Source of the DNA: Erysipelotrichaceae bacterium
GTDB taxonomy: Bacteria; Bacillota_I; Bacilli_A; RFN20; CAG-826
Assembly: GCA_012518455.1 (NCBI GenBank)
Contig: JAAYSA010000005.1
Coordinates: 1 to 52,921 of the forward strand
Length of the DNA: 52,921 bases
Direction: 5' to 3'
Shown: positions 1-52,921 of the stretch, piece after piece
Layout: every line of letters starts with the position of its first letter
Numbering within the stretch: the first letter of the stretch is position 1
Translations under genes and position numbers: made by a program
Notes under the pieces: generated by a model
Database searches by the model: none
The model's input: only the letters and a program-made list of their open reading frames with translations
Told to the model about the DNA's origin: nothing

Positions 1-348
1 AGGACCAAAACTTTCCTCAGTACGGCCTTGACCTAATTTAACTGGGACAAATTCATTATTTGATGTATTTCCACCGCCTAAATTAAAATTAATTTTTACA
101 TCTTCATAACCTGTAGTATATTCTTCAACTTTATCTGGCATATTAGTCGACAAATAACTAAAACGAGTGTATCCAACCATGTTAGATTGACCAAAAAGAA
201 GTACCATTTGTGCTTCATTTTCAACTACCTCAATTGATTCGGTTGTTGTAGTCGATAGATTGTTAGAACTAATTTGAGGTTCATCATTTTGACATCCTAA
301 AATCAATATGCTTATAATTAGCAAAAATATACTCTTTTTTATTTTCAT
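1..348 (-). CDS. Lipoprotein, SASA/GQSNM-type carbohydrate O-acetylesterase family (3' end lies outside the window)
   Basis: Not in the ORF track because it runs off the window edge. My translation from the ATG at 348-346 gives MKIKKSIFLLIISILILGCQNDEPQ...LLFGQSNMVGYTRF. It has a signal peptide with an L-G-C lipobox and the GQSNM block typical of sialate-O-acetylesterase-like enzymes. An AAGGAGA RBS lies at 358-364. Confidence 0.6.
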   Translation of the reverse strand, partial: MKIKKSIFLLIISILILGCQNDEPQISSNNLSTTTTESIEVVENEAQMVLLFGQSNMVGYTRFSYLSTNMPDKVEEYTTGYEDVKINFNLGGGNTSNNEFVPVKLGQGRTEESFGP

Positions 349-379
349 ATGAATTTGTCTCCTTAAATTAATACTAATC

Positions 380-1279
380 TTATTTAAGTGTTTTATCAAT
401 TAGTCTTTTAATTACTCTAAGATCGCGTCGCCCTTCTCTTAAATTAATATTACAAACCCAAACATGAACTAAACCACGTCTAGCAAAGAGTTTTGTTTTG
501 ACTCCTTGTTCAAGAAGTCTTTTATACATTAATACACTATCATCATAAAGAATTTCTGACTTTGAAACAAAGATATAAATAGGACATAACCCTGCAAAAT
601 CGCCGTAAAGTGGTGCAACAAAAGGATTTTTTAGTAATTTTTCATCTCCTAATAGATATGTATCAACTATTTGTCTAATTATCGAATTTGTAAGAACACA
701 AGTCTTTTCGTTTTTTGTATAGCTTTCTAATTGTTGATCAAATTGTAAGCATGCTGATAAGGGAAATGCTAATCCAGGAATTGGTAATTTCTTTTCTTTT
801 ATTTTAAGTAAAGTAGCTAGAACAAGATTACCCCCAGCACTTCCACCAATTAAAACGATGTTTTTGCCATCATATTCTTTTAAAAGATACTCATATCCTT
901 TAACGCACTCATAAAGTCCTTCTGGAAATGGGTGTTCTGGTGCAAGCGGATAATTAATTCCGATTATATTGTATCCAAGTTTATCAACTACATATGTTAA
1001 ATAGGGTATATTCCTTTCAATATTTCCACCTGAAAATCCTCCTCCATGAATATGATAAATTATCTTATCTTTTGGATTAGATTCCTTTGTCATCAATAAA
1101 AAAGCACTTTTATTTAAATTAAATCGTTTTAAAGTTATTCCTTCTGGTACATCAAAAGGTTTAATCAAAACTTTATCAGCTTCTTCTCTCATTTTCTTAT
1201 AATCATATTTTTTATCTGGATCGTAAGGTTTTTTTCTTTTTAAAGCTTCCCTTAAAAGTTTTCTATTTAAAATACTCAT
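380..1279 (-). CDS. Alpha/beta hydrolase, hormone-sensitive-lipase-type esterase/lipase
   Basis: 299 aa. The HGGGF oxyanion-hole motif is followed by the GGSAGG nucleophile elbow (G-x-S-x-G), as in alpha/beta-hydrolase fold-3 esterases. Confidence 0.8.
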   Translation of the reverse strand: MSILNRKLLREALKRKKPYDPDKKYDYKKMREEADKVLIKPFDVPEGITLKRFNLNKSAFLLMTKESNPKDKIIYHIHGGGFSGGNIERNIPYLTYVVDKLGYNIIGINYPLAPEHPFPEGLYECVKGYEYLLKEYDGKNIVLIGGSAGGNLVLATLLKIKEKKLPIPGLAFPLSACLQFDQQLESYTKNEKTCVLTNSIIRQIVDTYLLGDEKLLKNPFVAPLYGDFAGLCPIYIFVSKSEILYDDSVLMYKRLLEQGVKTKLFARRGLVHVWVCNINLREGRRDLRVIKRLIDKTLK

Positions 1280-1376
1280 ATCTATTCTCCGTTCAAATCA
1301 GATTTTTTTAAAAGTGATTTATCGTTTTTATATAATTAAAACTATGCAAATTTAGGTTAAATATTGCAAAACGAAG

Positions 1377-2807
1377 TTATTTTACAACTTCCTCATATAA
1401 CGCAATATACTCTTTAGCCGATTTTTCCCATCTGTTGTCGACTCGCATTGTATTAAGACGAAGCTTCTTTAATAGTTCTTTATCTTGATAAATTTCAAGC
1501 GCAAATAATGTTGTTAGATTCATCCAATAACGATTGTATTCATCAAAGACAAAACCTGTAGCTTCATCTTCGTTTTGACCATCATAACCAATTACAGTAT
1601 CGTTGAGTCCGCCTGTTCTTCTAACAATTGGAAGAGTGGCGTAGCGCATCGCAATCATTTGCCCAATACCACATGGTTCAAATAATGATGGCATAAAGAA
1701 GAAATCACTTGCAGCATAAACACGGTGTGCTAGTTGATTGTTATAGCCAATATAGATAGCCATTGTATTTGGATATCTAGCACGAAGTCTTTCAAATTCT
1801 TGTTCATAACCATATTCGCCGCTTCCAACAATAACGACACTCGCGCCTTTTTGTAAAACTAGTTCGGCTGCTTCTAAAACAAGATTAATGCCTTTTTGCC
1901 AAGTTAAACGCGAAACCATCCCGTATAAAGCTTGTCCATGATAATCAATATTTAATTCTTCAAATAATAGTTTCTTTAGTTGTTCCTTACGATTAAGCGA
2001 ACGGTTAGAAAAATTAAGTGGTAGATTAGGATCTTTAAGTGGGTTAAATTCTTGATAATCGATGCCGTTGAGAATTCCTACAAAATCATCACGCCGTAGA
2101 TTAATTATTGGGTCAAGACCTTTAGAACCTTCTGGAGTTAGAAGTTCACTAGCATGAGTTGGTGAAACAGTTGTTATTTTATCAACAGTCATAATTGCAG
2201 CTTTTAAAGAACTCGCTCGATCATTAAATCTAAGAAGACCATTATCATATAGCCTAATTGGCAAGCCATAAAAATCAACAATTAAATTAGGATCAAACAT
2301 TCCTTGGAAGGCAGGATTATGAATTGTAAGAACAAATTTCATCTTTTTATAAAATGGTTGATCTTTATTTTGCTTTTTAATTAATACAGGTAACATACCA
2401 GGTTGCCAGTCATGAACATGAATGATATCTGGTTTTAATTTAATTACTTCTAGCATATTTCTTACCGCAAGAGTAAAGAAAGCAAAACGTTCCATATCAT
2501 CGTAGTATCCATAAAGACCTTCACGAGCAAAATAGTATTCATTATCAACAAAATAAAAGGTAATTCCATCTAATACTGTTTTAAAGATTTTTGCTACTTG
2601 TTCTCTCCAACCAAGAGAAACAGGAACACTAGCAATAAATCGCATTTGTAAGTTTTCAGTTTGCATCAAAGAACCATATTTTGGTAATACGATACTTACT
2701 TCATGTCCTAAAACAGCTTGTTCTTTACTAAGTGCATACACAACATCAGCAAGACCTCCCGTTTTTGCAAATGGGTTAGACTCGCTTGTAACCATTAAAA
2801 TTTTCAT
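1377..2807 (-). CDS. glgA: Glycogen synthase (ADP-glucose type)
   Basis: 476 aa. The N-terminal MKILMVTSE..PFAKTGGLADVV motif is characteristic of GlgA. It lies immediately downstream of glgC/glgD with a 1-nt overlap. Confidence 0.93.
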   Translation of the reverse strand: MKILMVTSESNPFAKTGGLADVVYALSKEQAVLGHEVSIVLPKYGSLMQTENLQMRFIASVPVSLGWREQVAKIFKTVLDGITFYFVDNEYYFAREGLYGYYDDMERFAFFTLAVRNMLEVIKLKPDIIHVHDWQPGMLPVLIKKQNKDQPFYKKMKFVLTIHNPAFQGMFDPNLIVDFYGLPIRLYDNGLLRFNDRASSLKAAIMTVDKITTVSPTHASELLTPEGSKGLDPIINLRRDDFVGILNGIDYQEFNPLKDPNLPLNFSNRSLNRKEQLKKLLFEELNIDYHGQALYGMVSRLTWQKGINLVLEAAELVLQKGASVVIVGSGEYGYEQEFERLRARYPNTMAIYIGYNNQLAHRVYAASDFFFMPSLFEPCGIGQMIAMRYATLPIVRRTGGLNDTVIGYDGQNEDEATGFVFDEYNRYWMNLTTLFALEIYQDKELLKKLRLNTMRVDNRWEKSAKEYIALYEEVVK

Positions 2808-3925
2808 TAGACTATATCTCCTTCCTTAATATAGGCAATATTATTAACAGTGCCTCTAATTTCTTTAATTTTTGTAACCTTAACTGCCTTATCAATTACA
2901 CAGTACTCTAATTCACGATTTGGCCCAATTTCACAATCAGTTAAAATGATACATTTATCAATTTTAGCTCCTGGTAAAACATGAACATAACGAGATAGTA
3001 TTGAATTTGTTACAGTTCCTGCAATTTTACTTCCATTAGCGACAAATGAATTACGAACATATGCTGATTCATCATATTTTGCAGGTGGAGTATCGTGCGT
3101 TACTGTATAAATTGGCCAATGTTCCAAAAATAGTTCTTTTCGCATAGTGTAATTTAGTAGTTCAAAACTATATTCAAAGTAATGATCAAGAGAATCAAAC
3201 GAGCGTAAATAACCACGATATTCATAAGCATGAAAACGTTCTCCTAATCCAAGTCGATAAGCAATAACATCATAAATCGAAAAGAATGCACTTAGATTTT
3301 TTGCTTCTTTTAATAGTTCTTTAAACTTATCCATATTAATAATAAGAGTTTCCATTGAAACATTAACACGGTCAAAAGCACCCTTGTTTTGAGCAATATT
3401 TGTAATTAAGCCATCATTATTTATCGTAAATGTTGAAGCATCAATAAAATGTTCGCGAGCATTATCAACTTCTTTATACATCATTGTAATTTCTGCGTTA
3501 TTACGAATATGATTTTCAATAACAGGTCTAAAATCAATTGGTGCAATAAAGTGTGTTGGTGCAATTATGACATAATCAGGATTAGCTTGTCTTAAAATCC
3601 ATTTGTTTTCTAAAATATTTGCAATATCCGTATTATAGCGTTCACCAAACTTAATTCCTTGTTCGTTATAGGCGATAACTTCAAATCCGTTTTTAGTATT
3701 AACATTCCAAATATTTCGTGAACCAAGGTGTTTTAAAATTGAACGAGGATGCTTTTTTACTAAAGTAGCAACCATATCAATACCTGAGTTTGAAAAATTT
3801 GAAAGCATAAAGTCCATAAAAGCATAACGACCAAGAAAACTTGTTGAAGCAATACTTCTTCGTTTCGTTAATGGACCTAGTTCAGGTGAGTGGTGTAAAT
3901 TTAAAATTCCTAAAATATTAGCCAT
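2807..3925 (-). CDS. glgD: Glucose-1-phosphate adenylyltransferase regulatory subunit GlgD
   Basis: 372 aa. It is a paralogue of the adjacent GlgC (alignable N-terminus and C-terminal left-handed beta-helix repeats) but lacks the GGxGxRL signature. The glgC-glgD-glgA order is as in Firmicutes. Confidence 0.8.
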   Translation of the reverse strand: MANILGILNLHHSPELGPLTKRRSIASTSFLGRYAFMDFMLSNFSNSGIDMVATLVKKHPRSILKHLGSRNIWNVNTKNGFEVIAYNEQGIKFGERYNTDIANILENKWILRQANPDYVIIAPTHFIAPIDFRPVIENHIRNNAEITMMYKEVDNAREHFIDASTFTINNDGLITNIAQNKGAFDRVNVSMETLIINMDKFKELLKEAKNLSAFFSIYDVIAYRLGLGERFHAYEYRGYLRSFDSLDHYFEYSFELLNYTMRKELFLEHWPIYTVTHDTPPAKYDESAYVRNSFVANGSKIAGTVTNSILSRYVHVLPGAKIDKCIILTDCEIGPNRELEYCVIDKAVKVTKIKEIRGTVNNIAYIKEGDIV

Positions 3926-3933
3926 ATTCCCTC

Positions 3934-5052
3934 CTATTTATGCACCAAGACGATTTCGTCGTTACCTAAATTTTCTTCACGCTTTTCTGCAATTGTAATA
4001 TTTGGTGCAACAATTACATTATGAAGTTTAGCCCCACGCTTTACGGTAACGCCAGGCATAATCACACTATTTGTAATAAGACACTCTTCTTCAATTATCA
4101 CTTCATTACTTATTACACTATGATGAACCGTACCTAAAATAATTGCGCCTTGATTAACAATTGATTGCGTAACATGGCCTTCTCTTCCAACGTAATGAGG
4201 GACACTATGAGTGTCTTCACCATAAATCTTACTGCGCGAACGAATTGTTTCAAAATAAGGTTCATCAACCATTTCAATTAAATCCATATTTGCTTCCCAA
4301 AGAGACTTAATAGTTCCAACATCTTTCCAATATCCATCAAATTGATAAGCAAATACACGTCTTTTTTTAGCAAGCATGTTTGGAATAATATTTTTTCCAA
4401 AATCATGTTCGCTATTTGGATCAACACTATCGCTTAAAAGTTCTGCTCGAAGTGTTTTATATTTAAAAATATATATTCCCATGCTTGCTAAGGTTGATTT
4501 TGGTTTTTTAGGTTTTTCTTCAAATTCAATAATACGGTCATTATCATCAACGCTCATAATGCCAAAGCGACTTGCTTCTTCAAGCGTTACATTTAAGACG
4601 GAAATTGTTAAGTCAGCTTTCTTTTCAAGATGAACACTTAACATTTTTCGATAATCCATTTCATAAATATGATCACCTGAGAGAATTAGAACATGTTCAG
4701 GGTTTTGAGAATCTAGGAAGGCAATATTTTGAAAAATAGCGTCCGCTGTTCCAACAAACCAGTTACTTCCTTCTTCGGTTTGCTTGGGCGCAATAGCAAC
4801 TGCAGAAGAGCGAACACCGTTTAGTCCCCATTTTTCGCCGTTACCAATATAGCCTGCTAAATCAATACTTTCATACTGTGTTAAAACACCAACTGTATTG
4901 ATATTTGAGTTTGAACAATTTGACATTACATAGTCAATAATGCGATATTTCCCACCGAAAAATACAGCAGGTTTAGCATTCTTTTTTGTGAGCTCGTAGA
5001 GGCGTGTACCTTTACCTCCTGCTAAAATCATTGCAACAATTTGTTTACTCAT
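3934..5052 (-). CDS. glgC: Glucose-1-phosphate adenylyltransferase
   Basis: 372 aa. It has the ILAGGKGTRL nucleotide-binding signature, FFGGKYRIID, and a C-terminal hexapeptide-repeat region. A GGAAGGA RBS lies upstream. Confidence 0.93.
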   Translation of the reverse strand: MSKQIVAMILAGGKGTRLYELTKKNAKPAVFFGGKYRIIDYVMSNCSNSNINTVGVLTQYESIDLAGYIGNGEKWGLNGVRSSAVAIAPKQTEEGSNWFVGTADAIFQNIAFLDSQNPEHVLILSGDHIYEMDYRKMLSVHLEKKADLTISVLNVTLEEASRFGIMSVDDNDRIIEFEEKPKKPKSTLASMGIYIFKYKTLRAELLSDSVDPNSEHDFGKNIIPNMLAKKRRVFAYQFDGYWKDVGTIKSLWEANMDLIEMVDEPYFETIRSRSKIYGEDTHSVPHYVGREGHVTQSIVNQGAIILGTVHHSVISNEVIIEEECLITNSVIMPGVTVKRGAKLHNVIVAPNITIAEKREENLGNDEIVLVHK

Positions 5053-5070
5053 TATTCCTTCCTTTCTTTT

Positions 5071-5937
5071 CTAAATTGGATTTTTTAATAAATAGACTAT
5101 TCCTAATTCTAATAAATCCATTTCTTGTTTAATTTGATAAAGGGTTTCTTTATCTAATTTTTCAAGAAGAATTAAGTGTTTTTCTTTAAAACGCGGAGCA
5201 ATTAAAAGGGCGTAATACGAAGGTGAACTAACTAGAGCGAATGGCGTTTTTAAACCTTTAGAAAATTCTTTTACTCCATTTAAAACTGTCTCATTAACTC
5301 TGTTAATATTGCGCATTTCATTGGTAAATAGTGCAAAATCGCCTTTTTTTACATGATCGAATTGAATAACTTTTTCACTTCTAAAATTGCGTGGCGTTGG
5401 GAATGTATCATTGCGAATAACAATGTATTCATTACTTTCTTCTTTTTTAAGAAATAGGGCAGTAACAAGTTTTTTATCTTCTAAATAAAACGAAAGTAAA
5501 TAAAAGATTTTATTTAAATATGAAATCTCGTATGTACGTTGGAGTGTGGCATTTTTTATATCAAAAAGTTCAAGAAAATGACGATAAATTTCAGAAATAA
5601 CAGCTTTTTTATTTTTCTCCTTACTAATATCATGCATAACGATATTTGGATTAAGAACTTTTCTTATTTCTTCTAGCATTATTCGCTGTTTGCTAATGTA
5701 GTAAAGAGCAAAGAAAACGATATATAAAGCTAAGCATAAAAGTGTAAAAGCCATAATTAATAGCCCCCTAGAAAGAGCATCATCTCTAGTGGTAATTAAG
5801 CCATAATAATTTAGACCCTTAAAAATAGCATATAAAAATACGCCTATTGCAACACCAATAAGTCCAAATAAATAAACTTTTATCATCGTACGTTGCCGCT
5901 TTTTTATTAGCGTCGACAATGCATTATGGATGTTCAT
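5071..5937 (-). CDS. Membrane protein of unknown function (two N-terminal TM helices plus a roughly 200-aa soluble domain)
   Basis: 288 aa. Hydrophobic segments are IKVYLFGLIGVAIGVFLYAIF and LLIMAFTLLCLALYIVFFALYYI. I recognise no catalytic motif. It has a GGAGAG RBS and sits 18 nt upstream of glgC, so it is probably the first gene of the glg transcript. Confidence 0.6.
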   Translation of the reverse strand: MNIHNALSTLIKKRQRTMIKVYLFGLIGVAIGVFLYAIFKGLNYYGLITTRDDALSRGLLIMAFTLLCLALYIVFFALYYISKQRIMLEEIRKVLNPNIVMHDISKEKNKKAVISEIYRHFLELFDIKNATLQRTYEISYLNKIFYLLSFYLEDKKLVTALFLKKEESNEYIVIRNDTFPTPRNFRSEKVIQFDHVKKGDFALFTNEMRNINRVNETVLNGVKEFSKGLKTPFALVSSPSYYALLIAPRFKEKHLILLEKLDKETLYQIKQEMDLLELGIVYLLKNPI

Positions 5938-5964
5938 GTTTTCTCTCCTCTATCATTGTAGCAT

Positions 5965-5989
5965 AAAAAAAAGACCATAAAGGTCTTTT
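5965..5989 (-). terminator. Rho-independent terminator after the SMC-like gene
   Basis: The plus-strand stem is AAAAGACC (5969-5976), loop ATAAA, GGTCTTTT (5982-5989). On the minus-strand transcript the hairpin is followed by a U-run (plus-strand A-run at 5965-5972). Confidence 0.75.
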
Positions 5990-5993
5990 CTTT

Positions 5994-8900
5994 TTATTTT
6001 GTTGTAAGCTTATCTAATTCAGCGTATAAGTGAACGCTACTTGCCTTCCGTCCACGCAAGACAACGAGCGTTTCATCAACTAATTCAGATATATCTGCTA
6101 CTTTATCACTTGGAGCAGATAAGATTGCTTGTAAGTTAAATTTTCTAAGGAGACGAATTGATTCTTTAATTCTTCCGCTGTCCATTTTAGAGAACGCCTC
6201 ATCAAAGATAATAATTCGTGAAGTATTACCAAGTTCTCCGCCATCATTAACGCGATAGAGTTGAGCAAATGAGGCAAGAACTGCAATATAAAATGGAGTT
6301 TGTGTTTCGCCACCCGACTTCTTCTTAAGCATTTTACTTAGACGTTGAGTTTGTCCAGTCTTATCTTTAACTATTAAGTCAAAGTCAAGATAATTTCGGT
6401 AATCTGTAAAGCGTTCAACATTAGCAAGAACGGCAGCGTTTTGATCACCAGATTTACTACTTAAGACAATTTGAGCAAATAAATCTTTCATAACATCGTC
6501 ATATTTTTCAAAGAAGGCACTATCGTTATCGGTGACTTCTAGAAGAAGATCATCTTTAATCATGTCGTAATATTTACGGTAAACTGCACTTGGATTAACA
6601 GTGAAATAATAAGAGTCATTTCCAAATGTAGAAGCACTTAAGGCATCATTTAGTTCGATGATTTGATCTTCAACCGTTTCGATTGCGTTACGAAGCTTAC
6701 TAATAAAGTCATCTTTAAACTGTTTAACAGCTTTTTGATAAGCATCATGAATTTTAACTTCATATTCTGGTAGTTTAACTTCTTTTAAATCATTTAGTTC
6801 ATCATCATAGATGACATTATCGGTTGAGTTTGTATCATAGGTAAGACGATAATCAAGCGTATATTCTCTTCGTAATTTTACAAGTTGCGTAAAGACGTTA
6901 TTAACTAAGTATTGTGCATGACCAAACTTAACACGATATTCCGTATTAATATCAATCGGACTCATACCTTTTTCTTCTAATTCTTTAAAAGCAGGTTCTG
7001 CTACATCATTGACAAAGAAAACATCAAATTCTTGATTAATTTTTTCAAGCCTTTCTTTACATACTGCTTCTACTTCTGGAATGCGATCATTTAAAAGCGT
7101 ATTAATTTGGGTGTTTAATTTACCTCGCTCTTCAAATAGCGCATTCTTTTCTTCTTCTAGGGTTGCAGTATCTTCATCAATTAAATCAATTCGCTTTTGA
7201 AGACTTTCAATTTGACTTAAGTCATGCTTAGCTAACTCACTATCTAGATAAACTAGCGTTTCTTTAAGTGGATTAAGTTCCATTAAGCGTTCGATGAAAT
7301 TAGCAATATTATTAATTTCGTTTGTGTTAATGATTTCTAAATTATTAGCACGAGAAATTAACTCATATAATTTTTTGTAGTTATTAATTAAACGGGTTCG
7401 CTCTTCAATTTCAAGCCGTTTTTGGTTAATTTGTGCCTCTTCTACCGCTCTACCAATAAATGAGGGTGTATATAGACGAGGATTTAATTTACCAAAACTA
7501 AAGTTTCGATAAAGGTCACAATCGGCTGTAATTCCATTTCCAGAAGCTCTTGCTTCTTCAATCGTTGCACATTTTTGAAGTCGGCCAATTAAGAAGTTTG
7601 TATAAGCTTCTGCGCCAAGATGATCGGTAATAATTTCTTCTGCTAAAGAATTCTTATAGGCTTCAAAACGGCGCTCAATAATTCGTTCTTGGTCAACAAG
7701 GGTTGTCCCATAATAGTGATAGCGATCAAGTAAACCACGAAGAATGTTATAAGCTTCTAAATAATATTCTGGTTCAACAAATAAATTGAACTTTTGACTA
7801 TATAGGAAGCCTTCAATCGCATTTGTCCATTTTGGATTTTTAATATCGATTAAATCAGCAAAAAACATTACTTCAATTTTACGGTTATGACGCGAGCTTA
7901 GTTCATTTTGAAGTTCGTTTCGAATTTGAACTAGCGAGCGCTCATAGGCTTTCCCGCCGTGACGAAGGTCAATTTCTTGTTGCTTAGCATAAGCGTTTTC
8001 TTCTTCAATTTTATTAATTGTTCTAGCAAGTGAGATAAAAAGAGCACTAACTCTTTGTTTAAATAGTTGAAGAGCATCTCGCCAAACATTAAGTGCTTTT
8101 GAATCTAGCTTTGTTAGATCATTTAACCCGATATCTTTTAGTTTTTGTGATTCGCTAATTACTGTAAGAGCACTATTGTTTAAGGCTTCAATTTCACTTC
8201 GATCATCTCTTGAAAGAAGATCAAGATTAAATGTTTCAAGCATCTCGCTAATTTCCTTAGCAACAATACTAAAGCGAGTTATATATTGTTCAAGATCATT
8301 TTTAATACTTAAATTGGCGAATTCAAGTTCAGCAATTTTCTTTTTCGTTGCTTCTTTTTGCTCCATTAACTCATCAGTAATCTTATAGGTAGAGTCAGTT
8401 GCACTTTCTTGAATAAGACGCATTTTTCTGCGGCGAAGTTCAGCAATATTTACATCAACATCTGCTAAATCACTTTCAAGATTAACAAGACGCTTTTTAG
8501 CATTTTCAATTTGAGTTAAATAACTATCAAGGCGGTTTTTATCATTTTGATAAGTGGCTTTTTCAATAATATATTCAAAAAGCGCCATATTGCTCTTATT
8601 GTGTAAATATAGATCGTATGTGTCTTTAATTTCAGTTAAGCGTTCAACACGCTTTTTCATAACAAGAGCTTCATCTTCAAGTTTCTTATACTGGAGAATA
8701 TTTTCTTGCATTGGAATAATGTCAATATTTTGTTGTGGATCGCAGACATATTCAGTAATAAATGTCGTAATATCAGTAATTGGAGTAAAACTAACTGCTT
8801 TCTTTAAAAGAGAGAAATAGCGATCTTTTAATCCGCCTAATTGACGTTTAAGTGCATCTTGATATTGGCGATTACTATCAAAAAATGTATATTTATTTGG

Positions 8901-9377
8901 ATAATTTTCACTAAAGAACTGTGAAAGATCTTTGTACTCCATAGGTAAATCATCAACGATAAATTCGTTTTCTGGAATCTTATCGTTTAAAAGAAAGAAG
9001 CGATGATCATTAGTGCCGTCTTCATAAGAATCAAAAACAGCTCCTAATGTAAAGGAGACGTCATTTATATCATCATAAAATTCAAGGGCAAGATAGCTTG
9101 TAAAGCGACCGTTACGAAGATAGTGGAAACCGCCATCATCGGTATCACCAAGTTCACCGCGTAAATATCCTTTTAGAGTTCGATTACTTTTATCCATCGC
9201 TGCTTTATTAAAGAAGCGACCACTTGTATCACCCAAAAGGATAACTTGAAGTCCGTCAATTAAAGTCGATTTACCGCTCGCGTTAAGACCAGTTAAAAAG
9301 ACGATTGGTTCGATATTAATTGTTTCATTCCAAAAATAGTGCCAATTTATAATTTTAACTTTTCGTAAGAGTTTCAT
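5994..9377 (-). CDS. SMC-like ATPase, JetC/MksB-type (long coiled-coil ABC-type ATPase)
   Basis: 1127 aa. The N-terminal head is MKLLRKVKIINWHYFWNETI..FLTGLNASGKSTLIDGLQVILLGD (Walker A). About 800 aa of heptad-rich, charged sequence follows. The C-terminal head has KKKSGGETQTPFYIAVLASFAQLY (signature motif), IIIFDEAFSKMD (Walker B) and QAILSAPSDK. It has a 4-nt ATGA overlap with the preceding gene. Confidence 0.85.
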   Translation of the reverse strand: MKLLRKVKIINWHYFWNETINIEPIVFLTGLNASGKSTLIDGLQVILLGDTSGRFFNKAAMDKSNRTLKGYLRGELGDTDDGGFHYLRNGRFTSYLALEFYDDINDVSFTLGAVFDSYEDGTNDHRFFLLNDKIPENEFIVDDLPMEYKDLSQFFSENYPNKYTFFDSNRQYQDALKRQLGGLKDRYFSLLKKAVSFTPITDITTFITEYVCDPQQNIDIIPMQENILQYKKLEDEALVMKKRVERLTEIKDTYDLYLHNKSNMALFEYIIEKATYQNDKNRLDSYLTQIENAKKRLVNLESDLADVDVNIAELRRRKMRLIQESATDSTYKITDELMEQKEATKKKIAELEFANLSIKNDLEQYITRFSIVAKEISEMLETFNLDLLSRDDRSEIEALNNSALTVISESQKLKDIGLNDLTKLDSKALNVWRDALQLFKQRVSALFISLARTINKIEEENAYAKQQEIDLRHGGKAYERSLVQIRNELQNELSSRHNRKIEVMFFADLIDIKNPKWTNAIEGFLYSQKFNLFVEPEYYLEAYNILRGLLDRYHYYGTTLVDQERIIERRFEAYKNSLAEEIITDHLGAEAYTNFLIGRLQKCATIEEARASGNGITADCDLYRNFSFGKLNPRLYTPSFIGRAVEEAQINQKRLEIEERTRLINNYKKLYELISRANNLEIINTNEINNIANFIERLMELNPLKETLVYLDSELAKHDLSQIESLQKRIDLIDEDTATLEEEKNALFEERGKLNTQINTLLNDRIPEVEAVCKERLEKINQEFDVFFVNDVAEPAFKELEEKGMSPIDINTEYRVKFGHAQYLVNNVFTQLVKLRREYTLDYRLTYDTNSTDNVIYDDELNDLKEVKLPEYEVKIHDAYQKAVKQFKDDFISKLRNAIETVEDQIIELNDALSASTFGNDSYYFTVNPSAVYRKYYDMIKDDLLLEVTDNDSAFFEKYDDVMKDLFAQIVLSSKSGDQNAAVLANVERFTDYRNYLDFDLIVKDKTGQTQRLSKMLKKKSGGETQTPFYIAVLASFAQLYRVNDGGELGNTSRIIIFDEAFSKMDSGRIKESIRLLRKFNLQAILSAPSDKVADISELVDETLVVLRGRKASSVHLYAELDKLTTK

Positions 9378-10024
9378 TCTTCATCCTCCTCACTAATAGA
9401 GTCAGTAAGTTTGTCGCGTGCTGCTAATTCTTCTAACGCATTACTCATTGCAACAATTTTTTCTGAATCAACAGCATATAAAATCGAGGGTAGTAAATAG
9501 AAAGAAACATTTCCTTCATCATAACTACCACTTACTTTATCAATAACATTATGTTGAGCAAGTATTCTTAATGAGCGTCCAATAAGGCGACCATTAACTC
9601 TTTTCCCTGGCATTTGAATACCGCGATTATGCATTACCTTTAATACAAATGGCGTGGTTAGATATAAACTATCGCTACTTTGATTAGATTCTGTTCGTTC
9701 TGTTTCATAAATTAGGCGTAAGACAAAAAGAATTAATGATACTTCGCGGTCAAAACGAATACGGTTTTGACCATATTCATTAATTAAATTAAAAACGCCG
9801 CTGATAAGATCTTTTTCTACTGTCCAACCACTAAAAGAGAGATAGTCATTAATTAAATCATAATGTCGTTCAAGAAAACGAAAATCAGGATTAATTTTTA
9901 TCGTCTTTTCCCGGCGATCATAATAATCCCGTACACAAAAAGATGATAAAAGTAAGTTGTTAACAACGCGAGCAAATTCATCTTGATCTTGCCGCGATAA
10001 TTGTAAAATTTGTTCAGTTCCCAT
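9374..10024 (-). CDS. JetB/MksE-like (DUF4194-like) small subunit, putative KITE partner of the SMC-like ATPase
   Basis: 216 aa with an acidic C-terminal tail (SEEDEE). It is translationally coupled on both sides (TAATG at 10022-10026, ATGA at 9374-9377). Its size and middle position match jetB/mksE. The family assignment rests on context and general sequence character and is not a verified alignment. Confidence 0.55.
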   Translation of the reverse strand: MGTEQILQLSRQDQDEFARVVNNLLLSSFCVRDYYDRREKTIKINPDFRFLERHYDLINDYLSFSGWTVEKDLISGVFNLINEYGQNRIRFDREVSLILFVLRLIYETERTESNQSSDSLYLTTPFVLKVMHNRGIQMPGKRVNGRLIGRSLRILAQHNVIDKVSGSYDEGNVSFYLLPSILYAVDSEKIVAMSNALEELAARDKLTDSISEEDEE

Positions 10025-11445
10025 TAGGCTTCAAGTTCCTTTCGTTTAAAAAGTAAGTTTGGCAAGCTAAATCCATAAGAATGTACTTGTCCTTCTAATT
10101 TTTCAACCGTATAAAAACATTGTTCATCATTTGTTTTTAAAGTGGCTAAGATTAATAAAATAAAAGCATCGTAATCTGGAAGAGGAATTTCTTTAACATT
10201 AATTTCGCTATCGTCGCCAAAAGACATTTCCATAAAATCCCACACACGAGCATCATTAAAAATATTGCGGGTTTCATCTAAGAAACCTTGCATTAGCATT
10301 TCGCTAGCAGCATCAAAATCAACGATTCTAAGAGGCTCTCCCGCTTCGCGGTAGCGTCGCACAATTGGTAGAGTAACCGAATCAGGCGTAACATAGCCTT
10401 GCGTTGACATCACAACTGAATCTTGCATCGCATTTAAAATCGGCCGAATTGATTTATCAGTAATGATATATTCAGCATAAATTTTAAAAATATTATCAAG
10501 ATGACCTTTAATTGTCTTGTCAGCATGATTTAAATAAAGAATCTTACTAGCAGTTGCTTTAGTGTAATCTTGATGTTTTTCATCAATTGAAGCAATCATA
10601 CTTGAAAGAGTTTCAAACATGTCACAGATATAGTTAATTTGATAAATAATATCTTGTTCAGCATGTTTTGCATCTTTTTTTCTACTCCAAAGTAGCGATT
10701 GATTAACTAGTTGTTCACGAGCATCCTCATCATAGAGCCAACCTTGAAGAATTTGTATAATTGGTCGTTTAAACTTAGCAACACTATCAAATGTTTTAAG
10801 TGGATGATAGTATTTATCGCTTATTCTTGTTTTATAAATATCAAAATAATCACTTAAAATCTTGTTTGTTGAAAATATTCGTCCTAGACGATTTTGGAAA
10901 ATACGAATGCTATGACCTAAAGTAACTAATTCCGTTCGAAGCTTTTTCGTATTTTCAAAAGCGCGAAGGAGTGATGTATACATAAATTCATCACGAACTT
11001 CGTCTTCCATTTTTAATTCTGTATAAGTTGAATGAACAAGTGAAACATATTCAGTTTCATCATCACGAACTAATTCATTAAGTAAAGTTAAAAAAGAAAT
11101 CGCGTAACTTGGAAGAGCAATATATTCTTCTAAAGTATCAGGGTCGATTTCAATATCAATCCAGCCACATTCTTCAAGGCGACGGACAACAAAGGCGGCT
11201 TTAGTAGGAAGAGTTTCCGAAGTAATTAAACTTGTTTCTTCTTCACCTTCACTTTCAAAGTCAAGGTGCATAATTAGATCACGATATTTTTCTCTTAGTG
11301 TTCTAACATAGTCAGCTTTTTTAATTGCCATTTCATCACTTTGAAGAGCATCAAATAAAACAAGCAATGCCTCCGAATAAACTTCACGGTTTTTGCTTGC
11401 TAGTATTGAAAAGAAATTCTCTGGTATAACTGTAAATAAACTCAT
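10024..11445 (-). CDS. JetA/MksF-like putative kleisin subunit
   Basis: 473 aa and the first gene of the three-gene unit. Its size and position match jetA/mksF. I can name no catalytic motif. The assignment is by operon architecture only. Confidence 0.45.
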   Translation of the reverse strand: MSLFTVIPENFFSILASKNREVYSEALLVLFDALQSDEMAIKKADYVRTLREKYRDLIMHLDFESEGEEETSLITSETLPTKAAFVVRRLEECGWIDIEIDPDTLEEYIALPSYAISFLTLLNELVRDDETEYVSLVHSTYTELKMEDEVRDEFMYTSLLRAFENTKKLRTELVTLGHSIRIFQNRLGRIFSTNKILSDYFDIYKTRISDKYYHPLKTFDSVAKFKRPIIQILQGWLYDEDAREQLVNQSLLWSRKKDAKHAEQDIIYQINYICDMFETLSSMIASIDEKHQDYTKATASKILYLNHADKTIKGHLDNIFKIYAEYIITDKSIRPILNAMQDSVVMSTQGYVTPDSVTLPIVRRYREAGEPLRIVDFDAASEMLMQGFLDETRNIFNDARVWDFMEMSFGDDSEINVKEIPLPDYDAFILLILATLKTNDEQCFYTVEKLEGQVHSYGFSLPNLLFKRKELEA

Positions 11446-11572
11446 ATAAGGTCCAAACTAAGTTTTCTATGTTTATATTATCATATAAACAATCTAATTT
11501 ATAGTGAAGTTTCAAGTTTTTTATTGTTTTTTTGCTACATTTTTGTGTTAGATTTAAGAAAGTGAGGTAATA

Positions 11573-12016
11573 ATGATTATAAAACCTGCAAAAGGAAAAA
11601 TTATCAAAATTTATAGTATCTTTTTTCTTATAGCACTAGTTGTATTTTATTTTCTACCCGGCTTCCCTCTTTGGCCACCACGAGTTCCTCATTATATTAT
11701 TCTTGGTGTTTGGGTTTTAGTCAGCGCGGGTTCTCTTTTTTATGCTTTAAAATTTAATTATTATGAAGTAGATAAGTCACGCATCGTGCACTTCAAAGGA
11801 AGAAAACGTCTTATTTACGATTTTAATTCAATTCTTTTTATTGACGAAACTTGGTCAAGAAAGAAAAAGACACTCCTTTTTTATACTGATAAAGGTCATG
11901 CCCGCTATTTAACACTAGATAAAAACGGTGAACTACTTGAATTAACCTTAAAACGATGTAAAAACCTAATTAGCCAAGAAGAATATCAAATTCGCTTCCC
12001 AAATACAAAAATGTAA
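11573..12016 (+). CDS. Small membrane protein with a C-terminal PH-like (YdbS/bPH-type) domain, unknown function
   Basis: 147 aa with a GTGAGGT RBS. Two N-terminal TM helices are followed by a soluble domain of about 80 aa. The family call is tentative. Confidence 0.5.
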   Translation: MIIKPAKGKIIKIYSIFFLIALVVFYFLPGFPLWPPRVPHYIILGVWVLVSAGSLFYALKFNYYEVDKSRIVHFKGRKRLIYDFNSILFIDETWSRKKKTLLFYTDKGHARYLTLDKNGELLELTLKRCKNLISQEEYQIRFPNTKM

Positions 12017-12091
12017 TCTTTTAGTTGCACTAAGTTCTATCTTATGATAGGATAACGAAGCGAAAGCAAATTTGAAGTGAGGTGAAGATAG

Positions 12092-12286
12092 ATGGCTCGA
12101 ATTTGTCCTGTTTCTGGCAAAGGTCCAAAAAGCGGTAATAGACGCAGTCACTCCCTCCGTGCGACACGTCGTCGTTGGGGAGTAAACTTACAAAAGTTCC
12201 AAGTCGAAGTTGATGGTGAAGTCCGTACCGTACGGATGTCTGCTCGTGCATATCGTACTCTTAACCGCACTGCCAAAAACAAATAA
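12092..12286 (+). CDS. rpmB: 50S ribosomal protein L28
   Basis: 64 aa, MARICPVSGKGPKSGNRRSHSLRATRRRW.., a textbook L28 sequence. It has a GAGGTGAAG RBS and a terminator directly downstream. Confidence 0.95.
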   Translation: MARICPVSGKGPKSGNRRSHSLRATRRRWGVNLQKFQVEVDGEVRTVRMSARAYRTLNRTAKNK

Positions 12287-12290
12287 GAAA

Positions 12291-12320
12291 AAATCCGCGA
12301 AACTCGCGGATTTTATTTTT
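12291..12320. terminator. Bidirectional rho-independent terminator between convergent rpmB and the 224-aa membrane gene
   Basis: A perfect 10-bp stem, AAATCCGCGA (12291-12300), loop AAC, TCGCGGATTT (12304-12313). It is flanked by an A-run on one side and a T-run on the other. Confidence 0.85.
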
Positions 12321-12329
12321 GTTTTTATT

Positions 12330-13004
12330 TTAAATAAAGAAATATGCTATAAATCCAACCAATAATAAAAGCATATTAATAAAGATAATTGCCCACTCCG
12401 TATATGCAAGAACAAAAAACTTTGGCCTTAAAATAATAATTGTTCCATCTTGTTGTTCAATCTTATCCATAAATGGCCATCTTTTTAAGGCAGGATTGAT
12501 AGCTAGAAATGCAACAATAGCTGCTAAAATCCAACATATAATCGGTAAAATTAGCGGAGCATCTAAGTAGATTGTTTTAAAAATATAAATGCCTAAGAAA
12601 ACAGCATTAACCAAAGTAAACGTAATTAAACAAGCAACAATTGCAATATGTCCCTTCATAGAACGAAGTTTAACAAAGAAGATACTTGCTCCAAGAAGAG
12701 CAGTTAGTGTCCAAGAAACAATAAGGATAATGCCAAAATAGTGGGCTAAATCAACAAAGGCATAAAAACCAAAAAGAACAAATCCTAAGGCTTGCATCAT
12801 TTGCGAAAAATATAGATATATAACAAATCGTTGTTCAACCCCTTGGCTTAATTCATAAGGAAATTCATTTAAAAACGAATAGTTTCTTCCTTGTTTTGTT
12901 CGATAATTAGAAAGTGAAAAAACAATTGTTAATAGGAAAAAGATAACAGCCATTGCAAAACCTAGCGAAGTATAAACCATATTATTAGCTAGAACATTAA
13001 TCAT
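12330..13004 (-). CDS. Polytopic membrane protein, unknown function
   Basis: 224 aa with about 6 hydrophobic helices. It overlaps the rpe stop by 8 nt, so it is co-transcribed. It occupies the position held by thiN/yloS in B. subtilis. Confidence 0.6.
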   Translation of the reverse strand: MINVLANNMVYTSLGFAMAVIFFLLTIVFSLSNYRTKQGRNYSFLNEFPYELSQGVEQRFVIYLYFSQMMQALGFVLFGFYAFVDLAHYFGIILIVSWTLTALLGASIFFVKLRSMKGHIAIVACLITFTLVNAVFLGIYIFKTIYLDAPLILPIICWILAAIVAFLAINPALKRWPFMDKIEQQDGTIIILRPKFFVLAYTEWAIIFINMLLLLVGFIAYFFI

Positions 13005-13659
13005 GCATTAAACCCTCAACTCGATCTTTTATTTTTGAACTACCAAATAAATAAGAGCCTGCTACTAGGATATCAACACCTTTTTCTTTACATAGCTTCG
13101 CAGTTTTATTATTGATGCCGCCGTCAACTTCAATTAAAGTGTCAAGTTTATAGCGGTCAATGTATTTACGAAGTTTTTCAATTTTGTCTAAACTAGCAGG
13201 GATAAATTTTTGACCGCCGAAACCTGGTTCAACTGACATTACTAAAACAAGATCAAGCATCTTTAAAAAAGGGAAAACTACCTCTACTCTTGTTTTAGGT
13301 TTAATACTCATCCCAACTTTTCCACCAGCTTTTCTAATCGCGCGTATTACTTTATTTCTTTCTTTATCATTTGAAAGAGCCTCATAATGAAAAGTTACAA
13401 TGTCTGCGCCGGCTTTAACAAATTTAGGCCCATAAGTTAAAGGATCACTAATCATAATGTGAACATCATAAATCATATTATAGTGACCTTTTAATGATTC
13501 TAAAACAGGGAGACCAAAAGAAATATTTGGTACAAAGTGACCATCCATTACATCAAAATGAAGATAGGTAGCACCAGCTTCATAAACTTTTTCAATTTCA
13601 TGATTTAAGAACCGAAAGTCAGCACTTAAAATCGAGGGAGCGACATGAACTCTACGCAT
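12997..13659 (-). CDS. rpe: Ribulose-phosphate 3-epimerase
   Basis: 220 aa with APSILSADF, HFDVMDGHFVPN, MSVEPGFGGQKF and VDGGIN motifs. Confidence 0.93.
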   Translation of the reverse strand: MRRVHVAPSILSADFRFLNHEIEKVYEAGATYLHFDVMDGHFVPNISFGLPVLESLKGHYNMIYDVHIMISDPLTYGPKFVKAGADIVTFHYEALSNDKERNKVIRAIRKAGGKVGMSIKPKTRVEVVFPFLKMLDLVLVMSVEPGFGGQKFIPASLDKIEKLRKYIDRYKLDTLIEVDGGINNKTAKLCKEKGVDILVAGSYLFGSSKIKDRVEGLMHD

Positions 13660-13669
13660 ATGGGCCTCC

Positions 13670-14521
13670 TTATTTATTAGTTTCTTCTATTAGTTTAACA
13701 TAGTTTTGATAAATCATCGGTGGAATCTTACCTTCTTCTAAGGCTTTTTTAACAGCACAGCCCGTTTCGCTAAGATGAAGACAATTATTAAAATAGCATT
13801 TTCCAAAGTAGCGTTTTATTAATGGATAGTTTTGGGCAATTGCTTCTTTATCCATTGGCAGTTCAAAACTAGAAAAGCCAGGCGTATCAGCAAGATATCC
13901 GTTTTCAATTTTAAGAAGAATTACTTCTCTAGTTGTATGTCGGCCGCGGCCTAATTTTTCAGATATATCGCCTATTTCACGTTCAAATTCGGGGAATAGA
14001 GCATTAATTAGACTTGATTTTCCAACGCCAGTTTGACCCATCAAAGCACTTACTTTATTAGAAAAAGCTGCTTTTAATTTATCAAGACCAACACCTGATT
14101 TAATTGACGTAATAAAATAATCGCATGCATAACCATCTAAGTGGGCCATTATTTCTTTTATTTTTTCTTCTTCTTTTGGATCAATTTTATCTGCTTTAGT
14201 AATAACAACAAGTGGCTTAACTTCAGCAAAATAACAATAGGTAAGAAACTTTTCAACTAAAAAAAGTGAAAAAGGTGGTTTATCAACACTCATAACAATT
14301 AGAACTTGATCTATGTTTGCTACTGGAGGTCTAAGTAAAAAGTTTTTCCTATCTTCTAGACTAATGATTTGTTTAGTGTCTTTATCAAGTGATACTTTAT
14401 CTCCTACGACAATATTTAGATTATGTAGATGAAGCGTTCCCTTAATAACAGAAGTAAAAGTTTCATTATTTGCTTCAATTACATAGTGCCTTCTTGTTTT
14501 AGCTATTACCAACCCCTTCAT
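13670..14521 (-). CDS. rsgA: Ribosome small-subunit-dependent GTPase A
   Basis: It has the circularly permuted GTPase order (TKADK before GQTGVGKSSLINAL) and a C-terminal Zn-finger, CYFNNCLHLSETGCAV. I prefer the internal ATG at 14521 (MKGLVIAK..), which has a GGAGGA RBS and a TAATG overlap with the kinase stop, over the track start at 14557. Confidence 0.9.
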   Translation of the reverse strand: MKGLVIAKTRRHYVIEANNETFTSVIKGTLHLHNLNIVVGDKVSLDKDTKQIISLEDRKNFLLRPPVANIDQVLIVMSVDKPPFSLFLVEKFLTYCYFAEVKPLVVITKADKIDPKEEEKIKEIMAHLDGYACDYFITSIKSGVGLDKLKAAFSNKVSALMGQTGVGKSSLINALFPEFEREIGDISEKLGRGRHTTREVILLKIENGYLADTPGFSSFELPMDKEAIAQNYPLIKRYFGKCYFNNCLHLSETGCAVKKALEEGKIPPMIYQNYVKLIEETNK

Positions 14522-15411
14522 TAATCCTCCGTCGCAAAACCAAACCAGCGTACCCAAATTGAATAATGTGGTTTTAAATATTTTGGATTTTCTTTTAAAT
14601 ATACAATTTGATTATACATTTCTTTAACATTTTTAAAACGCTTTTTAGGTTTTTTTTTAGTTCCTTTTAAAATAAGTTTTTCTAGTTTACGTGGAATTGA
14701 AGATAAATACTTTTTGGGACTTGGAAAAGGTTCATTAATTTGTTTTATTGCTATATCAATATTTGATTGACCATCAAAAGGTACACGACCAGTAATAAGT
14801 TGAAATAGTGTGATCGTAAGAGCATAAACGTCACTTCTTACTGTTGCTTCTTCACCCTTACAAATTTCAGGAGCTAAGTATTGGGCGCTTCCAACAATTT
14901 CGGCTGAATCAACTTTTTTTGGTGTAATTGTTGTCATTGTTGCAATACCAAAATCACCAAGTTTAATCGTTCCATCAGGAAGAATATAAATATTACTTGG
15001 CTTAATATCACGGTGAATAACGCCGGCATCATGAGTTGCAATTACAGCTTGACATAATTGATCCATAATGTCGATTGCCTCAAGATAAGTAAATTTAGTT
15101 CTTGTTTCAAGTTCACTGTCGAGCGTCTTACCTTTAATTAATTCATTAATCATAAATGGTAGACCTTCGTAATTACCAACATTAAGAACAGCAACAATAT
15201 TAGGATGAGATAGTGTCGCACTAGCTCTAGCTTCAATTTCAAAACGCTCGACATTTTGCGAATCTTTAGCAGTTTCTGGTTTTAAAAACTTAATCGCAAC
15301 CATTTTTTTAGTATAAATATCAAAAGCTTGGTAAACAATACCCATGCCACCTTCACCAAGAAGATCTTCAATTCGATAACGTTTATCAATAATTGTGCCA
15401 ATTTTAATCAT
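14521..15411 (-). CDS. prkC: Hanks-type Ser/Thr protein kinase, kinase domain only (no TM or PASTA region)
   Basis: GEGGMGIVYQA...AIK, HRDIKPSN, DFG and APE motifs. The preferred start is the ATG at 15411 (MIKIGTII..), which overlaps the phosphatase stop by 8 nt. It lies at the prkC position of the ylo-type operon. Confidence 0.88.
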   Translation of the reverse strand: MIKIGTIIDKRYRIEDLLGEGGMGIVYQAFDIYTKKMVAIKFLKPETAKDSQNVERFEIEARASATLSHPNIVAVLNVGNYEGLPFMINELIKGKTLDSELETRTKFTYLEAIDIMDQLCQAVIATHDAGVIHRDIKPSNIYILPDGTIKLGDFGIATMTTITPKKVDSAEIVGSAQYLAPEICKGEEATVRSDVYALTITLFQLITGRVPFDGQSNIDIAIKQINEPFPSPKKYLSSIPRKLEKLILKGTKKKPKKRFKNVKEMYNQIVYLKENPKYLKPHYSIWVRWFGFATED

Positions 15412-16153
15412 TGTCACTCTCCCAGAGGGCGACGGCGATATTATCAGTTCCACCTTTATTGTTGGCTAAGGCGACTAACATTTCTGTTTTTTGTTCTACA
15501 TTATCAGTTGTAGATAAAATTGCTTGAATTTCTTTATTGTTGACAAGATGATAGAGCCCATCACTACAAAGTAGTATTGTTTCACCGTTGTAATTATGAA
15601 TTTTTATATCTAAATTTACACTCGGTGTATTACCAAGAGCATTAATAATTACGTGACGGAGTGGATGGCGGAGAGCTTCTTCTTTACTTATTTGTTCGGT
15701 TCTAACCAAATATTCAACATAAGTATGATCTTGAGTTAATTGAATTAGTTCATCATCTTTAAGCATCAAAGCTCTAGAGTCACCGATATTACTTACGACC
15801 ATTTTATTACGGCGTATAAGAGCGGCTACTAGAGTAGTTCCCATTTTTTCTTCACCTTCAGTTTGAAGAGATTCACCAAATATAATTTTATTTGCATGAC
15901 GGATTTGCTTAGTTAAGAAACTTTTTGCAGTATTTATACTACGAAATGTTTCAATTCTGCTAAAGGCATCGCTTAATGTATCAACAGCGATTTTACTAGC
16001 AATTTCACCTCTTTTATAGCCGCCGATGCCATCGGCAACAACTAAAAGAACATCACCAGCAGCATTAAGAGTAATTTTGGCACAGTCTTCGTTATGAGGG
16101 CGGACGAGTCCACGGTCACTACGAGCACAAAATGTTCCTTCAAATCGATTCAT
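15404..16153 (-). CDS. prpC: PP2C-family Ser/Thr phosphatase
   Basis: RPHNEDC, VADGIGG and GGTDNIAV metal-binding motifs. The preferred start is the ATG at 16153 (MNRFEG..), 2 nt after the rlmN stop. Confidence 0.9.
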   Translation of the reverse strand: MNRFEGTFCARSDRGLVRPHNEDCAKITLNAAGDVLLVVADGIGGYKRGEIASKIAVDTLSDAFSRIETFRSINTAKSFLTKQIRHANKIIFGESLQTEGEEKMGTTLVAALIRRNKMVVSNIGDSRALMLKDDELIQLTQDHTYVEYLVRTEQISKEEALRHPLRHVIINALGNTPSVNLDIKIHNYNGETILLCSDGLYHLVNNKEIQAILSTTDNVEQKTEMLVALANNKGGTDNIAVALWESDND

Positions 16154-16155
16154 AT

Positions 16156-17187
16156 TTATTTCTTTTTGGCTCGAAGTTGACCGCAAGCAGCGTCAATATC
16201 TAAGCCAAATTCCTTTCTTGTATTTGTGTAGATGCCTCTTTTAAATAGATAATCTTTAAAGGCTTTGATCCGGTCATCTGAAGATCTTTTAAAGCCTAGT
16301 TCTTCAACCTCGTTATAGGGAATAAGATTTACAAAAGCAAGCGTACCTTCAATTAAAGTAGCAAGATCTTCAGCATCACCTAGCGAATCATTTACATCTT
16401 TTAATAGGATATATTCAAATGTTGTTCTTTTATTAGTTTCTTTTTCAAAATAGCGAACTGCTTCCATTACTTCTTCTAATGGATATGCTCGATTAATTGG
16501 CATTAAACTATTTCGTTTTAGATTCGTTGGAGCATGAAGACTAATCGCAAGTTTTGCTTGTAAGCCAATGTGTGCAAATTCTTTGATTTTACTTGGAATT
16601 CCACATGTTGATACCGTTAAGTGACGAGCACCTATTTCAAGAGCACGATGATGATTCACTGTTTTAAGAAAGTTAACAACATTAGTAAAATTATCAAATG
16701 GTTCGCCTGTTCCCATAACAACAACATGACTAATTGGCGGTTCTCCTTCTTTTGCTAAAATTTCATTTAGTAAAAGAACTTGACCAACCATTTCTCCACT
16801 TGTAAGATCACGCTTCTTTTTAAATAGGCCAGAAGCACAAAATTTACAGCCCATGTTACAACCAACTTGACTAGAAACACAAGCCACATTTCCATACCTA
16901 TAGCGCATTAATACTGTTTCTACATGGCTTTTATCTTCAAATTCAACAAGAAGTTTTAAGGTTTTATCTTCGCTTAATGATTTTGTAGCAACTATAGGTA
17001 ACTTAAAATTAATTAGGCTAGCTAATTTTTCTTGTGATGATTTTGAAATATCACTCATTTTATAAAAATCAGTGACATTCTTTTTATAAATCCATGTAAA
17101 AAGCTGTTGAGCACGATACTTTTTTTCGCCGATGCTTGGCATAAACTCTTCAAGTTGTTCAAAGGTAAAATCGTAAAAATTACGCAT
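16156..17187 (-). CDS. rlmN: 23S rRNA/tRNA adenine-C2 methyltransferase, radical SAM
   Basis: 343 aa with the CNMGCKFCASG radical-SAM cluster, GTGEP and a C-terminal CGQL motif. It follows the rsmB-like gene, as in Firmicutes. Confidence 0.93.
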   Translation of the reverse strand: MRNFYDFTFEQLEEFMPSIGEKKYRAQQLFTWIYKKNVTDFYKMSDISKSSQEKLASLINFKLPIVATKSLSEDKTLKLLVEFEDKSHVETVLMRYRYGNVACVSSQVGCNMGCKFCASGLFKKKRDLTSGEMVGQVLLLNEILAKEGEPPISHVVVMGTGEPFDNFTNVVNFLKTVNHHRALEIGARHLTVSTCGIPSKIKEFAHIGLQAKLAISLHAPTNLKRNSLMPINRAYPLEEVMEAVRYFEKETNKRTTFEYILLKDVNDSLGDAEDLATLIEGTLAFVNLIPYNEVEELGFKRSSDDRIKAFKDYLFKRGIYTNTRKEFGLDIDAACGQLRAKKK

Positions 17188-18463
17188 TATTATCCTTTTC
17201 TAGGCGGACGAAAACAGCAGTAAATGTAAGTGCATTATCTATTTCATAAGGCATTGTTTTCATAGTTAGAGCAAGGGCAAATTGAGGATGTTCATTTGCA
17301 AATGTTTCAGCTTGCTCACTAGTTTCAATAGCGGTACTTGTTGTTACATTAAAAAGTAAGAATCCCTGCGTGGCAACAAGAGGAGTTAAACTAGCTAATC
17401 TTTCTTTAACAAACGCAGCTTTTTCACTGTGGATATCAATTTTCCAATTAACAAAAAAGTCAGGTGAAAGTCTAATAGCGTTGTAATTACTTGAAGGTGC
17501 TACATAGTAGACAACATCGAATTTACCTAATGTTTCAAGGTCTTCAATTTTGTTTAAGTAAAGAACTTCAACATTATCTAACTTAAATTTAAGTTTAATT
17601 GCATTACAAATAGCAAATCTTCTTCTACTTGTCGTAATAACACTTATATGGGTGTCAGTTTCACATTGAATTGCTAAATCAAGAAATAGAGAACTTTTTT
17701 CATCTTCAAAACAAACAACTGAATGAGGATTTAGACTTTGGATATAGTCGCTAATTTTGGCCTCATAAAGGGAAAGTGAATAAACATTCATCTCTTTATA
17801 TGGAGTTGTTTGTTTTATACTTTTTTTACTCGTATAAACATAAGAATTTTTTAAAACACCTGGTTTAAAGTCTTTATTAGTTTCAAAAAATTCTTCAACT
17901 TTAACAAGTTTAGGATTAATTCTTCCGCAGATGGTAAATGGTTTTCTGGTCGCATCAAGAACTTTAATTGTTTGTTTTTTACCTAATTCTTCAATCCAAA
18001 ATTCAATTAGCAGTAAGGGATGATTATAACGAAGCGACAAATTAAGTGGTGACAAATAGTGGCTTTTTGAAGGATAAAGCGCGTTTTTGTCGCTTTCAAG
18101 TAGAATATTACTTTCAATAATTAGTTTAGCCTCTTCTTCATTTAATGAAATTAAATACTCTTCAAATTCATCTTTATTAATTTCAACACTTTTTAAGAAA
18201 AAGCTATTTGCAAAGTATATTAAAAGTGCCGCTAAAGTTTTTGTGCTAAAACTAACTTCAGGTAAACGGACACTTAAAAAATACATAAAAAGCTCACGAC
18301 GAAGCAATGATTGTCTTAAAAGAAATTTTAATTTTCTTTCATCTTCCTTTTGGATTTCTTTTGAACGCCTGATAACTGCTATCGAATTACTATATGTTTC
18401 TTCACCCGATAAGATTTTTTCAAGGTATTCAATAATTATTTTTACTTGTTTCATATTTGCCAC
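17180..18463 (-). CDS. RsmB/Sun-like protein with degenerate methyltransferase motifs (probable pseudoenzyme)
   Basis: 427 aa at the rsmB position. FDVVYYVAPSSNYNAIRLSPDF aligns to the RsmB D-A-P-C-S motif and FNVTTST to T-C-S, with both Cys replaced. There is no AAPGGK SAM loop; EDEKSS stands in its place. Confidence 0.6.
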   Translation of the reverse strand: MANMKQVKIIIEYLEKILSGEETYSNSIAVIRRSKEIQKEDERKLKFLLRQSLLRRELFMYFLSVRLPEVSFSTKTLAALLIYFANSFFLKSVEINKDEFEEYLISLNEEEAKLIIESNILLESDKNALYPSKSHYLSPLNLSLRYNHPLLLIEFWIEELGKKQTIKVLDATRKPFTICGRINPKLVKVEEFFETNKDFKPGVLKNSYVYTSKKSIKQTTPYKEMNVYSLSLYEAKISDYIQSLNPHSVVCFEDEKSSLFLDLAIQCETDTHISVITTSRRRFAICNAIKLKFKLDNVEVLYLNKIEDLETLGKFDVVYYVAPSSNYNAIRLSPDFFVNWKIDIHSEKAAFVKERLASLTPLVATQGFLLFNVTTSTAIETSEQAETFANEHPQFALALTMKTMPYEIDNALTFTAVFVRLEKDNNA

Positions 18464-18507
18464 CTTAGTGTTATTTTAACACTACCCGAATTTAATTAAA
18501 ATAGCAA

Positions 18508-18541
18508 AACAAAAAAAGCGGTTATTCTTTGAATACCGCTT
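18508..18541 (-). terminator. Rho-independent terminator after the 174/178-aa gene
   Basis: The minus-strand transcript reads AAGCGGTATTC AAA GAATAACCGCTT followed by TTTTTGTTTT. The stem has one bulge. Confidence 0.7.
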
Positions 18542-18560
18542 ATCTTGTTTTAAGGTTTAT

Positions 18561-19085
18561 TTAGTCGTGTTTATCGCAGTTATTTTGTTTATCGTCTTTA
18601 CTTTTTTCTAGGTCATGACCTGCAAAAACATCACCCATGAAGACTTCATCATAGCCTCTATGATCATCTTCACTTTCTTGTTCTTCTTCATAATCTTCAT
18701 TTTCTTCGTTGTATTCATCATCTTCATGAATATGATATGAAGTAATAAAACGAGGGTATTCAGCATTTATTGAGCCAAATGAATGACCGTGTTCAAAGTA
18801 AACGAACTGAATATGAGTATTAATTGCCACTTGCTCTGTAGCACTTAAAAGAATATCTGCTAAATCTTCTTCTATTTTTTTCGTTAGACGGGTATCACAT
18901 TCTACATAAATAACAGCTTGCCAGCTTGTTTGTTCAACACCGCGATGGAAAATATATTCAGCAGGGGCGATAAAAATAACTTCTTCATTTTCTAACTCTA
19001 AAACGCGAATAATTTCATCAGTTTCTTGTCTTGCAATTCTTCCTACAATGTAGGGATCTAGGCCATAGGTACGAATAATTATCAT
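18561..19085 (-). CDS. Hypothetical protein with a small alpha/beta N-terminal domain (possibly DUF1904/tautomerase-like) and a highly acidic tail
   Basis: The track ORF starts at 19097. The ATG at 19085 (MIIIRTYGL..) has a GGAG RBS 6 nt upstream. The C-terminus is EDDEYNEENEDYEEEQESEDD. The domain guess is weak. Confidence 0.5.
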   Translation of the reverse strand: MIIIRTYGLDPYIVGRIARQETDEIIRVLELENEEVIFIAPAEYIFHRGVEQTSWQAVIYVECDTRLTKKIEEDLADILLSATEQVAINTHIQFVYFEHGHSFGSINAEYPRFITSYHIHEDDEYNEENEDYEEEQESEDDHRGYDEVFMGDVFAGHDLEKSKDDKQNNCDKHD

Positions 19086-19107
19086 AATTTTCTCCATTTA
19101 GATTATA

Positions 19108-21300
19108 TCAAACATCCAAGGGATCAACATTAATTAAAATGTCAAAGATGTTTCGAGAAATAATCGGTTGTAAAAGTTTAAATAAAATAGGCTTAATTTT
19201 AAAATAGTTACGATGCTTAATAATTAGGCGTTTATAAGGTAGTCGAGACCTTGGGTGATAGTCGCTTTCTGAAGGACCTAAAACAATGATTTCATTTTTA
19301 AGTTCTTTAAGTAGTAAAGCTTTCATTGTCCCTAATGTTTCCTCTAATAATGCTTCATCTTTTCCACCTAATTCAATAACAATTAAATGATAGTAAGGTG
19401 GGAGTGCATTTTGCCGTCTTATTTCCATTTCTTTTTTAAAGAATGCTTCATAATTTTGTTTAGCTCCATAACTAATGGCGTAATGATTAGGATTTGCAGT
19501 TTGAATGATTGCAATTCCTTCTTTATCAGCACGGCCACTTCTTCCTACAACTTGGGTTATTAATTGAAATGTTCGTTCGGCACTTCTAAAAGAAGGAATT
19601 GCAAGAGAAATATCAGGATTAACAACACCAGACAAGGTGACGTTAGGGAAATCATGACCTTTTGCAATCATTTGTGTACCAATTAAAATATCAGCGACTC
19701 CATTTGCAAAAAGATTAACGATTTTACCTGCTTGTTCTCTTTTATTTGCTTCATCGCTGTCAAGACGAAGAATTGAGGCCTCAGGATACATTTTTTGGAT
19801 ATCTTCAAAGATTTTTTGCGTACCAAAGCCAGAATAATTAATTTTTTTGCTTAAACAACGCGGACATTGACGAACAAAATTTGTTCGATATCCGCAGTGA
19901 TGACACTTTAATTCATTATCTTTACTATGAAGTGTTAAGGTCGTATCGCATGTTGGACAACGAAAAACATAATCACAATTTCGACACGCAATATATGGAG
20001 CATAACCACGACGATTAACAAGTAAAATTACATGTTCTTTTCGATTTATCGAGTCATTTATTGCAGCTTCAAGTGGCTTTGAAATAAATGGAGATTTTTC
20101 GCAAATTAACTTTACATCACTTAAATTAACAATTGTGGTCTTAGGAAGAGGTTTTTTGTTAATTCTTTTCGTTAGTTTTAAATAACCATAGACCTTTTTT
20201 TGTGCTCGTGCTCTAGTTTCTAAACTTGGAGTAGCGCTTCCTAAAAGTACTTTTGCATTAAATAGTTTTGCACGCATTATAGCGACAGTTCTAGCATCAT
20301 AATATGGGGTAATATCTTGTTTATAAGTCTCACTATGTTCTTCATCAATTATAAATAAACCAATTTTTGAAAGTGGAGCAAAAATAGCACTTCTTGCACC
20401 AATAACAATATCAACTTGTTCATTTTTAATTCTTCGATATTCATCATATTTTTGGGCATCGGTTAAGCCGCTATGAAGAACTGCAACATTTGTAGTAAAG
20501 CGCGATTTAAAATAGTTGACCATCCCGTCCGTTAGAGCAATTTCAGGAACTAAAAGTAACACTTGTTTCCCTCTTGCAATGCATTGTTTTGCGAGTTCAA
20601 CATAAACCTCAGTTTTTCCGCTTCCAGTTACTCCTTCTAGAAGATAAGTTTCATAGTTTGTTTCATTGAATTGGTCTATTACTTTGCGTTGATCCTCGGT
20701 TAAATCAAATCCTTCAATTAAATCGCTATCTTCAATGTTATAGCGATATACTTCACGCTCTTTAAAATAGACTTTTCCAAGTTCACTTAATTTATCGATA
20801 ATTGATGGTGAATAATCGCTTTTTAGTGATGCGCCATTATAATATAAATCTTTTAATACTTCTGCTTGTCTTTTTGTTAGACCATTAGTGTCATTGTTTA
20901 ATGCAACAACTAATGTTCGAGTTTTAATTTTAGGTTTAGAAGAAAAACTTTTTTTCGGACGTAAACTAGGTGGAAGCATTGCCTGAAGAACAGCTATTTT
21001 TGATGTAAAATAATAACTAGCTACTTGTTCAGATAACAAGACTAATTCAGAAGTTAAAATTGGTTTATCATCGATTACTCGATCAATTTCTTTAATTACA
21101 AACCCTTTTTCTTCTTCAAGTTCTTTAATACTTTTAGTTGTTTCTTCTACTTTTGTAACATAGCCTACAATTTTTTGATTATTAAAATTAATAAAAACTC
21201 TTGTCCCTACGCTTAAAGGTTCCTTTCCCTTATAAGAATAAGTAAAAGGACGGTTTAGACTAAGTCGAGGGTGTTCAATCAATACTTCAAGAATATACAT
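19108..21300 (-). CDS. priA: Primosomal protein N' (replication restart helicase)
   Basis: 730 aa with GVTGSGKTEVY (Walker A), DEEH, two CxxC...CxxC zinc-binding pairs (CRNCDYVFRCPTCD, CHHCGY..CPRC) and GRSGR. It ends in TGA. Confidence 0.93.
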   Translation of the reverse strand: MYILEVLIEHPRLSLNRPFTYSYKGKEPLSVGTRVFINFNNQKIVGYVTKVEETTKSIKELEEEKGFVIKEIDRVIDDKPILTSELVLLSEQVASYYFTSKIAVLQAMLPPSLRPKKSFSSKPKIKTRTLVVALNNDTNGLTKRQAEVLKDLYYNGASLKSDYSPSIIDKLSELGKVYFKEREVYRYNIEDSDLIEGFDLTEDQRKVIDQFNETNYETYLLEGVTGSGKTEVYVELAKQCIARGKQVLLLVPEIALTDGMVNYFKSRFTTNVAVLHSGLTDAQKYDEYRRIKNEQVDIVIGARSAIFAPLSKIGLFIIDEEHSETYKQDITPYYDARTVAIMRAKLFNAKVLLGSATPSLETRARAQKKVYGYLKLTKRINKKPLPKTTIVNLSDVKLICEKSPFISKPLEAAINDSINRKEHVILLVNRRGYAPYIACRNCDYVFRCPTCDTTLTLHSKDNELKCHHCGYRTNFVRQCPRCLSKKINYSGFGTQKIFEDIQKMYPEASILRLDSDEANKREQAGKIVNLFANGVADILIGTQMIAKGHDFPNVTLSGVVNPDISLAIPSFRSAERTFQLITQVVGRSGRADKEGIAIIQTANPNHYAISYGAKQNYEAFFKKEMEIRRQNALPPYYHLIVIELGGKDEALLEETLGTMKALLLKELKNEIIVLGPSESDYHPRSRLPYKRLIIKHRNYFKIKPILFKLLQPIISRNIFDILINVDPLDV

Positions 21301-21304
21301 AGTT

Positions 21305-21880
21305 TTATTTTAATTTATTAAGTATAATCGCTTCTATATCTTTAGCTGCTTGTTCTACTGTGTCATTAATAACAATAAAATCATAGTGTTTTTGCATTAT
21401 TAACTCCTCTTTTGCACGTTTTAAGCGTTTTTGAATTGTGGCTTCCTCTTCTGTACCGCGACTTCTAATTCTATTTTCCAATTCCTCAATTGAAGGAGGA
21501 ATTAAGAACACTAAAACGAGATTATCACCTTTTACATTTTCTTTTACTTGTAGGGCACCTTGAACATCGATTTCTATAAAAACGTTATATCCTTTATCTA
21601 GTAATTTTTCAACATAATCTTTGGGTGTTCCGTAACGATTATTAACAAATGTAGCATGTTCTAAAAAGTTATTATTTTTAAGATTTTGATCAAAAACTTC
21701 CTCGGTTACAAAAAAGTAATCAACACCATCCTTTTCACCTTGTCTTGGTAGTCGTGTTGTCATTGAAATAGAAAAAACTAATTTTAAATCTTCATTTTCC
21801 ATTAGTTTTTTTCTAACAGTTCCCTTGCCTACACCACTTGGGCCACTTAAAACAATAATCAATCCTTTTTTAGTTTTCAT
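21305..21880 (-). CDS. gmk: Guanylate kinase
   Basis: 191 aa with GPSGVGKGT, TTR.PR.GE.DG.DYFF and the typical length. Confidence 0.95.
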   Translation of the reverse strand: MKTKKGLIIVLSGPSGVGKGTVRKKLMENEDLKLVFSISMTTRLPRQGEKDGVDYFFVTEEVFDQNLKNNNFLEHATFVNNRYGTPKDYVEKLLDKGYNVFIEIDVQGALQVKENVKGDNLVLVFLIPPSIEELENRIRSRGTEEEATIQKRLKRAKEELIMQKHYDFIVINDTVEQAAKDIEAIILNKLK

Positions 21881-21960
21881 TTCTTAAATCCTACATTTCT
21901 ATTACCTATATTATAACCAACTAATTATAAATTGTAATATAATATAGCAGAGAGGTTTAA

Positions 21961-23346
21961 ATGACTTTTTTAACAAATAGTGATGTTCAAAAAATTGCGG
22001 AAATCCTAAATGAAACGCTTCGCTTTACTTTTGTAAGAAAGGTTAAGCAGTTAGGTAAAAATTTATTTCTTATTTCTTTTTCTAAAAAAAACACTCATTT
22101 ACTTATTGCTTTAAATAATGATTTTCCCTTTGCAATGTTAAGTGAAGATACAGATTTAAAAGTCGATACTCCATCAAGCTTTTTTAATGAATTAAACCGT
22201 TTGCTCAAAAATGCACTTCTTAAAAATATAACCGCCTTAGAAAATGAAAGAATACTTAAAATAAATTTTGAAGTTAGCGATAAGTCATTACAAAAAGTGC
22301 CACTATTTATGTATATTGAACTTATTCCGCACCATGCAAACATTATAATAACGGATGCTGATGACAAGATTTTACTAGCGTTTCGTTATTCAAAAAATGT
22401 TGATGCTAAGAAGATAATTAGACGTAATCAAACATATGACTTTATACCAAACAAAGTATTTAATTCTTATCCACGTACTTTGACTGATGACGAATTACTT
22501 CTTCTTTCAATAAACTATATAAAAAATAATTATCATAATATTTTAAAAGATAACTATAAAGAAGTTTTCAATTCGATTTCTGTACGCCTTGAACGAGCAC
22601 TTAGAAAGAAAAAAGTCTTGGAAAACGAGCTTAAAAGAGCTATGGATCCTGAAGATATGGTTGAACAAGCTAATTTACTTCTTACTTACCAACCTAAACT
22701 TGAAGGCACACGCATAAAATTAGAAAACCATATTATTGAAGTCGATCCATTTATCAGTGCAATTGAAAATGCTAATAAACTATTTCGTAAAGCAAAAAAG
22801 CAAAAAAATGCTATTAAGTTTTTAAAAGAGCAAATTATCCTAAATGATTCGGTTATAACAACCTTAACAAAGGTAAGTTCAAATTTGGAAAATGCAAGTC
22901 AAGACCAAATTGAACATATAAAAAATCAATTAAGGAAAGAAAAACAGATTGATAAAGAGTTCATAACTCCTAAACATATCCCTTATTTTACAATGTTTAA
23001 AGGGGTTAAAATTGGCTACGGACGCATGAGCATACAAAATGATTATTTAACTTTTACACTAACTAAAAAGGAACATTATTTTCTCCATGTAAAAGATTAT
23101 CCTGGTGCTCATGTAATAATTTTTGATAGTAATCCAACAGATGAAATATTATTAGTAGCCGGTTGTTTAGCACTTTACATTTCTTCAATTGATATAGGTG
23201 AGGTTGTTTATACTCAAGTAAAAAATCTTAAAAAGGCAGGTGCTCCTGGACTAGTTAAAATGTCTAAATATAAAACATTTAAGGTTGATGTAAAAAACGC
23301 ACCAATTGATATGAAAACACTCTTAAGTAAGAGTGAACGATTTTAG
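21961..23346 (+). CDS. rqcH: NFACT-family ribosome quality-control protein (RqcH/FbpA-like), short form
   Basis: 461 aa. It has an N-terminal NFACT-N-like region, a coiled-coil middle and a C-terminal NFACT-R/DUF814 block, HVKDYPGAHVIIF. It lies beside gmk, as yloA does in B. subtilis. Confidence 0.72.
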   Translation: MTFLTNSDVQKIAEILNETLRFTFVRKVKQLGKNLFLISFSKKNTHLLIALNNDFPFAMLSEDTDLKVDTPSSFFNELNRLLKNALLKNITALENERILKINFEVSDKSLQKVPLFMYIELIPHHANIIITDADDKILLAFRYSKNVDAKKIIRRNQTYDFIPNKVFNSYPRTLTDDELLLLSINYIKNNYHNILKDNYKEVFNSISVRLERALRKKKVLENELKRAMDPEDMVEQANLLLTYQPKLEGTRIKLENHIIEVDPFISAIENANKLFRKAKKQKNAIKFLKEQIILNDSVITTLTKVSSNLENASQDQIEHIKNQLRKEKQIDKEFITPKHIPYFTMFKGVKIGYGRMSIQNDYLTFTLTKKEHYFLHVKDYPGAHVIIFDSNPTDEILLVAGCLALYISSIDIGEVVYTQVKNLKKAGAPGLVKMSKYKTFKVDVKNAPIDMKTLLSKSERF

Positions 23347-23867
23347 TCTTTTTGAATTTCATCAAATAAGAAATTCTCACCCTTTATTACTTCGCTTTCC
23401 GCTAAATTAGGAAAGTTTTTTTGTCTTAATACTTCATATAAAACTAAGGCGACACAATTAGATAAATTTAAGCTTCTTGCATCATCTACCATAGGAATTC
23501 GAAGGCATTTTGCATAATTTATCCTTAAAATGTCATGATTTATACCTGAAGATTCACGACCAAACATCAAATAAATATCTTCCTCAATTTTAGAATAATC
23601 AATATCAGAATATGTTTTGTTTCCGTATCGACTAATATAGAAAACATTTTTGTTTTCATTCATTTTTAAAAACTCTTGATAATCTTCATAATAAACAAAA
23701 TCAGTTTTTTTAATATAGTCTAATCCTGCTCTACGAAGGTGTTTTTCTTGTAGTGAAAAAGGAATTGGACCAATGATATGAAGTTTGGTACCACTTGCTA
23801 CACAAGTCCTCATTATGTTGCCAGTATTTTCAGGTATTTCAGGATGATATAAAACAATATGAATCAT
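23343..23867 (-). CDS. trmL: tRNA (cytidine/uridine-34 2'-O)-methyltransferase, SpoU/TrmL type
   Basis: 174 aa with the MIHIVLYHPEIPENTGNIMRTC N-terminus and the C-terminal SLNLSN knot motif of TrmL/YibK. Confidence 0.85.
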   Translation of the reverse strand: MIHIVLYHPEIPENTGNIMRTCVASGTKLHIIGPIPFSLQEKHLRRAGLDYIKKTDFVYYEDYQEFLKMNENKNVFYISRYGNKTYSDIDYSKIEEDIYLMFGRESSGINHDILRINYAKCLRIPMVDDARSLNLSNCVALVLYEVLRQKNFPNLAESEVIKGENFLFDEIQKD

Positions 23868-23905
23868 GCTTATATTATATATTATTTTAATTAGTTATAT
23901 ATTAG

Positions 23906-23931
23906 AAAAAAAGAGTGCAAGCACTCTTTTT
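23906..23931 (-). terminator. Rho-independent terminator after ppa
   Basis: AAGAGTGC (23911-23918) pairs with GCACTCTT (23921-28). The plus-strand A-run at 23906-23912 gives a U-tail on the minus transcript. Confidence 0.75.
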
Positions 23932-23952
23932 ACATTATCTTTTTATCTAAAA

Positions 23953-24489
23953 TTATTTTTTATCAACGAAAACACGCTTGTACCTATCAATCGCTTCAGT
24001 AATAATTCTTATTGCATAGTCGCGATCTTGCACTTGATGAACAACTGTTTCTTTTCCTTCTAGCGTTTTATAAACTTGGAAAAAATGGCGTATTTCTTGA
24101 AAGATATGTTCAGGAAGTTCCTTTATTGAACGATACTCAAAATATGTTGGATCGTTTTCACATATAGCGATTATTTTTTCATCAATTTCACCACCATCAA
24201 CCATTCTAATAGCACCAATTGGAATACAGTTAACAATTGTTAAAGGAATTATTGGTAATGAACAAAGAATTAAGACATCAAGTGGATCATTATCACCTGC
24301 ATAGGTACGAGGAATAAAGCCATAGTTTTGTGGATAATGAGTTGAAGTATATAAAACACGATCAAGTCTTAACCTTCCAGTCTCTTTATCTAATTCATAT
24401 TTACCTTTGCAGCCTTGTTCGATTTCAACAACTGCAATAAAGCGTTCAGGGGTGACGCGTTCAGGATTTACATCATGCCAAATATTCAT
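23953..24489 (-). CDS. ppa: Inorganic pyrophosphatase, family I
   Basis: 178 aa with the YPQNYGFIP..GDNDPLDVL and IDEKI motifs of soluble family I PPases. Confidence 0.93.
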   Translation of the reverse strand: MNIWHDVNPERVTPERFIAVVEIEQGCKGKYELDKETGRLRLDRVLYTSTHYPQNYGFIPRTYAGDNDPLDVLILCSLPIIPLTIVNCIPIGAIRMVDGGEIDEKIIAICENDPTYFEYRSIKELPEHIFQEIRHFFQVYKTLEGKETVVHQVQDRDYAIRIITEAIDRYKRVFVDKK

Positions 24490-24610
24490 ATTTGCCTCCT
24501 AATAATACTCTACATTAAAATTATTACAATTTCTACGGTCTAATTACCTTATCCGTTCGTAGTGTGCTTAATTGTACTATATTTTTGATTAAAAAGATAC
24601 TCTTAATAAA

Positions 24611-24639
24611 TTGGTTAATTAAATGGTTTAGATTATAAT
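24611..24639 (+). promoter_or_regulatory. Sigma-A-type promoter giving a probably leaderless mRNA
   Basis: TTGGTT (24611-24616), a 17-nt spacer, then TATAAT (24634-24639). The ATG of the next gene is at 24646, 6 nt after the -10 box, and there is no Shine-Dalgarno sequence. Confidence 0.6.
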
Positions 24640-24645
24640 AGTTTT

Positions 24646-25440
24646 ATGAAAATTAAGCGTTATTTAATTAGTTTACTAGTTCTACTTGTTTTGCCTCTAA
24701 CTAGTTGTGGCAATAAGGATAAGACTGTTGGTCTTAGTAATTTACTTATTTCTGAAAGAGTTGAAGGTGAATCGTATTTAATCCCAACTACAGATAGGAG
24801 AATTGAAGCTCTATTAAATGGAGGTGATGATTTTGCCCTCTATTTTGCAAGTCAATACTGTCCACATTGTACAAAAGTTAATCCCGTTATGGATAATTAT
24901 GCAAAAGAAAATAACATAGTAATCAATTATTTTAATATGAGCGGATCTCTTGACTATATGCTTAGTTCAGGAATGTTAGATATATTTGGCAATGGTTATC
25001 CATCCTTATATCTAATAAGTAACGGATTAATAAAAGAATCATATATTGGTTCAAATAAACTAGATACAAACAAAAAAATTGAACTTATTTTCGATCGTTA
25101 TACATATAAAAGTAATTTTACATATGTATATTCCTTAGATGAAATTGACGAACTTACAAGTTCAGAAATTACTCTTGTTTTTATTAATGGTGAAAGCGAA
25201 AATCAAGTTTCAAATTTTACGCAATATATCCGCGAAACGCTCAAAAAATGTAAAAAAGATATCTATTTTGTAGACCTTTCTTATGATTTTGAAATTACTC
25301 AAGAAGAGCTTTTAACTCGCTTAGGAATCGAAAACCTTGAACTTCAAGCTGTTCGATATAAAGAAAAAAGCATCATCTCAAATAGCCAATACAATAGCGA
25401 TGAGAAAGATGCTTTTATAGATTTTATAATTAATAACTAA
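24646..25440 (+). CDS. Thioredoxin-fold lipoprotein (CPHC active site)
   Basis: 264 aa with a signal peptide and lipobox LPLTSCG. It has FASQYCPHCTKV, a C-x-x-C thiol-disulfide oxidoreductase motif. Confidence 0.7.
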   Translation: MKIKRYLISLLVLLVLPLTSCGNKDKTVGLSNLLISERVEGESYLIPTTDRRIEALLNGGDDFALYFASQYCPHCTKVNPVMDNYAKENNIVINYFNMSGSLDYMLSSGMLDIFGNGYPSLYLISNGLIKESYIGSNKLDTNKKIELIFDRYTYKSNFTYVYSLDEIDELTSSEITLVFINGESENQVSNFTQYIRETLKKCKKDIYFVDLSYDFEITQEELLTRLGIENLELQAVRYKEKSIISNSQYNSDEKDAFIDFIINN

Positions 25441-26288
25441 TCACTTTCATTACGATGTTCATGAACAAGCCATGTTCTCGTTGAGGGAGTGATTTTATTA
25501 TCTTTAAGCGTTTTAATAACCGCCTCATTTAAAACAAAAAGTGTATCCCAATAATCATTAACATGAGTATAAAAACGAATAATGACTTCGAATCCGTATT
25601 CATTAAACCCAAAAACTACAACGCTAGGTGCTGGACTTTCTAAAATTCGTTCTTCTTTATTAATTAGTTCCGTAAACATGTTTTTAATCATGTCTGGTTC
25701 ATATTCATATGAAAAATTAAGTCTAACCTGACCTCTTCTTGTTACATTAAGGGAGTAATTTGTGATTGCATTATTAACAATAAATTTGTTTGGGACAAGA
25801 ATGCGTTGATTATCTGGTGTATCAAGAGCAGTATGAATTAAACCAACTCGACGAACAGAACCCATCTTATCAGCAACTGCAATAAAGTCACCTGTTACAA
25901 AAGGTTTACTTGTAAGTAGAGTTACACCTGCAGCTAAGTTTCCAATTAAATCTTGTAAAGATAAACCAATTGCTAAAACACCAGCAGATATAATTGAGGC
26001 TAGCCCTGCTAAATTAACATTCAAAATTAAAAGAACGATAATTGCTAAGCCGAATCGTAAAAGAACGCCAACTAAACTAATAACAAATGCGCGAGCACTT
26101 CTATCAACTTCACTTTTCTTAATACGGCTTGCTTTTCTTAAAATAGCAATAAAAAGTTTAATAAGATAATGGCCACCTATTAAAACTAAAAGCGCAATAA
26201 GGGTACGCATCAAAATATCAGTTCCGTTATTTTGAAAGAATTTAATTAGGTCATTCCACCACGTTTGTAAATCAATTAAATACATCAT
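25437..26288 (-). CDS. Small-conductance mechanosensitive channel (MscS family)
   Basis: It has TM helices and a pore-lining GLSLQDLIGNLAAGVTLL helix, followed by the KPFVTGDFI beta-domain. The preferred start is ATGATG at 26288 with an AAGGTGG RBS; the track ORF starts at 26315. Confidence 0.8.
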   Translation of the reverse strand: MMYLIDLQTWWNDLIKFFQNNGTDILMRTLIALLVLIGGHYLIKLFIAILRKASRIKKSEVDRSARAFVISLVGVLLRFGLAIIVLLILNVNLAGLASIISAGVLAIGLSLQDLIGNLAAGVTLLTSKPFVTGDFIAVADKMGSVRRVGLIHTALDTPDNQRILVPNKFIVNNAITNYSLNVTRRGQVRLNFSYEYEPDMIKNMFTELINKEERILESPAPSVVVFGFNEYGFEVIIRFYTHVNDYWDTLFVLNEAVIKTLKDNKITPSTRTWLVHEHRNESD

Positions 26289-26440
26289 AAATACCACCTT
26301 GTTGCATTTTAACACGAAACACTAATTTGTTTAAGAAATAATGCTTTGAAAAAAGGCTTAAACACATTATAATTATGATACGACCGCTACCATAGTAGCC
26401 CCCAACCAATAAGGTCTAAAACTTAATAGGAGGATTTTTA

Positions 26441-28084
26441 ATGAGTTTTACAATTACTTACAATGGCAAACAAAAAGTATATGACTCCAAAGTTCGCATT
26501 CTTGATATCGTAGGTACAAGCCACGATTATATTTGTGCACTAGTCAATAATCGTGTTCGCGAACTTACATATGAAGTTTACTTTAATGCCGAAATCGTCG
26601 CTTTAACGCTAGAGCATACGGAAGCAGTCCGTGTTTATCAAACTTCTCTTCGTTATTTAGTCGCGATGGCCCTAAGCCGAATTCGTCCAGAATTAGATAT
26701 CCGTTTTTCATATAATATTTCTCGATCGATTTTCGTGCAAATTTTAAATGGTACCAAAATGGCAGACCGTGAATTAGCAAATGATTTACGAGCAGAAATG
26801 ATGCGCATTATTGCAGCAGACTATCCTATGAATCGCCACGTTGTCCCAAATGATGAAGCTTTAAAAATTTACGAAGAACGTGGATTTAAAGATAAAGCTG
26901 CTATTTTAGGATATCGACCAGAGAAAACGGTACATTTTTATGAATGTGATGGTTATTTAAACTATATGTATGGATACATGGTTCCATCAACTGGCTATTT
27001 AGATAAATGGCTAATAAGAAACTATGCTCCAGGTTTAGTTATTCAATATCCACGTGCAGAACTAAAAGGAGAAATCCCCCCATTTGAAGACGCACCAACA
27101 TTTGGTCGTACCTTAAAAGAATCTCATAGATGGGCACAAGCAACTCAGTTAGATAACGTTGCTAACATTAATGAAGCGATTAAAACTGAAGCCGGAACTA
27201 TTGAACTTATTAACTTAAGTGAAGCTCGTCATTATCAACAACTTGCTGAACTTGGCGTTCGAATTACCCAAACAAATAGCGATATTCGCCTTATTTGTAT
27301 CGCAGGACCTTCAAGCAGTGGAAAAACCACTTTTGCTAATCGCTTACGCATTGAATTAATGAGTAGAGGCCTTAGACCAATTCGTGTCTCTATTGATGAC
27401 TACTATCTAACACGTGATAATGCGCCACTTGATGAAGACGGAAAACCTGACTTAGAATCAATTTATGCTCTTGATATTGATTTATTCAACCAAAATATGT
27501 TTGACCTCATTAATGGTGAGGAAGTTCAACTACCTCACTTTGACTTTATTCAAGGCAAGCGTGTACCTGGACGTCTTTTAAAAGTTGAACATGATCAACC
27601 AATTATCATTGAAGGCATTCATGCCCTTAACGATATGCTCACAGATAGTATTCCAAAACACCAAAAGTTTAAAATCTATATCGCGCCACAAGCACAAATT
27701 AACTTAGATAATCATAACCCAATGTCTCTAACTGACTTACGTCTACTTAGACGAATTGTTAGAGATAAAAAATTCCGTAACGCAAGTGCTCATGAAACAA
27801 TTTCCATGTGGCCAAGTGTACGAAAAGGTGAATTCAAGTGGATTTATGATACTCAAGAAGGAGCTGACTTTGTTTATAACTCATTCTTACCATTTGAACT
27901 ACCTGTTATGAAAAGAAATGGTCTCCCTGTTTTAGAAGAAATTCAAAGAGACAGTGAATATTGGCCAGTTGCAGAAAGATTAATTAGGATGCTTAAATAC
28001 TTCGTTGAACTTGATGAAAAATGGGTTCCTTCAAACTCATTAATTCGTGAATTCATCGGCGGTAGTTGCTTCCAAGACGTCTAA
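26441..28084 (+). CDS. Uridine/nucleoside kinase-family P-loop kinase with a long N-terminal extension
   Basis: 547 aa. The C-terminal half has GPSSSGKTTF (Walker A) and the IIIEGIHALN pattern of PRK/uridine kinases. The N-terminal domain of about 270 aa is of less certain identity (ThrRS-associated-like in this family, from memory). It has an AGGAGG RBS. Confidence 0.7.
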   Translation: MSFTITYNGKQKVYDSKVRILDIVGTSHDYICALVNNRVRELTYEVYFNAEIVALTLEHTEAVRVYQTSLRYLVAMALSRIRPELDIRFSYNISRSIFVQILNGTKMADRELANDLRAEMMRIIAADYPMNRHVVPNDEALKIYEERGFKDKAAILGYRPEKTVHFYECDGYLNYMYGYMVPSTGYLDKWLIRNYAPGLVIQYPRAELKGEIPPFEDAPTFGRTLKESHRWAQATQLDNVANINEAIKTEAGTIELINLSEARHYQQLAELGVRITQTNSDIRLICIAGPSSSGKTTFANRLRIELMSRGLRPIRVSIDDYYLTRDNAPLDEDGKPDLESIYALDIDLFNQNMFDLINGEEVQLPHFDFIQGKRVPGRLLKVEHDQPIIIEGIHALNDMLTDSIPKHQKFKIYIAPQAQINLDNHNPMSLTDLRLLRRIVRDKKFRNASAHETISMWPSVRKGEFKWIYDTQEGADFVYNSFLPFELPVMKRNGLPVLEEIQRDSEYWPVAERLIRMLKYFVELDEKWVPSNSLIREFIGGSCFQDV

Positions 28085-28106
28085 AATTATTTAAATAATA
28101 CAACAA

Positions 28107-28157
28107 AAAAGCCCTCTTTTATGCAAAACGAAGGTTTATAAAGAAAAGAGGGCTTTT
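28107..28157. terminator. Long-stem hairpin between convergent genes (bidirectional terminator)
   Basis: AAAAGCCCTCTTTT (28107-28120) pairs with AAAAGAGGGCTTTT (28144-28157) across a 23-nt loop, and there are T/A runs on both sides. Confidence 0.65.
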
Positions 28158-29272
28158 TATTTTTTCATAAGTTTTCGTTCTTGTTTAAGAATGTTATGGA
28201 GTTCTGATAAATACACTTTTCTTAATAGTTCATAAGTTTCTTTTTCTTTACTTTCAATAACTGAGACATAAAAATTATAGAAAATTTCTTCAATTCTTAA
28301 GAATGCTTCATATAAATTTACTATTGTTAAGCGGCCAAAAAAGTCTCGTCTAGAATAGAAAAGTAATGGAGAACTATGAGTAACTTCACTTGCTCTTTGA
28401 TAAGTATTTGAATATTGTTCTAAACCGGCGATTTTTTGTATTCCATCACGGAAATTTAGTTTAACTTCATAGTTTTCTGGTAATTTCTTTATCTCATAAA
28501 GCCATCCATATTCAATAAAACGTTTAATGTCCTTACTTTTAAGATTATGATCTTTTAGTTTTGTTTTAATCTCAACAAAAATTTTATCAGTTGTTTCTTT
28601 ATCATAAAGTAAATTATAGGCTGCTCCATAGCGCATATGTCTTAAGTAGGCTTCAATAAGAGGTAGCCCGTGACGAATTAACAAAATTAAAGTTGCTTCT
28701 GTTTCATGAAGTGTCCGCCAAGTTGTAAGAGCTTCCGTTTCAAAACCATTTACCAAAAGAGTAGTTATTGTTTTACAAAGAACAAATGCTTTTGAAAGCA
28801 TATCAATAATTAATGTTCTTGAAGGATCTTGTTTTTTAAATAAATCAAGCTTATTTAAAATAAAATTAGCATATACATTAAGTGATGTTATGGGTGTATC
28901 AACGCTTGTATAAATTGCTTTGTTATTATATGAAAAATTCGTTAGTGATGAATATTTATCAAGTACAGTATTCATTAAAATTAAGATAAAATCTTCATTT
29001 TCTTTTGCTACTTCAATTTGTTCACGAGTTAAATCTTGTACTCGGTAATAAAAATCACGGATTAGATAACCAATAAATGTATATTGATTTAATTTTTCAA
29101 CGTAAATTCTATCACTATATTCACCAATAATTAAATATGATTCAATCATTGCTTCATAACATTCACGTAAAAAAGTAAAATCATCATCATGAACCTTATA
29201 AATTTTTAAAATCATATTAAAATCTTCAAGAGGTAAAGTAAGTGAATCAATTAAAGTTTTTTTATCTTCCAT
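28157..29272 (-). CDS. Hypothetical protein, all-helical in character, unknown function, downstream of addA
   Basis: 371 aa with no motif I can name. It lies 17 nt after the addA stop with no hairpin between them, so it is probably in the same transcript. Confidence 0.6.
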   Translation of the reverse strand: MEDKKTLIDSLTLPLEDFNMILKIYKVHDDDFTFLRECYEAMIESYLIIGEYSDRIYVEKLNQYTFIGYLIRDFYYRVQDLTREQIEVAKENEDFILILMNTVLDKYSSLTNFSYNNKAIYTSVDTPITSLNVYANFILNKLDLFKKQDPSRTLIIDMLSKAFVLCKTITTLLVNGFETEALTTWRTLHETEATLILLIRHGLPLIEAYLRHMRYGAAYNLLYDKETTDKIFVEIKTKLKDHNLKSKDIKRFIEYGWLYEIKKLPENYEVKLNFRDGIQKIAGLEQYSNTYQRASEVTHSSPLLFYSRRDFFGRLTIVNLYEAFLRIEEIFYNFYVSVIESKEKETYELLRKVYLSELHNILKQERKLMKK

Positions 29273-29289
29273 ATTTTTATAATACCATA

Positions 29290-32200
29290 TTAGAGTTTAA
29301 TTTCCTTTGTCTCGCCCGTTAGTAAAGCAACAAGATGTGCTTCAATTTTCTTTTTGAATTGCTTTTGTAGATAGGAGGCATAACGTTTAACTTGTTCGAT
29401 ATATGAGGGGTGTTCTAAATTTTTAAGTTTATAATCTAGCAAAATGATTTTATTATCCAAATTAATAAAGCAATCAATAAAGCGCAAACCGCCTTCTTCA
29501 TCAACAAATGGGTATTCTTGGAATACATTATCGTTTGTTGCTTTTTTAAAGAAAGATAATCCAATAATTTTTTCTATTATTCTATAATGTCCTTTATCTT
29601 TAATAAATGATAGATCTCGTGTATCAAAATTGATGTTTTCAAGAAGTTCATGAATAGTATTACCTAATTCAAGAGCATCAAGTGAAACTTCTTCTATAAT
29701 TTCAGTTTTCTTATAAACAGAGACTTTCTTTCGATTATTTTCTAAATCATTTATATTAAAAATAATGTCTTTTTGTTCAATTAATGCAGGTTTTGTTAGC
29801 TTTGGTTCTAAGATTTTTCCATCACTCATTTTTTCAAACAAGTACGGGCTTAATTTTAATAAATGTTCGATTGAGTCAACATCAGATAATGTATTAACTT
29901 TATCGTTTTCCTCATTAGATGTAACAATAATGATTTTTTCTTTTGCTCTTGTTAGGGCAACATAAAGTAGCCAGATTGCTGAAAGAATATCTTTTTTTCT
30001 TAATTCATTTAGTGATATTACTTTTGTAAGAGATGATCCGTTTTCTATGTTCGTTGGAAAAATAAATCCTACATTATCATCATATCGTATTCTTTTTCTA
30101 CGATCTGTTTTTAAAAAAGTTGTAAAATTACTAGCATAGTAAACAATAGAATACTCTAAGCCCTTCGATCCATGCATTGTTTGTAGACTAACAACATTTT
30201 CTGCTCTTTTAATTGATGATTGTTCAATAGGAATATCTTCTTTTATTAATTTTTCAAAATAAGTAACCAAATCATCGATAGAATAACCATATCTTTCCAT
30301 ATTTTCAATAATCGCTAATAGTTTTTGTAATTTATATGTTTCTTCTTCAATATCACCTAAAAGGAAAATTTTGTCATAAAATTTAAATTCTTCTACTAAA
30401 GATGTAACAATTTGATATAGGGGAGCATTTCTATATTGATCAACCAATTCTTTAATTTTTATTATTATTCCATCAGAAAGTAACTCATCTAAATTACCTT
30501 TTATTAATTTATAAATTTTTTCGTCGTTATATTGACAAAGAAATCCACGTGCTATACTTGTAAACGCGTGTTTAAATCCTATATCATAATTACCTTTTTT
30601 TACATTATTAAATAAAACTACAATATTTTTTAAAGCGAAGAAAATATCATCTTCACTAATATTATTTCTTTGAAATTTGAATAAGGGAATTTGGTACTCT
30701 TTAAAAACCTTTTCAAATTTATCAGAATGAGTTCTTGTTTTAATTAAAATTGTAAAGTCTTTGTACTCGCAAGGTCTTAAACCTTTCTTAAAATCAAAAA
30801 CCATAAAATTATTTCTTATTTTATTTGTTATATCTGAAGCGATAATCCTAGCTTCAAGTTCTGCTTGTTCAGCACTTATTAGACCTTCTTTACTATAAGT
30901 TAAAACATCTAAATTATAATTTTGGTTTGTACGACCTTCATTTTTGTATTTAGCATTACCTGCAACAATGTCTTTAGCATACTCATTTTCCTCACCTAAA
31001 TATGGTTTAATCAAATGACTAGTTAATTTTTTAACATCTTCAAGAACTTCACCACGAGATCTAAAATTATCAATTAAATCATATTTGCGACCGCCATCAT
31101 TTTTTGAATATTGTTCGTATTTATTTTTAAAGTTTTCTATATTAGCGTTTCTAAACTCATAAATACTTTGTTTTACATCTCCGACCATATAAACATTATC
31201 GTTACTAATTCTTGTAATTAATTCTTCTTGAATATCATCTGTATCTTGATATTCATCAACAAAAATAAATTTATATTGATTTCTAAGTTCGGCTCTAACA
31301 TTTTCGTTTTTAACAAGTTCAGTCGCAAAACGTGCAATATCACTAAAAAGAAAAGCGCCATATTTATATTTGAAACGTTCTAAACCATCATCAATTTCTT
31401 GATATAAATCTAGAAGTGCTCTAGCGAATGGCTTTGTACGATAAAAATCATCATAATAAGCTTTCTTATTTCCTAATGTAAAATAGTTTTCTTTTATTTT
31501 GGTAATTCCTCGACGAAATCTTTCAATAATTTTTACCGCTTCAGGTTCATTTTTTCTTAAATTTCTTGTAAGATCTGGCTGCTTATAATTACTAAAATAT
31601 AAGGCATATTCATCAAATTCTTTTTTGGTTGATAAAAATTCGATAATTTCTAAATATTTTTCTTTTTCATCAATATTCGGAAATTCACTTAATATTTTTT
31701 TAATTTGATTTATATCTTCATCAAGTTGTTCTTCAAATTTTATAAAAAGCCGATCAAAATTTTTATCTGTATAATGTTGTTTAACATTGTAAATAAATGT
31801 TTTTTTATCAACTGCTGCTTCGGCAGCCTCCTTAATTGATTTAATTGCTTCAAAGATAACATCATCATTATGACGAACAAATGTCTTGACTAGAAAACGA
31901 AAATCATCGCTTGGGTTTTCATAGTTACTTTCAAAGACTTCAACATATAATTTTTGAAACTCTAATTTATAAATTGTTTCATCAACTATTGATATATCTA
32001 TTGGCAAATTGAGCAAATAACCATATTTTTGCACGATTTTTAAAGCAAATGCATCAAATGTTGTAATTTCACAAGCATCAACTAAATTAGCAATTTCTTT
32101 TGTCTTACTATCTTCTTTTAGTTTTGTTCTAAGCCGTTCACGAAGCTCATCGGCTGCTAAATTTGCAAAGGTAATTAAGAGTACTTGATCAACTGCAACA

Positions 32201-32340
32201 TCCATTCTTAAAAAGATTTGATGTAATCGTTCAATTAAAATAGCTGTTTTACCTGAACCAGCACCAGCTGAAACAAGAATATTACCTGGTTCAAGTGACA
32301 TTGCTTCTTGTTGAGCTTTTGAAAATTCATGATATTCCAT
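29290..32340 (-). CDS. addA: ATP-dependent helicase/nuclease subunit A (AddA/RexA)
   Basis: 1016 aa with UvrD-type motifs SAGAGSGKT, DEYQDT, MHGSKGLEY and VALTRAK. A C-terminal RecB-type nuclease block reads IDCFINLDNKIILLDYKL. Confidence 0.88.
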   Translation of the reverse strand: MEYHEFSKAQQEAMSLEPGNILVSAGAGSGKTAILIERLHQIFLRMDVAVDQVLLITFANLAADELRERLRTKLKEDSKTKEIANLVDACEITTFDAFALKIVQKYGYLLNLPIDISIVDETIYKLEFQKLYVEVFESNYENPSDDFRFLVKTFVRHNDDVIFEAIKSIKEAAEAAVDKKTFIYNVKQHYTDKNFDRLFIKFEEQLDEDINQIKKILSEFPNIDEKEKYLEIIEFLSTKKEFDEYALYFSNYKQPDLTRNLRKNEPEAVKIIERFRRGITKIKENYFTLGNKKAYYDDFYRTKPFARALLDLYQEIDDGLERFKYKYGAFLFSDIARFATELVKNENVRAELRNQYKFIFVDEYQDTDDIQEELITRISNDNVYMVGDVKQSIYEFRNANIENFKNKYEQYSKNDGGRKYDLIDNFRSRGEVLEDVKKLTSHLIKPYLGEENEYAKDIVAGNAKYKNEGRTNQNYNLDVLTYSKEGLISAEQAELEARIIASDITNKIRNNFMVFDFKKGLRPCEYKDFTILIKTRTHSDKFEKVFKEYQIPLFKFQRNNISEDDIFFALKNIVVLFNNVKKGNYDIGFKHAFTSIARGFLCQYNDEKIYKLIKGNLDELLSDGIIIKIKELVDQYRNAPLYQIVTSLVEEFKFYDKIFLLGDIEEETYKLQKLLAIIENMERYGYSIDDLVTYFEKLIKEDIPIEQSSIKRAENVVSLQTMHGSKGLEYSIVYYASNFTTFLKTDRRKRIRYDDNVGFIFPTNIENGSSLTKVISLNELRKKDILSAIWLLYVALTRAKEKIIIVTSNEENDKVNTLSDVDSIEHLLKLSPYLFEKMSDGKILEPKLTKPALIEQKDIIFNINDLENNRKKVSVYKKTEIIEEVSLDALELGNTIHELLENINFDTRDLSFIKDKGHYRIIEKIIGLSFFKKATNDNVFQEYPFVDEEGGLRFIDCFINLDNKIILLDYKLKNLEHPSYIEQVKRYASYLQKQFKKKIEAHLVALLTGETKEIKL

Positions 32341-32344
32341 CTTC

Positions 32345-34690
32345 TTATTTACCTTCTCCTTTCGTACTAGCTTCGAGTTTATTCAAATCTAAAAAATCTT
32401 TACTTCTTCTAAAGCATACATCTTTAAATTCACAGTAAAGACATGCGTCAAGGCTATTAGATTCAATAATTGGTTGAATCTTAAACTCACTATTTCTAAT
32501 TCTTTTATTTGCTTCTTCAACTTTTTCAAGAGCTTGAGATTTCTTTTCAATAAAATAATCTTCGCTTGCACTTTTCGCTTTTGTAAAATTGCCCGTTGAG
32601 GTTACTAAGCCATCGATAAAACCACCCAATTCATAGTCAGGATCAAAATAACGTAATCTATTGCTATCATTAAGTGTTTTACCAATAAATTTTAAAATTG
32701 AATAGTAATAATTTTCTTCTTCCTTTTCTGATTCAAAAATAAAATTTTCATTATCTCTAATTTTTTGAATATAAACACCTAAAATTTTATCATTACTAAA
32801 TTTAAGGTTATTACTTATTAATAAACAATAAATTGGTAATTGTAAATTTAAGCCATAGTCAATAAATTTATCTTTATAAGTAGAATTACCTGTCTTATAA
32901 TCAATCAAAATTAAATTTCGATTATTTTTTTCACCAACAACATATAGTTTATCAACTATCCCTTTTAATTTTGTTTTTGCATCAATATTAATTTCTAAAG
33001 GTAATTCTTCATGTTCTTCAATTAAAGACATTTTTTCTTTTAAAATTGAATGAAATTTAATAGTACTCCTTAATAGACCTTCATAACCTTCCATAATTAT
33101 TCGATCGCGATTAGAAAGCTGCATTTCCTTAAGCAATTCAACAAATCGGGTCTTAAAATCAAAATTCGGGGCTTTAGATTCTTCTAATAGTTTATGGGCT
33201 AAAAGACCAATTTTCATATAATGGGTATCAACTTCTTCACCGATTTTAAGAACGCGTTCTAAATAATAAGAAAAAGGGCAATTGTAAAAGCGATCAACAC
33301 TAGTATAGGAAAGCACTATGCTATTAGTATTAATATAATTTATGCCTTTAAAAGAATTATCAAAACTTAAGTATTCATTTTTTGAATCAATAAATTCAAG
33401 TGCCTTTATTGTTCCATCATCTTCACTAAAATTGCGATAAAGGTCGCGACTAATTCCATAAATATAACGTGCATATTCAGTGCTATTTAATTGTTTAGCT
33501 AATTCGCCCTTTATTAAATTTAGGCCTAATTCATCTACTAATATTGATTTTTCGTACCTTCTTTCACCGACCTGAGTTGCAAAACTTAAATATAAGTGCT
33601 TTTTATTAAGGATAATTTTAATTAATTTATCTTTTTCATTTAAATATTCATCTTCATTGGTTGGTAATCCTAGTAATGCTTTTTCTTCTTTTGTTAATAA
33701 ATCAATTTCTTTTTTAAAATGTGGATAATTACTTTGACTAAAATCTAAAATAAATAAATGTTCATTGTCTTTAAATATATCAACTGAATCAACAATCTCG
33801 ATACCATCTTCAAATTGCATCTCTAGTAAGTTTTTCTTTTCCAATAAATGAGAAATTAAATATTTATAATTATCAAAGCCTAGATTTAGCTTCGGTGTAA
33901 AAATTAATAGATTCTTAAACTCATTTAATTCATTAGAAGATTGTTCCTCTTTTAAAAAGGTTGCTAAACGATCATTAAATTGCTTTTCAGTTATAAAGAG
34001 GTTATTAAACTTCTCCTTAACAAGAGGATAATGAAGTAAAGGCGTTCCAACATTATCAATGATGTTGATATTAAAATGAATACTTAAATAACGAAGTGAT
34101 TCTATATAATCCTCCCGTGGGCGAAGTAATTTAATATCTTCTTTTTTTACTCCTTTTTTAATTAAATTACTAACTTCATTAAAAAAGGCAGCAACTTCGC
34201 TAATTACATTAGGGTAAGAATATACATTTAGACTTCTTTTTTCTTTATTTAAAGGATAAAAACTAATATTATTAGTAAAACTTTTTAACAATCGATTTAA
34301 ATACTCATCATCATTACGATATCCTATTACTAAACACTTTCCTTCTTTATACTTATTAAGGAAATTATTATCAAGGCTAATTAATTTATTTTCTTTTAGT
34401 TTTTTTTGTAAATAATCTAATTTTTTTATTGATTCTGAATTCTCTTTTATTTCATGAGTAATATCTGGCGTTACTAAGAAAGGTAAATATTTTAAATATA
34501 AATCAAGCCCTAGCCCCTCATTTTCAATTAAATAATATAAAGCCTTATTTTTTACTCGCCCAAAAAGAGAACTAACAAGTTGTTCTTTTGTAAAAATTTT
34601 AACATTAGGATTAAATACACCTTCATCTCTTTTTTTAAGAATTGAGGTATATAAATAATAAGGTGCAATTATAAGATTTACTTCCTTCAT
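32345..34690 (-). CDS. addB: Helicase/nuclease subunit B (AddB/RexB), nuclease and Fe-S domain intact, no Walker A
   Basis: The C-terminal LILIDYKTG nuclease motif lies between Cys residues (YNCPFSYY ... CLYCEFKDVC) placed as in the AddB 4Fe-4S staple. There is no GxxxxGK[ST] at the N-terminus. The preferred start is the ATG at 34690 (AAAGGA RBS); the track ORF starts at the GTG at 34705. Confidence 0.8.
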   Translation of the reverse strand: MKEVNLIIAPYYLYTSILKKRDEGVFNPNVKIFTKEQLVSSLFGRVKNKALYYLIENEGLGLDLYLKYLPFLVTPDITHEIKENSESIKKLDYLQKKLKENKLISLDNNFLNKYKEGKCLVIGYRNDDEYLNRLLKSFTNNISFYPLNKEKRSLNVYSYPNVISEVAAFFNEVSNLIKKGVKKEDIKLLRPREDYIESLRYLSIHFNINIIDNVGTPLLHYPLVKEKFNNLFITEKQFNDRLATFLKEEQSSNELNEFKNLLIFTPKLNLGFDNYKYLISHLLEKKNLLEMQFEDGIEIVDSVDIFKDNEHLFILDFSQSNYPHFKKEIDLLTKEEKALLGLPTNEDEYLNEKDKLIKIILNKKHLYLSFATQVGERRYEKSILVDELGLNLIKGELAKQLNSTEYARYIYGISRDLYRNFSEDDGTIKALEFIDSKNEYLSFDNSFKGINYINTNSIVLSYTSVDRFYNCPFSYYLERVLKIGEEVDTHYMKIGLLAHKLLEESKAPNFDFKTRFVELLKEMQLSNRDRIIMEGYEGLLRSTIKFHSILKEKMSLIEEHEELPLEINIDAKTKLKGIVDKLYVVGEKNNRNLILIDYKTGNSTYKDKFIDYGLNLQLPIYCLLISNNLKFSNDKILGVYIQKIRDNENFIFESEKEEENYYYSILKFIGKTLNDSNRLRYFDPDYELGGFIDGLVTSTGNFTKAKSASEDYFIEKKSQALEKVEEANKRIRNSEFKIQPIIESNSLDACLYCEFKDVCFRRSKDFLDLNKLEASTKGEGK

Positions 34691-34795
34691 TAAAAGTCCT
34701 TTCACTCATATTATAAAAGCATTTTTAACAAATTTAAAAGCATTTTTTTATATATTATTAATAACTAATTTATTTTATAAATTAGTTATAAATTT

Positions 34796-36271
34796 TTAGA
34801 TAAATTGACGAGTAGCGGCGACTGCTCTTTTCCAATTTTTATATTTTCTTACGCGGTCAACTTCACTCATTTTCGGCTTAAACTGACGATCATATTGATG
34901 GATTTTTCTTATTTCTGTCGTTGAACCAAAATAGCCTGTTTTTAAGCCTGCTAGATAGCATACACCTAATGCAGTTGTTTCAAGAATATGTGGAACTTTA
35001 ATCGTGGCATTTAAAATGTCAGATTGGAATTGCATTAAGTAATTATTAGCAGTTGCCCCTCCATCAACTTTAATTGTTTTAAGTTCAACACCTGTTTCTT
35101 CTTTCATTACTTTAAAAACATCTTTACTTTGAAAAGCAATAGATTCAAGTGTTGCCCGAACAAAATGTGCTCGATTAGCACTTCTAGTAAGGCCAAAAAC
35201 TGCACCTCTCGCCTTATCATCCCAATATGGTGAACCTAAACCTACAAAGGCTGGAACAATATAAATGTGATTATTCGTCGTAACAGAAAGTGCGACATCT
35301 TCACTTTCTGCAGCAGTAGAAATCATCTTCATTTGATCGCGAAGCCATTGGACTGCAGCACCTCCGATATAAACTGAACCTTCTAAAGCATAAGTTACTT
35401 TATTATCGATTTGCCAAGCAATAGTAGTTAAAAGCCCATTTTTACTTATTACAGGTTTACTACCTGTATTCATTAAAAGGAAGCAACCAGTCCCATATGT
35501 ATTTTTACAAGATCCTTTTGATAAACACATTTGCCCAAATAAGGCTGCTTGTTGGTCACCAGCAATCCCAGTAATAGGAACTGAAGTGTTAAAAAATTCA
35601 CTAAGACCATATAAATACGAGGAAGGACAAACTTTAGGAAGCATTATTTTAGGAATGTTAAATAGAGCTAAAAGTTCATCATCCCATTTAAGTGTATGAA
35701 TATTATATAAAAGTGTGCGTGAAGCATTACTAACATCAGTAGCATGAACATTACCATTAGTTAATTTATAAAGAATCCAAGTATCAACAGTACCAAATAA
35801 TAATTCGCCTTTTTCTGCTCTTTTTTGTCCGTCCTTAATATGATCTAAAATAAAACGAACTTTACTAGCACTAAAGTAGGGATTAATTATTAAACCTGTC
35901 TTTTGATGAATTAATTCTTTTTTATCTTTTAGGGCATCACAAATTGCTGTCGATTGGCGTGATTGCCAAACGATAGCATTATAAACAGGCATTCCTGTTT
36001 TTTTATCCCATACAATAGCAGTTTCTCTTTGATTGGTAATACCAATACAATCGATATTTTTAAGCGTTAAGTTCGCTTTAATTAAAAGTTCATTAATAAC
36101 CGCAAGAACGCTTAACCAAATATCTATTGCATCTTGCTCAACCCAGCCATCGTGTGGGTAAAAACAGCCAATTTCTTCTTGAGCAGATGCAACAATTTCA
36201 CCTTTCTTGTCAAAAAGGATCGCCCTGGTTGATGTTGTCCCTTGGTCGATTGATAAGATGTATTTTTTCAT
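34796..36271 (-). CDS. glpK: Glycerol kinase
   Basis: 491 aa with YILSIDQGTTSTRAILFD, GITNQRET and GGA..NN.LMQFQSD, classic FGGY kinase/GlpK motifs. Confidence 0.95.
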   Translation of the reverse strand: MKKYILSIDQGTTSTRAILFDKKGEIVASAQEEIGCFYPHDGWVEQDAIDIWLSVLAVINELLIKANLTLKNIDCIGITNQRETAIVWDKKTGMPVYNAIVWQSRQSTAICDALKDKKELIHQKTGLIINPYFSASKVRFILDHIKDGQKRAEKGELLFGTVDTWILYKLTNGNVHATDVSNASRTLLYNIHTLKWDDELLALFNIPKIMLPKVCPSSYLYGLSEFFNTSVPITGIAGDQQAALFGQMCLSKGSCKNTYGTGCFLLMNTGSKPVISKNGLLTTIAWQIDNKVTYALEGSVYIGGAAVQWLRDQMKMISTAAESEDVALSVTTNNHIYIVPAFVGLGSPYWDDKARGAVFGLTRSANRAHFVRATLESIAFQSKDVFKVMKEETGVELKTIKVDGGATANNYLMQFQSDILNATIKVPHILETTALGVCYLAGLKTGYFGSTTEIRKIHQYDRQFKPKMSEVDRVRKYKNWKRAVAATRQFI

Positions 36272-36286
36272 ATCTAGACTCCTTAC

Positions 36287-37537
36287 TTATTTTTTAGCGA
36301 TTAGAGTTTCAATTTCATTAATTTCTTTTTTTATTTCCGCACTTAAATTTGTAGCACCATTTTTGGTAACTAAAATATCATCTTCAATGCGAATTCCGAT
36401 TCCATACTTTGCAAAATATAGACCTGGTTCAACTGTAATTACATTACCTTCTTCTAAGGGAATATCATGAAGGGCTGGATCATGCGTATCAAGACCTAAA
36501 TGATGAGAGACATTATGATAATAATATTGTTTTACTTCTTCGCCTTCTTTTAAAAGTTTTTCTTCTTCTAGACGCGCTTTAAAAAACTCTTGCGTAAAAG
36601 CTTGTAGTTCAGCAATTGTTCGTCCTGGACGAATAAAATTAATTACAGCTTTATTAGCCGCTAGAACGATTTCATAAATTTGCTTTTGGAGTGGATTAAA
36701 CACACCATTTACAGGATACGTGCGGGAAATGTCGGCTTTATATTTATCAATAGAGGCTCCGCAGTCAAGTAAAACAAGTTGCCCGTCCCGAAGTCTATTA
36801 CTTAAATCTACATGGTGAAGAATGGTTGCGTTCGGGCCACTTGCTACAATTGTATCAAAAGCGATTTCAGCATTTTTGCCTCGAATAACATATTCAAACA
36901 TTGCTCTTATTTGATATTCATGAAGCCCTGGACGTAGATTATCTAGCACCATTTTTAAAGCATTATTGGTTAATTTGATGCTTTTTTTGATTAACTCTAA
37001 TTCATGATCATCTTTTACCATTCTTTGACGAATTAAAAGCGGATAGACATCAATTATTTCTAGACCTTTTTTACCTTTTCTTTTTAAGTAGGTAACAAGT
37101 TCTTCATGAGTTTGACTAGCACAGAGAAATTTATGTTTATGATCAATATAGACATGATTAACTTCGCCATAACTAGATTTAGTAGCAATTAGCTCATCAA
37201 TTTTACTATCAATTTGAGAGCTATAAAGAATATTTCTAATACCAGATATTTCTGTAGCCTCATTAGGACGAAGCATTTTTCCGGTCCATTTTTCTCGAAG
37301 TTCATTAAATTCTTCAATGAATAAGTATTCATATATTTCTTGATCAATTTTAACTAATAGTAAAGTAGCTTCGCTTACATCTAACCCCGTTAAATAGAAG
37401 AAATTTTTATTTATTATAAAAGGATAGTTTTGATCGCTTGTTGCAATAAGATGTTCGCCACTAAAAAGGAGCACCATGCTATGATCTTTAATTTCATTAA
37501 TTAATTTTTCGCGTCTTTTTTTATAAATATCTATCAT
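36287..37537 (-). CDS. Xaa-Pro aminopeptidase/dipeptidase (M24B family)
   Basis: 416 aa with metal ligands in the M24B pattern (LLDCGA..YKADISRT, HHLGLDTHD, VEPG, IRIEDD). Confidence 0.85.
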   Translation of the reverse strand: MIDIYKKRREKLINEIKDHSMVLLFSGEHLIATSDQNYPFIINKNFFYLTGLDVSEATLLLVKIDQEIYEYLFIEEFNELREKWTGKMLRPNEATEISGIRNILYSSQIDSKIDELIATKSSYGEVNHVYIDHKHKFLCASQTHEELVTYLKRKGKKGLEIIDVYPLLIRQRMVKDDHELELIKKSIKLTNNALKMVLDNLRPGLHEYQIRAMFEYVIRGKNAEIAFDTIVASGPNATILHHVDLSNRLRDGQLVLLDCGASIDKYKADISRTYPVNGVFNPLQKQIYEIVLAANKAVINFIRPGRTIAELQAFTQEFFKARLEEEKLLKEGEEVKQYYYHNVSHHLGLDTHDPALHDIPLEEGNVITVEPGLYFAKYGIGIRIEDDILVTKNGATNLSAEIKKEINEIETLIAKK

Positions 37538-37604
37538 TTTATTACCTCACCAATCTATATTATTTTGCCTTACAATTATTTAATTGTAAACACGCTACAA
37601 GTCA

Positions 37605-38180
37605 TTAATCTTTGGTTTTTATTATTTTTTTATCATAAAAATTTGCTTCAAGCAAAGATGTGATATCTTCATTTGCTCTAAATGTGATAACAACACTTCT
37701 TTCACCAAAACTTGATTCAAAAGGAATATTATGTAAATTTGCAAAACTATACACATTATCAAGTTCATCAACATCAATTTTAAATTGAAATTTATAAACT
37801 ATTTGTATTGGTACAACTGTTGCTAAAGCTAATACAGCTTTTCCGCTTGCTACATAAGTTCTAAGTAATCTTCCTGCACCTAAAAGAATTCCACCAAAAT
37901 AACGAACTACTACAAGTAAAACATGTTGTAAATCATTTTTTTGTAATAGATCAAGCATTGGACGACCAGCAGTTCCTTTTGGTTCACCATCATCACTGGC
38001 TCTTTCACTATCATTAAAACGATAGGCATAACAATAATGACGAGCGTTACGGTACTCTTTTTTTACTTCTTCTAGAAGTGAACTAACTTCATCTTCACTT
38101 TTAAGTGGAAATAAAAGTGCTATAAAGCGAGATCGCTCAACTTCAATTTCCGTAACATAGTTTTCAAGTATTGTCTTCAT
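37605..38180 (-). CDS. YigZ/IMPACT-family protein (UPF0029)
   Basis: 191 aa with HYCYAY..DDGEPKGTAGRPML, the signature block of the IMPACT/YigZ N-terminal domain. Confidence 0.8.
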   Translation of the reverse strand: MKTILENYVTEIEVERSRFIALLFPLKSEDEVSSLLEEVKKEYRNARHYCYAYRFNDSERASDDGEPKGTAGRPMLDLLQKNDLQHVLLVVVRYFGGILLGAGRLLRTYVASGKAVLALATVVPIQIVYKFQFKIDVDELDNVYSFANLHNIPFESSFGERSVVITFRANEDITSLLEANFYDKKIIKTKD

Positions 38181-38240
38181 AAAATAAGTTTATCATAACT
38201 TGCTGAGATAAACATTTTATGTTTCACTCTAATGCTATTT

Positions 38241-38249
38241 TGTTATAAT
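38241..38249 (+). promoter_or_regulatory. Extended -10 promoter element (TGnTATAAT) positioned for a leaderless start
   Basis: TGTTATAAT at 38241-38249. The in-frame ATG at 38256 lies 6 nt after the -10 box and there is no SD sequence. Confidence 0.5.
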
Positions 38250-38255
38250 AACTTC

Positions 38256-39086
38256 ATGAACGAAAATAAAGTAGATATTAACGAAACTAAAGAAATTATT
38301 GAAACTGAGATTGTTGAAACAAAGAGCAAAATAAATGAAAAGCCTTCAAAAGCTTGGATTGCTCCACTTTGGATGGCCCTAGTTTTTATCTTTTTAGGTT
38401 ACTTTGGCCTTAGCCTTGTAAGTGAACTTACTGCGATTATTTTGAAAGCTTCAAAAGGTCTTACTGAACAAGAGGAAATTAGGGCATACTTTTCTATGCC
38501 TCGTACACTTGGTCTTTTAAATTTTATTCGCTATATTGTCATTTTTGCAATAATGGTTGGAATACTTGAAATAAGCAAACAATTAGTACCTCTTTTAAAA
38601 GGTTTTAAAAAAGCAAGACCTTGGTTAGCAGGTATTGTCTATTTTGCTATTGGTATGGGAATTAATATGATTATTGATTCTATATCGATCTTAATCTTTG
38701 GACCAGTAAGTGATAATGTTAACCAACAAATCGTAGTTGAAGTAATTAAAGCTACTCCGGTTGCCTCATTTATTTTTATTCCTTTTCTTGGTCCAATTGT
38801 AGAGGAATTAACATATCGCGTTGGCTTATATAGTTTATTACGCCGGTGGAATAAAATTGCAGCTTTAGTAATTTCTGCACTAATTTTTGGTTTTATTCAT
38901 TTCGACTATTCGGTTTTTTCCTCAATAGGTAGTAGAGACTTTTGGATTGAAATTATTAACTTGCCGAAGTATGTGTCAATGGGTTTAGTATTTGGACATG
39001 CCTATGAAAATGAAGGTCCGCAAACTCCTATTATTGCCCATGTATATAATAACTTTATAGCATATTTTGCTACACTTCTATCATAA
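38256..39086 (+). CDS. CPBP-family intramembrane glutamic endopeptidase (CAAX protease-like)
   Basis: Polytopic membrane protein with GPIVEELTYRVG (EExxxR) and FGFIHF motifs. The track ORF begins at 38232; I prefer 38256 (MNENKV..) because of the promoter geometry. Confidence 0.78.
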   Translation: MNENKVDINETKEIIETEIVETKSKINEKPSKAWIAPLWMALVFIFLGYFGLSLVSELTAIILKASKGLTEQEEIRAYFSMPRTLGLLNFIRYIVIFAIMVGILEISKQLVPLLKGFKKARPWLAGIVYFAIGMGINMIIDSISILIFGPVSDNVNQQIVVEVIKATPVASFIFIPFLGPIVEELTYRVGLYSLLRRWNKIAALVISALIFGFIHFDYSVFSSIGSRDFWIEIINLPKYVSMGLVFGHAYENEGPQTPIIAHVYNNFIAYFATLLS

Positions 39087-39090
39087 AAAC

Positions 39091-39936
39091 ATGCAAAAAG
39101 AACGTTATTTTGTAATAAACAGCTCGATTTTGCGCATTATTGCTATGCTCGCGACACTATTAGATCATGTTGCAGTTTTCTTTATTAATAACTATATTCT
39201 CTATTATATTTTTAGAGCAGTTGGGCGCCTTTCATTTGTTATATTCGCCTTTTTTATTGTAGAAGGAGTCAAACATACTAAAAATCCACTTCGCTATTTA
39301 GGTAGACTTTTTATCTTATATTTAATAACACAGGCAATCGTTTCAATTCCTTTACTATATAATCCAGATTTAATAATACATGGCAATGTCTTTTTAACTC
39401 TTTTAGGTGGAGCAAGTATACTTGTATATTTTCATCATAAAAAATATAAACATGTATATTTGCTACTTCCAAGTATTGCTCTAATTACCTTAACAACGCT
39501 TAGTTTAATCTTTCCTACTAATACTGTTCTACTTTCCTTTACTCCTCAATACATGATCTATGGTTATTTACTTATCCTTTTATTTTATTTAGCAAATATA
39601 TTTACTCGCTCTAGTCTTAGATTTATAGAAAGAAAATACTCACTACCTGAGGCATCATTAAATGAAACAATGACTGCCCAAAAAGTTAACAATGCCTATA
39701 GTTGCATATTACTTTTTATTTTGACATTCTTTTGGTATCTTTTAAGCAGATGGACGTTTAGAACAGGTGTAGAACCATATATTCAAACATATGCCCTTCT
39801 TGCTCTTCCTCTTCTTGCCCTCTATAACGGGGAACTAGGTTATAGAGCAAAGTGGTGGAGAGTAACTTACTACCTCTTCTATCCTGTTCATCTAATTATC
39901 TTAGGCATAATTTATGCTCTAATATACTTATTATAG
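39091..39936 (+). CDS. TraX-family membrane protein
   Basis: It has ILRIIAMLATLLDHVAVFF near the N-terminus, typical of TraX, and about 8 TM helices. The start at 39091 follows the upstream stop; the track ORF starts at 39067, overlapping the upstream gene. Confidence 0.68.
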   Translation: MQKERYFVINSSILRIIAMLATLLDHVAVFFINNYILYYIFRAVGRLSFVIFAFFIVEGVKHTKNPLRYLGRLFILYLITQAIVSIPLLYNPDLIIHGNVFLTLLGGASILVYFHHKKYKHVYLLLPSIALITLTTLSLIFPTNTVLLSFTPQYMIYGYLLILLFYLANIFTRSSLRFIERKYSLPEASLNETMTAQKVNNAYSCILLFILTFFWYLLSRWTFRTGVEPYIQTYALLALPLLALYNGELGYRAKWWRVTYYLFYPVHLIILGIIYALIYLL

Positions 39937-39947
39937 GAGGAATAAAA

Positions 39948-40253
39948 ATGTTAATTGAACTAGGAAATTCTAACGATTTTACTAAAGCAATTGAAAAAGG
40001 AACCGTTTTAGTAGACTTTTACGCCTCTTGGTGTGGACCATGCCGTATGCTTGGACCAGTTCTTGAAGAACTAGCAAAAGAAGAAACTGATGTTACATTC
40101 TTAAAGGTCAATGTTGATAATCATCCTTCAGTTGCTGGACGTTTCTCTGTCTATTCAATTCCAACAATGATACTTTTTAAAGATGGAAAACCAATCGCTA
40201 CTAAAGTAGGCTATGTTGCTAAAGAACCTTTAAGACGCTTTATTAAGCAATAA
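39948..40253 (+). CDS. trxA: Thioredoxin
   Basis: 101 aa from the ATG at 39948, with an AGGAGG RBS 7 nt upstream. It has the WCGPC active site. The track ORF (39852) is an upstream in-frame extension. Confidence 0.93.
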   Translation: MLIELGNSNDFTKAIEKGTVLVDFYASWCGPCRMLGPVLEELAKEETDVTFLKVNVDNHPSVAGRFSVYSIPTMILFKDGKPIATKVGYVAKEPLRRFIKQ

Positions 40254-40280
40254 AAAGCACTTCGGTGCTTTTTTCTTTTC
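40254..40280 (+). terminator. Rho-independent terminator after trxA
   Basis: AAAGCAC TTCG GTGCTTT followed by TTTCTTTT. Confidence 0.85.
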
Positions 40281-40334
40281 AGTCTTTACAAAATTAATCT
40301 TAATTGATATTATTATCTAGCACATTAGTGCTAT

Positions 40335-40408
40335 GCAGGTGTAGTTCAATGGTAGAACATCAGCCTTCCAAGCTGAATACGCGGGTTCGATTCCCGTCAC
40401 CTGCTCCA
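40335..40408 (+). tRNA. tRNA-Gly (anticodon UCC), CCA encoded
   Basis: Folded by hand. Acceptor GCAGGTG/CACCTGC, D arm GTTC..GAAC, anticodon arm TCAGC-CTTCCAA-GCTGA, T arm GCGGG-TTCGATT-CCCGT. Total 74 nt. Confidence 0.93.
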
Positions 40409-40467
40409 AACAAATCTTACTTTAGTAATGGCTTTATTAAGCCAACAAAGTGATTATAGTAATTTAT

Positions 40468-40504
40468 AAGCCTTAGAAGAATTTGTGTTTCTAAGGCTTT
40501 TTTC
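40468..40504 (+). terminator. Rho-independent terminator after tRNA-Gly
   Basis: AAGCCTTAGAA (40468-40478) pairs with TTCTAAGGCTT (40489-40499), followed by TTTT. Confidence 0.8.
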
Positions 40505-40601
40505 ATGCAAAAATTATTAAACTCGACAGTTGTTCAAACCGATTGTTTTTTCAAAACTCGATAGACGTTTGAACCAAAACGAATAAATATATATTCAAAA
40601 T

Positions 40602-40644
40602 AAAAGCCTATTGAAATTTTATATAAAATCTTGATAGGCTTTTG
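40602..40644 (-). terminator. Hairpin terminator downstream of the three-gene minus-strand operon
   Basis: AAAAGCCTAT (40602-40611) pairs with ATAGGCTTTT (40635-40644). The loop is large (23 nt) and AT-rich, and a T-rich tail follows on the minus transcript. Confidence 0.55.
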
Positions 40645-40657
40645 AGTTACTTAGGGT

Positions 40658-41182
40658 TTATTTATCTTTTTTCTTTGGATAACTGCCATTTACTTCAATA
40701 TCCAGAACTTTATCAATATTTAAAATTTTTGCATTAGCTGTTTTTATCTCATTTTTTGTATTTAAATATTTAAACAATTCCAACGTAACTAAAGAATCAC
40801 TTAATGGGTCATGAGCATCATGCTTAATTTTTAAAAAATCACTAGTTTTAGCTAAGCTTGATAAGTTGTATAAACCATTGTCAGTTGTAAATTTGTTTAA
40901 ATCTATATACTCACCTAATATTGGTTCTAATCCGTGTATTTTTAGTTGATCGTTTAATGCTTTAAAATCAACTTCTCCAAAACAGACAACTATATTTTCC
41001 GTCAAATATGGAACTAGCCATTTTGCTAAACTAGGAAAACCGTTAAATAATGTTGATTTATTTTTAAAACGTTCAACTTTTTCTTTTGGTTTGGTTCGTT
41101 TTGCAACATCAATATTTATATCAATGGCTATTTCTTGTTTAATAATATTAAAAACTTTATCGGTTAATACTATCTCTGTCAT
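40658..41182 (-). CDS. DEDDh-like 3'-5' exonuclease domain protein (N-terminal acidic motif apparently outside the ORF)
   Basis: 174 aa. CFGEVDFKAL resembles the Exo II motif and HDAHDPLSDSL resembles Exo III (H-x4-D). A candidate Exo I motif (LFWDTE) lies upstream of the first ATG/GTG/TTG. The call is tentative. Confidence 0.45.
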   Translation of the reverse strand: MTEIVLTDKVFNIIKQEIAIDINIDVAKRTKPKEKVERFKNKSTLFNGFPSLAKWLVPYLTENIVVCFGEVDFKALNDQLKIHGLEPILGEYIDLNKFTTDNGLYNLSSLAKTSDFLKIKHDAHDPLSDSLVTLELFKYLNTKNEIKTANAKILNIDKVLDIEVNGSYPKKKDK

Positions 41183-41248
41183 ATAGATTTTAGTATTACG
41201 AACTCTTTCGGTATCCCAAAATAAATAATTCTTCTTTAAATACCCCCT

Positions 41249-42439
41249 TTATTTCAGTGTAATTAAATATAGACTTGCCTGTTCAAGTATTTGTCGTACT
41301 AAACTATTTACGCTCTTAGAATGTTTAAATTTATCATCTCCAACATTATATATGAGTTTTTGAAAGACATCGTGAGAAATATAATTAAGTGCATCTACTG
41401 GCAAATAACCATATTCTCTTTTTCCAGTCATAAAGTATGTTAATCTAATGTATTCATGGATGATTATATTAGTATGAAAGAAGTATTTATAATCATCTTG
41501 TTTTTTAATTAATCTTTTAAGAGATAAATTAAAATACTCCAAACGTTGCATTGTGTACATGAATTCAACAACTAAGTTTTCCTTATAGTTTTCGACTATA
41601 TTTTCAATTTGTTCATGATATTGATCATAACCAAGAAGAATAGTTTTTTTGATATTTTTAATTTCACTTTTAACATAATATAATTGAATGTCATCAAGAT
41701 TACTTATTATTGAAAGTTCAATTAATTGGTCTTCATAATAAATAACAATTTGATTCTTAAAAAATAAAAACTTAGAATCTGGATAAATAAATAATAAATC
41801 TTCATAAACTGCATTAATTGATTTATCAGTATACAAGAAGATATCAAGATCTGAATTTTGATTCATTTTATGTCTTCCAAGAGAACCATATAAAACAATA
41901 GCTTTATATCCGTTTTGAAGATGATTGGATATTTTTAAAGCTTCAGCATATTGTTTTAAAGGTAGGATACTTAAATCATCAATACTTGATATTTTAAATC
42001 GGTGTAAAAATTTGTCCTTAAAATTAGTTTTAACGCTATCATTTTTAAATTCTTTATCTAATCTAATAATAGTATCTTCTAAAGATTCTTCAAATATAGG
42101 ATAAGGAATTTTTGAAAAGTCCTTATTTTGAATTCTTTTAAGATAAACATTAACATCTTCAGTAACTTCGATAATAATGAAAGAGTTAATTTTTAATTCA
42201 TTAATAAAAAGATTTGTGATCATTGATCCACCTGAATATTCGATAATGGCGTTATTATGCTTTAAAATATCATTAGCAAAAAGGTTTCGAGTTTTTAATT
42301 CAGAATCTATTGATCCATTTGAGTGGTTAATTCGATATTCGTCAATTGCTAGCACTGGATAATCAGGAAATATCTTTTTAAGTTTGGATACAACATAACT
42401 TTTCCCACTATTAATATTTCCTAGCACAAATATCTTCAT
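41249..42439 (-). CDS. Fusion protein: N-terminal P-loop kinase-like domain plus Pol-beta-superfamily nucleotidyltransferase with a helical C-terminal domain
   Basis: 396 aa with a GNINSGKS Walker A at residues 7-14. The NTase signature LYGSLGRHKMNQNSDLDIFL (G-S-x9-13-D-x-D) lies near residue 190. It has an ATGA overlap with the upstream exporter gene. Confidence 0.65.
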   Translation of the reverse strand: MKIFVLGNINSGKSYVVSKLKKIFPDYPVLAIDEYRINHSNGSIDSELKTRNLFANDILKHNNAIIEYSGGSMITNLFINELKINSFIIIEVTEDVNVYLKRIQNKDFSKIPYPIFEESLEDTIIRLDKEFKNDSVKTNFKDKFLHRFKISSIDDLSILPLKQYAEALKISNHLQNGYKAIVLYGSLGRHKMNQNSDLDIFLYTDKSINAVYEDLLFIYPDSKFLFFKNQIVIYYEDQLIELSIISNLDDIQLYYVKSEIKNIKKTILLGYDQYHEQIENIVENYKENLVVEFMYTMQRLEYFNLSLKRLIKKQDDYKYFFHTNIIIHEYIRLTYFMTGKREYGYLPVDALNYISHDVFQKLIYNVGDDKFKHSKSVNSLVRQILEQASLYLITLK

Positions 42440-43773
42440 GCTATTGCCTCTTCAAAGTTTAAAATATTAATCCTTTCGCGTTTTAGCATTATTGCATAAA
42501 GTATCATTGTTAAGATACTATCTAAAGCAGTTCCTGTTGCAAACATTAATGCGATTAATGTTAAATTAGGTTGGAATACTCCAGTTTGGAAAAGAATAAA
42601 CATTAATCCGTAAAATATAGTGTTAATAACTAAAGATTGAAATAACATTAAATTTGTTTTTCCAAGACCGTAAAATATGCTATCAATTACATTATTAAGC
42701 GCGAATAAAACATAAAAGCCAACGCTTATTAATACGATAAAATGAACATCTTTATAATTAGGTATTTGTAGAACATGTTGCATAAATGGTTTCCAAAGTG
42801 GTAATGTAATAGCCCAAATAAATACGAAAATGATTGTTAAATTAAAGTATCCAAAGCTTTTCTTTTGAACTGCCTTCATTCCGCCTTCTCCACAATCAGA
42901 TTTAATTAATTCTCCAAGTTGAAGTACTGGAAGAAGTAGCCATCCCCAAATAAAGTTATTAGCTACCCAAAAAGTTCCTTGTTCGCCAACAACATTAACC
43001 ATTCTAACAATCATTAGCATAAACGCTATATTTCTAACAAAACTTTCTAATCCTGAAATACCACCTTTTTTAAATAAATCTTTAAACCAAGAATAGTCAC
43101 TTTTGAATGAATTAAATATAGGGAGTTCATTTTTATATAGTATAATAACTAAAAATATAACCATTAAAAAGTTTACAATAATATTAGTAATTGGAATACC
43201 ATTGATTCCGAGATTCAGCGAAACTTTTAATGTTGAAACAAAAAAGGTATCAAGTAAAATAGTTAGAATTAATTGCGCTATCAATACAATGTATATATTT
43301 TTATCTTTTTTAATAGTAACTAAAACAACCATGAGATATTTCATTAGTGTTCCAAATATCATAGCAATAGTCTCTAATCTAATATAATTTACCGTTTCAT
43401 CAATAATAGAATTATCTTGTGCCATAAAAATTACTAAAGGTCTAGTGAAAATAAAAATAAGTGTGGATAATACCGTATAAACAATAAAAGTGAAGATTAA
43501 TCCGCTTCTAATACGGTTTATTAGTGCCTCTTTTTCAGATATAACAGCACCAATAAAATAAAATAGTGGCAATATTAAAGCCTCTTGTAAAATTTCATAT
43601 AAAAGGCTAACCCATTGCAGTTGTCCGGCAATTGAAAATACATAAGTATTTGGTAATTGTCCAATTAAATATATCCTAAAAGTAGTGTATAGTGTTGGAA
43701 TCAATCCAAAAATGAATAAAGCAAAAAACATTTTATAATTTATAGTTTTTAAAGAATTAATAATTTTTTTCAT
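42436..43773 (-). CDS. MATE/MOP-superfamily polytopic exporter
   Basis: 445 aa with about 12 TM helices in two halves. Length and hydrophobic pattern fit MATE efflux or flippase proteins. It has a GGAG RBS. The family call rests on topology and general character. Confidence 0.65.
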   Translation of the reverse strand: MKKIINSLKTINYKMFFALFIFGLIPTLYTTFRIYLIGQLPNTYVFSIAGQLQWVSLLYEILQEALILPLFYFIGAVISEKEALINRIRSGLIFTFIVYTVLSTLIFIFTRPLVIFMAQDNSIIDETVNYIRLETIAMIFGTLMKYLMVVLVTIKKDKNIYIVLIAQLILTILLDTFFVSTLKVSLNLGINGIPITNIIVNFLMVIFLVIILYKNELPIFNSFKSDYSWFKDLFKKGGISGLESFVRNIAFMLMIVRMVNVVGEQGTFWVANNFIWGWLLLPVLQLGELIKSDCGEGGMKAVQKKSFGYFNLTIIFVFIWAITLPLWKPFMQHVLQIPNYKDVHFIVLISVGFYVLFALNNVIDSIFYGLGKTNLMLFQSLVINTIFYGLMFILFQTGVFQPNLTLIALMFATGTALDSILTMILYAIMLKRERINILNFEEAIA

Positions 43774-43993
43774 AATTTTTTCTCCTATATAATATTAATC
43801 CCTTTTACTGTCAAAATAATAAAATTATTTATTGACAATAACTTTTAAGTTTTGACAATTTTATAGTCATATATTTCTTTAAAATGTCTTGAAATAGTAT
43901 GCTTGAATGTCAAAACAAAACAAACATGAAAACCTAAAAATTGTTAACATTTATGGTTTTCTCTTTTAAATACTGCAAATAACATCTGCAGTA

Positions 43994-44021
43994 AAAAACA
44001 AAATGCGCCTATTGAGGCGCA
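43994..44021 (-). terminator. Strong orphan rho-independent terminator upstream of the exporter operon
   Basis: The minus transcript reads UGCGCCU CAAU AGGCGCA (7 bp, 5 of them GC) followed by UUUUGUUUUUU. No full-length gene lies upstream of it on that strand. Confidence 0.75.
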
Positions 44022-44047
44022 TAAAAATCACAAAAAAACTTTTGCAT
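44009..44047 (-). CDS. 12-codon mini-ORF (MQKFFCDFYAPQ), candidate leader peptide
   Basis: AAAGGAGAG RBS, a 7-nt spacer, then the ATG at 44047. The TAG stop at 44011-44009 sits in the loop/3' arm of the terminator hairpin. My own translation; not in the track. Confidence 0.3.
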   Translation of the reverse strand: MQKFFCDFYAPQ

Positions 44048-44124
44048 ATTATGTCTCTCCTTTCGTCTGTTTTGAAAGGGAAGTTAATCACTACAAATAA
44101 TACTTGATGCATTATCGGTAAAGG

Positions 44125-44382
44125 ATGAATGCCGAGACATACAGCATAAGTCCTAAACCTTTGGAGATAATGTTTATCATTTTTGGTATCCTTTTTGTTA
44201 TTGCCTTTCTTTTTGTAATTGGTTTTATGACTTATAGTCTTGTAATGAGACATAAAATGCTTAAAAAAGGTCCAGAATTAATGGATGCTACAATTGAAGA
44301 GAAAAAAGCAAGTACAGAGCTTAAAAAATCCGTTAAGGAAAAGGGTGTTAATGTAAATATTACTAATGAAAAGGAAAAATAG
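44125..44382 (+). CDS. Small single-pass membrane protein, unknown function
   Basis: 85 aa in the track ORF, with one TM helix (MFIIFGILFVIAFLFVIGFMTY) and a Lys/Glu-rich tail. The start is uncertain (44125 or 44170) and both have poor RBS spacing. Confidence 0.4.
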   Translation: MNAETYSISPKPLEIMFIIFGILFVIAFLFVIGFMTYSLVMRHKMLKKGPELMDATIEEKKASTELKKSVKEKGVNVNITNEKEK

Positions 44383-44453
44383 ATATTTTGCAAAGCTATT
44401 GTTAACTTAGTACATATTTACATTGTATTAATAAATTGATTTTAAGGGGGCAC

Positions 44454-44867
44454 ATGAAATCATTAATAATTTATACATCACAAACTGGTTTTACAAAAAG
44501 ATATGCCACATGGTTAAACGAAGAAATAGGTGGCGAGATTCTTGAGCTAAAAAGCGCAAAAAAGCAAAAGAAAGACTACTTTGCATCTTTTGATACGATA
44601 GTCTTTGGAGGTTGGGCGAAAGCTTCAAGTGTCGTTAACGCAAAGTGGTTTTTTAAAAAGTCCAAATTTTGGCACGATAAAAAACTAATCCTTTTTTGTG
44701 TTGGTGCTAGCCCAATTGATAATCCGGATTTAGTCCAATTTAAAGAAGCGGTTATTCCTGAAGAAGATAAACAATTTATCAAGTTCTTCTATTGTTCTAG
44801 GGGACTAAACTATGCAAAAATGAGCTGGTCTTCTAAACTTCTTTTAAAAATGTTTAAACAATGTTAA
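44454..44867 (+). CDS. Flavodoxin-like protein, possibly C-terminally truncated by a frameshift
   Basis: MKSLIIYTSQTGFTKRYA is a flavodoxin-type FMN-loop N-terminus. An AAGGGGG RBS precedes the ATG at 44454. Protein-like coding sequence continues in the -1 frame at 44872-44976. Confidence 0.68.
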   Translation: MKSLIIYTSQTGFTKRYATWLNEEIGGEILELKSAKKQKKDYFASFDTIVFGGWAKASSVVNAKWFFKKSKFWHDKKLILFCVGASPIDNPDLVQFKEAVIPEEDKQFIKFFYCSRGLNYAKMSWSSKLLLKMFKQC

Positions 44868-45045
44868 AATGAAGTAAAGATGAAAAGAATAGAAAGATTG
44901 CTGAAATCTTATCTCAATCTTATGATATTTCTAATAAAAAATATCTTAATCCAATATTAGAAGAATTCAATAAATAATTTGTTTTTGAGCATTGTTAGAT
45001 ATAAAAAGACACTGATATATTAAAATGTAAACGGAGGTAATAACT

Positions 45046-45456
45046 ATGTCTGAAAATGAAAAAAATACTGTTGAAGTTGAAGTGGTCGATAGTGAGAAAA
45101 AAGAAAACAAATGTTGTTCTAGTAGCAAAAAAGCAAGAGCGATTCGAAGTCTACTTGTCTCAACGTTTAGTCTTATAGTTGTTGGAGCCTATGTTCTTTT
45201 AGGTGTATTAGTAGCTTGGCACCCAACCTGGCTCATCTTTCTAGCGATTCCACTATTTGGATCTGCTATTGAGGCTGTTTTAAGAAGAAATCCACAGTTC
45301 TTTTCTGTTGAAATATTAGCTACTGGCGTTTTTCTTCTAGTAGGTTTTCTTACTAATGTATGGCATCCTACTTGGGTAATTTTGCTAAGTATACCAATTT
45401 ATCGTCAATTAATTTCTTCGTATAAGAAAATAAAAAATATTAAAGATGACGATTAA
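45046..45456 (+). CDS. Small membrane protein with an internal duplication, unknown function
   Basis: 136 aa with a GGAGG RBS. Two repeated TM units each begin with WHPTW (VAWHPTWLIFLAIPLF and NVWHPTWVILLSIPIY). Confidence 0.6.
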   Translation: MSENEKNTVEVEVVDSEKKENKCCSSSKKARAIRSLLVSTFSLIVVGAYVLLGVLVAWHPTWLIFLAIPLFGSAIEAVLRRNPQFFSVEILATGVFLLVGFLTNVWHPTWVILLSIPIYRQLISSYKKIKNIKDDD

Positions 45457-45458
45457 TC

Positions 45459-46043
45459 ATGATGAAAACTTTTGTCCTTGCAACAGAAAATGAAAATAAA
45501 GTTAGTGAGTTTAGACTCGCACTTAAAGATACACCTTTTAAGATAAAAAGTCTAAAAGACCTTGGTCTATCTCTTGATGTTGAAGAAGTTGGAACTACTT
45601 TTGAAGAAAACGCAATTTTAAAAGCTAAATACATTTCAAAATTTACCAAATATCCTGTAATAGCTGATGATTCAGGTCTTGAACTTAGGGCACTTAATGG
45701 CTTCCCTGGTATTAATTCTCACCGCTTTATGGAAGGTTCAACTTATGAAGAAAAAGGGGCTGCCTTAAATGAAATGCTTGCACCATATTCTGACAAAGGT
45801 GCTCGATTTGTCTGTGCAATTGCACTAGTTGGCTTGAATCAATTTCCCGACGTTTTTGTTGGTCAAGTTAAAGGGAAACTTATTGAAGATGCTACTGGCG
45901 AGGGTGGCTTTGGTTATGATCCCTTCTTCTATATTCCTGAAAAAGGTAAAACAATGGCCGAATTATCACCAGAAGAAAAAAATAACCTTTCTCACCGTGC
46001 TGAAGCGATTAAAAGGTTCAAAGAGTTTTTAGAAAATTTGTAG
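45459..46043 (+). CDS. rdgB: Non-canonical purine NTP pyrophosphatase (dITP/XTP), RdgB/HAM1 family
   Basis: 194 aa with ATEN..K..E, DDSGLE and GFGYDPFF...SHR motifs. Confidence 0.9.
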   Translation: MMKTFVLATENENKVSEFRLALKDTPFKIKSLKDLGLSLDVEEVGTTFEENAILKAKYISKFTKYPVIADDSGLELRALNGFPGINSHRFMEGSTYEEKGAALNEMLAPYSDKGARFVCAIALVGLNQFPDVFVGQVKGKLIEDATGEGGFGYDPFFYIPEKGKTMAELSPEEKNNLSHRAEAIKRFKEFLENL

Positions 46044-46047
46044 TAAG

Positions 46048-46458
46048 TTAAAAATTAAAAAAATCTTTATCGTCTAGGATTTTCTTAACTAATCCTTCAT
46101 CAGCAGGTAAAAAAGGTAAGGTCTTAATGACTTCAAGCGGGTAAAAACCCGCTTTTTTATGTACATTTACTTTAAAATCAGAAGTAGCCCTACACTTAAA
46201 AACCTTCATATTAAGTATAAATGGAGGATATTCAAAAACGACTACATCATAATATCTAATATCTTTAATACTAATTTCGAGTTCTTCTTTAAGTTCGCGA
46301 CGAAGAGCATCTTCTTCTGATTCACCAACTTCAATTTTTCCGCCTGGAAACTCCCATTTTCCAAGACGAACATCTTCTTCACTTCTCATCGCCGCAAAAA
46401 GAAGCTCATCTTTTACGATGAGAGCAGCAACAACATTTTGAATAGGTTTATTATTCAT
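46048..46458 (-). CDS. NUDIX hydrolase, MutT-like
   Basis: 136 aa with the Nudix box GKWEFPGGKIEVGESEEDALRRELKEELEI. Confidence 0.85.
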   Translation of the reverse strand: MNNKPIQNVVAALIVKDELLFAAMRSEEDVRLGKWEFPGGKIEVGESEEDALRRELKEELEISIKDIRYYDVVVFEYPPFILNMKVFKCRATSDFKVNVHKKAGFYPLEVIKTLPFLPADEGLVKKILDDKDFFNF

Positions 46459-46467
46459 ATAAATAAT

Positions 46468-46614
46468 TTATAACAAAGAAAGTAGTCTAATCCCTGATAA
46501 TACTTCTTCTTGTTCTGTGTTCTTTTTTGTAAAAAGAAGAATAACATAAAAAATTACTAATAATAAGAATAATAGGGCAATATATGTTCGAACATCTTTT
46601 AAGATTTTTTTCAT
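46468..46614 (-). CDS. Possible 48-aa single-TM protein
   Basis: My translation is MKKILKDVRTYIALLFLLLVIFYVILLFTKKNTEQEEVLSGIRLLSLL. A GAAGG RBS lies upstream and the ORF ends 9 nt before the NUDIX start. It competes with the less protein-like 64-aa track ORF at 46487-46681 in another frame. Confidence 0.3.
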   Translation of the reverse strand: MKKILKDVRTYIALLFLLLVIFYVILLFTKKNTEQEEVLSGIRLLSLL

Positions 46615-46772
46615 TACTACCTTCTTTCGTTAATATTATATCACTACTAAAACGAAAAATAGGTAAAAACTCTAATCTCATTCGGTAAAAAGTTAACGAA
46701 TTAACAAAAAATTATGCTTTTATTACACAAAACAAACTTAAAGGTTGTATAATGATAACGGCTATTATTTAA

Positions 46773-48089
<1,317 letters not shown>

Positions 48090-48110
48090 TTAGTCATAAC
48101 AATCAATTAA

Positions 48111-48141
48111 AATACCCGTGCCAAACACGGGTATTTTTTAC
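48111..48141. terminator. Bidirectional terminator between eno and the convergent NUDIX gene
   Basis: AATACCCGTG (48111-48120), loop CCAAA, CACGGGTATT (48126-48135), followed by TTTT. Confidence 0.85.
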
Positions 48142-48157
48142 ATTTTTTGTTCTTTTG

Positions 48158-48577
48158 CTAAAAATGTAATTTACTTGGTTTTGAAAGCATTAACTCTAAA
48201 ACCTTATCAAAATCTGTTGAAAAAGGGTGTTGATTAACTTCACTAACTTTTACAAAAAAGACAGGACCTTCAGGTGATGACTCTAATTTTCCATGATAAT
48301 TTTTAGTTCGATAGAGTAGGGCAATATCATATTCATTTTTTTCATCATTACACCAAACAAACTCATCGACAAATTCGACATCACTTATTGTTAAGCCGGT
48401 TTCTTCTTTGACTTCACGCTTTACGGCGTTAAGGGGATCTTCGCCATCTTCGATATGACCACCTGGAAAAGTTAAACCAGGCCAATCACCTTTTAATCGT
48501 AATTCGACGAGAATTTCACCATTTTCGTTATAGACCATACACATATTTGTATATACTTTTCGATAATCTTTTTTCAT
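48158..48577 (-). CDS. NUDIX hydrolase
   Basis: 139 aa with the Nudix box GGHIEDGEDPLNAVKREVKEETGL. Confidence 0.85.
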   Translation of the reverse strand: MKKDYRKVYTNMCMVYNENGEILVELRLKGDWPGLTFPGGHIEDGEDPLNAVKREVKEETGLTISDVEFVDEFVWCNDEKNEYDIALLYRTKNYHGKLESSPEGPVFFVKVSEVNQHPFSTDFDKVLELMLSKPSKLHF

Positions 48578-48644
48578 TTCTGTACCTAGCGTTATAATAT
48601 CATATTTTTCTGAATTTATACTTTATAACTTTAGCATTATGAAT

Positions 48645-48650
48645 TATAAT
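48645..48650 (+). promoter_or_regulatory. TATAAT -10 box positioned 6 nt before an in-frame ATG (leaderless-type start)
   Basis: TATAAT at 48645-48650, then GCTAAT, then the ATG at 48657. There is no SD sequence before either 48639 or 48657. Confidence 0.4.
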
Positions 48651-48656
48651 GCTAAT

Positions 48657-49421
48657 ATGAATTACACTTTGCAAGAAATTTTAATCTTCATATTTGGTTT
48701 CTTAGGCACAATTGTCATTGGAGAAATCCTATACTATTTTCTAGCTGATAAATCACTTAAAACTAGAACAATTCCTTTAAAAGTAATTACTGTAATAATT
48801 GTTGTACTTGAAATTATAAAACAAATTAGAGAATTAGTTGTCGGCTATAACTTGTTTGCAATCCCACTTCATTTTTGTTCACTTTTTGTGTTTCTCTATC
48901 CTTTAGCTTGCTTTTCAAAAGGACGCTTTAAAGGATATGCACAAACCACTGCTACAATATTTTCCTTAATGGTTGGAATTGCTTATATTTTCAATCCTAA
49001 ACTAATAATTCAAGATGCTGGTCAAACCTTCTTTAGCCGTTTTGGATCATTTCATACTGTTGTTTTTCACATGTTAGTTTATGCCTATGCTGTTTTTTCA
49101 CTTTTCTTAAATGTATATGAAGCAAAAATTGGTAGAGACATGTTAGTAGTCTGTGTATCAATTAGTATTTATTGGGTAATCGCAATCGTTGCTTCATACT
49201 CAATTGGAGTTAACTTTAATAATGTACTTAAAAGTGGATTCCCTCCTTTTGAAACCTTTAGGCAGACTTATGGTAATTTACCTTATTTAATCTTAATTAT
49301 TCCGTTATTTATCATGTATGGTCTTGCAAATGTTTATTTGTATCACCTGTTAAATGGTTTAGTAAATAAGCGATTTTATGCTAAAAAAAGAAGCAACAAA
49401 AAAGAAGAGGCTAGTTATTAA
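48657..49421 (+). CDS. Polytopic membrane protein, unknown function
   Basis: About 7 TM helices. The track ORF starts at 48639; 48657 is preferred because of the promoter geometry. A terminator overlaps the 3' end. Confidence 0.62.
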   Translation: MNYTLQEILIFIFGFLGTIVIGEILYYFLADKSLKTRTIPLKVITVIIVVLEIIKQIRELVVGYNLFAIPLHFCSLFVFLYPLACFSKGRFKGYAQTTATIFSLMVGIAYIFNPKLIIQDAGQTFFSRFGSFHTVVFHMLVYAYAVFSLFLNVYEAKIGRDMLVVCVSISIYWVIAIVASYSIGVNFNNVLKSGFPPFETFRQTYGNLPYLILIIPLFIMYGLANVYLYHLLNGLVNKRFYAKKRSNKKEEASY

Positions 49422-49438
49422 AGCCTCTTCTTTTTTTA
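49403..49438. terminator. Bidirectional terminator between convergent membrane-protein genes
   Basis: AGAAGAGGCT (49403-49412) pairs with AGCCTCTTCT (49422-49431), followed by TTTTTT. Confidence 0.8.
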
Positions 49439-49442
49439 TTAA

Positions 49443-49652
49443 TTATTCTTGAAGAATAAACTTCTTTTGAAATTCCTCTTCCGAACTACATAAAGCCATT
49501 ATTCCTAATACGATACCTATAATAGAAGGCACAAATGTCCAAGAGAAAAGGATTGATAAAATGCCATATCCGTTCTTGCCGGCATAGAAAAAATGAACAC
49601 CAACTCCACCTAGTAAAATAGCTAATATTCCGTAAGTCTTTTTAATTTTCAT
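49443..49652 (-). CDS. TM2-domain small membrane protein
   Basis: GGVGVHFFYAGKNGYGILSILFSW matches the TM2 domain pattern. The ATG at 49652 has an AAGGGG RBS; the track ORF begins at the GTG at 49661. Confidence 0.7.
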   Translation of the reverse strand: MKIKKTYGILAILLGGVGVHFFYAGKNGYGILSILFSWTFVPSIIGIVLGIMALCSSEEEFQKKFILQE

Positions 49653-49679
49653 ATTAATCACCCCTTAAAATAATATCAT

Positions 49680-50990
49680 TTATGTCAATTTAAAGCGCAT
49701 TTTGACAGGGTTATGGTCACTATAAATAAAACCAAATCCAGCTCCAGGAGCACCACTTTCAAGTGTTTCTTCAACCTCGTTATGACCACCACTTCCAATG
49801 GTAACAGTCTCAATTACTTCAATGTTGTCACTTACCAAGAATCCATCAATACTAACAACGAAGTTATCAAGAATTCCGTTATTGTTTAAATCTCCGTAAG
49901 GTACTGATGCATCTCGACAAGTCGGAATATTAACACCAGTAAATGCTTTAATATGATCTTCGACAACAAAATCTTTTTCACCATCAGCACTTAAATTTCC
50001 ACCTAAACGGAAATAGTTATACCAACTTGCTTTAGTTCCATCAATCTCATAATTATCCCACCAAGGAATTGTGTTTATATCATAAAGAGGGTTATCAACT
50101 ACTAAATCATGATTAAAATCGCCTCCAACAACTACATAGTTTTGAACTCCATTCCAATCCAATGTATCTTTTATGTCAGCTTTAAGTTTTTTCATTTGAC
50201 CACTTCTTATTTCCCCAGTTGCATCATATGCAGATAAGTGAACATTATAAATAAATAACTTTTTGCTACTTCCCTCAATTTTAAATTCGTGCTTACTATA
50301 GCAACGATCTAAATCAAAAAGCTTGCTAAATCCAGTTGAAATTGGCAATTCTTCTCTCTTTGCACTTTCAATTTTATAACGAGAAAAAGTCGCAACAGCA
50401 GATTTAGAAGCGCCAATTGGATCATTAAAAGGATAAGCTAAATAAGCGGAATCATAATTTATCGCACGCGTATAACTATAAGAAGGGTGAGTTAAAATTG
50501 CTTCCTCAAATTGATTGATTTTATATGCCCGATGCGATCTAATGTCAACTTCTTGATAGAGTGCAAAATCAACCAATGGATTATTTTCTTCGTCCACTTG
50601 TTTTTTTATCATCTCAAAAGCACCTTTTGTATTTTTGATTGTGTCTTCCTTACTTAGACCTTTTGCGTAAATTCCTTTGGTTGTTTTACTTTTATTTACA
50701 CTAATAAACTCTTCCTTATATTCACCTTCATCCATGAAGAAACTATATGGTCGCGAATATGCACCAAAGCCAATATTGAATGTAGTAATCGTAAACTCTT
50801 TTGTTCCAATATCATTAAGATTTATAGCTATAGCACTTTGTTGATTGACCTCAATTTCTCTTGTTCCTACTCTTTTATAGGATAAAAGTACATAAGCAAC
50901 ATAGAACTCTAGCGTAAACATTACTAACGCAAACAAAGAAGCTAAAATACCTAAAATAATAAAAACTTGTTTTGATGGTCTTTTTTTCAT
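49680..50990 (-). CDS. Membrane-anchored endonuclease/exonuclease/phosphatase (EEP) family protein
   Basis: 436 aa with an N-terminal TM anchor. It has GGDFNHD and a C-terminal SDHNPV, hallmark EEP catalytic motifs. Confidence 0.8.
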   Translation of the reverse strand: MKKRPSKQVFIILGILASLFALVMFTLEFYVAYVLLSYKRVGTREIEVNQQSAIAINLNDIGTKEFTITTFNIGFGAYSRPYSFFMDEGEYKEEFISVNKSKTTKGIYAKGLSKEDTIKNTKGAFEMIKKQVDEENNPLVDFALYQEVDIRSHRAYKINQFEEAILTHPSYSYTRAINYDSAYLAYPFNDPIGASKSAVATFSRYKIESAKREELPISTGFSKLFDLDRCYSKHEFKIEGSSKKLFIYNVHLSAYDATGEIRSGQMKKLKADIKDTLDWNGVQNYVVVGGDFNHDLVVDNPLYDINTIPWWDNYEIDGTKASWYNYFRLGGNLSADGEKDFVVEDHIKAFTGVNIPTCRDASVPYGDLNNNGILDNFVVSIDGFLVSDNIEVIETVTIGSGGHNEVEETLESGAPGAGFGFIYSDHNPVKMRFKLT

Positions 50991-51051
50991 AATATCGTTA
51001 TCCTTTTGCCTTTAGTATAACACGATTTTATATTGTAATTTCACTATACAA

Positions 51052-51079
51052 ACAAAAAAAGTTAGACTTCAATCTAACT
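51052..51079 (-). terminator. Terminator after the tRNA-Asp/tRNA-Phe pair
   Basis: AGTTAGA (51060-66) pairs with TCTAACT (51073-79). The plus-strand A-run at 51054-60 gives a U-tail on the minus transcript. Confidence 0.75.
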
Positions 51080-51083
51080 TTGA

Positions 51084-51159
51084 TGGTGGCCCAGACCAGA
51101 CTTGAACTGGTGACGCATGGATTTTCAGTCCAACGCTCTACCACCTGAGCTACCGGGCC
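51084..51159 (-). tRNA. tRNA-Phe (anticodon GAA), CCA encoded
   Basis: The reverse complement GGCCCGGTAGCTCAGGTGGTAGAGCGTTGGACTGAAAATCC...GGGCCACCA folds as a cloverleaf with anticodon loop CTGAAAA. Total 76 nt. Confidence 0.93.
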
Positions 51160-51162
51160 TAC

Positions 51163-51238
51163 TGGCGGACCAGACGGGAATCGAACCCGCGATCTTCTCC
51201 GTGACAGGGAGACATGTTAACCGCTACACCACTGGTCC
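51163..51238 (-). tRNA. tRNA-Asp (anticodon GUC), CCA encoded
   Basis: The reverse complement is GGACCAGTGGTGTAGCGGTTAACATGTCTCCCTGTCACGGAGAAGATCGCGGGTTCGATTCCCGTCTGGTCCGCCA. The anticodon arm is TCTCC-CTGTCAC-GGAGA. Total 76 nt. Confidence 0.93.
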
Positions 51239-51312
51239 AAGTTGCTACAATATTATTACAATTCTATAAACAAAAAGCAAGTGAAAGTTAATTAATTTAA
51301 TAAAATCATATA

Positions 51313-51337
51313 AATCCCCCTATTATATAGGGGGATT
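51313..51337 (-). terminator. Hairpin terminator after rubrerythrin
   Basis: A perfect 10-bp stem, AATCCCCCTA / TAGGGGGATT, with a 5-nt loop. The U-tail on the minus transcript is only moderate. Confidence 0.6.
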
Positions 51338-51366
51338 AATGACTTCTACCGATGTAAAACAGTATT

Positions 51367-51924
51367 TTAGTAGTTGGTAGCTCTTAATTCAAAGTATGCT
51401 TGAGCATGGCTACAAACTGGACAAATGTCAGGTGCCTTTTTAGCAACTTCAATACGTCCACAAACACGACATTTCCAAACAACAACATCATCTTTTGCAA
51501 AAACAACACCTTTTTTGTAATTATCAGCTAATTTTAAGAAACGTTCTTCGTGATGTTTTTCAATTTCACCAACTAAACGGAATTTAGCAGCTATTTCTGG
51601 GAAACCTTCTTCATCTGCTTCTTTGGCCATTCTTTTGTACATTTCTGTCCATTCGTAGTTTTCACCTTCAGCCGCATCAAATAAAGCATCAGGTAATTTT
51701 CCTTTAATACCACCATTTAGGTATTTAAACCACAATTCAGCATGTTCTTTTTCATTTTCTGCTGTTTCTAAAAATAAAGCGGCAATTTGTTCATAACCTG
51801 CTTTTTTAGCGACACTTGCGTAATATGTATATTTATTACGTGCCATACTTTCGCCAGCAAAAGCTTCGTTAAGATTTTTTTCAGTTTTTGTGCCTTTTAA
51901 GCGTGCATAATCTTTTTCGTTCAT
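51367..51924 (-). CDS. rbr: Rubrerythrin
   Basis: 185 aa with diiron four-helix-bundle E..E..H motifs ([21 protein letters not shown]). A C-terminal rubredoxin-like CRVCG...CPVC follows. Confidence 0.93.
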
Positions 51925-52074
51925 TATTATCTTCTCCTTTTTAAATTATACATGTTTAATATAACACATTAACCTTATTTTTTTAATAAAAAGGTATACT
52001 TTTTAATGAATTTTTACTATAGTAATATCTAGTTGATTATTTTAAAATTAATGAACGCAATTTAAGGAGAAACT

Positions 52075-52921
52075 ATGAAAAAGAAAACATTATTTCTACT
52101 AGCATCGATTTTAACAATGTCACTTTTTAAAGTGCAGAACACTTTTAAAAATGAAATTGTTGAAGAACCAATTGTTGTAGAAGCGGCTCAACATGCTGCA
52201 AACTTTGATCTTTATACCTATACAGGTACTTATTACAATTCAATTACTGCTACTGGAGAAGGATTAAACGGATCACTAAGAAATGCACTTACTGATTATA
52301 TCCTTCCAAAGGCCTGGCCAACTTATTCTGGTACAAGTTCATCAAACTGTTTAGCGTTCTTACTTCAAGAAGCCGATGAAAATCCAGAAAATAGTAGCCA
52401 AATGATTTACTTATATACTCGTGATTCCGTAAATAAAAATGCTGCAAGTAGTTGGAATAGAGAACACGTTTGGCCTCAATCATTATCCAATAATAACTGG
52501 GGTAAAAGTAAAGCAGGTACAGACCTACTTCACATTCGTCCAACATATTCAACAACAAACTCCACTAGAGGCAATTTAAAATTTGGTGAAGTTTCTGGTG
52601 GAACCCAAAGAACATATAATGGAATGCCTTATGGAGAAACTTCAAGTACTTTATTTGAACCATTACCGTCAGTTAAAGGTGATGTAGCTCGTATTATTAT
52701 GTACACCTGGGTTGCTTATAAAGATTATTATAGTAATCTACCTGCTGTTACTAATGTTTTTGAATCTTATAATACACTTTTAACATGGCATACAGAAGAT
52801 AAGCCCGATGTTATGGAGGGATATCGTAATGATTTTTCCGAAACATCGCTTCAAAAAAATCGTAACCCCTTTGTTGATCGTCCCGAAATGGCATGGCAAA
52901 TTTTTGGAGACAGCGCTTCAC
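52075..52921 (+). CDS. Secreted Endonuclease I-family nuclease (3' end outside the window)
   Basis: Not in the ORF track because it is open at the window end. An AAGGAGA RBS precedes the ATG at 52075. My translation gives a signal peptide, MKKKTLFLLASILTMSLF, then WNREHVWPQS, DLLHIRP..TN..RGN and KNRNPFVDRPE, the hallmarks of Endonuclease I / extracellular nuclease. Confidence 0.8.
   Translation, partial: MKKKTLFLLASILTMSLFKVQNTFKNEIVEEPIVVEAAQHAANFDLYTYTGTYYNSITATGEGLNGSLRNALTDYILPKAWPTYSGTSSSNCLAFLLQEADENPENSSQMIYLYTRDSVNKNAASSWNREHVWPQSLSNNNWGKSKAGTDLLHIRPTYSTTNSTRGNLKFGEVSGGTQRTYNGMPYGETSSTLFEPLPSVKGDVARIIMYTWVAYKDYYSNLPAVTNVFESYNTLLTWHTEDKPDVMEGYRNDFSETSLQKNRNPFVDRPEMAWQIFGDSAS

What the first reader, a model, noticed from the sequence alone, without database searches (positions are those of the whole stretch)
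5994..11445. JetABC/MksFEB-type SMC module with no JetD/MksG nuclease, insulated by a terminator and GC-richer than its surroundings
Three minus-strand genes of 473, 216 and 1127 aa are translationally coupled (TAATG overlap at 10022-10026, ATGA at 9374-9377). The 1127-aa protein has an unmistakable SMC/MukB-type head: INWHYFWNE...GLNASGKST at the N-terminus, then SGGETQ and IIIFDEAFSKMD at the C-terminus, with about 800 aa of coiled coil between. Gene order and sizes match jetA-jetB-jetC of Wadjet (mksF-mksE-mksB). However, the fourth Wadjet gene (JetD/MksG, Toprim-type nuclease of about 400 aa) is absent. A strong terminator follows immediately at 5965-5989, and the upstream neighbour is divergent. 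Spot counts on single 60-nt lines inside the module give 23-32 G+C per 60 nt (lines 6301, 7501, 8401, 9601, 10321). Sampled lines of glgA, the 288-aa gene, rlmN and priA give 17-21 per 60 nt, which hints at foreign origin. The module therefore has three possible readings: a nuclease-less condensin (MksBEF-like), a Wadjet variant whose effector is encoded elsewhere, or a plasmid/phage-restricting variant with a different effector logic.
Basis: partly seen in the sequence, partly recalled or inferred. Interest (0 to 1): 0.72.

Follow-up and report, generated by a model that had tools for sequence, protein, structure and literature searches.

The report
Nuclease-less Wadjet motor kept as chromosomal gene set
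Three genes encoding the DNA-looping motor of the Wadjet anti-plasmid system, without its DNA-cutting subunit, have been inherited vertically at one chromosomal spot across a large group of uncultured small-genome gut Bacilli, so this is probably a defence motor converted to a nuclease-free, condensin-like role, a known kind of event seen here in a new lineage.

Summary
The genes at 10024-11445, 9374-10024 and 5994-9377 (minus strand) are full-length type I JetA, JetB and JetC (Pfam JetA 4e-89; PADLOC JetB1 2e-61, JetC1 1109 bits). They are translationally coupled and followed by a hairpin terminator. No JetD was found in the window, in 10 kb beyond each end, or next to the module in 76 related genomes and 12 metagenome contigs. 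All four Clostridia outgroups (40% JetC identity) have JetD directly after jetC.

The "GC-richer, foreign" reading fails. The module averages 20.0 G+C per 60 nt, against 19.4-21.1 for glgA, glgC, rlmN and priA.

The module sits at one junction (rpe-membrane gene-147-aa gene | jetABC | glgCDA) in species whose JetC is 47-99% identical. JetC distances track those of neighbouring housekeeping genes (Mantel r=0.78). dN/dS is 0.01-0.05 and the ATPase motifs are invariant. One sister clade has a clean empty site (45 contigs), so the module is ancient but dispensable.

Best reading: a nuclease-free, MksBEF-like SMC complex descended from type I Wadjet. This is a new member of a known kind. I could not test whether JetD or Smc-ScpAB exists elsewhere in these genomes.

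The parts
10024..11445 (-). jetA (mksF-like kleisin), 473 aa
   Evidence: Pfam PF18982 JetA at E 4.4e-89, covering profile positions 2-434 of 434. PADLOC JetA1 at 4.6e-125. dN/dS is 0.007-0.05 in unsaturated pairs.
9374..10024 (-). jetB (mksE-like KITE subunit), 216 aa. Its start overlaps the jetA stop (TAATG).
   Evidence: Pfam DUF4194 at 1.6e-12. PADLOC JetB1 at 1.7e-61, full length. Junction sequence.
5994..9377 (-). jetC (mksB-like SMC ATPase), 1127 aa. Its start overlaps the jetB stop (ATGA).
   Evidence: PADLOC JetC1 at E 0 and 1109 bits over residues 1-1121. Pfam AAA_29 and SbcC_Walker_B. Walker A, signature and Walker B motifs are invariant in 73 of 73 orthologues. A profile search reaches E. 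coli JetC structures 8as8/9qxt at 1e-16.
5969..5989 (-). Intrinsic-terminator-like hairpin (8-bp stem, 3 G-C pairs, T-run) after the jetC stop.
   Evidence: It is specific to genomes that carry the extra 288-aa gene, and is not conserved across relatives.
11446..11572 (-). Intergenic region upstream of jetA, shared with the divergent 147-aa gene. It holds a promoter-like site at 11508-11480 (TTCACT-17-TATGAT).
   Evidence: This is a consensus match only. The number of promoter-like sites in the region is not above the shuffled expectation.
11573..12016 (+). Left junction anchor: a 147-aa membrane protein gene, divergent from jetA. It is context, not a Jet partner.
   Evidence: It is present next to jetA in jet+ relatives and directly next to glgC in jet- relatives. 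No Pfam or PADLOC family matched.
3934..5052 (-). Right junction anchor: glgC, first gene of glgC-glgD-glgA. It is context, not part of the module.
   Evidence: In 50 of 68 related loci it follows jetC within 14-210 bp. Pfam NTP_transferase is listed for this gene.

Best explanation
The three genes encode a complete, active JetABC motor of type I Wadjet descent: a JetC SMC ATPase dimer, a JetA kleisin and a JetB KITE dimer. The lineage lost the JetD Toprim nuclease in an ancestor of a large clade of uncultured, small-genome Bacilli. One member is Coprobacillus sp. CAG:826; to my knowledge this corresponds to GTDB order RFN20, family CAG-826. The module has been inherited vertically at one chromosomal junction ever since.

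By homology, the complex should load on DNA and extrude loops using ATP. Without JetD, extrusion cannot end in cleavage. The most likely retained function is therefore nuclease-free DNA organisation of the MksBEF type (chromosome folding, segregation or replisome positioning) rather than plasmid cutting.

Shown here: family identity, intact motifs, strong purifying selection on all three genes, co-divergence with the host, local absence of JetD, and dispensability in one sister clade.

Inferred, not shown: loop extrusion, action on the chromosome, and genome-wide absence of JetD.
For: Identity: Pfam and PADLOC full-length matches to JetA, JetB and JetC.

JetD:
- JetD1 sits directly after jetC in all four Clostridia outgroups.
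- It is absent from the window, from 76 ingroup loci with up to 10 kb of flank on each side, and from 0.89 Mb of metagenome loci.
- It is absent from 10 kb beyond each window end in the same species.
- No conserved substitute gene exists on either side.

Vertical inheritance:
- The same synteny (rlmN-PP2C-pknB-rsgA-rpe-membrane gene-p147 | jetABC | glgCDA) holds in relatives with 47-99% JetC identity.
- JetC distances correlate with GlgC/RlmN/Rpe distances at r=0.78, Mantel 0 of 999.
- Between-clade JetC distances of 0.73, 0.79 and 0.63 mirror host distances of 0.84, 0.88 and 0.69.
- dS of the jet genes equals dS of glgC and glgA.

Function retained: dN/dS is 0.01-0.05. All 73 full-length JetC are intact, with invariant Walker A, signature and Walker B motifs.

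Context: neighbours and variable inserts at the junction are housekeeping or metabolic genes, not a defence island.

Precedent: P. aeruginosa MksBEF is thought to derive from JetABCD by JetD loss and organises the chromosome (PMC10586767). The M. smegmatis three-gene MksB operon has a chromosomal role (PMC11329512).
Against: Whole genomes could not be scanned, so a JetD or other effector encoded far from the module is not excluded.

No direct evidence links this complex to the chromosome.

A large sister clade deleted the module cleanly (45 empty sites). It is therefore not essential, which fits an accessory function as well as a non-essential condensin.

A Phe (F955) lies 4 residues from the position aligned to E. 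coli JetC F919, the JetD-docking residue. It stays invariant in JetD-less and JetD-containing sequences alike. The interface shows no obvious decay, although the residue mapping is unreliable.
Confidence: 0.55

Rival explanations
1. It is still a Wadjet defence system whose effector is encoded elsewhere in the genome. The effector would be JetD or a non-homologous nuclease. JetABC would sense small circular DNA by loop extrusion and recruit the unlinked nuclease.
For: All JetABC parts are intact and under strong selection. The JetB N-terminus and an invariant Phe near the region aligned to the E. coli JetD-docking residue are retained. Only about 73 kb of the window's genome, and about 23 kb of each relative, could be inspected.
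Against: In all four JetD-containing outgroups jetD is the next gene after jetC. No JetD remnant was found in any of 88 jet+ loci. Position-fixed vertical inheritance with housekeeping-like rates, outside any defence island, is unlike the usual turnover of defence systems; the comparison with defence-system turnover rests on my own knowledge. I know of no reported Wadjet with an unlinked JetD (my knowledge; literature searches found none).
Confidence: 0.22
2. JetABC alone controls extrachromosomal DNA without cutting it. It might compact, silence or mis-segregate small circular DNA, in the manner of Smc5/6 silencing of episomes.
For: The motor descends from a plasmid-sensing system. It is dispensable in a sister clade, as expected for an accessory trait. 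SMC-based, non-nucleolytic restriction exists in eukaryotes (review PMC10586767).
Against: In characterised systems JetD/MksG is needed for the plasmid phenotype: an mksG null equals an mksB null (PMC10123090). No experimental precedent in bacteria was found. The conservation pattern resembles that of a housekeeping gene.
Confidence: 0.15
3. It is a recently acquired foreign island or a decaying remnant of a Wadjet operon. This covers the first reader's 'foreign origin' hint.
For: The module GC lies at the 92nd percentile of 5.45-kb sliding windows across the whole window. JetD is missing.
Against: GC and GC3 match the adjacent genes. The percentile is driven by low-GC islands elsewhere in the window. 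dS equals that of the neighbours and dN/dS is 0.01-0.05. There are no frameshifts or internal stops in 73 orthologues. The module co-diverges with the host over about 50% protein divergence.
Confidence: 0.02

Closest known systems
Type I Wadjet (JetABCD; also called MksBEFG or EptABCD), for example the E. coli GF4-3 JET nuclease and the Firmicutes JetABCD found here in L069, L071, L072 and L074
   Same: Gene order is jetA-jetB-jetC with translational coupling. There are full-length HMM matches to the JetA1, JetB1 and JetC1 subfamilies. JetC is 40-41% identical to the Clostridia systems that carry JetD.
   Different: There is no jetD in or near the operon in any member of the clade. The module is chromosomally fixed and vertically inherited rather than patchily distributed.
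MksBEF of Pseudomonas aeruginosa and the MksB-MksEF operon of Mycolicibacterium smegmatis (nuclease-free Mks condensins)
   Same: A three-gene kleisin-KITE-SMC module without MksG/JetD. The P. aeruginosa complex is proposed to have arisen from JetABCD by JetD loss (PMC10586767). A chromosomal role has been shown for both (PMC10586767, PMC11329512).
   Different: The phylum differs (Bacillota), and the origin appears to be independent, from Firmicutes-type JetABC1. The in vivo function here is untested. Whether it coexists with Smc-ScpAB is unknown here.
MukBEF of Enterobacteria
   Same: The same architecture and gene order (mukF-mukE-mukB). It is a chromosomal condensin thought to descend from a Wadjet-like ancestor (PMC10586767).
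   Different: Only the N-terminal head shows weak similarity to MukB (E 1e-5). The kleisin and KITE subunits match the JetA and DUF4194 families, not MukF and MukE. JetC is 1127 aa; MukB is about 1480 aa (the MukB length is from my own knowledge).

Membership tests
Wadjet type I (JetABCD) | JetA kleisin (Pfam PF18982; PADLOC JetA1) | tested here: met
   E 4.4e-89, full profile length. PADLOC 4.6e-125.
Wadjet type I (JetABCD) | JetB KITE subunit (DUF4194) | tested here: met
   Pfam 1.6e-12, above the gathering score. PADLOC JetB1 1.7e-61.
Wadjet type I (JetABCD) | JetC SMC-like ATPase with Walker A, signature and Walker B motifs and a long coiled coil | tested here: met
   PADLOC JetC1 1109 bits. 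The motifs are invariant in 73 orthologues.
Wadjet type I (JetABCD) | JetD Toprim/TopoVI-A-like nuclease encoded in the operon | tested here: not met
   The JetD HMM and tblastn give no hit in the window or in 76 + 12 jet+ loci. The four outgroups score 739-773 bits with the same HMM. Pfam lists for 10 kb beyond the window ends show no JetD_C or DUF3322.
Wadjet type I (JetABCD) | Restriction or cleavage of small circular plasmids | not testable with these tools
   This needs transformation or cleavage assays.
MksBEF-type nuclease-free condensin | Three-gene kleisin-KITE-SMC operon with no MksG/JetD partner | tested here: met
   Met locally. Genome-wide absence of JetD could not be tested.
MksBEF-type nuclease-free condensin | Acts on the chromosome (organisation, segregation or replisome positioning) | not testable with these tools
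   Only indirect support: housekeeping-like rates, fixed position and dN/dS of 0.01-0.05.
MksBEF-type nuclease-free condensin | Usually coexists with Smc-ScpAB (PMC11329512) | not tested
   No Smc, ScpA or ScpB in the roughly 73 kb inspected.
Smc-ScpAB | SMC_N head above threshold, plus SMC hinge domain and ScpA/ScpB partners | tested here: not met
   SMC_N scores 16.4 bits against a cut-off of 40. There is no SMC_hinge hit. The partner proteins belong to the JetA and DUF4194 families.
MukBEF | MukB, MukF and MukE family membership | tested here: not met
   No MukB, MukF or MukE Pfam hits. Only a weak head match to MukB structures, E 1.3e-5.

The most novel reading that the evidence does not exclude
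In this clade of reduced-genome, probably wall-less Bacilli, the JetD-less JetABC may have become the main chromosome-folding motor. It would have partly or wholly taken over from Smc-ScpAB. That would be a second, independent MukBEF-like takeover by a Wadjet-derived complex, this time in Bacillota. The jet- sister clade would serve as a natural control.
Probability: 0.08. Interest if true: 0.8.

Novelty: new member of a known kind. Interest (0 to 1): 0.42.

Why it matters
SMC researchers have proposed that chromosomal condensins of the MukBEF and MksBEF type arose from Wadjet-like defence motors by loss of the nuclease (PMC10586767). Well-resolved natural examples are few.

This lineage offers one. 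Close JetD-containing relatives are available as an outgroup. Dozens of diverged orthologues are under strong purifying selection. A sister clade has deleted the module cleanly.

That combination makes the question of what changes when a plasmid-cutting SMC becomes nuclease-free testable, by comparative genomics and by reconstitution.

It also shows that defence-system finders, which in my understanding require JetD to call a Wadjet system, would miss such modules.

Tried and rejected
- **Solved-structure sequence searches.** JetA gave no hit and JetB only noise. JetC alone matched only a P. aeruginosa JetC head, weakly. A 28-sequence profile was needed to reach E. coli JetC.
- **Mapping the E. 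coli JetD-docking residue JetC F919** (bioRxiv 10.1101/2023.11.03.565488) onto this family, to ask whether the interface has decayed. The profile alignment places it in a loop 4 residues from an invariant Phe (F955). The mapping is too uncertain to use.
- **JetB N-terminus.** It is conserved both in JetD-less sequences and in the JetD-containing outgroups, so it is not informative.
- **A conserved alternative effector next to the module.**
  - The 288-aa downstream gene is present in only 17 of 68 loci.
  - The 147-aa upstream gene is also present in jet- genomes.
  - A 356-aa DUF5677 gene is confined to one subclade.
  - All three were rejected as partners.
- **Defence-island reading.** The inserts at the junction are metabolic genes.
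- **Smc-ScpAB or JetD elsewhere in the genome.** Walking 10 kb past each window end found neither. The supplement of PMC10868615 holds no smc/scpAB data. Literature searches found no report on this lineage's condensins.
- **Structure prediction.** Not run. The HMM evidence for family identity is already decisive, and a deep alignment would have needed an expensive database search.
Full report
**1. Observation**

The window carries three minus-strand ORFs at 10024-11445 (473 aa), 9374-10024 (216 aa) and 5994-9377 (1127 aa). The junctions are as described. The jetA stop and jetB start form TAATG, and the jetB stop and jetC start form ATGA, preceded by a GAGGAGG Shine-Dalgarno sequence. After the jetC stop lies an 8-bp hairpin (AAAAGACC/GGTCTTTT) followed by a T-run. 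The upstream neighbour at 11573-12016 is divergent.

Profile HMMs settle the family identity:
- The 473-aa protein matches Pfam JetA over the whole profile (E 4.4e-89) and PADLOC JetA1 (4.6e-125).
- The 216-aa protein matches DUF4194 (1.6e-12) and PADLOC JetB1 (1.7e-61).
- The 1127-aa protein matches PADLOC JetC1 over residues 1-1121 (1109 bits). It also matches Pfam AAA_29 and SbcC_Walker_B.
- It is not an Smc: SMC_N scores 16.4 bits against a cut-off of 40, and there is no hinge family hit. It is not a MukB/F/E set either.

**2. The GC claim fails**

- The module is 33.3% GC. The left flank is 31.7% and the right flank 32.8%.
- Per-gene GC is 0.330-0.338 and GC3 is 0.194-0.217. Both lie within one standard deviation of the 45 window genes (0.317 ± 0.032 and 0.191 ± 0.034).
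- Mean G+C per 60-nt line is 20.0 in the module, against 20.4 (glgA), 21.1 (glgC), 20.0 (rlmN) and 19.4 (priA).
- The module only looks high against the whole window because low-GC stretches lie elsewhere, at 28-35 kb and 41-44 kb.

**3. JetD is absent locally, but present in the nearest outgroup**

A JetC-anchored scan of species-representative genomes returned 80 loci.

Four are Clostridia with 40-41% JetC identity and no shared synteny. In all four, a 413-422-aa gene follows jetC directly. It is JetD1 (PADLOC about 1e-123; Pfam JetD_C).

An HMM built from these four JetD proteins, and tblastn, found nothing in any of the following:
- the six-frame translation of the window and of the other 76 loci (best E 0.6);
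- 0.89 Mb of metagenome loci.

The Pfam lists for 10 kb beyond each window end in the same species also show no JetD family.

**4. The module is vertically inherited at a fixed site**

The other 76 loci come from uncultured Bacilli MAGs. Their record titles include 'Erysipelotrichales', 'Tenericutes', 'Mollicutes', Candidatus Onthovivens and Coprobacillus sp. CAG:826. To my knowledge this lineage corresponds to GTDB order RFN20, family CAG-826.

They share the order rlmN-PP2C-pknB-rsgA-rpe-membrane gene-(divergent 147-aa gene)-jetA-jetB-jetC-glgC-glgD-glgA, with JetC 47-99% identical to the window's. In 50 of 68 loci glgC follows jetC after 14-210 bp. The 288-aa gene seen in the window (5071-5937) is an insert present in only 17. 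The terminator 'insulation' is therefore local to genomes with that insert.

Evidence for co-divergence with the host:
- Pairwise JetC distances correlate with those of GlgC, RlmN and Rpe (r = 0.78; Mantel 0 of 999 permutations). Genuine housekeeping pairs correlate about as well (GlgC versus RlmN, 0.74).
- Mean p-distances are 0.44 for JetC, 0.44 for JetA and 0.40 for JetB. They are 0.35-0.47 for the neighbours.

Evidence for retained function:
- All 73 full-length JetC are uninterrupted. GxNxSGKST, SGGETQ and FDEAFSKMD are invariant.
- In pairs with unsaturated dS (0.1-1.0), dN/dS of jetA, jetB and jetC is 0.007-0.05. This is as low as or lower than glgC and glgA.
- The dS values of the jet genes equal those of the flanking genes.

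The three genes are functional, old residents of these chromosomes.

**5. The module is not universal**

A scan of metagenome contigs anchored on GlgC is blind to jet. Among its 80 loci, 12 have jetABC upstream of glgC. Of the 63 without it, 45 have a clean empty site: the 147-aa or membrane gene lies within 700 bp of glgC, in otherwise the same synteny.

On a neighbour-joining tree of concatenated GlgC+GlgD+GlgA (108 taxa), presence and absence are strongly clustered. Only 3 parsimony changes are needed for 69 jet+ and 33 jet- taxa. The tree shows three jet+ groups (27, 11 and about 31 taxa), one large jet- group and a small non-syntenic jet- group.

JetC distances between the three jet+ groups are 0.73, 0.79 and 0.63. 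They follow the host distances of 0.84, 0.88 and 0.69. The common ancestor therefore already carried jetABC, already without jetD, at this site. The jet- clade lost it later. The module is long-lived but dispensable.

**6. No alternative partner and no defence island**

- The 147-aa upstream gene is kept in jet- genomes, so it is not a Jet partner.
- A subclade has a 356-aa DUF5677 gene between it and jetA.
- Other inserts at this junction are HAD hydrolase, MFS transporter, GDPD, FolD, dCMP deaminase and DUF3137 genes. None matches a PADLOC family except the deaminase, which matches the PADLOC dCTPase model.
- The rest of the window is housekeeping: glycogen genes, rpe, rsgA, pknB, rlmN, priA, gmk, enolase and others.

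**7. Mechanism**

By homology with characterised JetABC, the expected assembly is as follows. JetC dimerises at the hinge. JetA bridges the heads and dimerises through its N-terminus. JetB dimers bind JetA. ATP hydrolysis drives DNA loop extrusion (architecture from my knowledge of the field, with reviews PMC10586767 and PMC10512200).

In JetABCD, stalled motors present bent DNA to a JetD dimer docked on the JetC head (bioRxiv 10.1101/2023.11.03.565488). Here that last step has no enzyme. I therefore consider a nuclease-free, MksBEF-like DNA-organising role the most likely (confidence about 0.55).

Rivals:
- A remote effector, about 0.22.
- Nuclease-independent plasmid control, about 0.15.
- Recent acquisition or decay, refuted.

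An attempt to see whether the JetD-docking site has decayed was inconclusive.

**8. Limits**

I could not scan whole genomes. I therefore cannot say whether JetD or Smc-ScpAB is encoded elsewhere. This is the single most informative missing result and it is a routine computation (see next steps).

**9. Verdict**

The finding is real and correctly identified at the family level. Its 'foreign, GC-rich' element is wrong.

The module is an ancient, position-fixed, strongly constrained JetD-less JetABC in a whole clade of small-genome Bacilli.

It fails membership of Wadjet in the strict sense because it has no JetD. It fits the known category of nuclease-free Mks-type complexes. It is a new member of a known kind, of moderate interest (0.42). 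Its value is as a natural case of defence-to-housekeeping conversion of an SMC motor.

Noticed in passing
window 28157-34705: A low-GC stretch (genes at 25.6-27.0% GC, against a gene mean of 31.7%). It holds a DUF5677 protein (371 aa), a UvrD-type helicase (1016 aa) and a PD-(D/E)XK nuclease protein (786 aa). The last two form an AddAB/RexAB-like pair that, to my knowledge, is shorter than usual. The composition suggests a different history from the rest of the window.
   Followed up: no
window 40658-43773: A second low-GC stretch (24-27% GC). It holds a Pol-beta-type nucleotidyltransferase protein (396 aa), a weakly MatE-like membrane protein (445 aa) and a 174-aa ORF with no family.
   Followed up: no
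L006 6753-7823 (also L010, L011, L012, L068, L081, L082, L084, L085): In one jet+ subclade a 355-357-aa DUF5677 gene sits between the 147-aa gene and jetA, divergent from jetA. The window's own DUF5677 gene (28157-29272) is only distantly similar (33% identity over 60 aa). Its function is unknown, and it is not a PADLOC family.
   Followed up: partly
window 5071-5937: The 288-aa membrane protein gene between jetC and glgC is an insert found in only 17 of 68 related loci. The counterpart in L009 (13421-14335) matches DUF3137. The window copy has no family hit.
   Followed up: partly
window 11573-12016: The 147-aa predicted membrane protein has no family hit. It is conserved, always on the opposite strand, at the same junction in both jet+ and jet- relatives. 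A diverged copy in L017 weakly matches DUF6585.
   Followed up: partly
window 12330-21300: The gene order priA-...-rsmB-rlmN-PP2C phosphatase-Ser/Thr kinase-rsgA-rpe matches the priA...rpe block of Bacillus subtilis as I recall it. It is conserved across all relatives examined.
   Followed up: no
window 52075-52921 and L161 5783-9850: Just past the right end of the window, the same species encodes two adjacent Endonuclease_1 (PF04231) proteins of 526 and 811 aa, the larger with Big_2/Big_3 domains. They are probably secreted or surface nucleases. The truncated ORF at the window end is one of them.
   Followed up: no
window 12290-12314: A perfect 11-bp-stem hairpin (AAAATCCGCGA...TCGCGGATTTT) is flanked by T-runs on both strands. 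It lies between the convergent 147-aa and 224-aa genes and is probably a bidirectional terminator.
   Followed up: no
L139 7911-9775; L048 4968-7796; L131 5371-7422: The rpe-to-glgC junction holds different small cargo in a few relatives. These are FolD plus a dCMP-deaminase-like gene (which matches the PADLOC dCTPase model), HAD-MFS-GDPD, and a 683-aa weakly DUF6541-like membrane protein. The site therefore tolerates insertions.
   Followed up: partly
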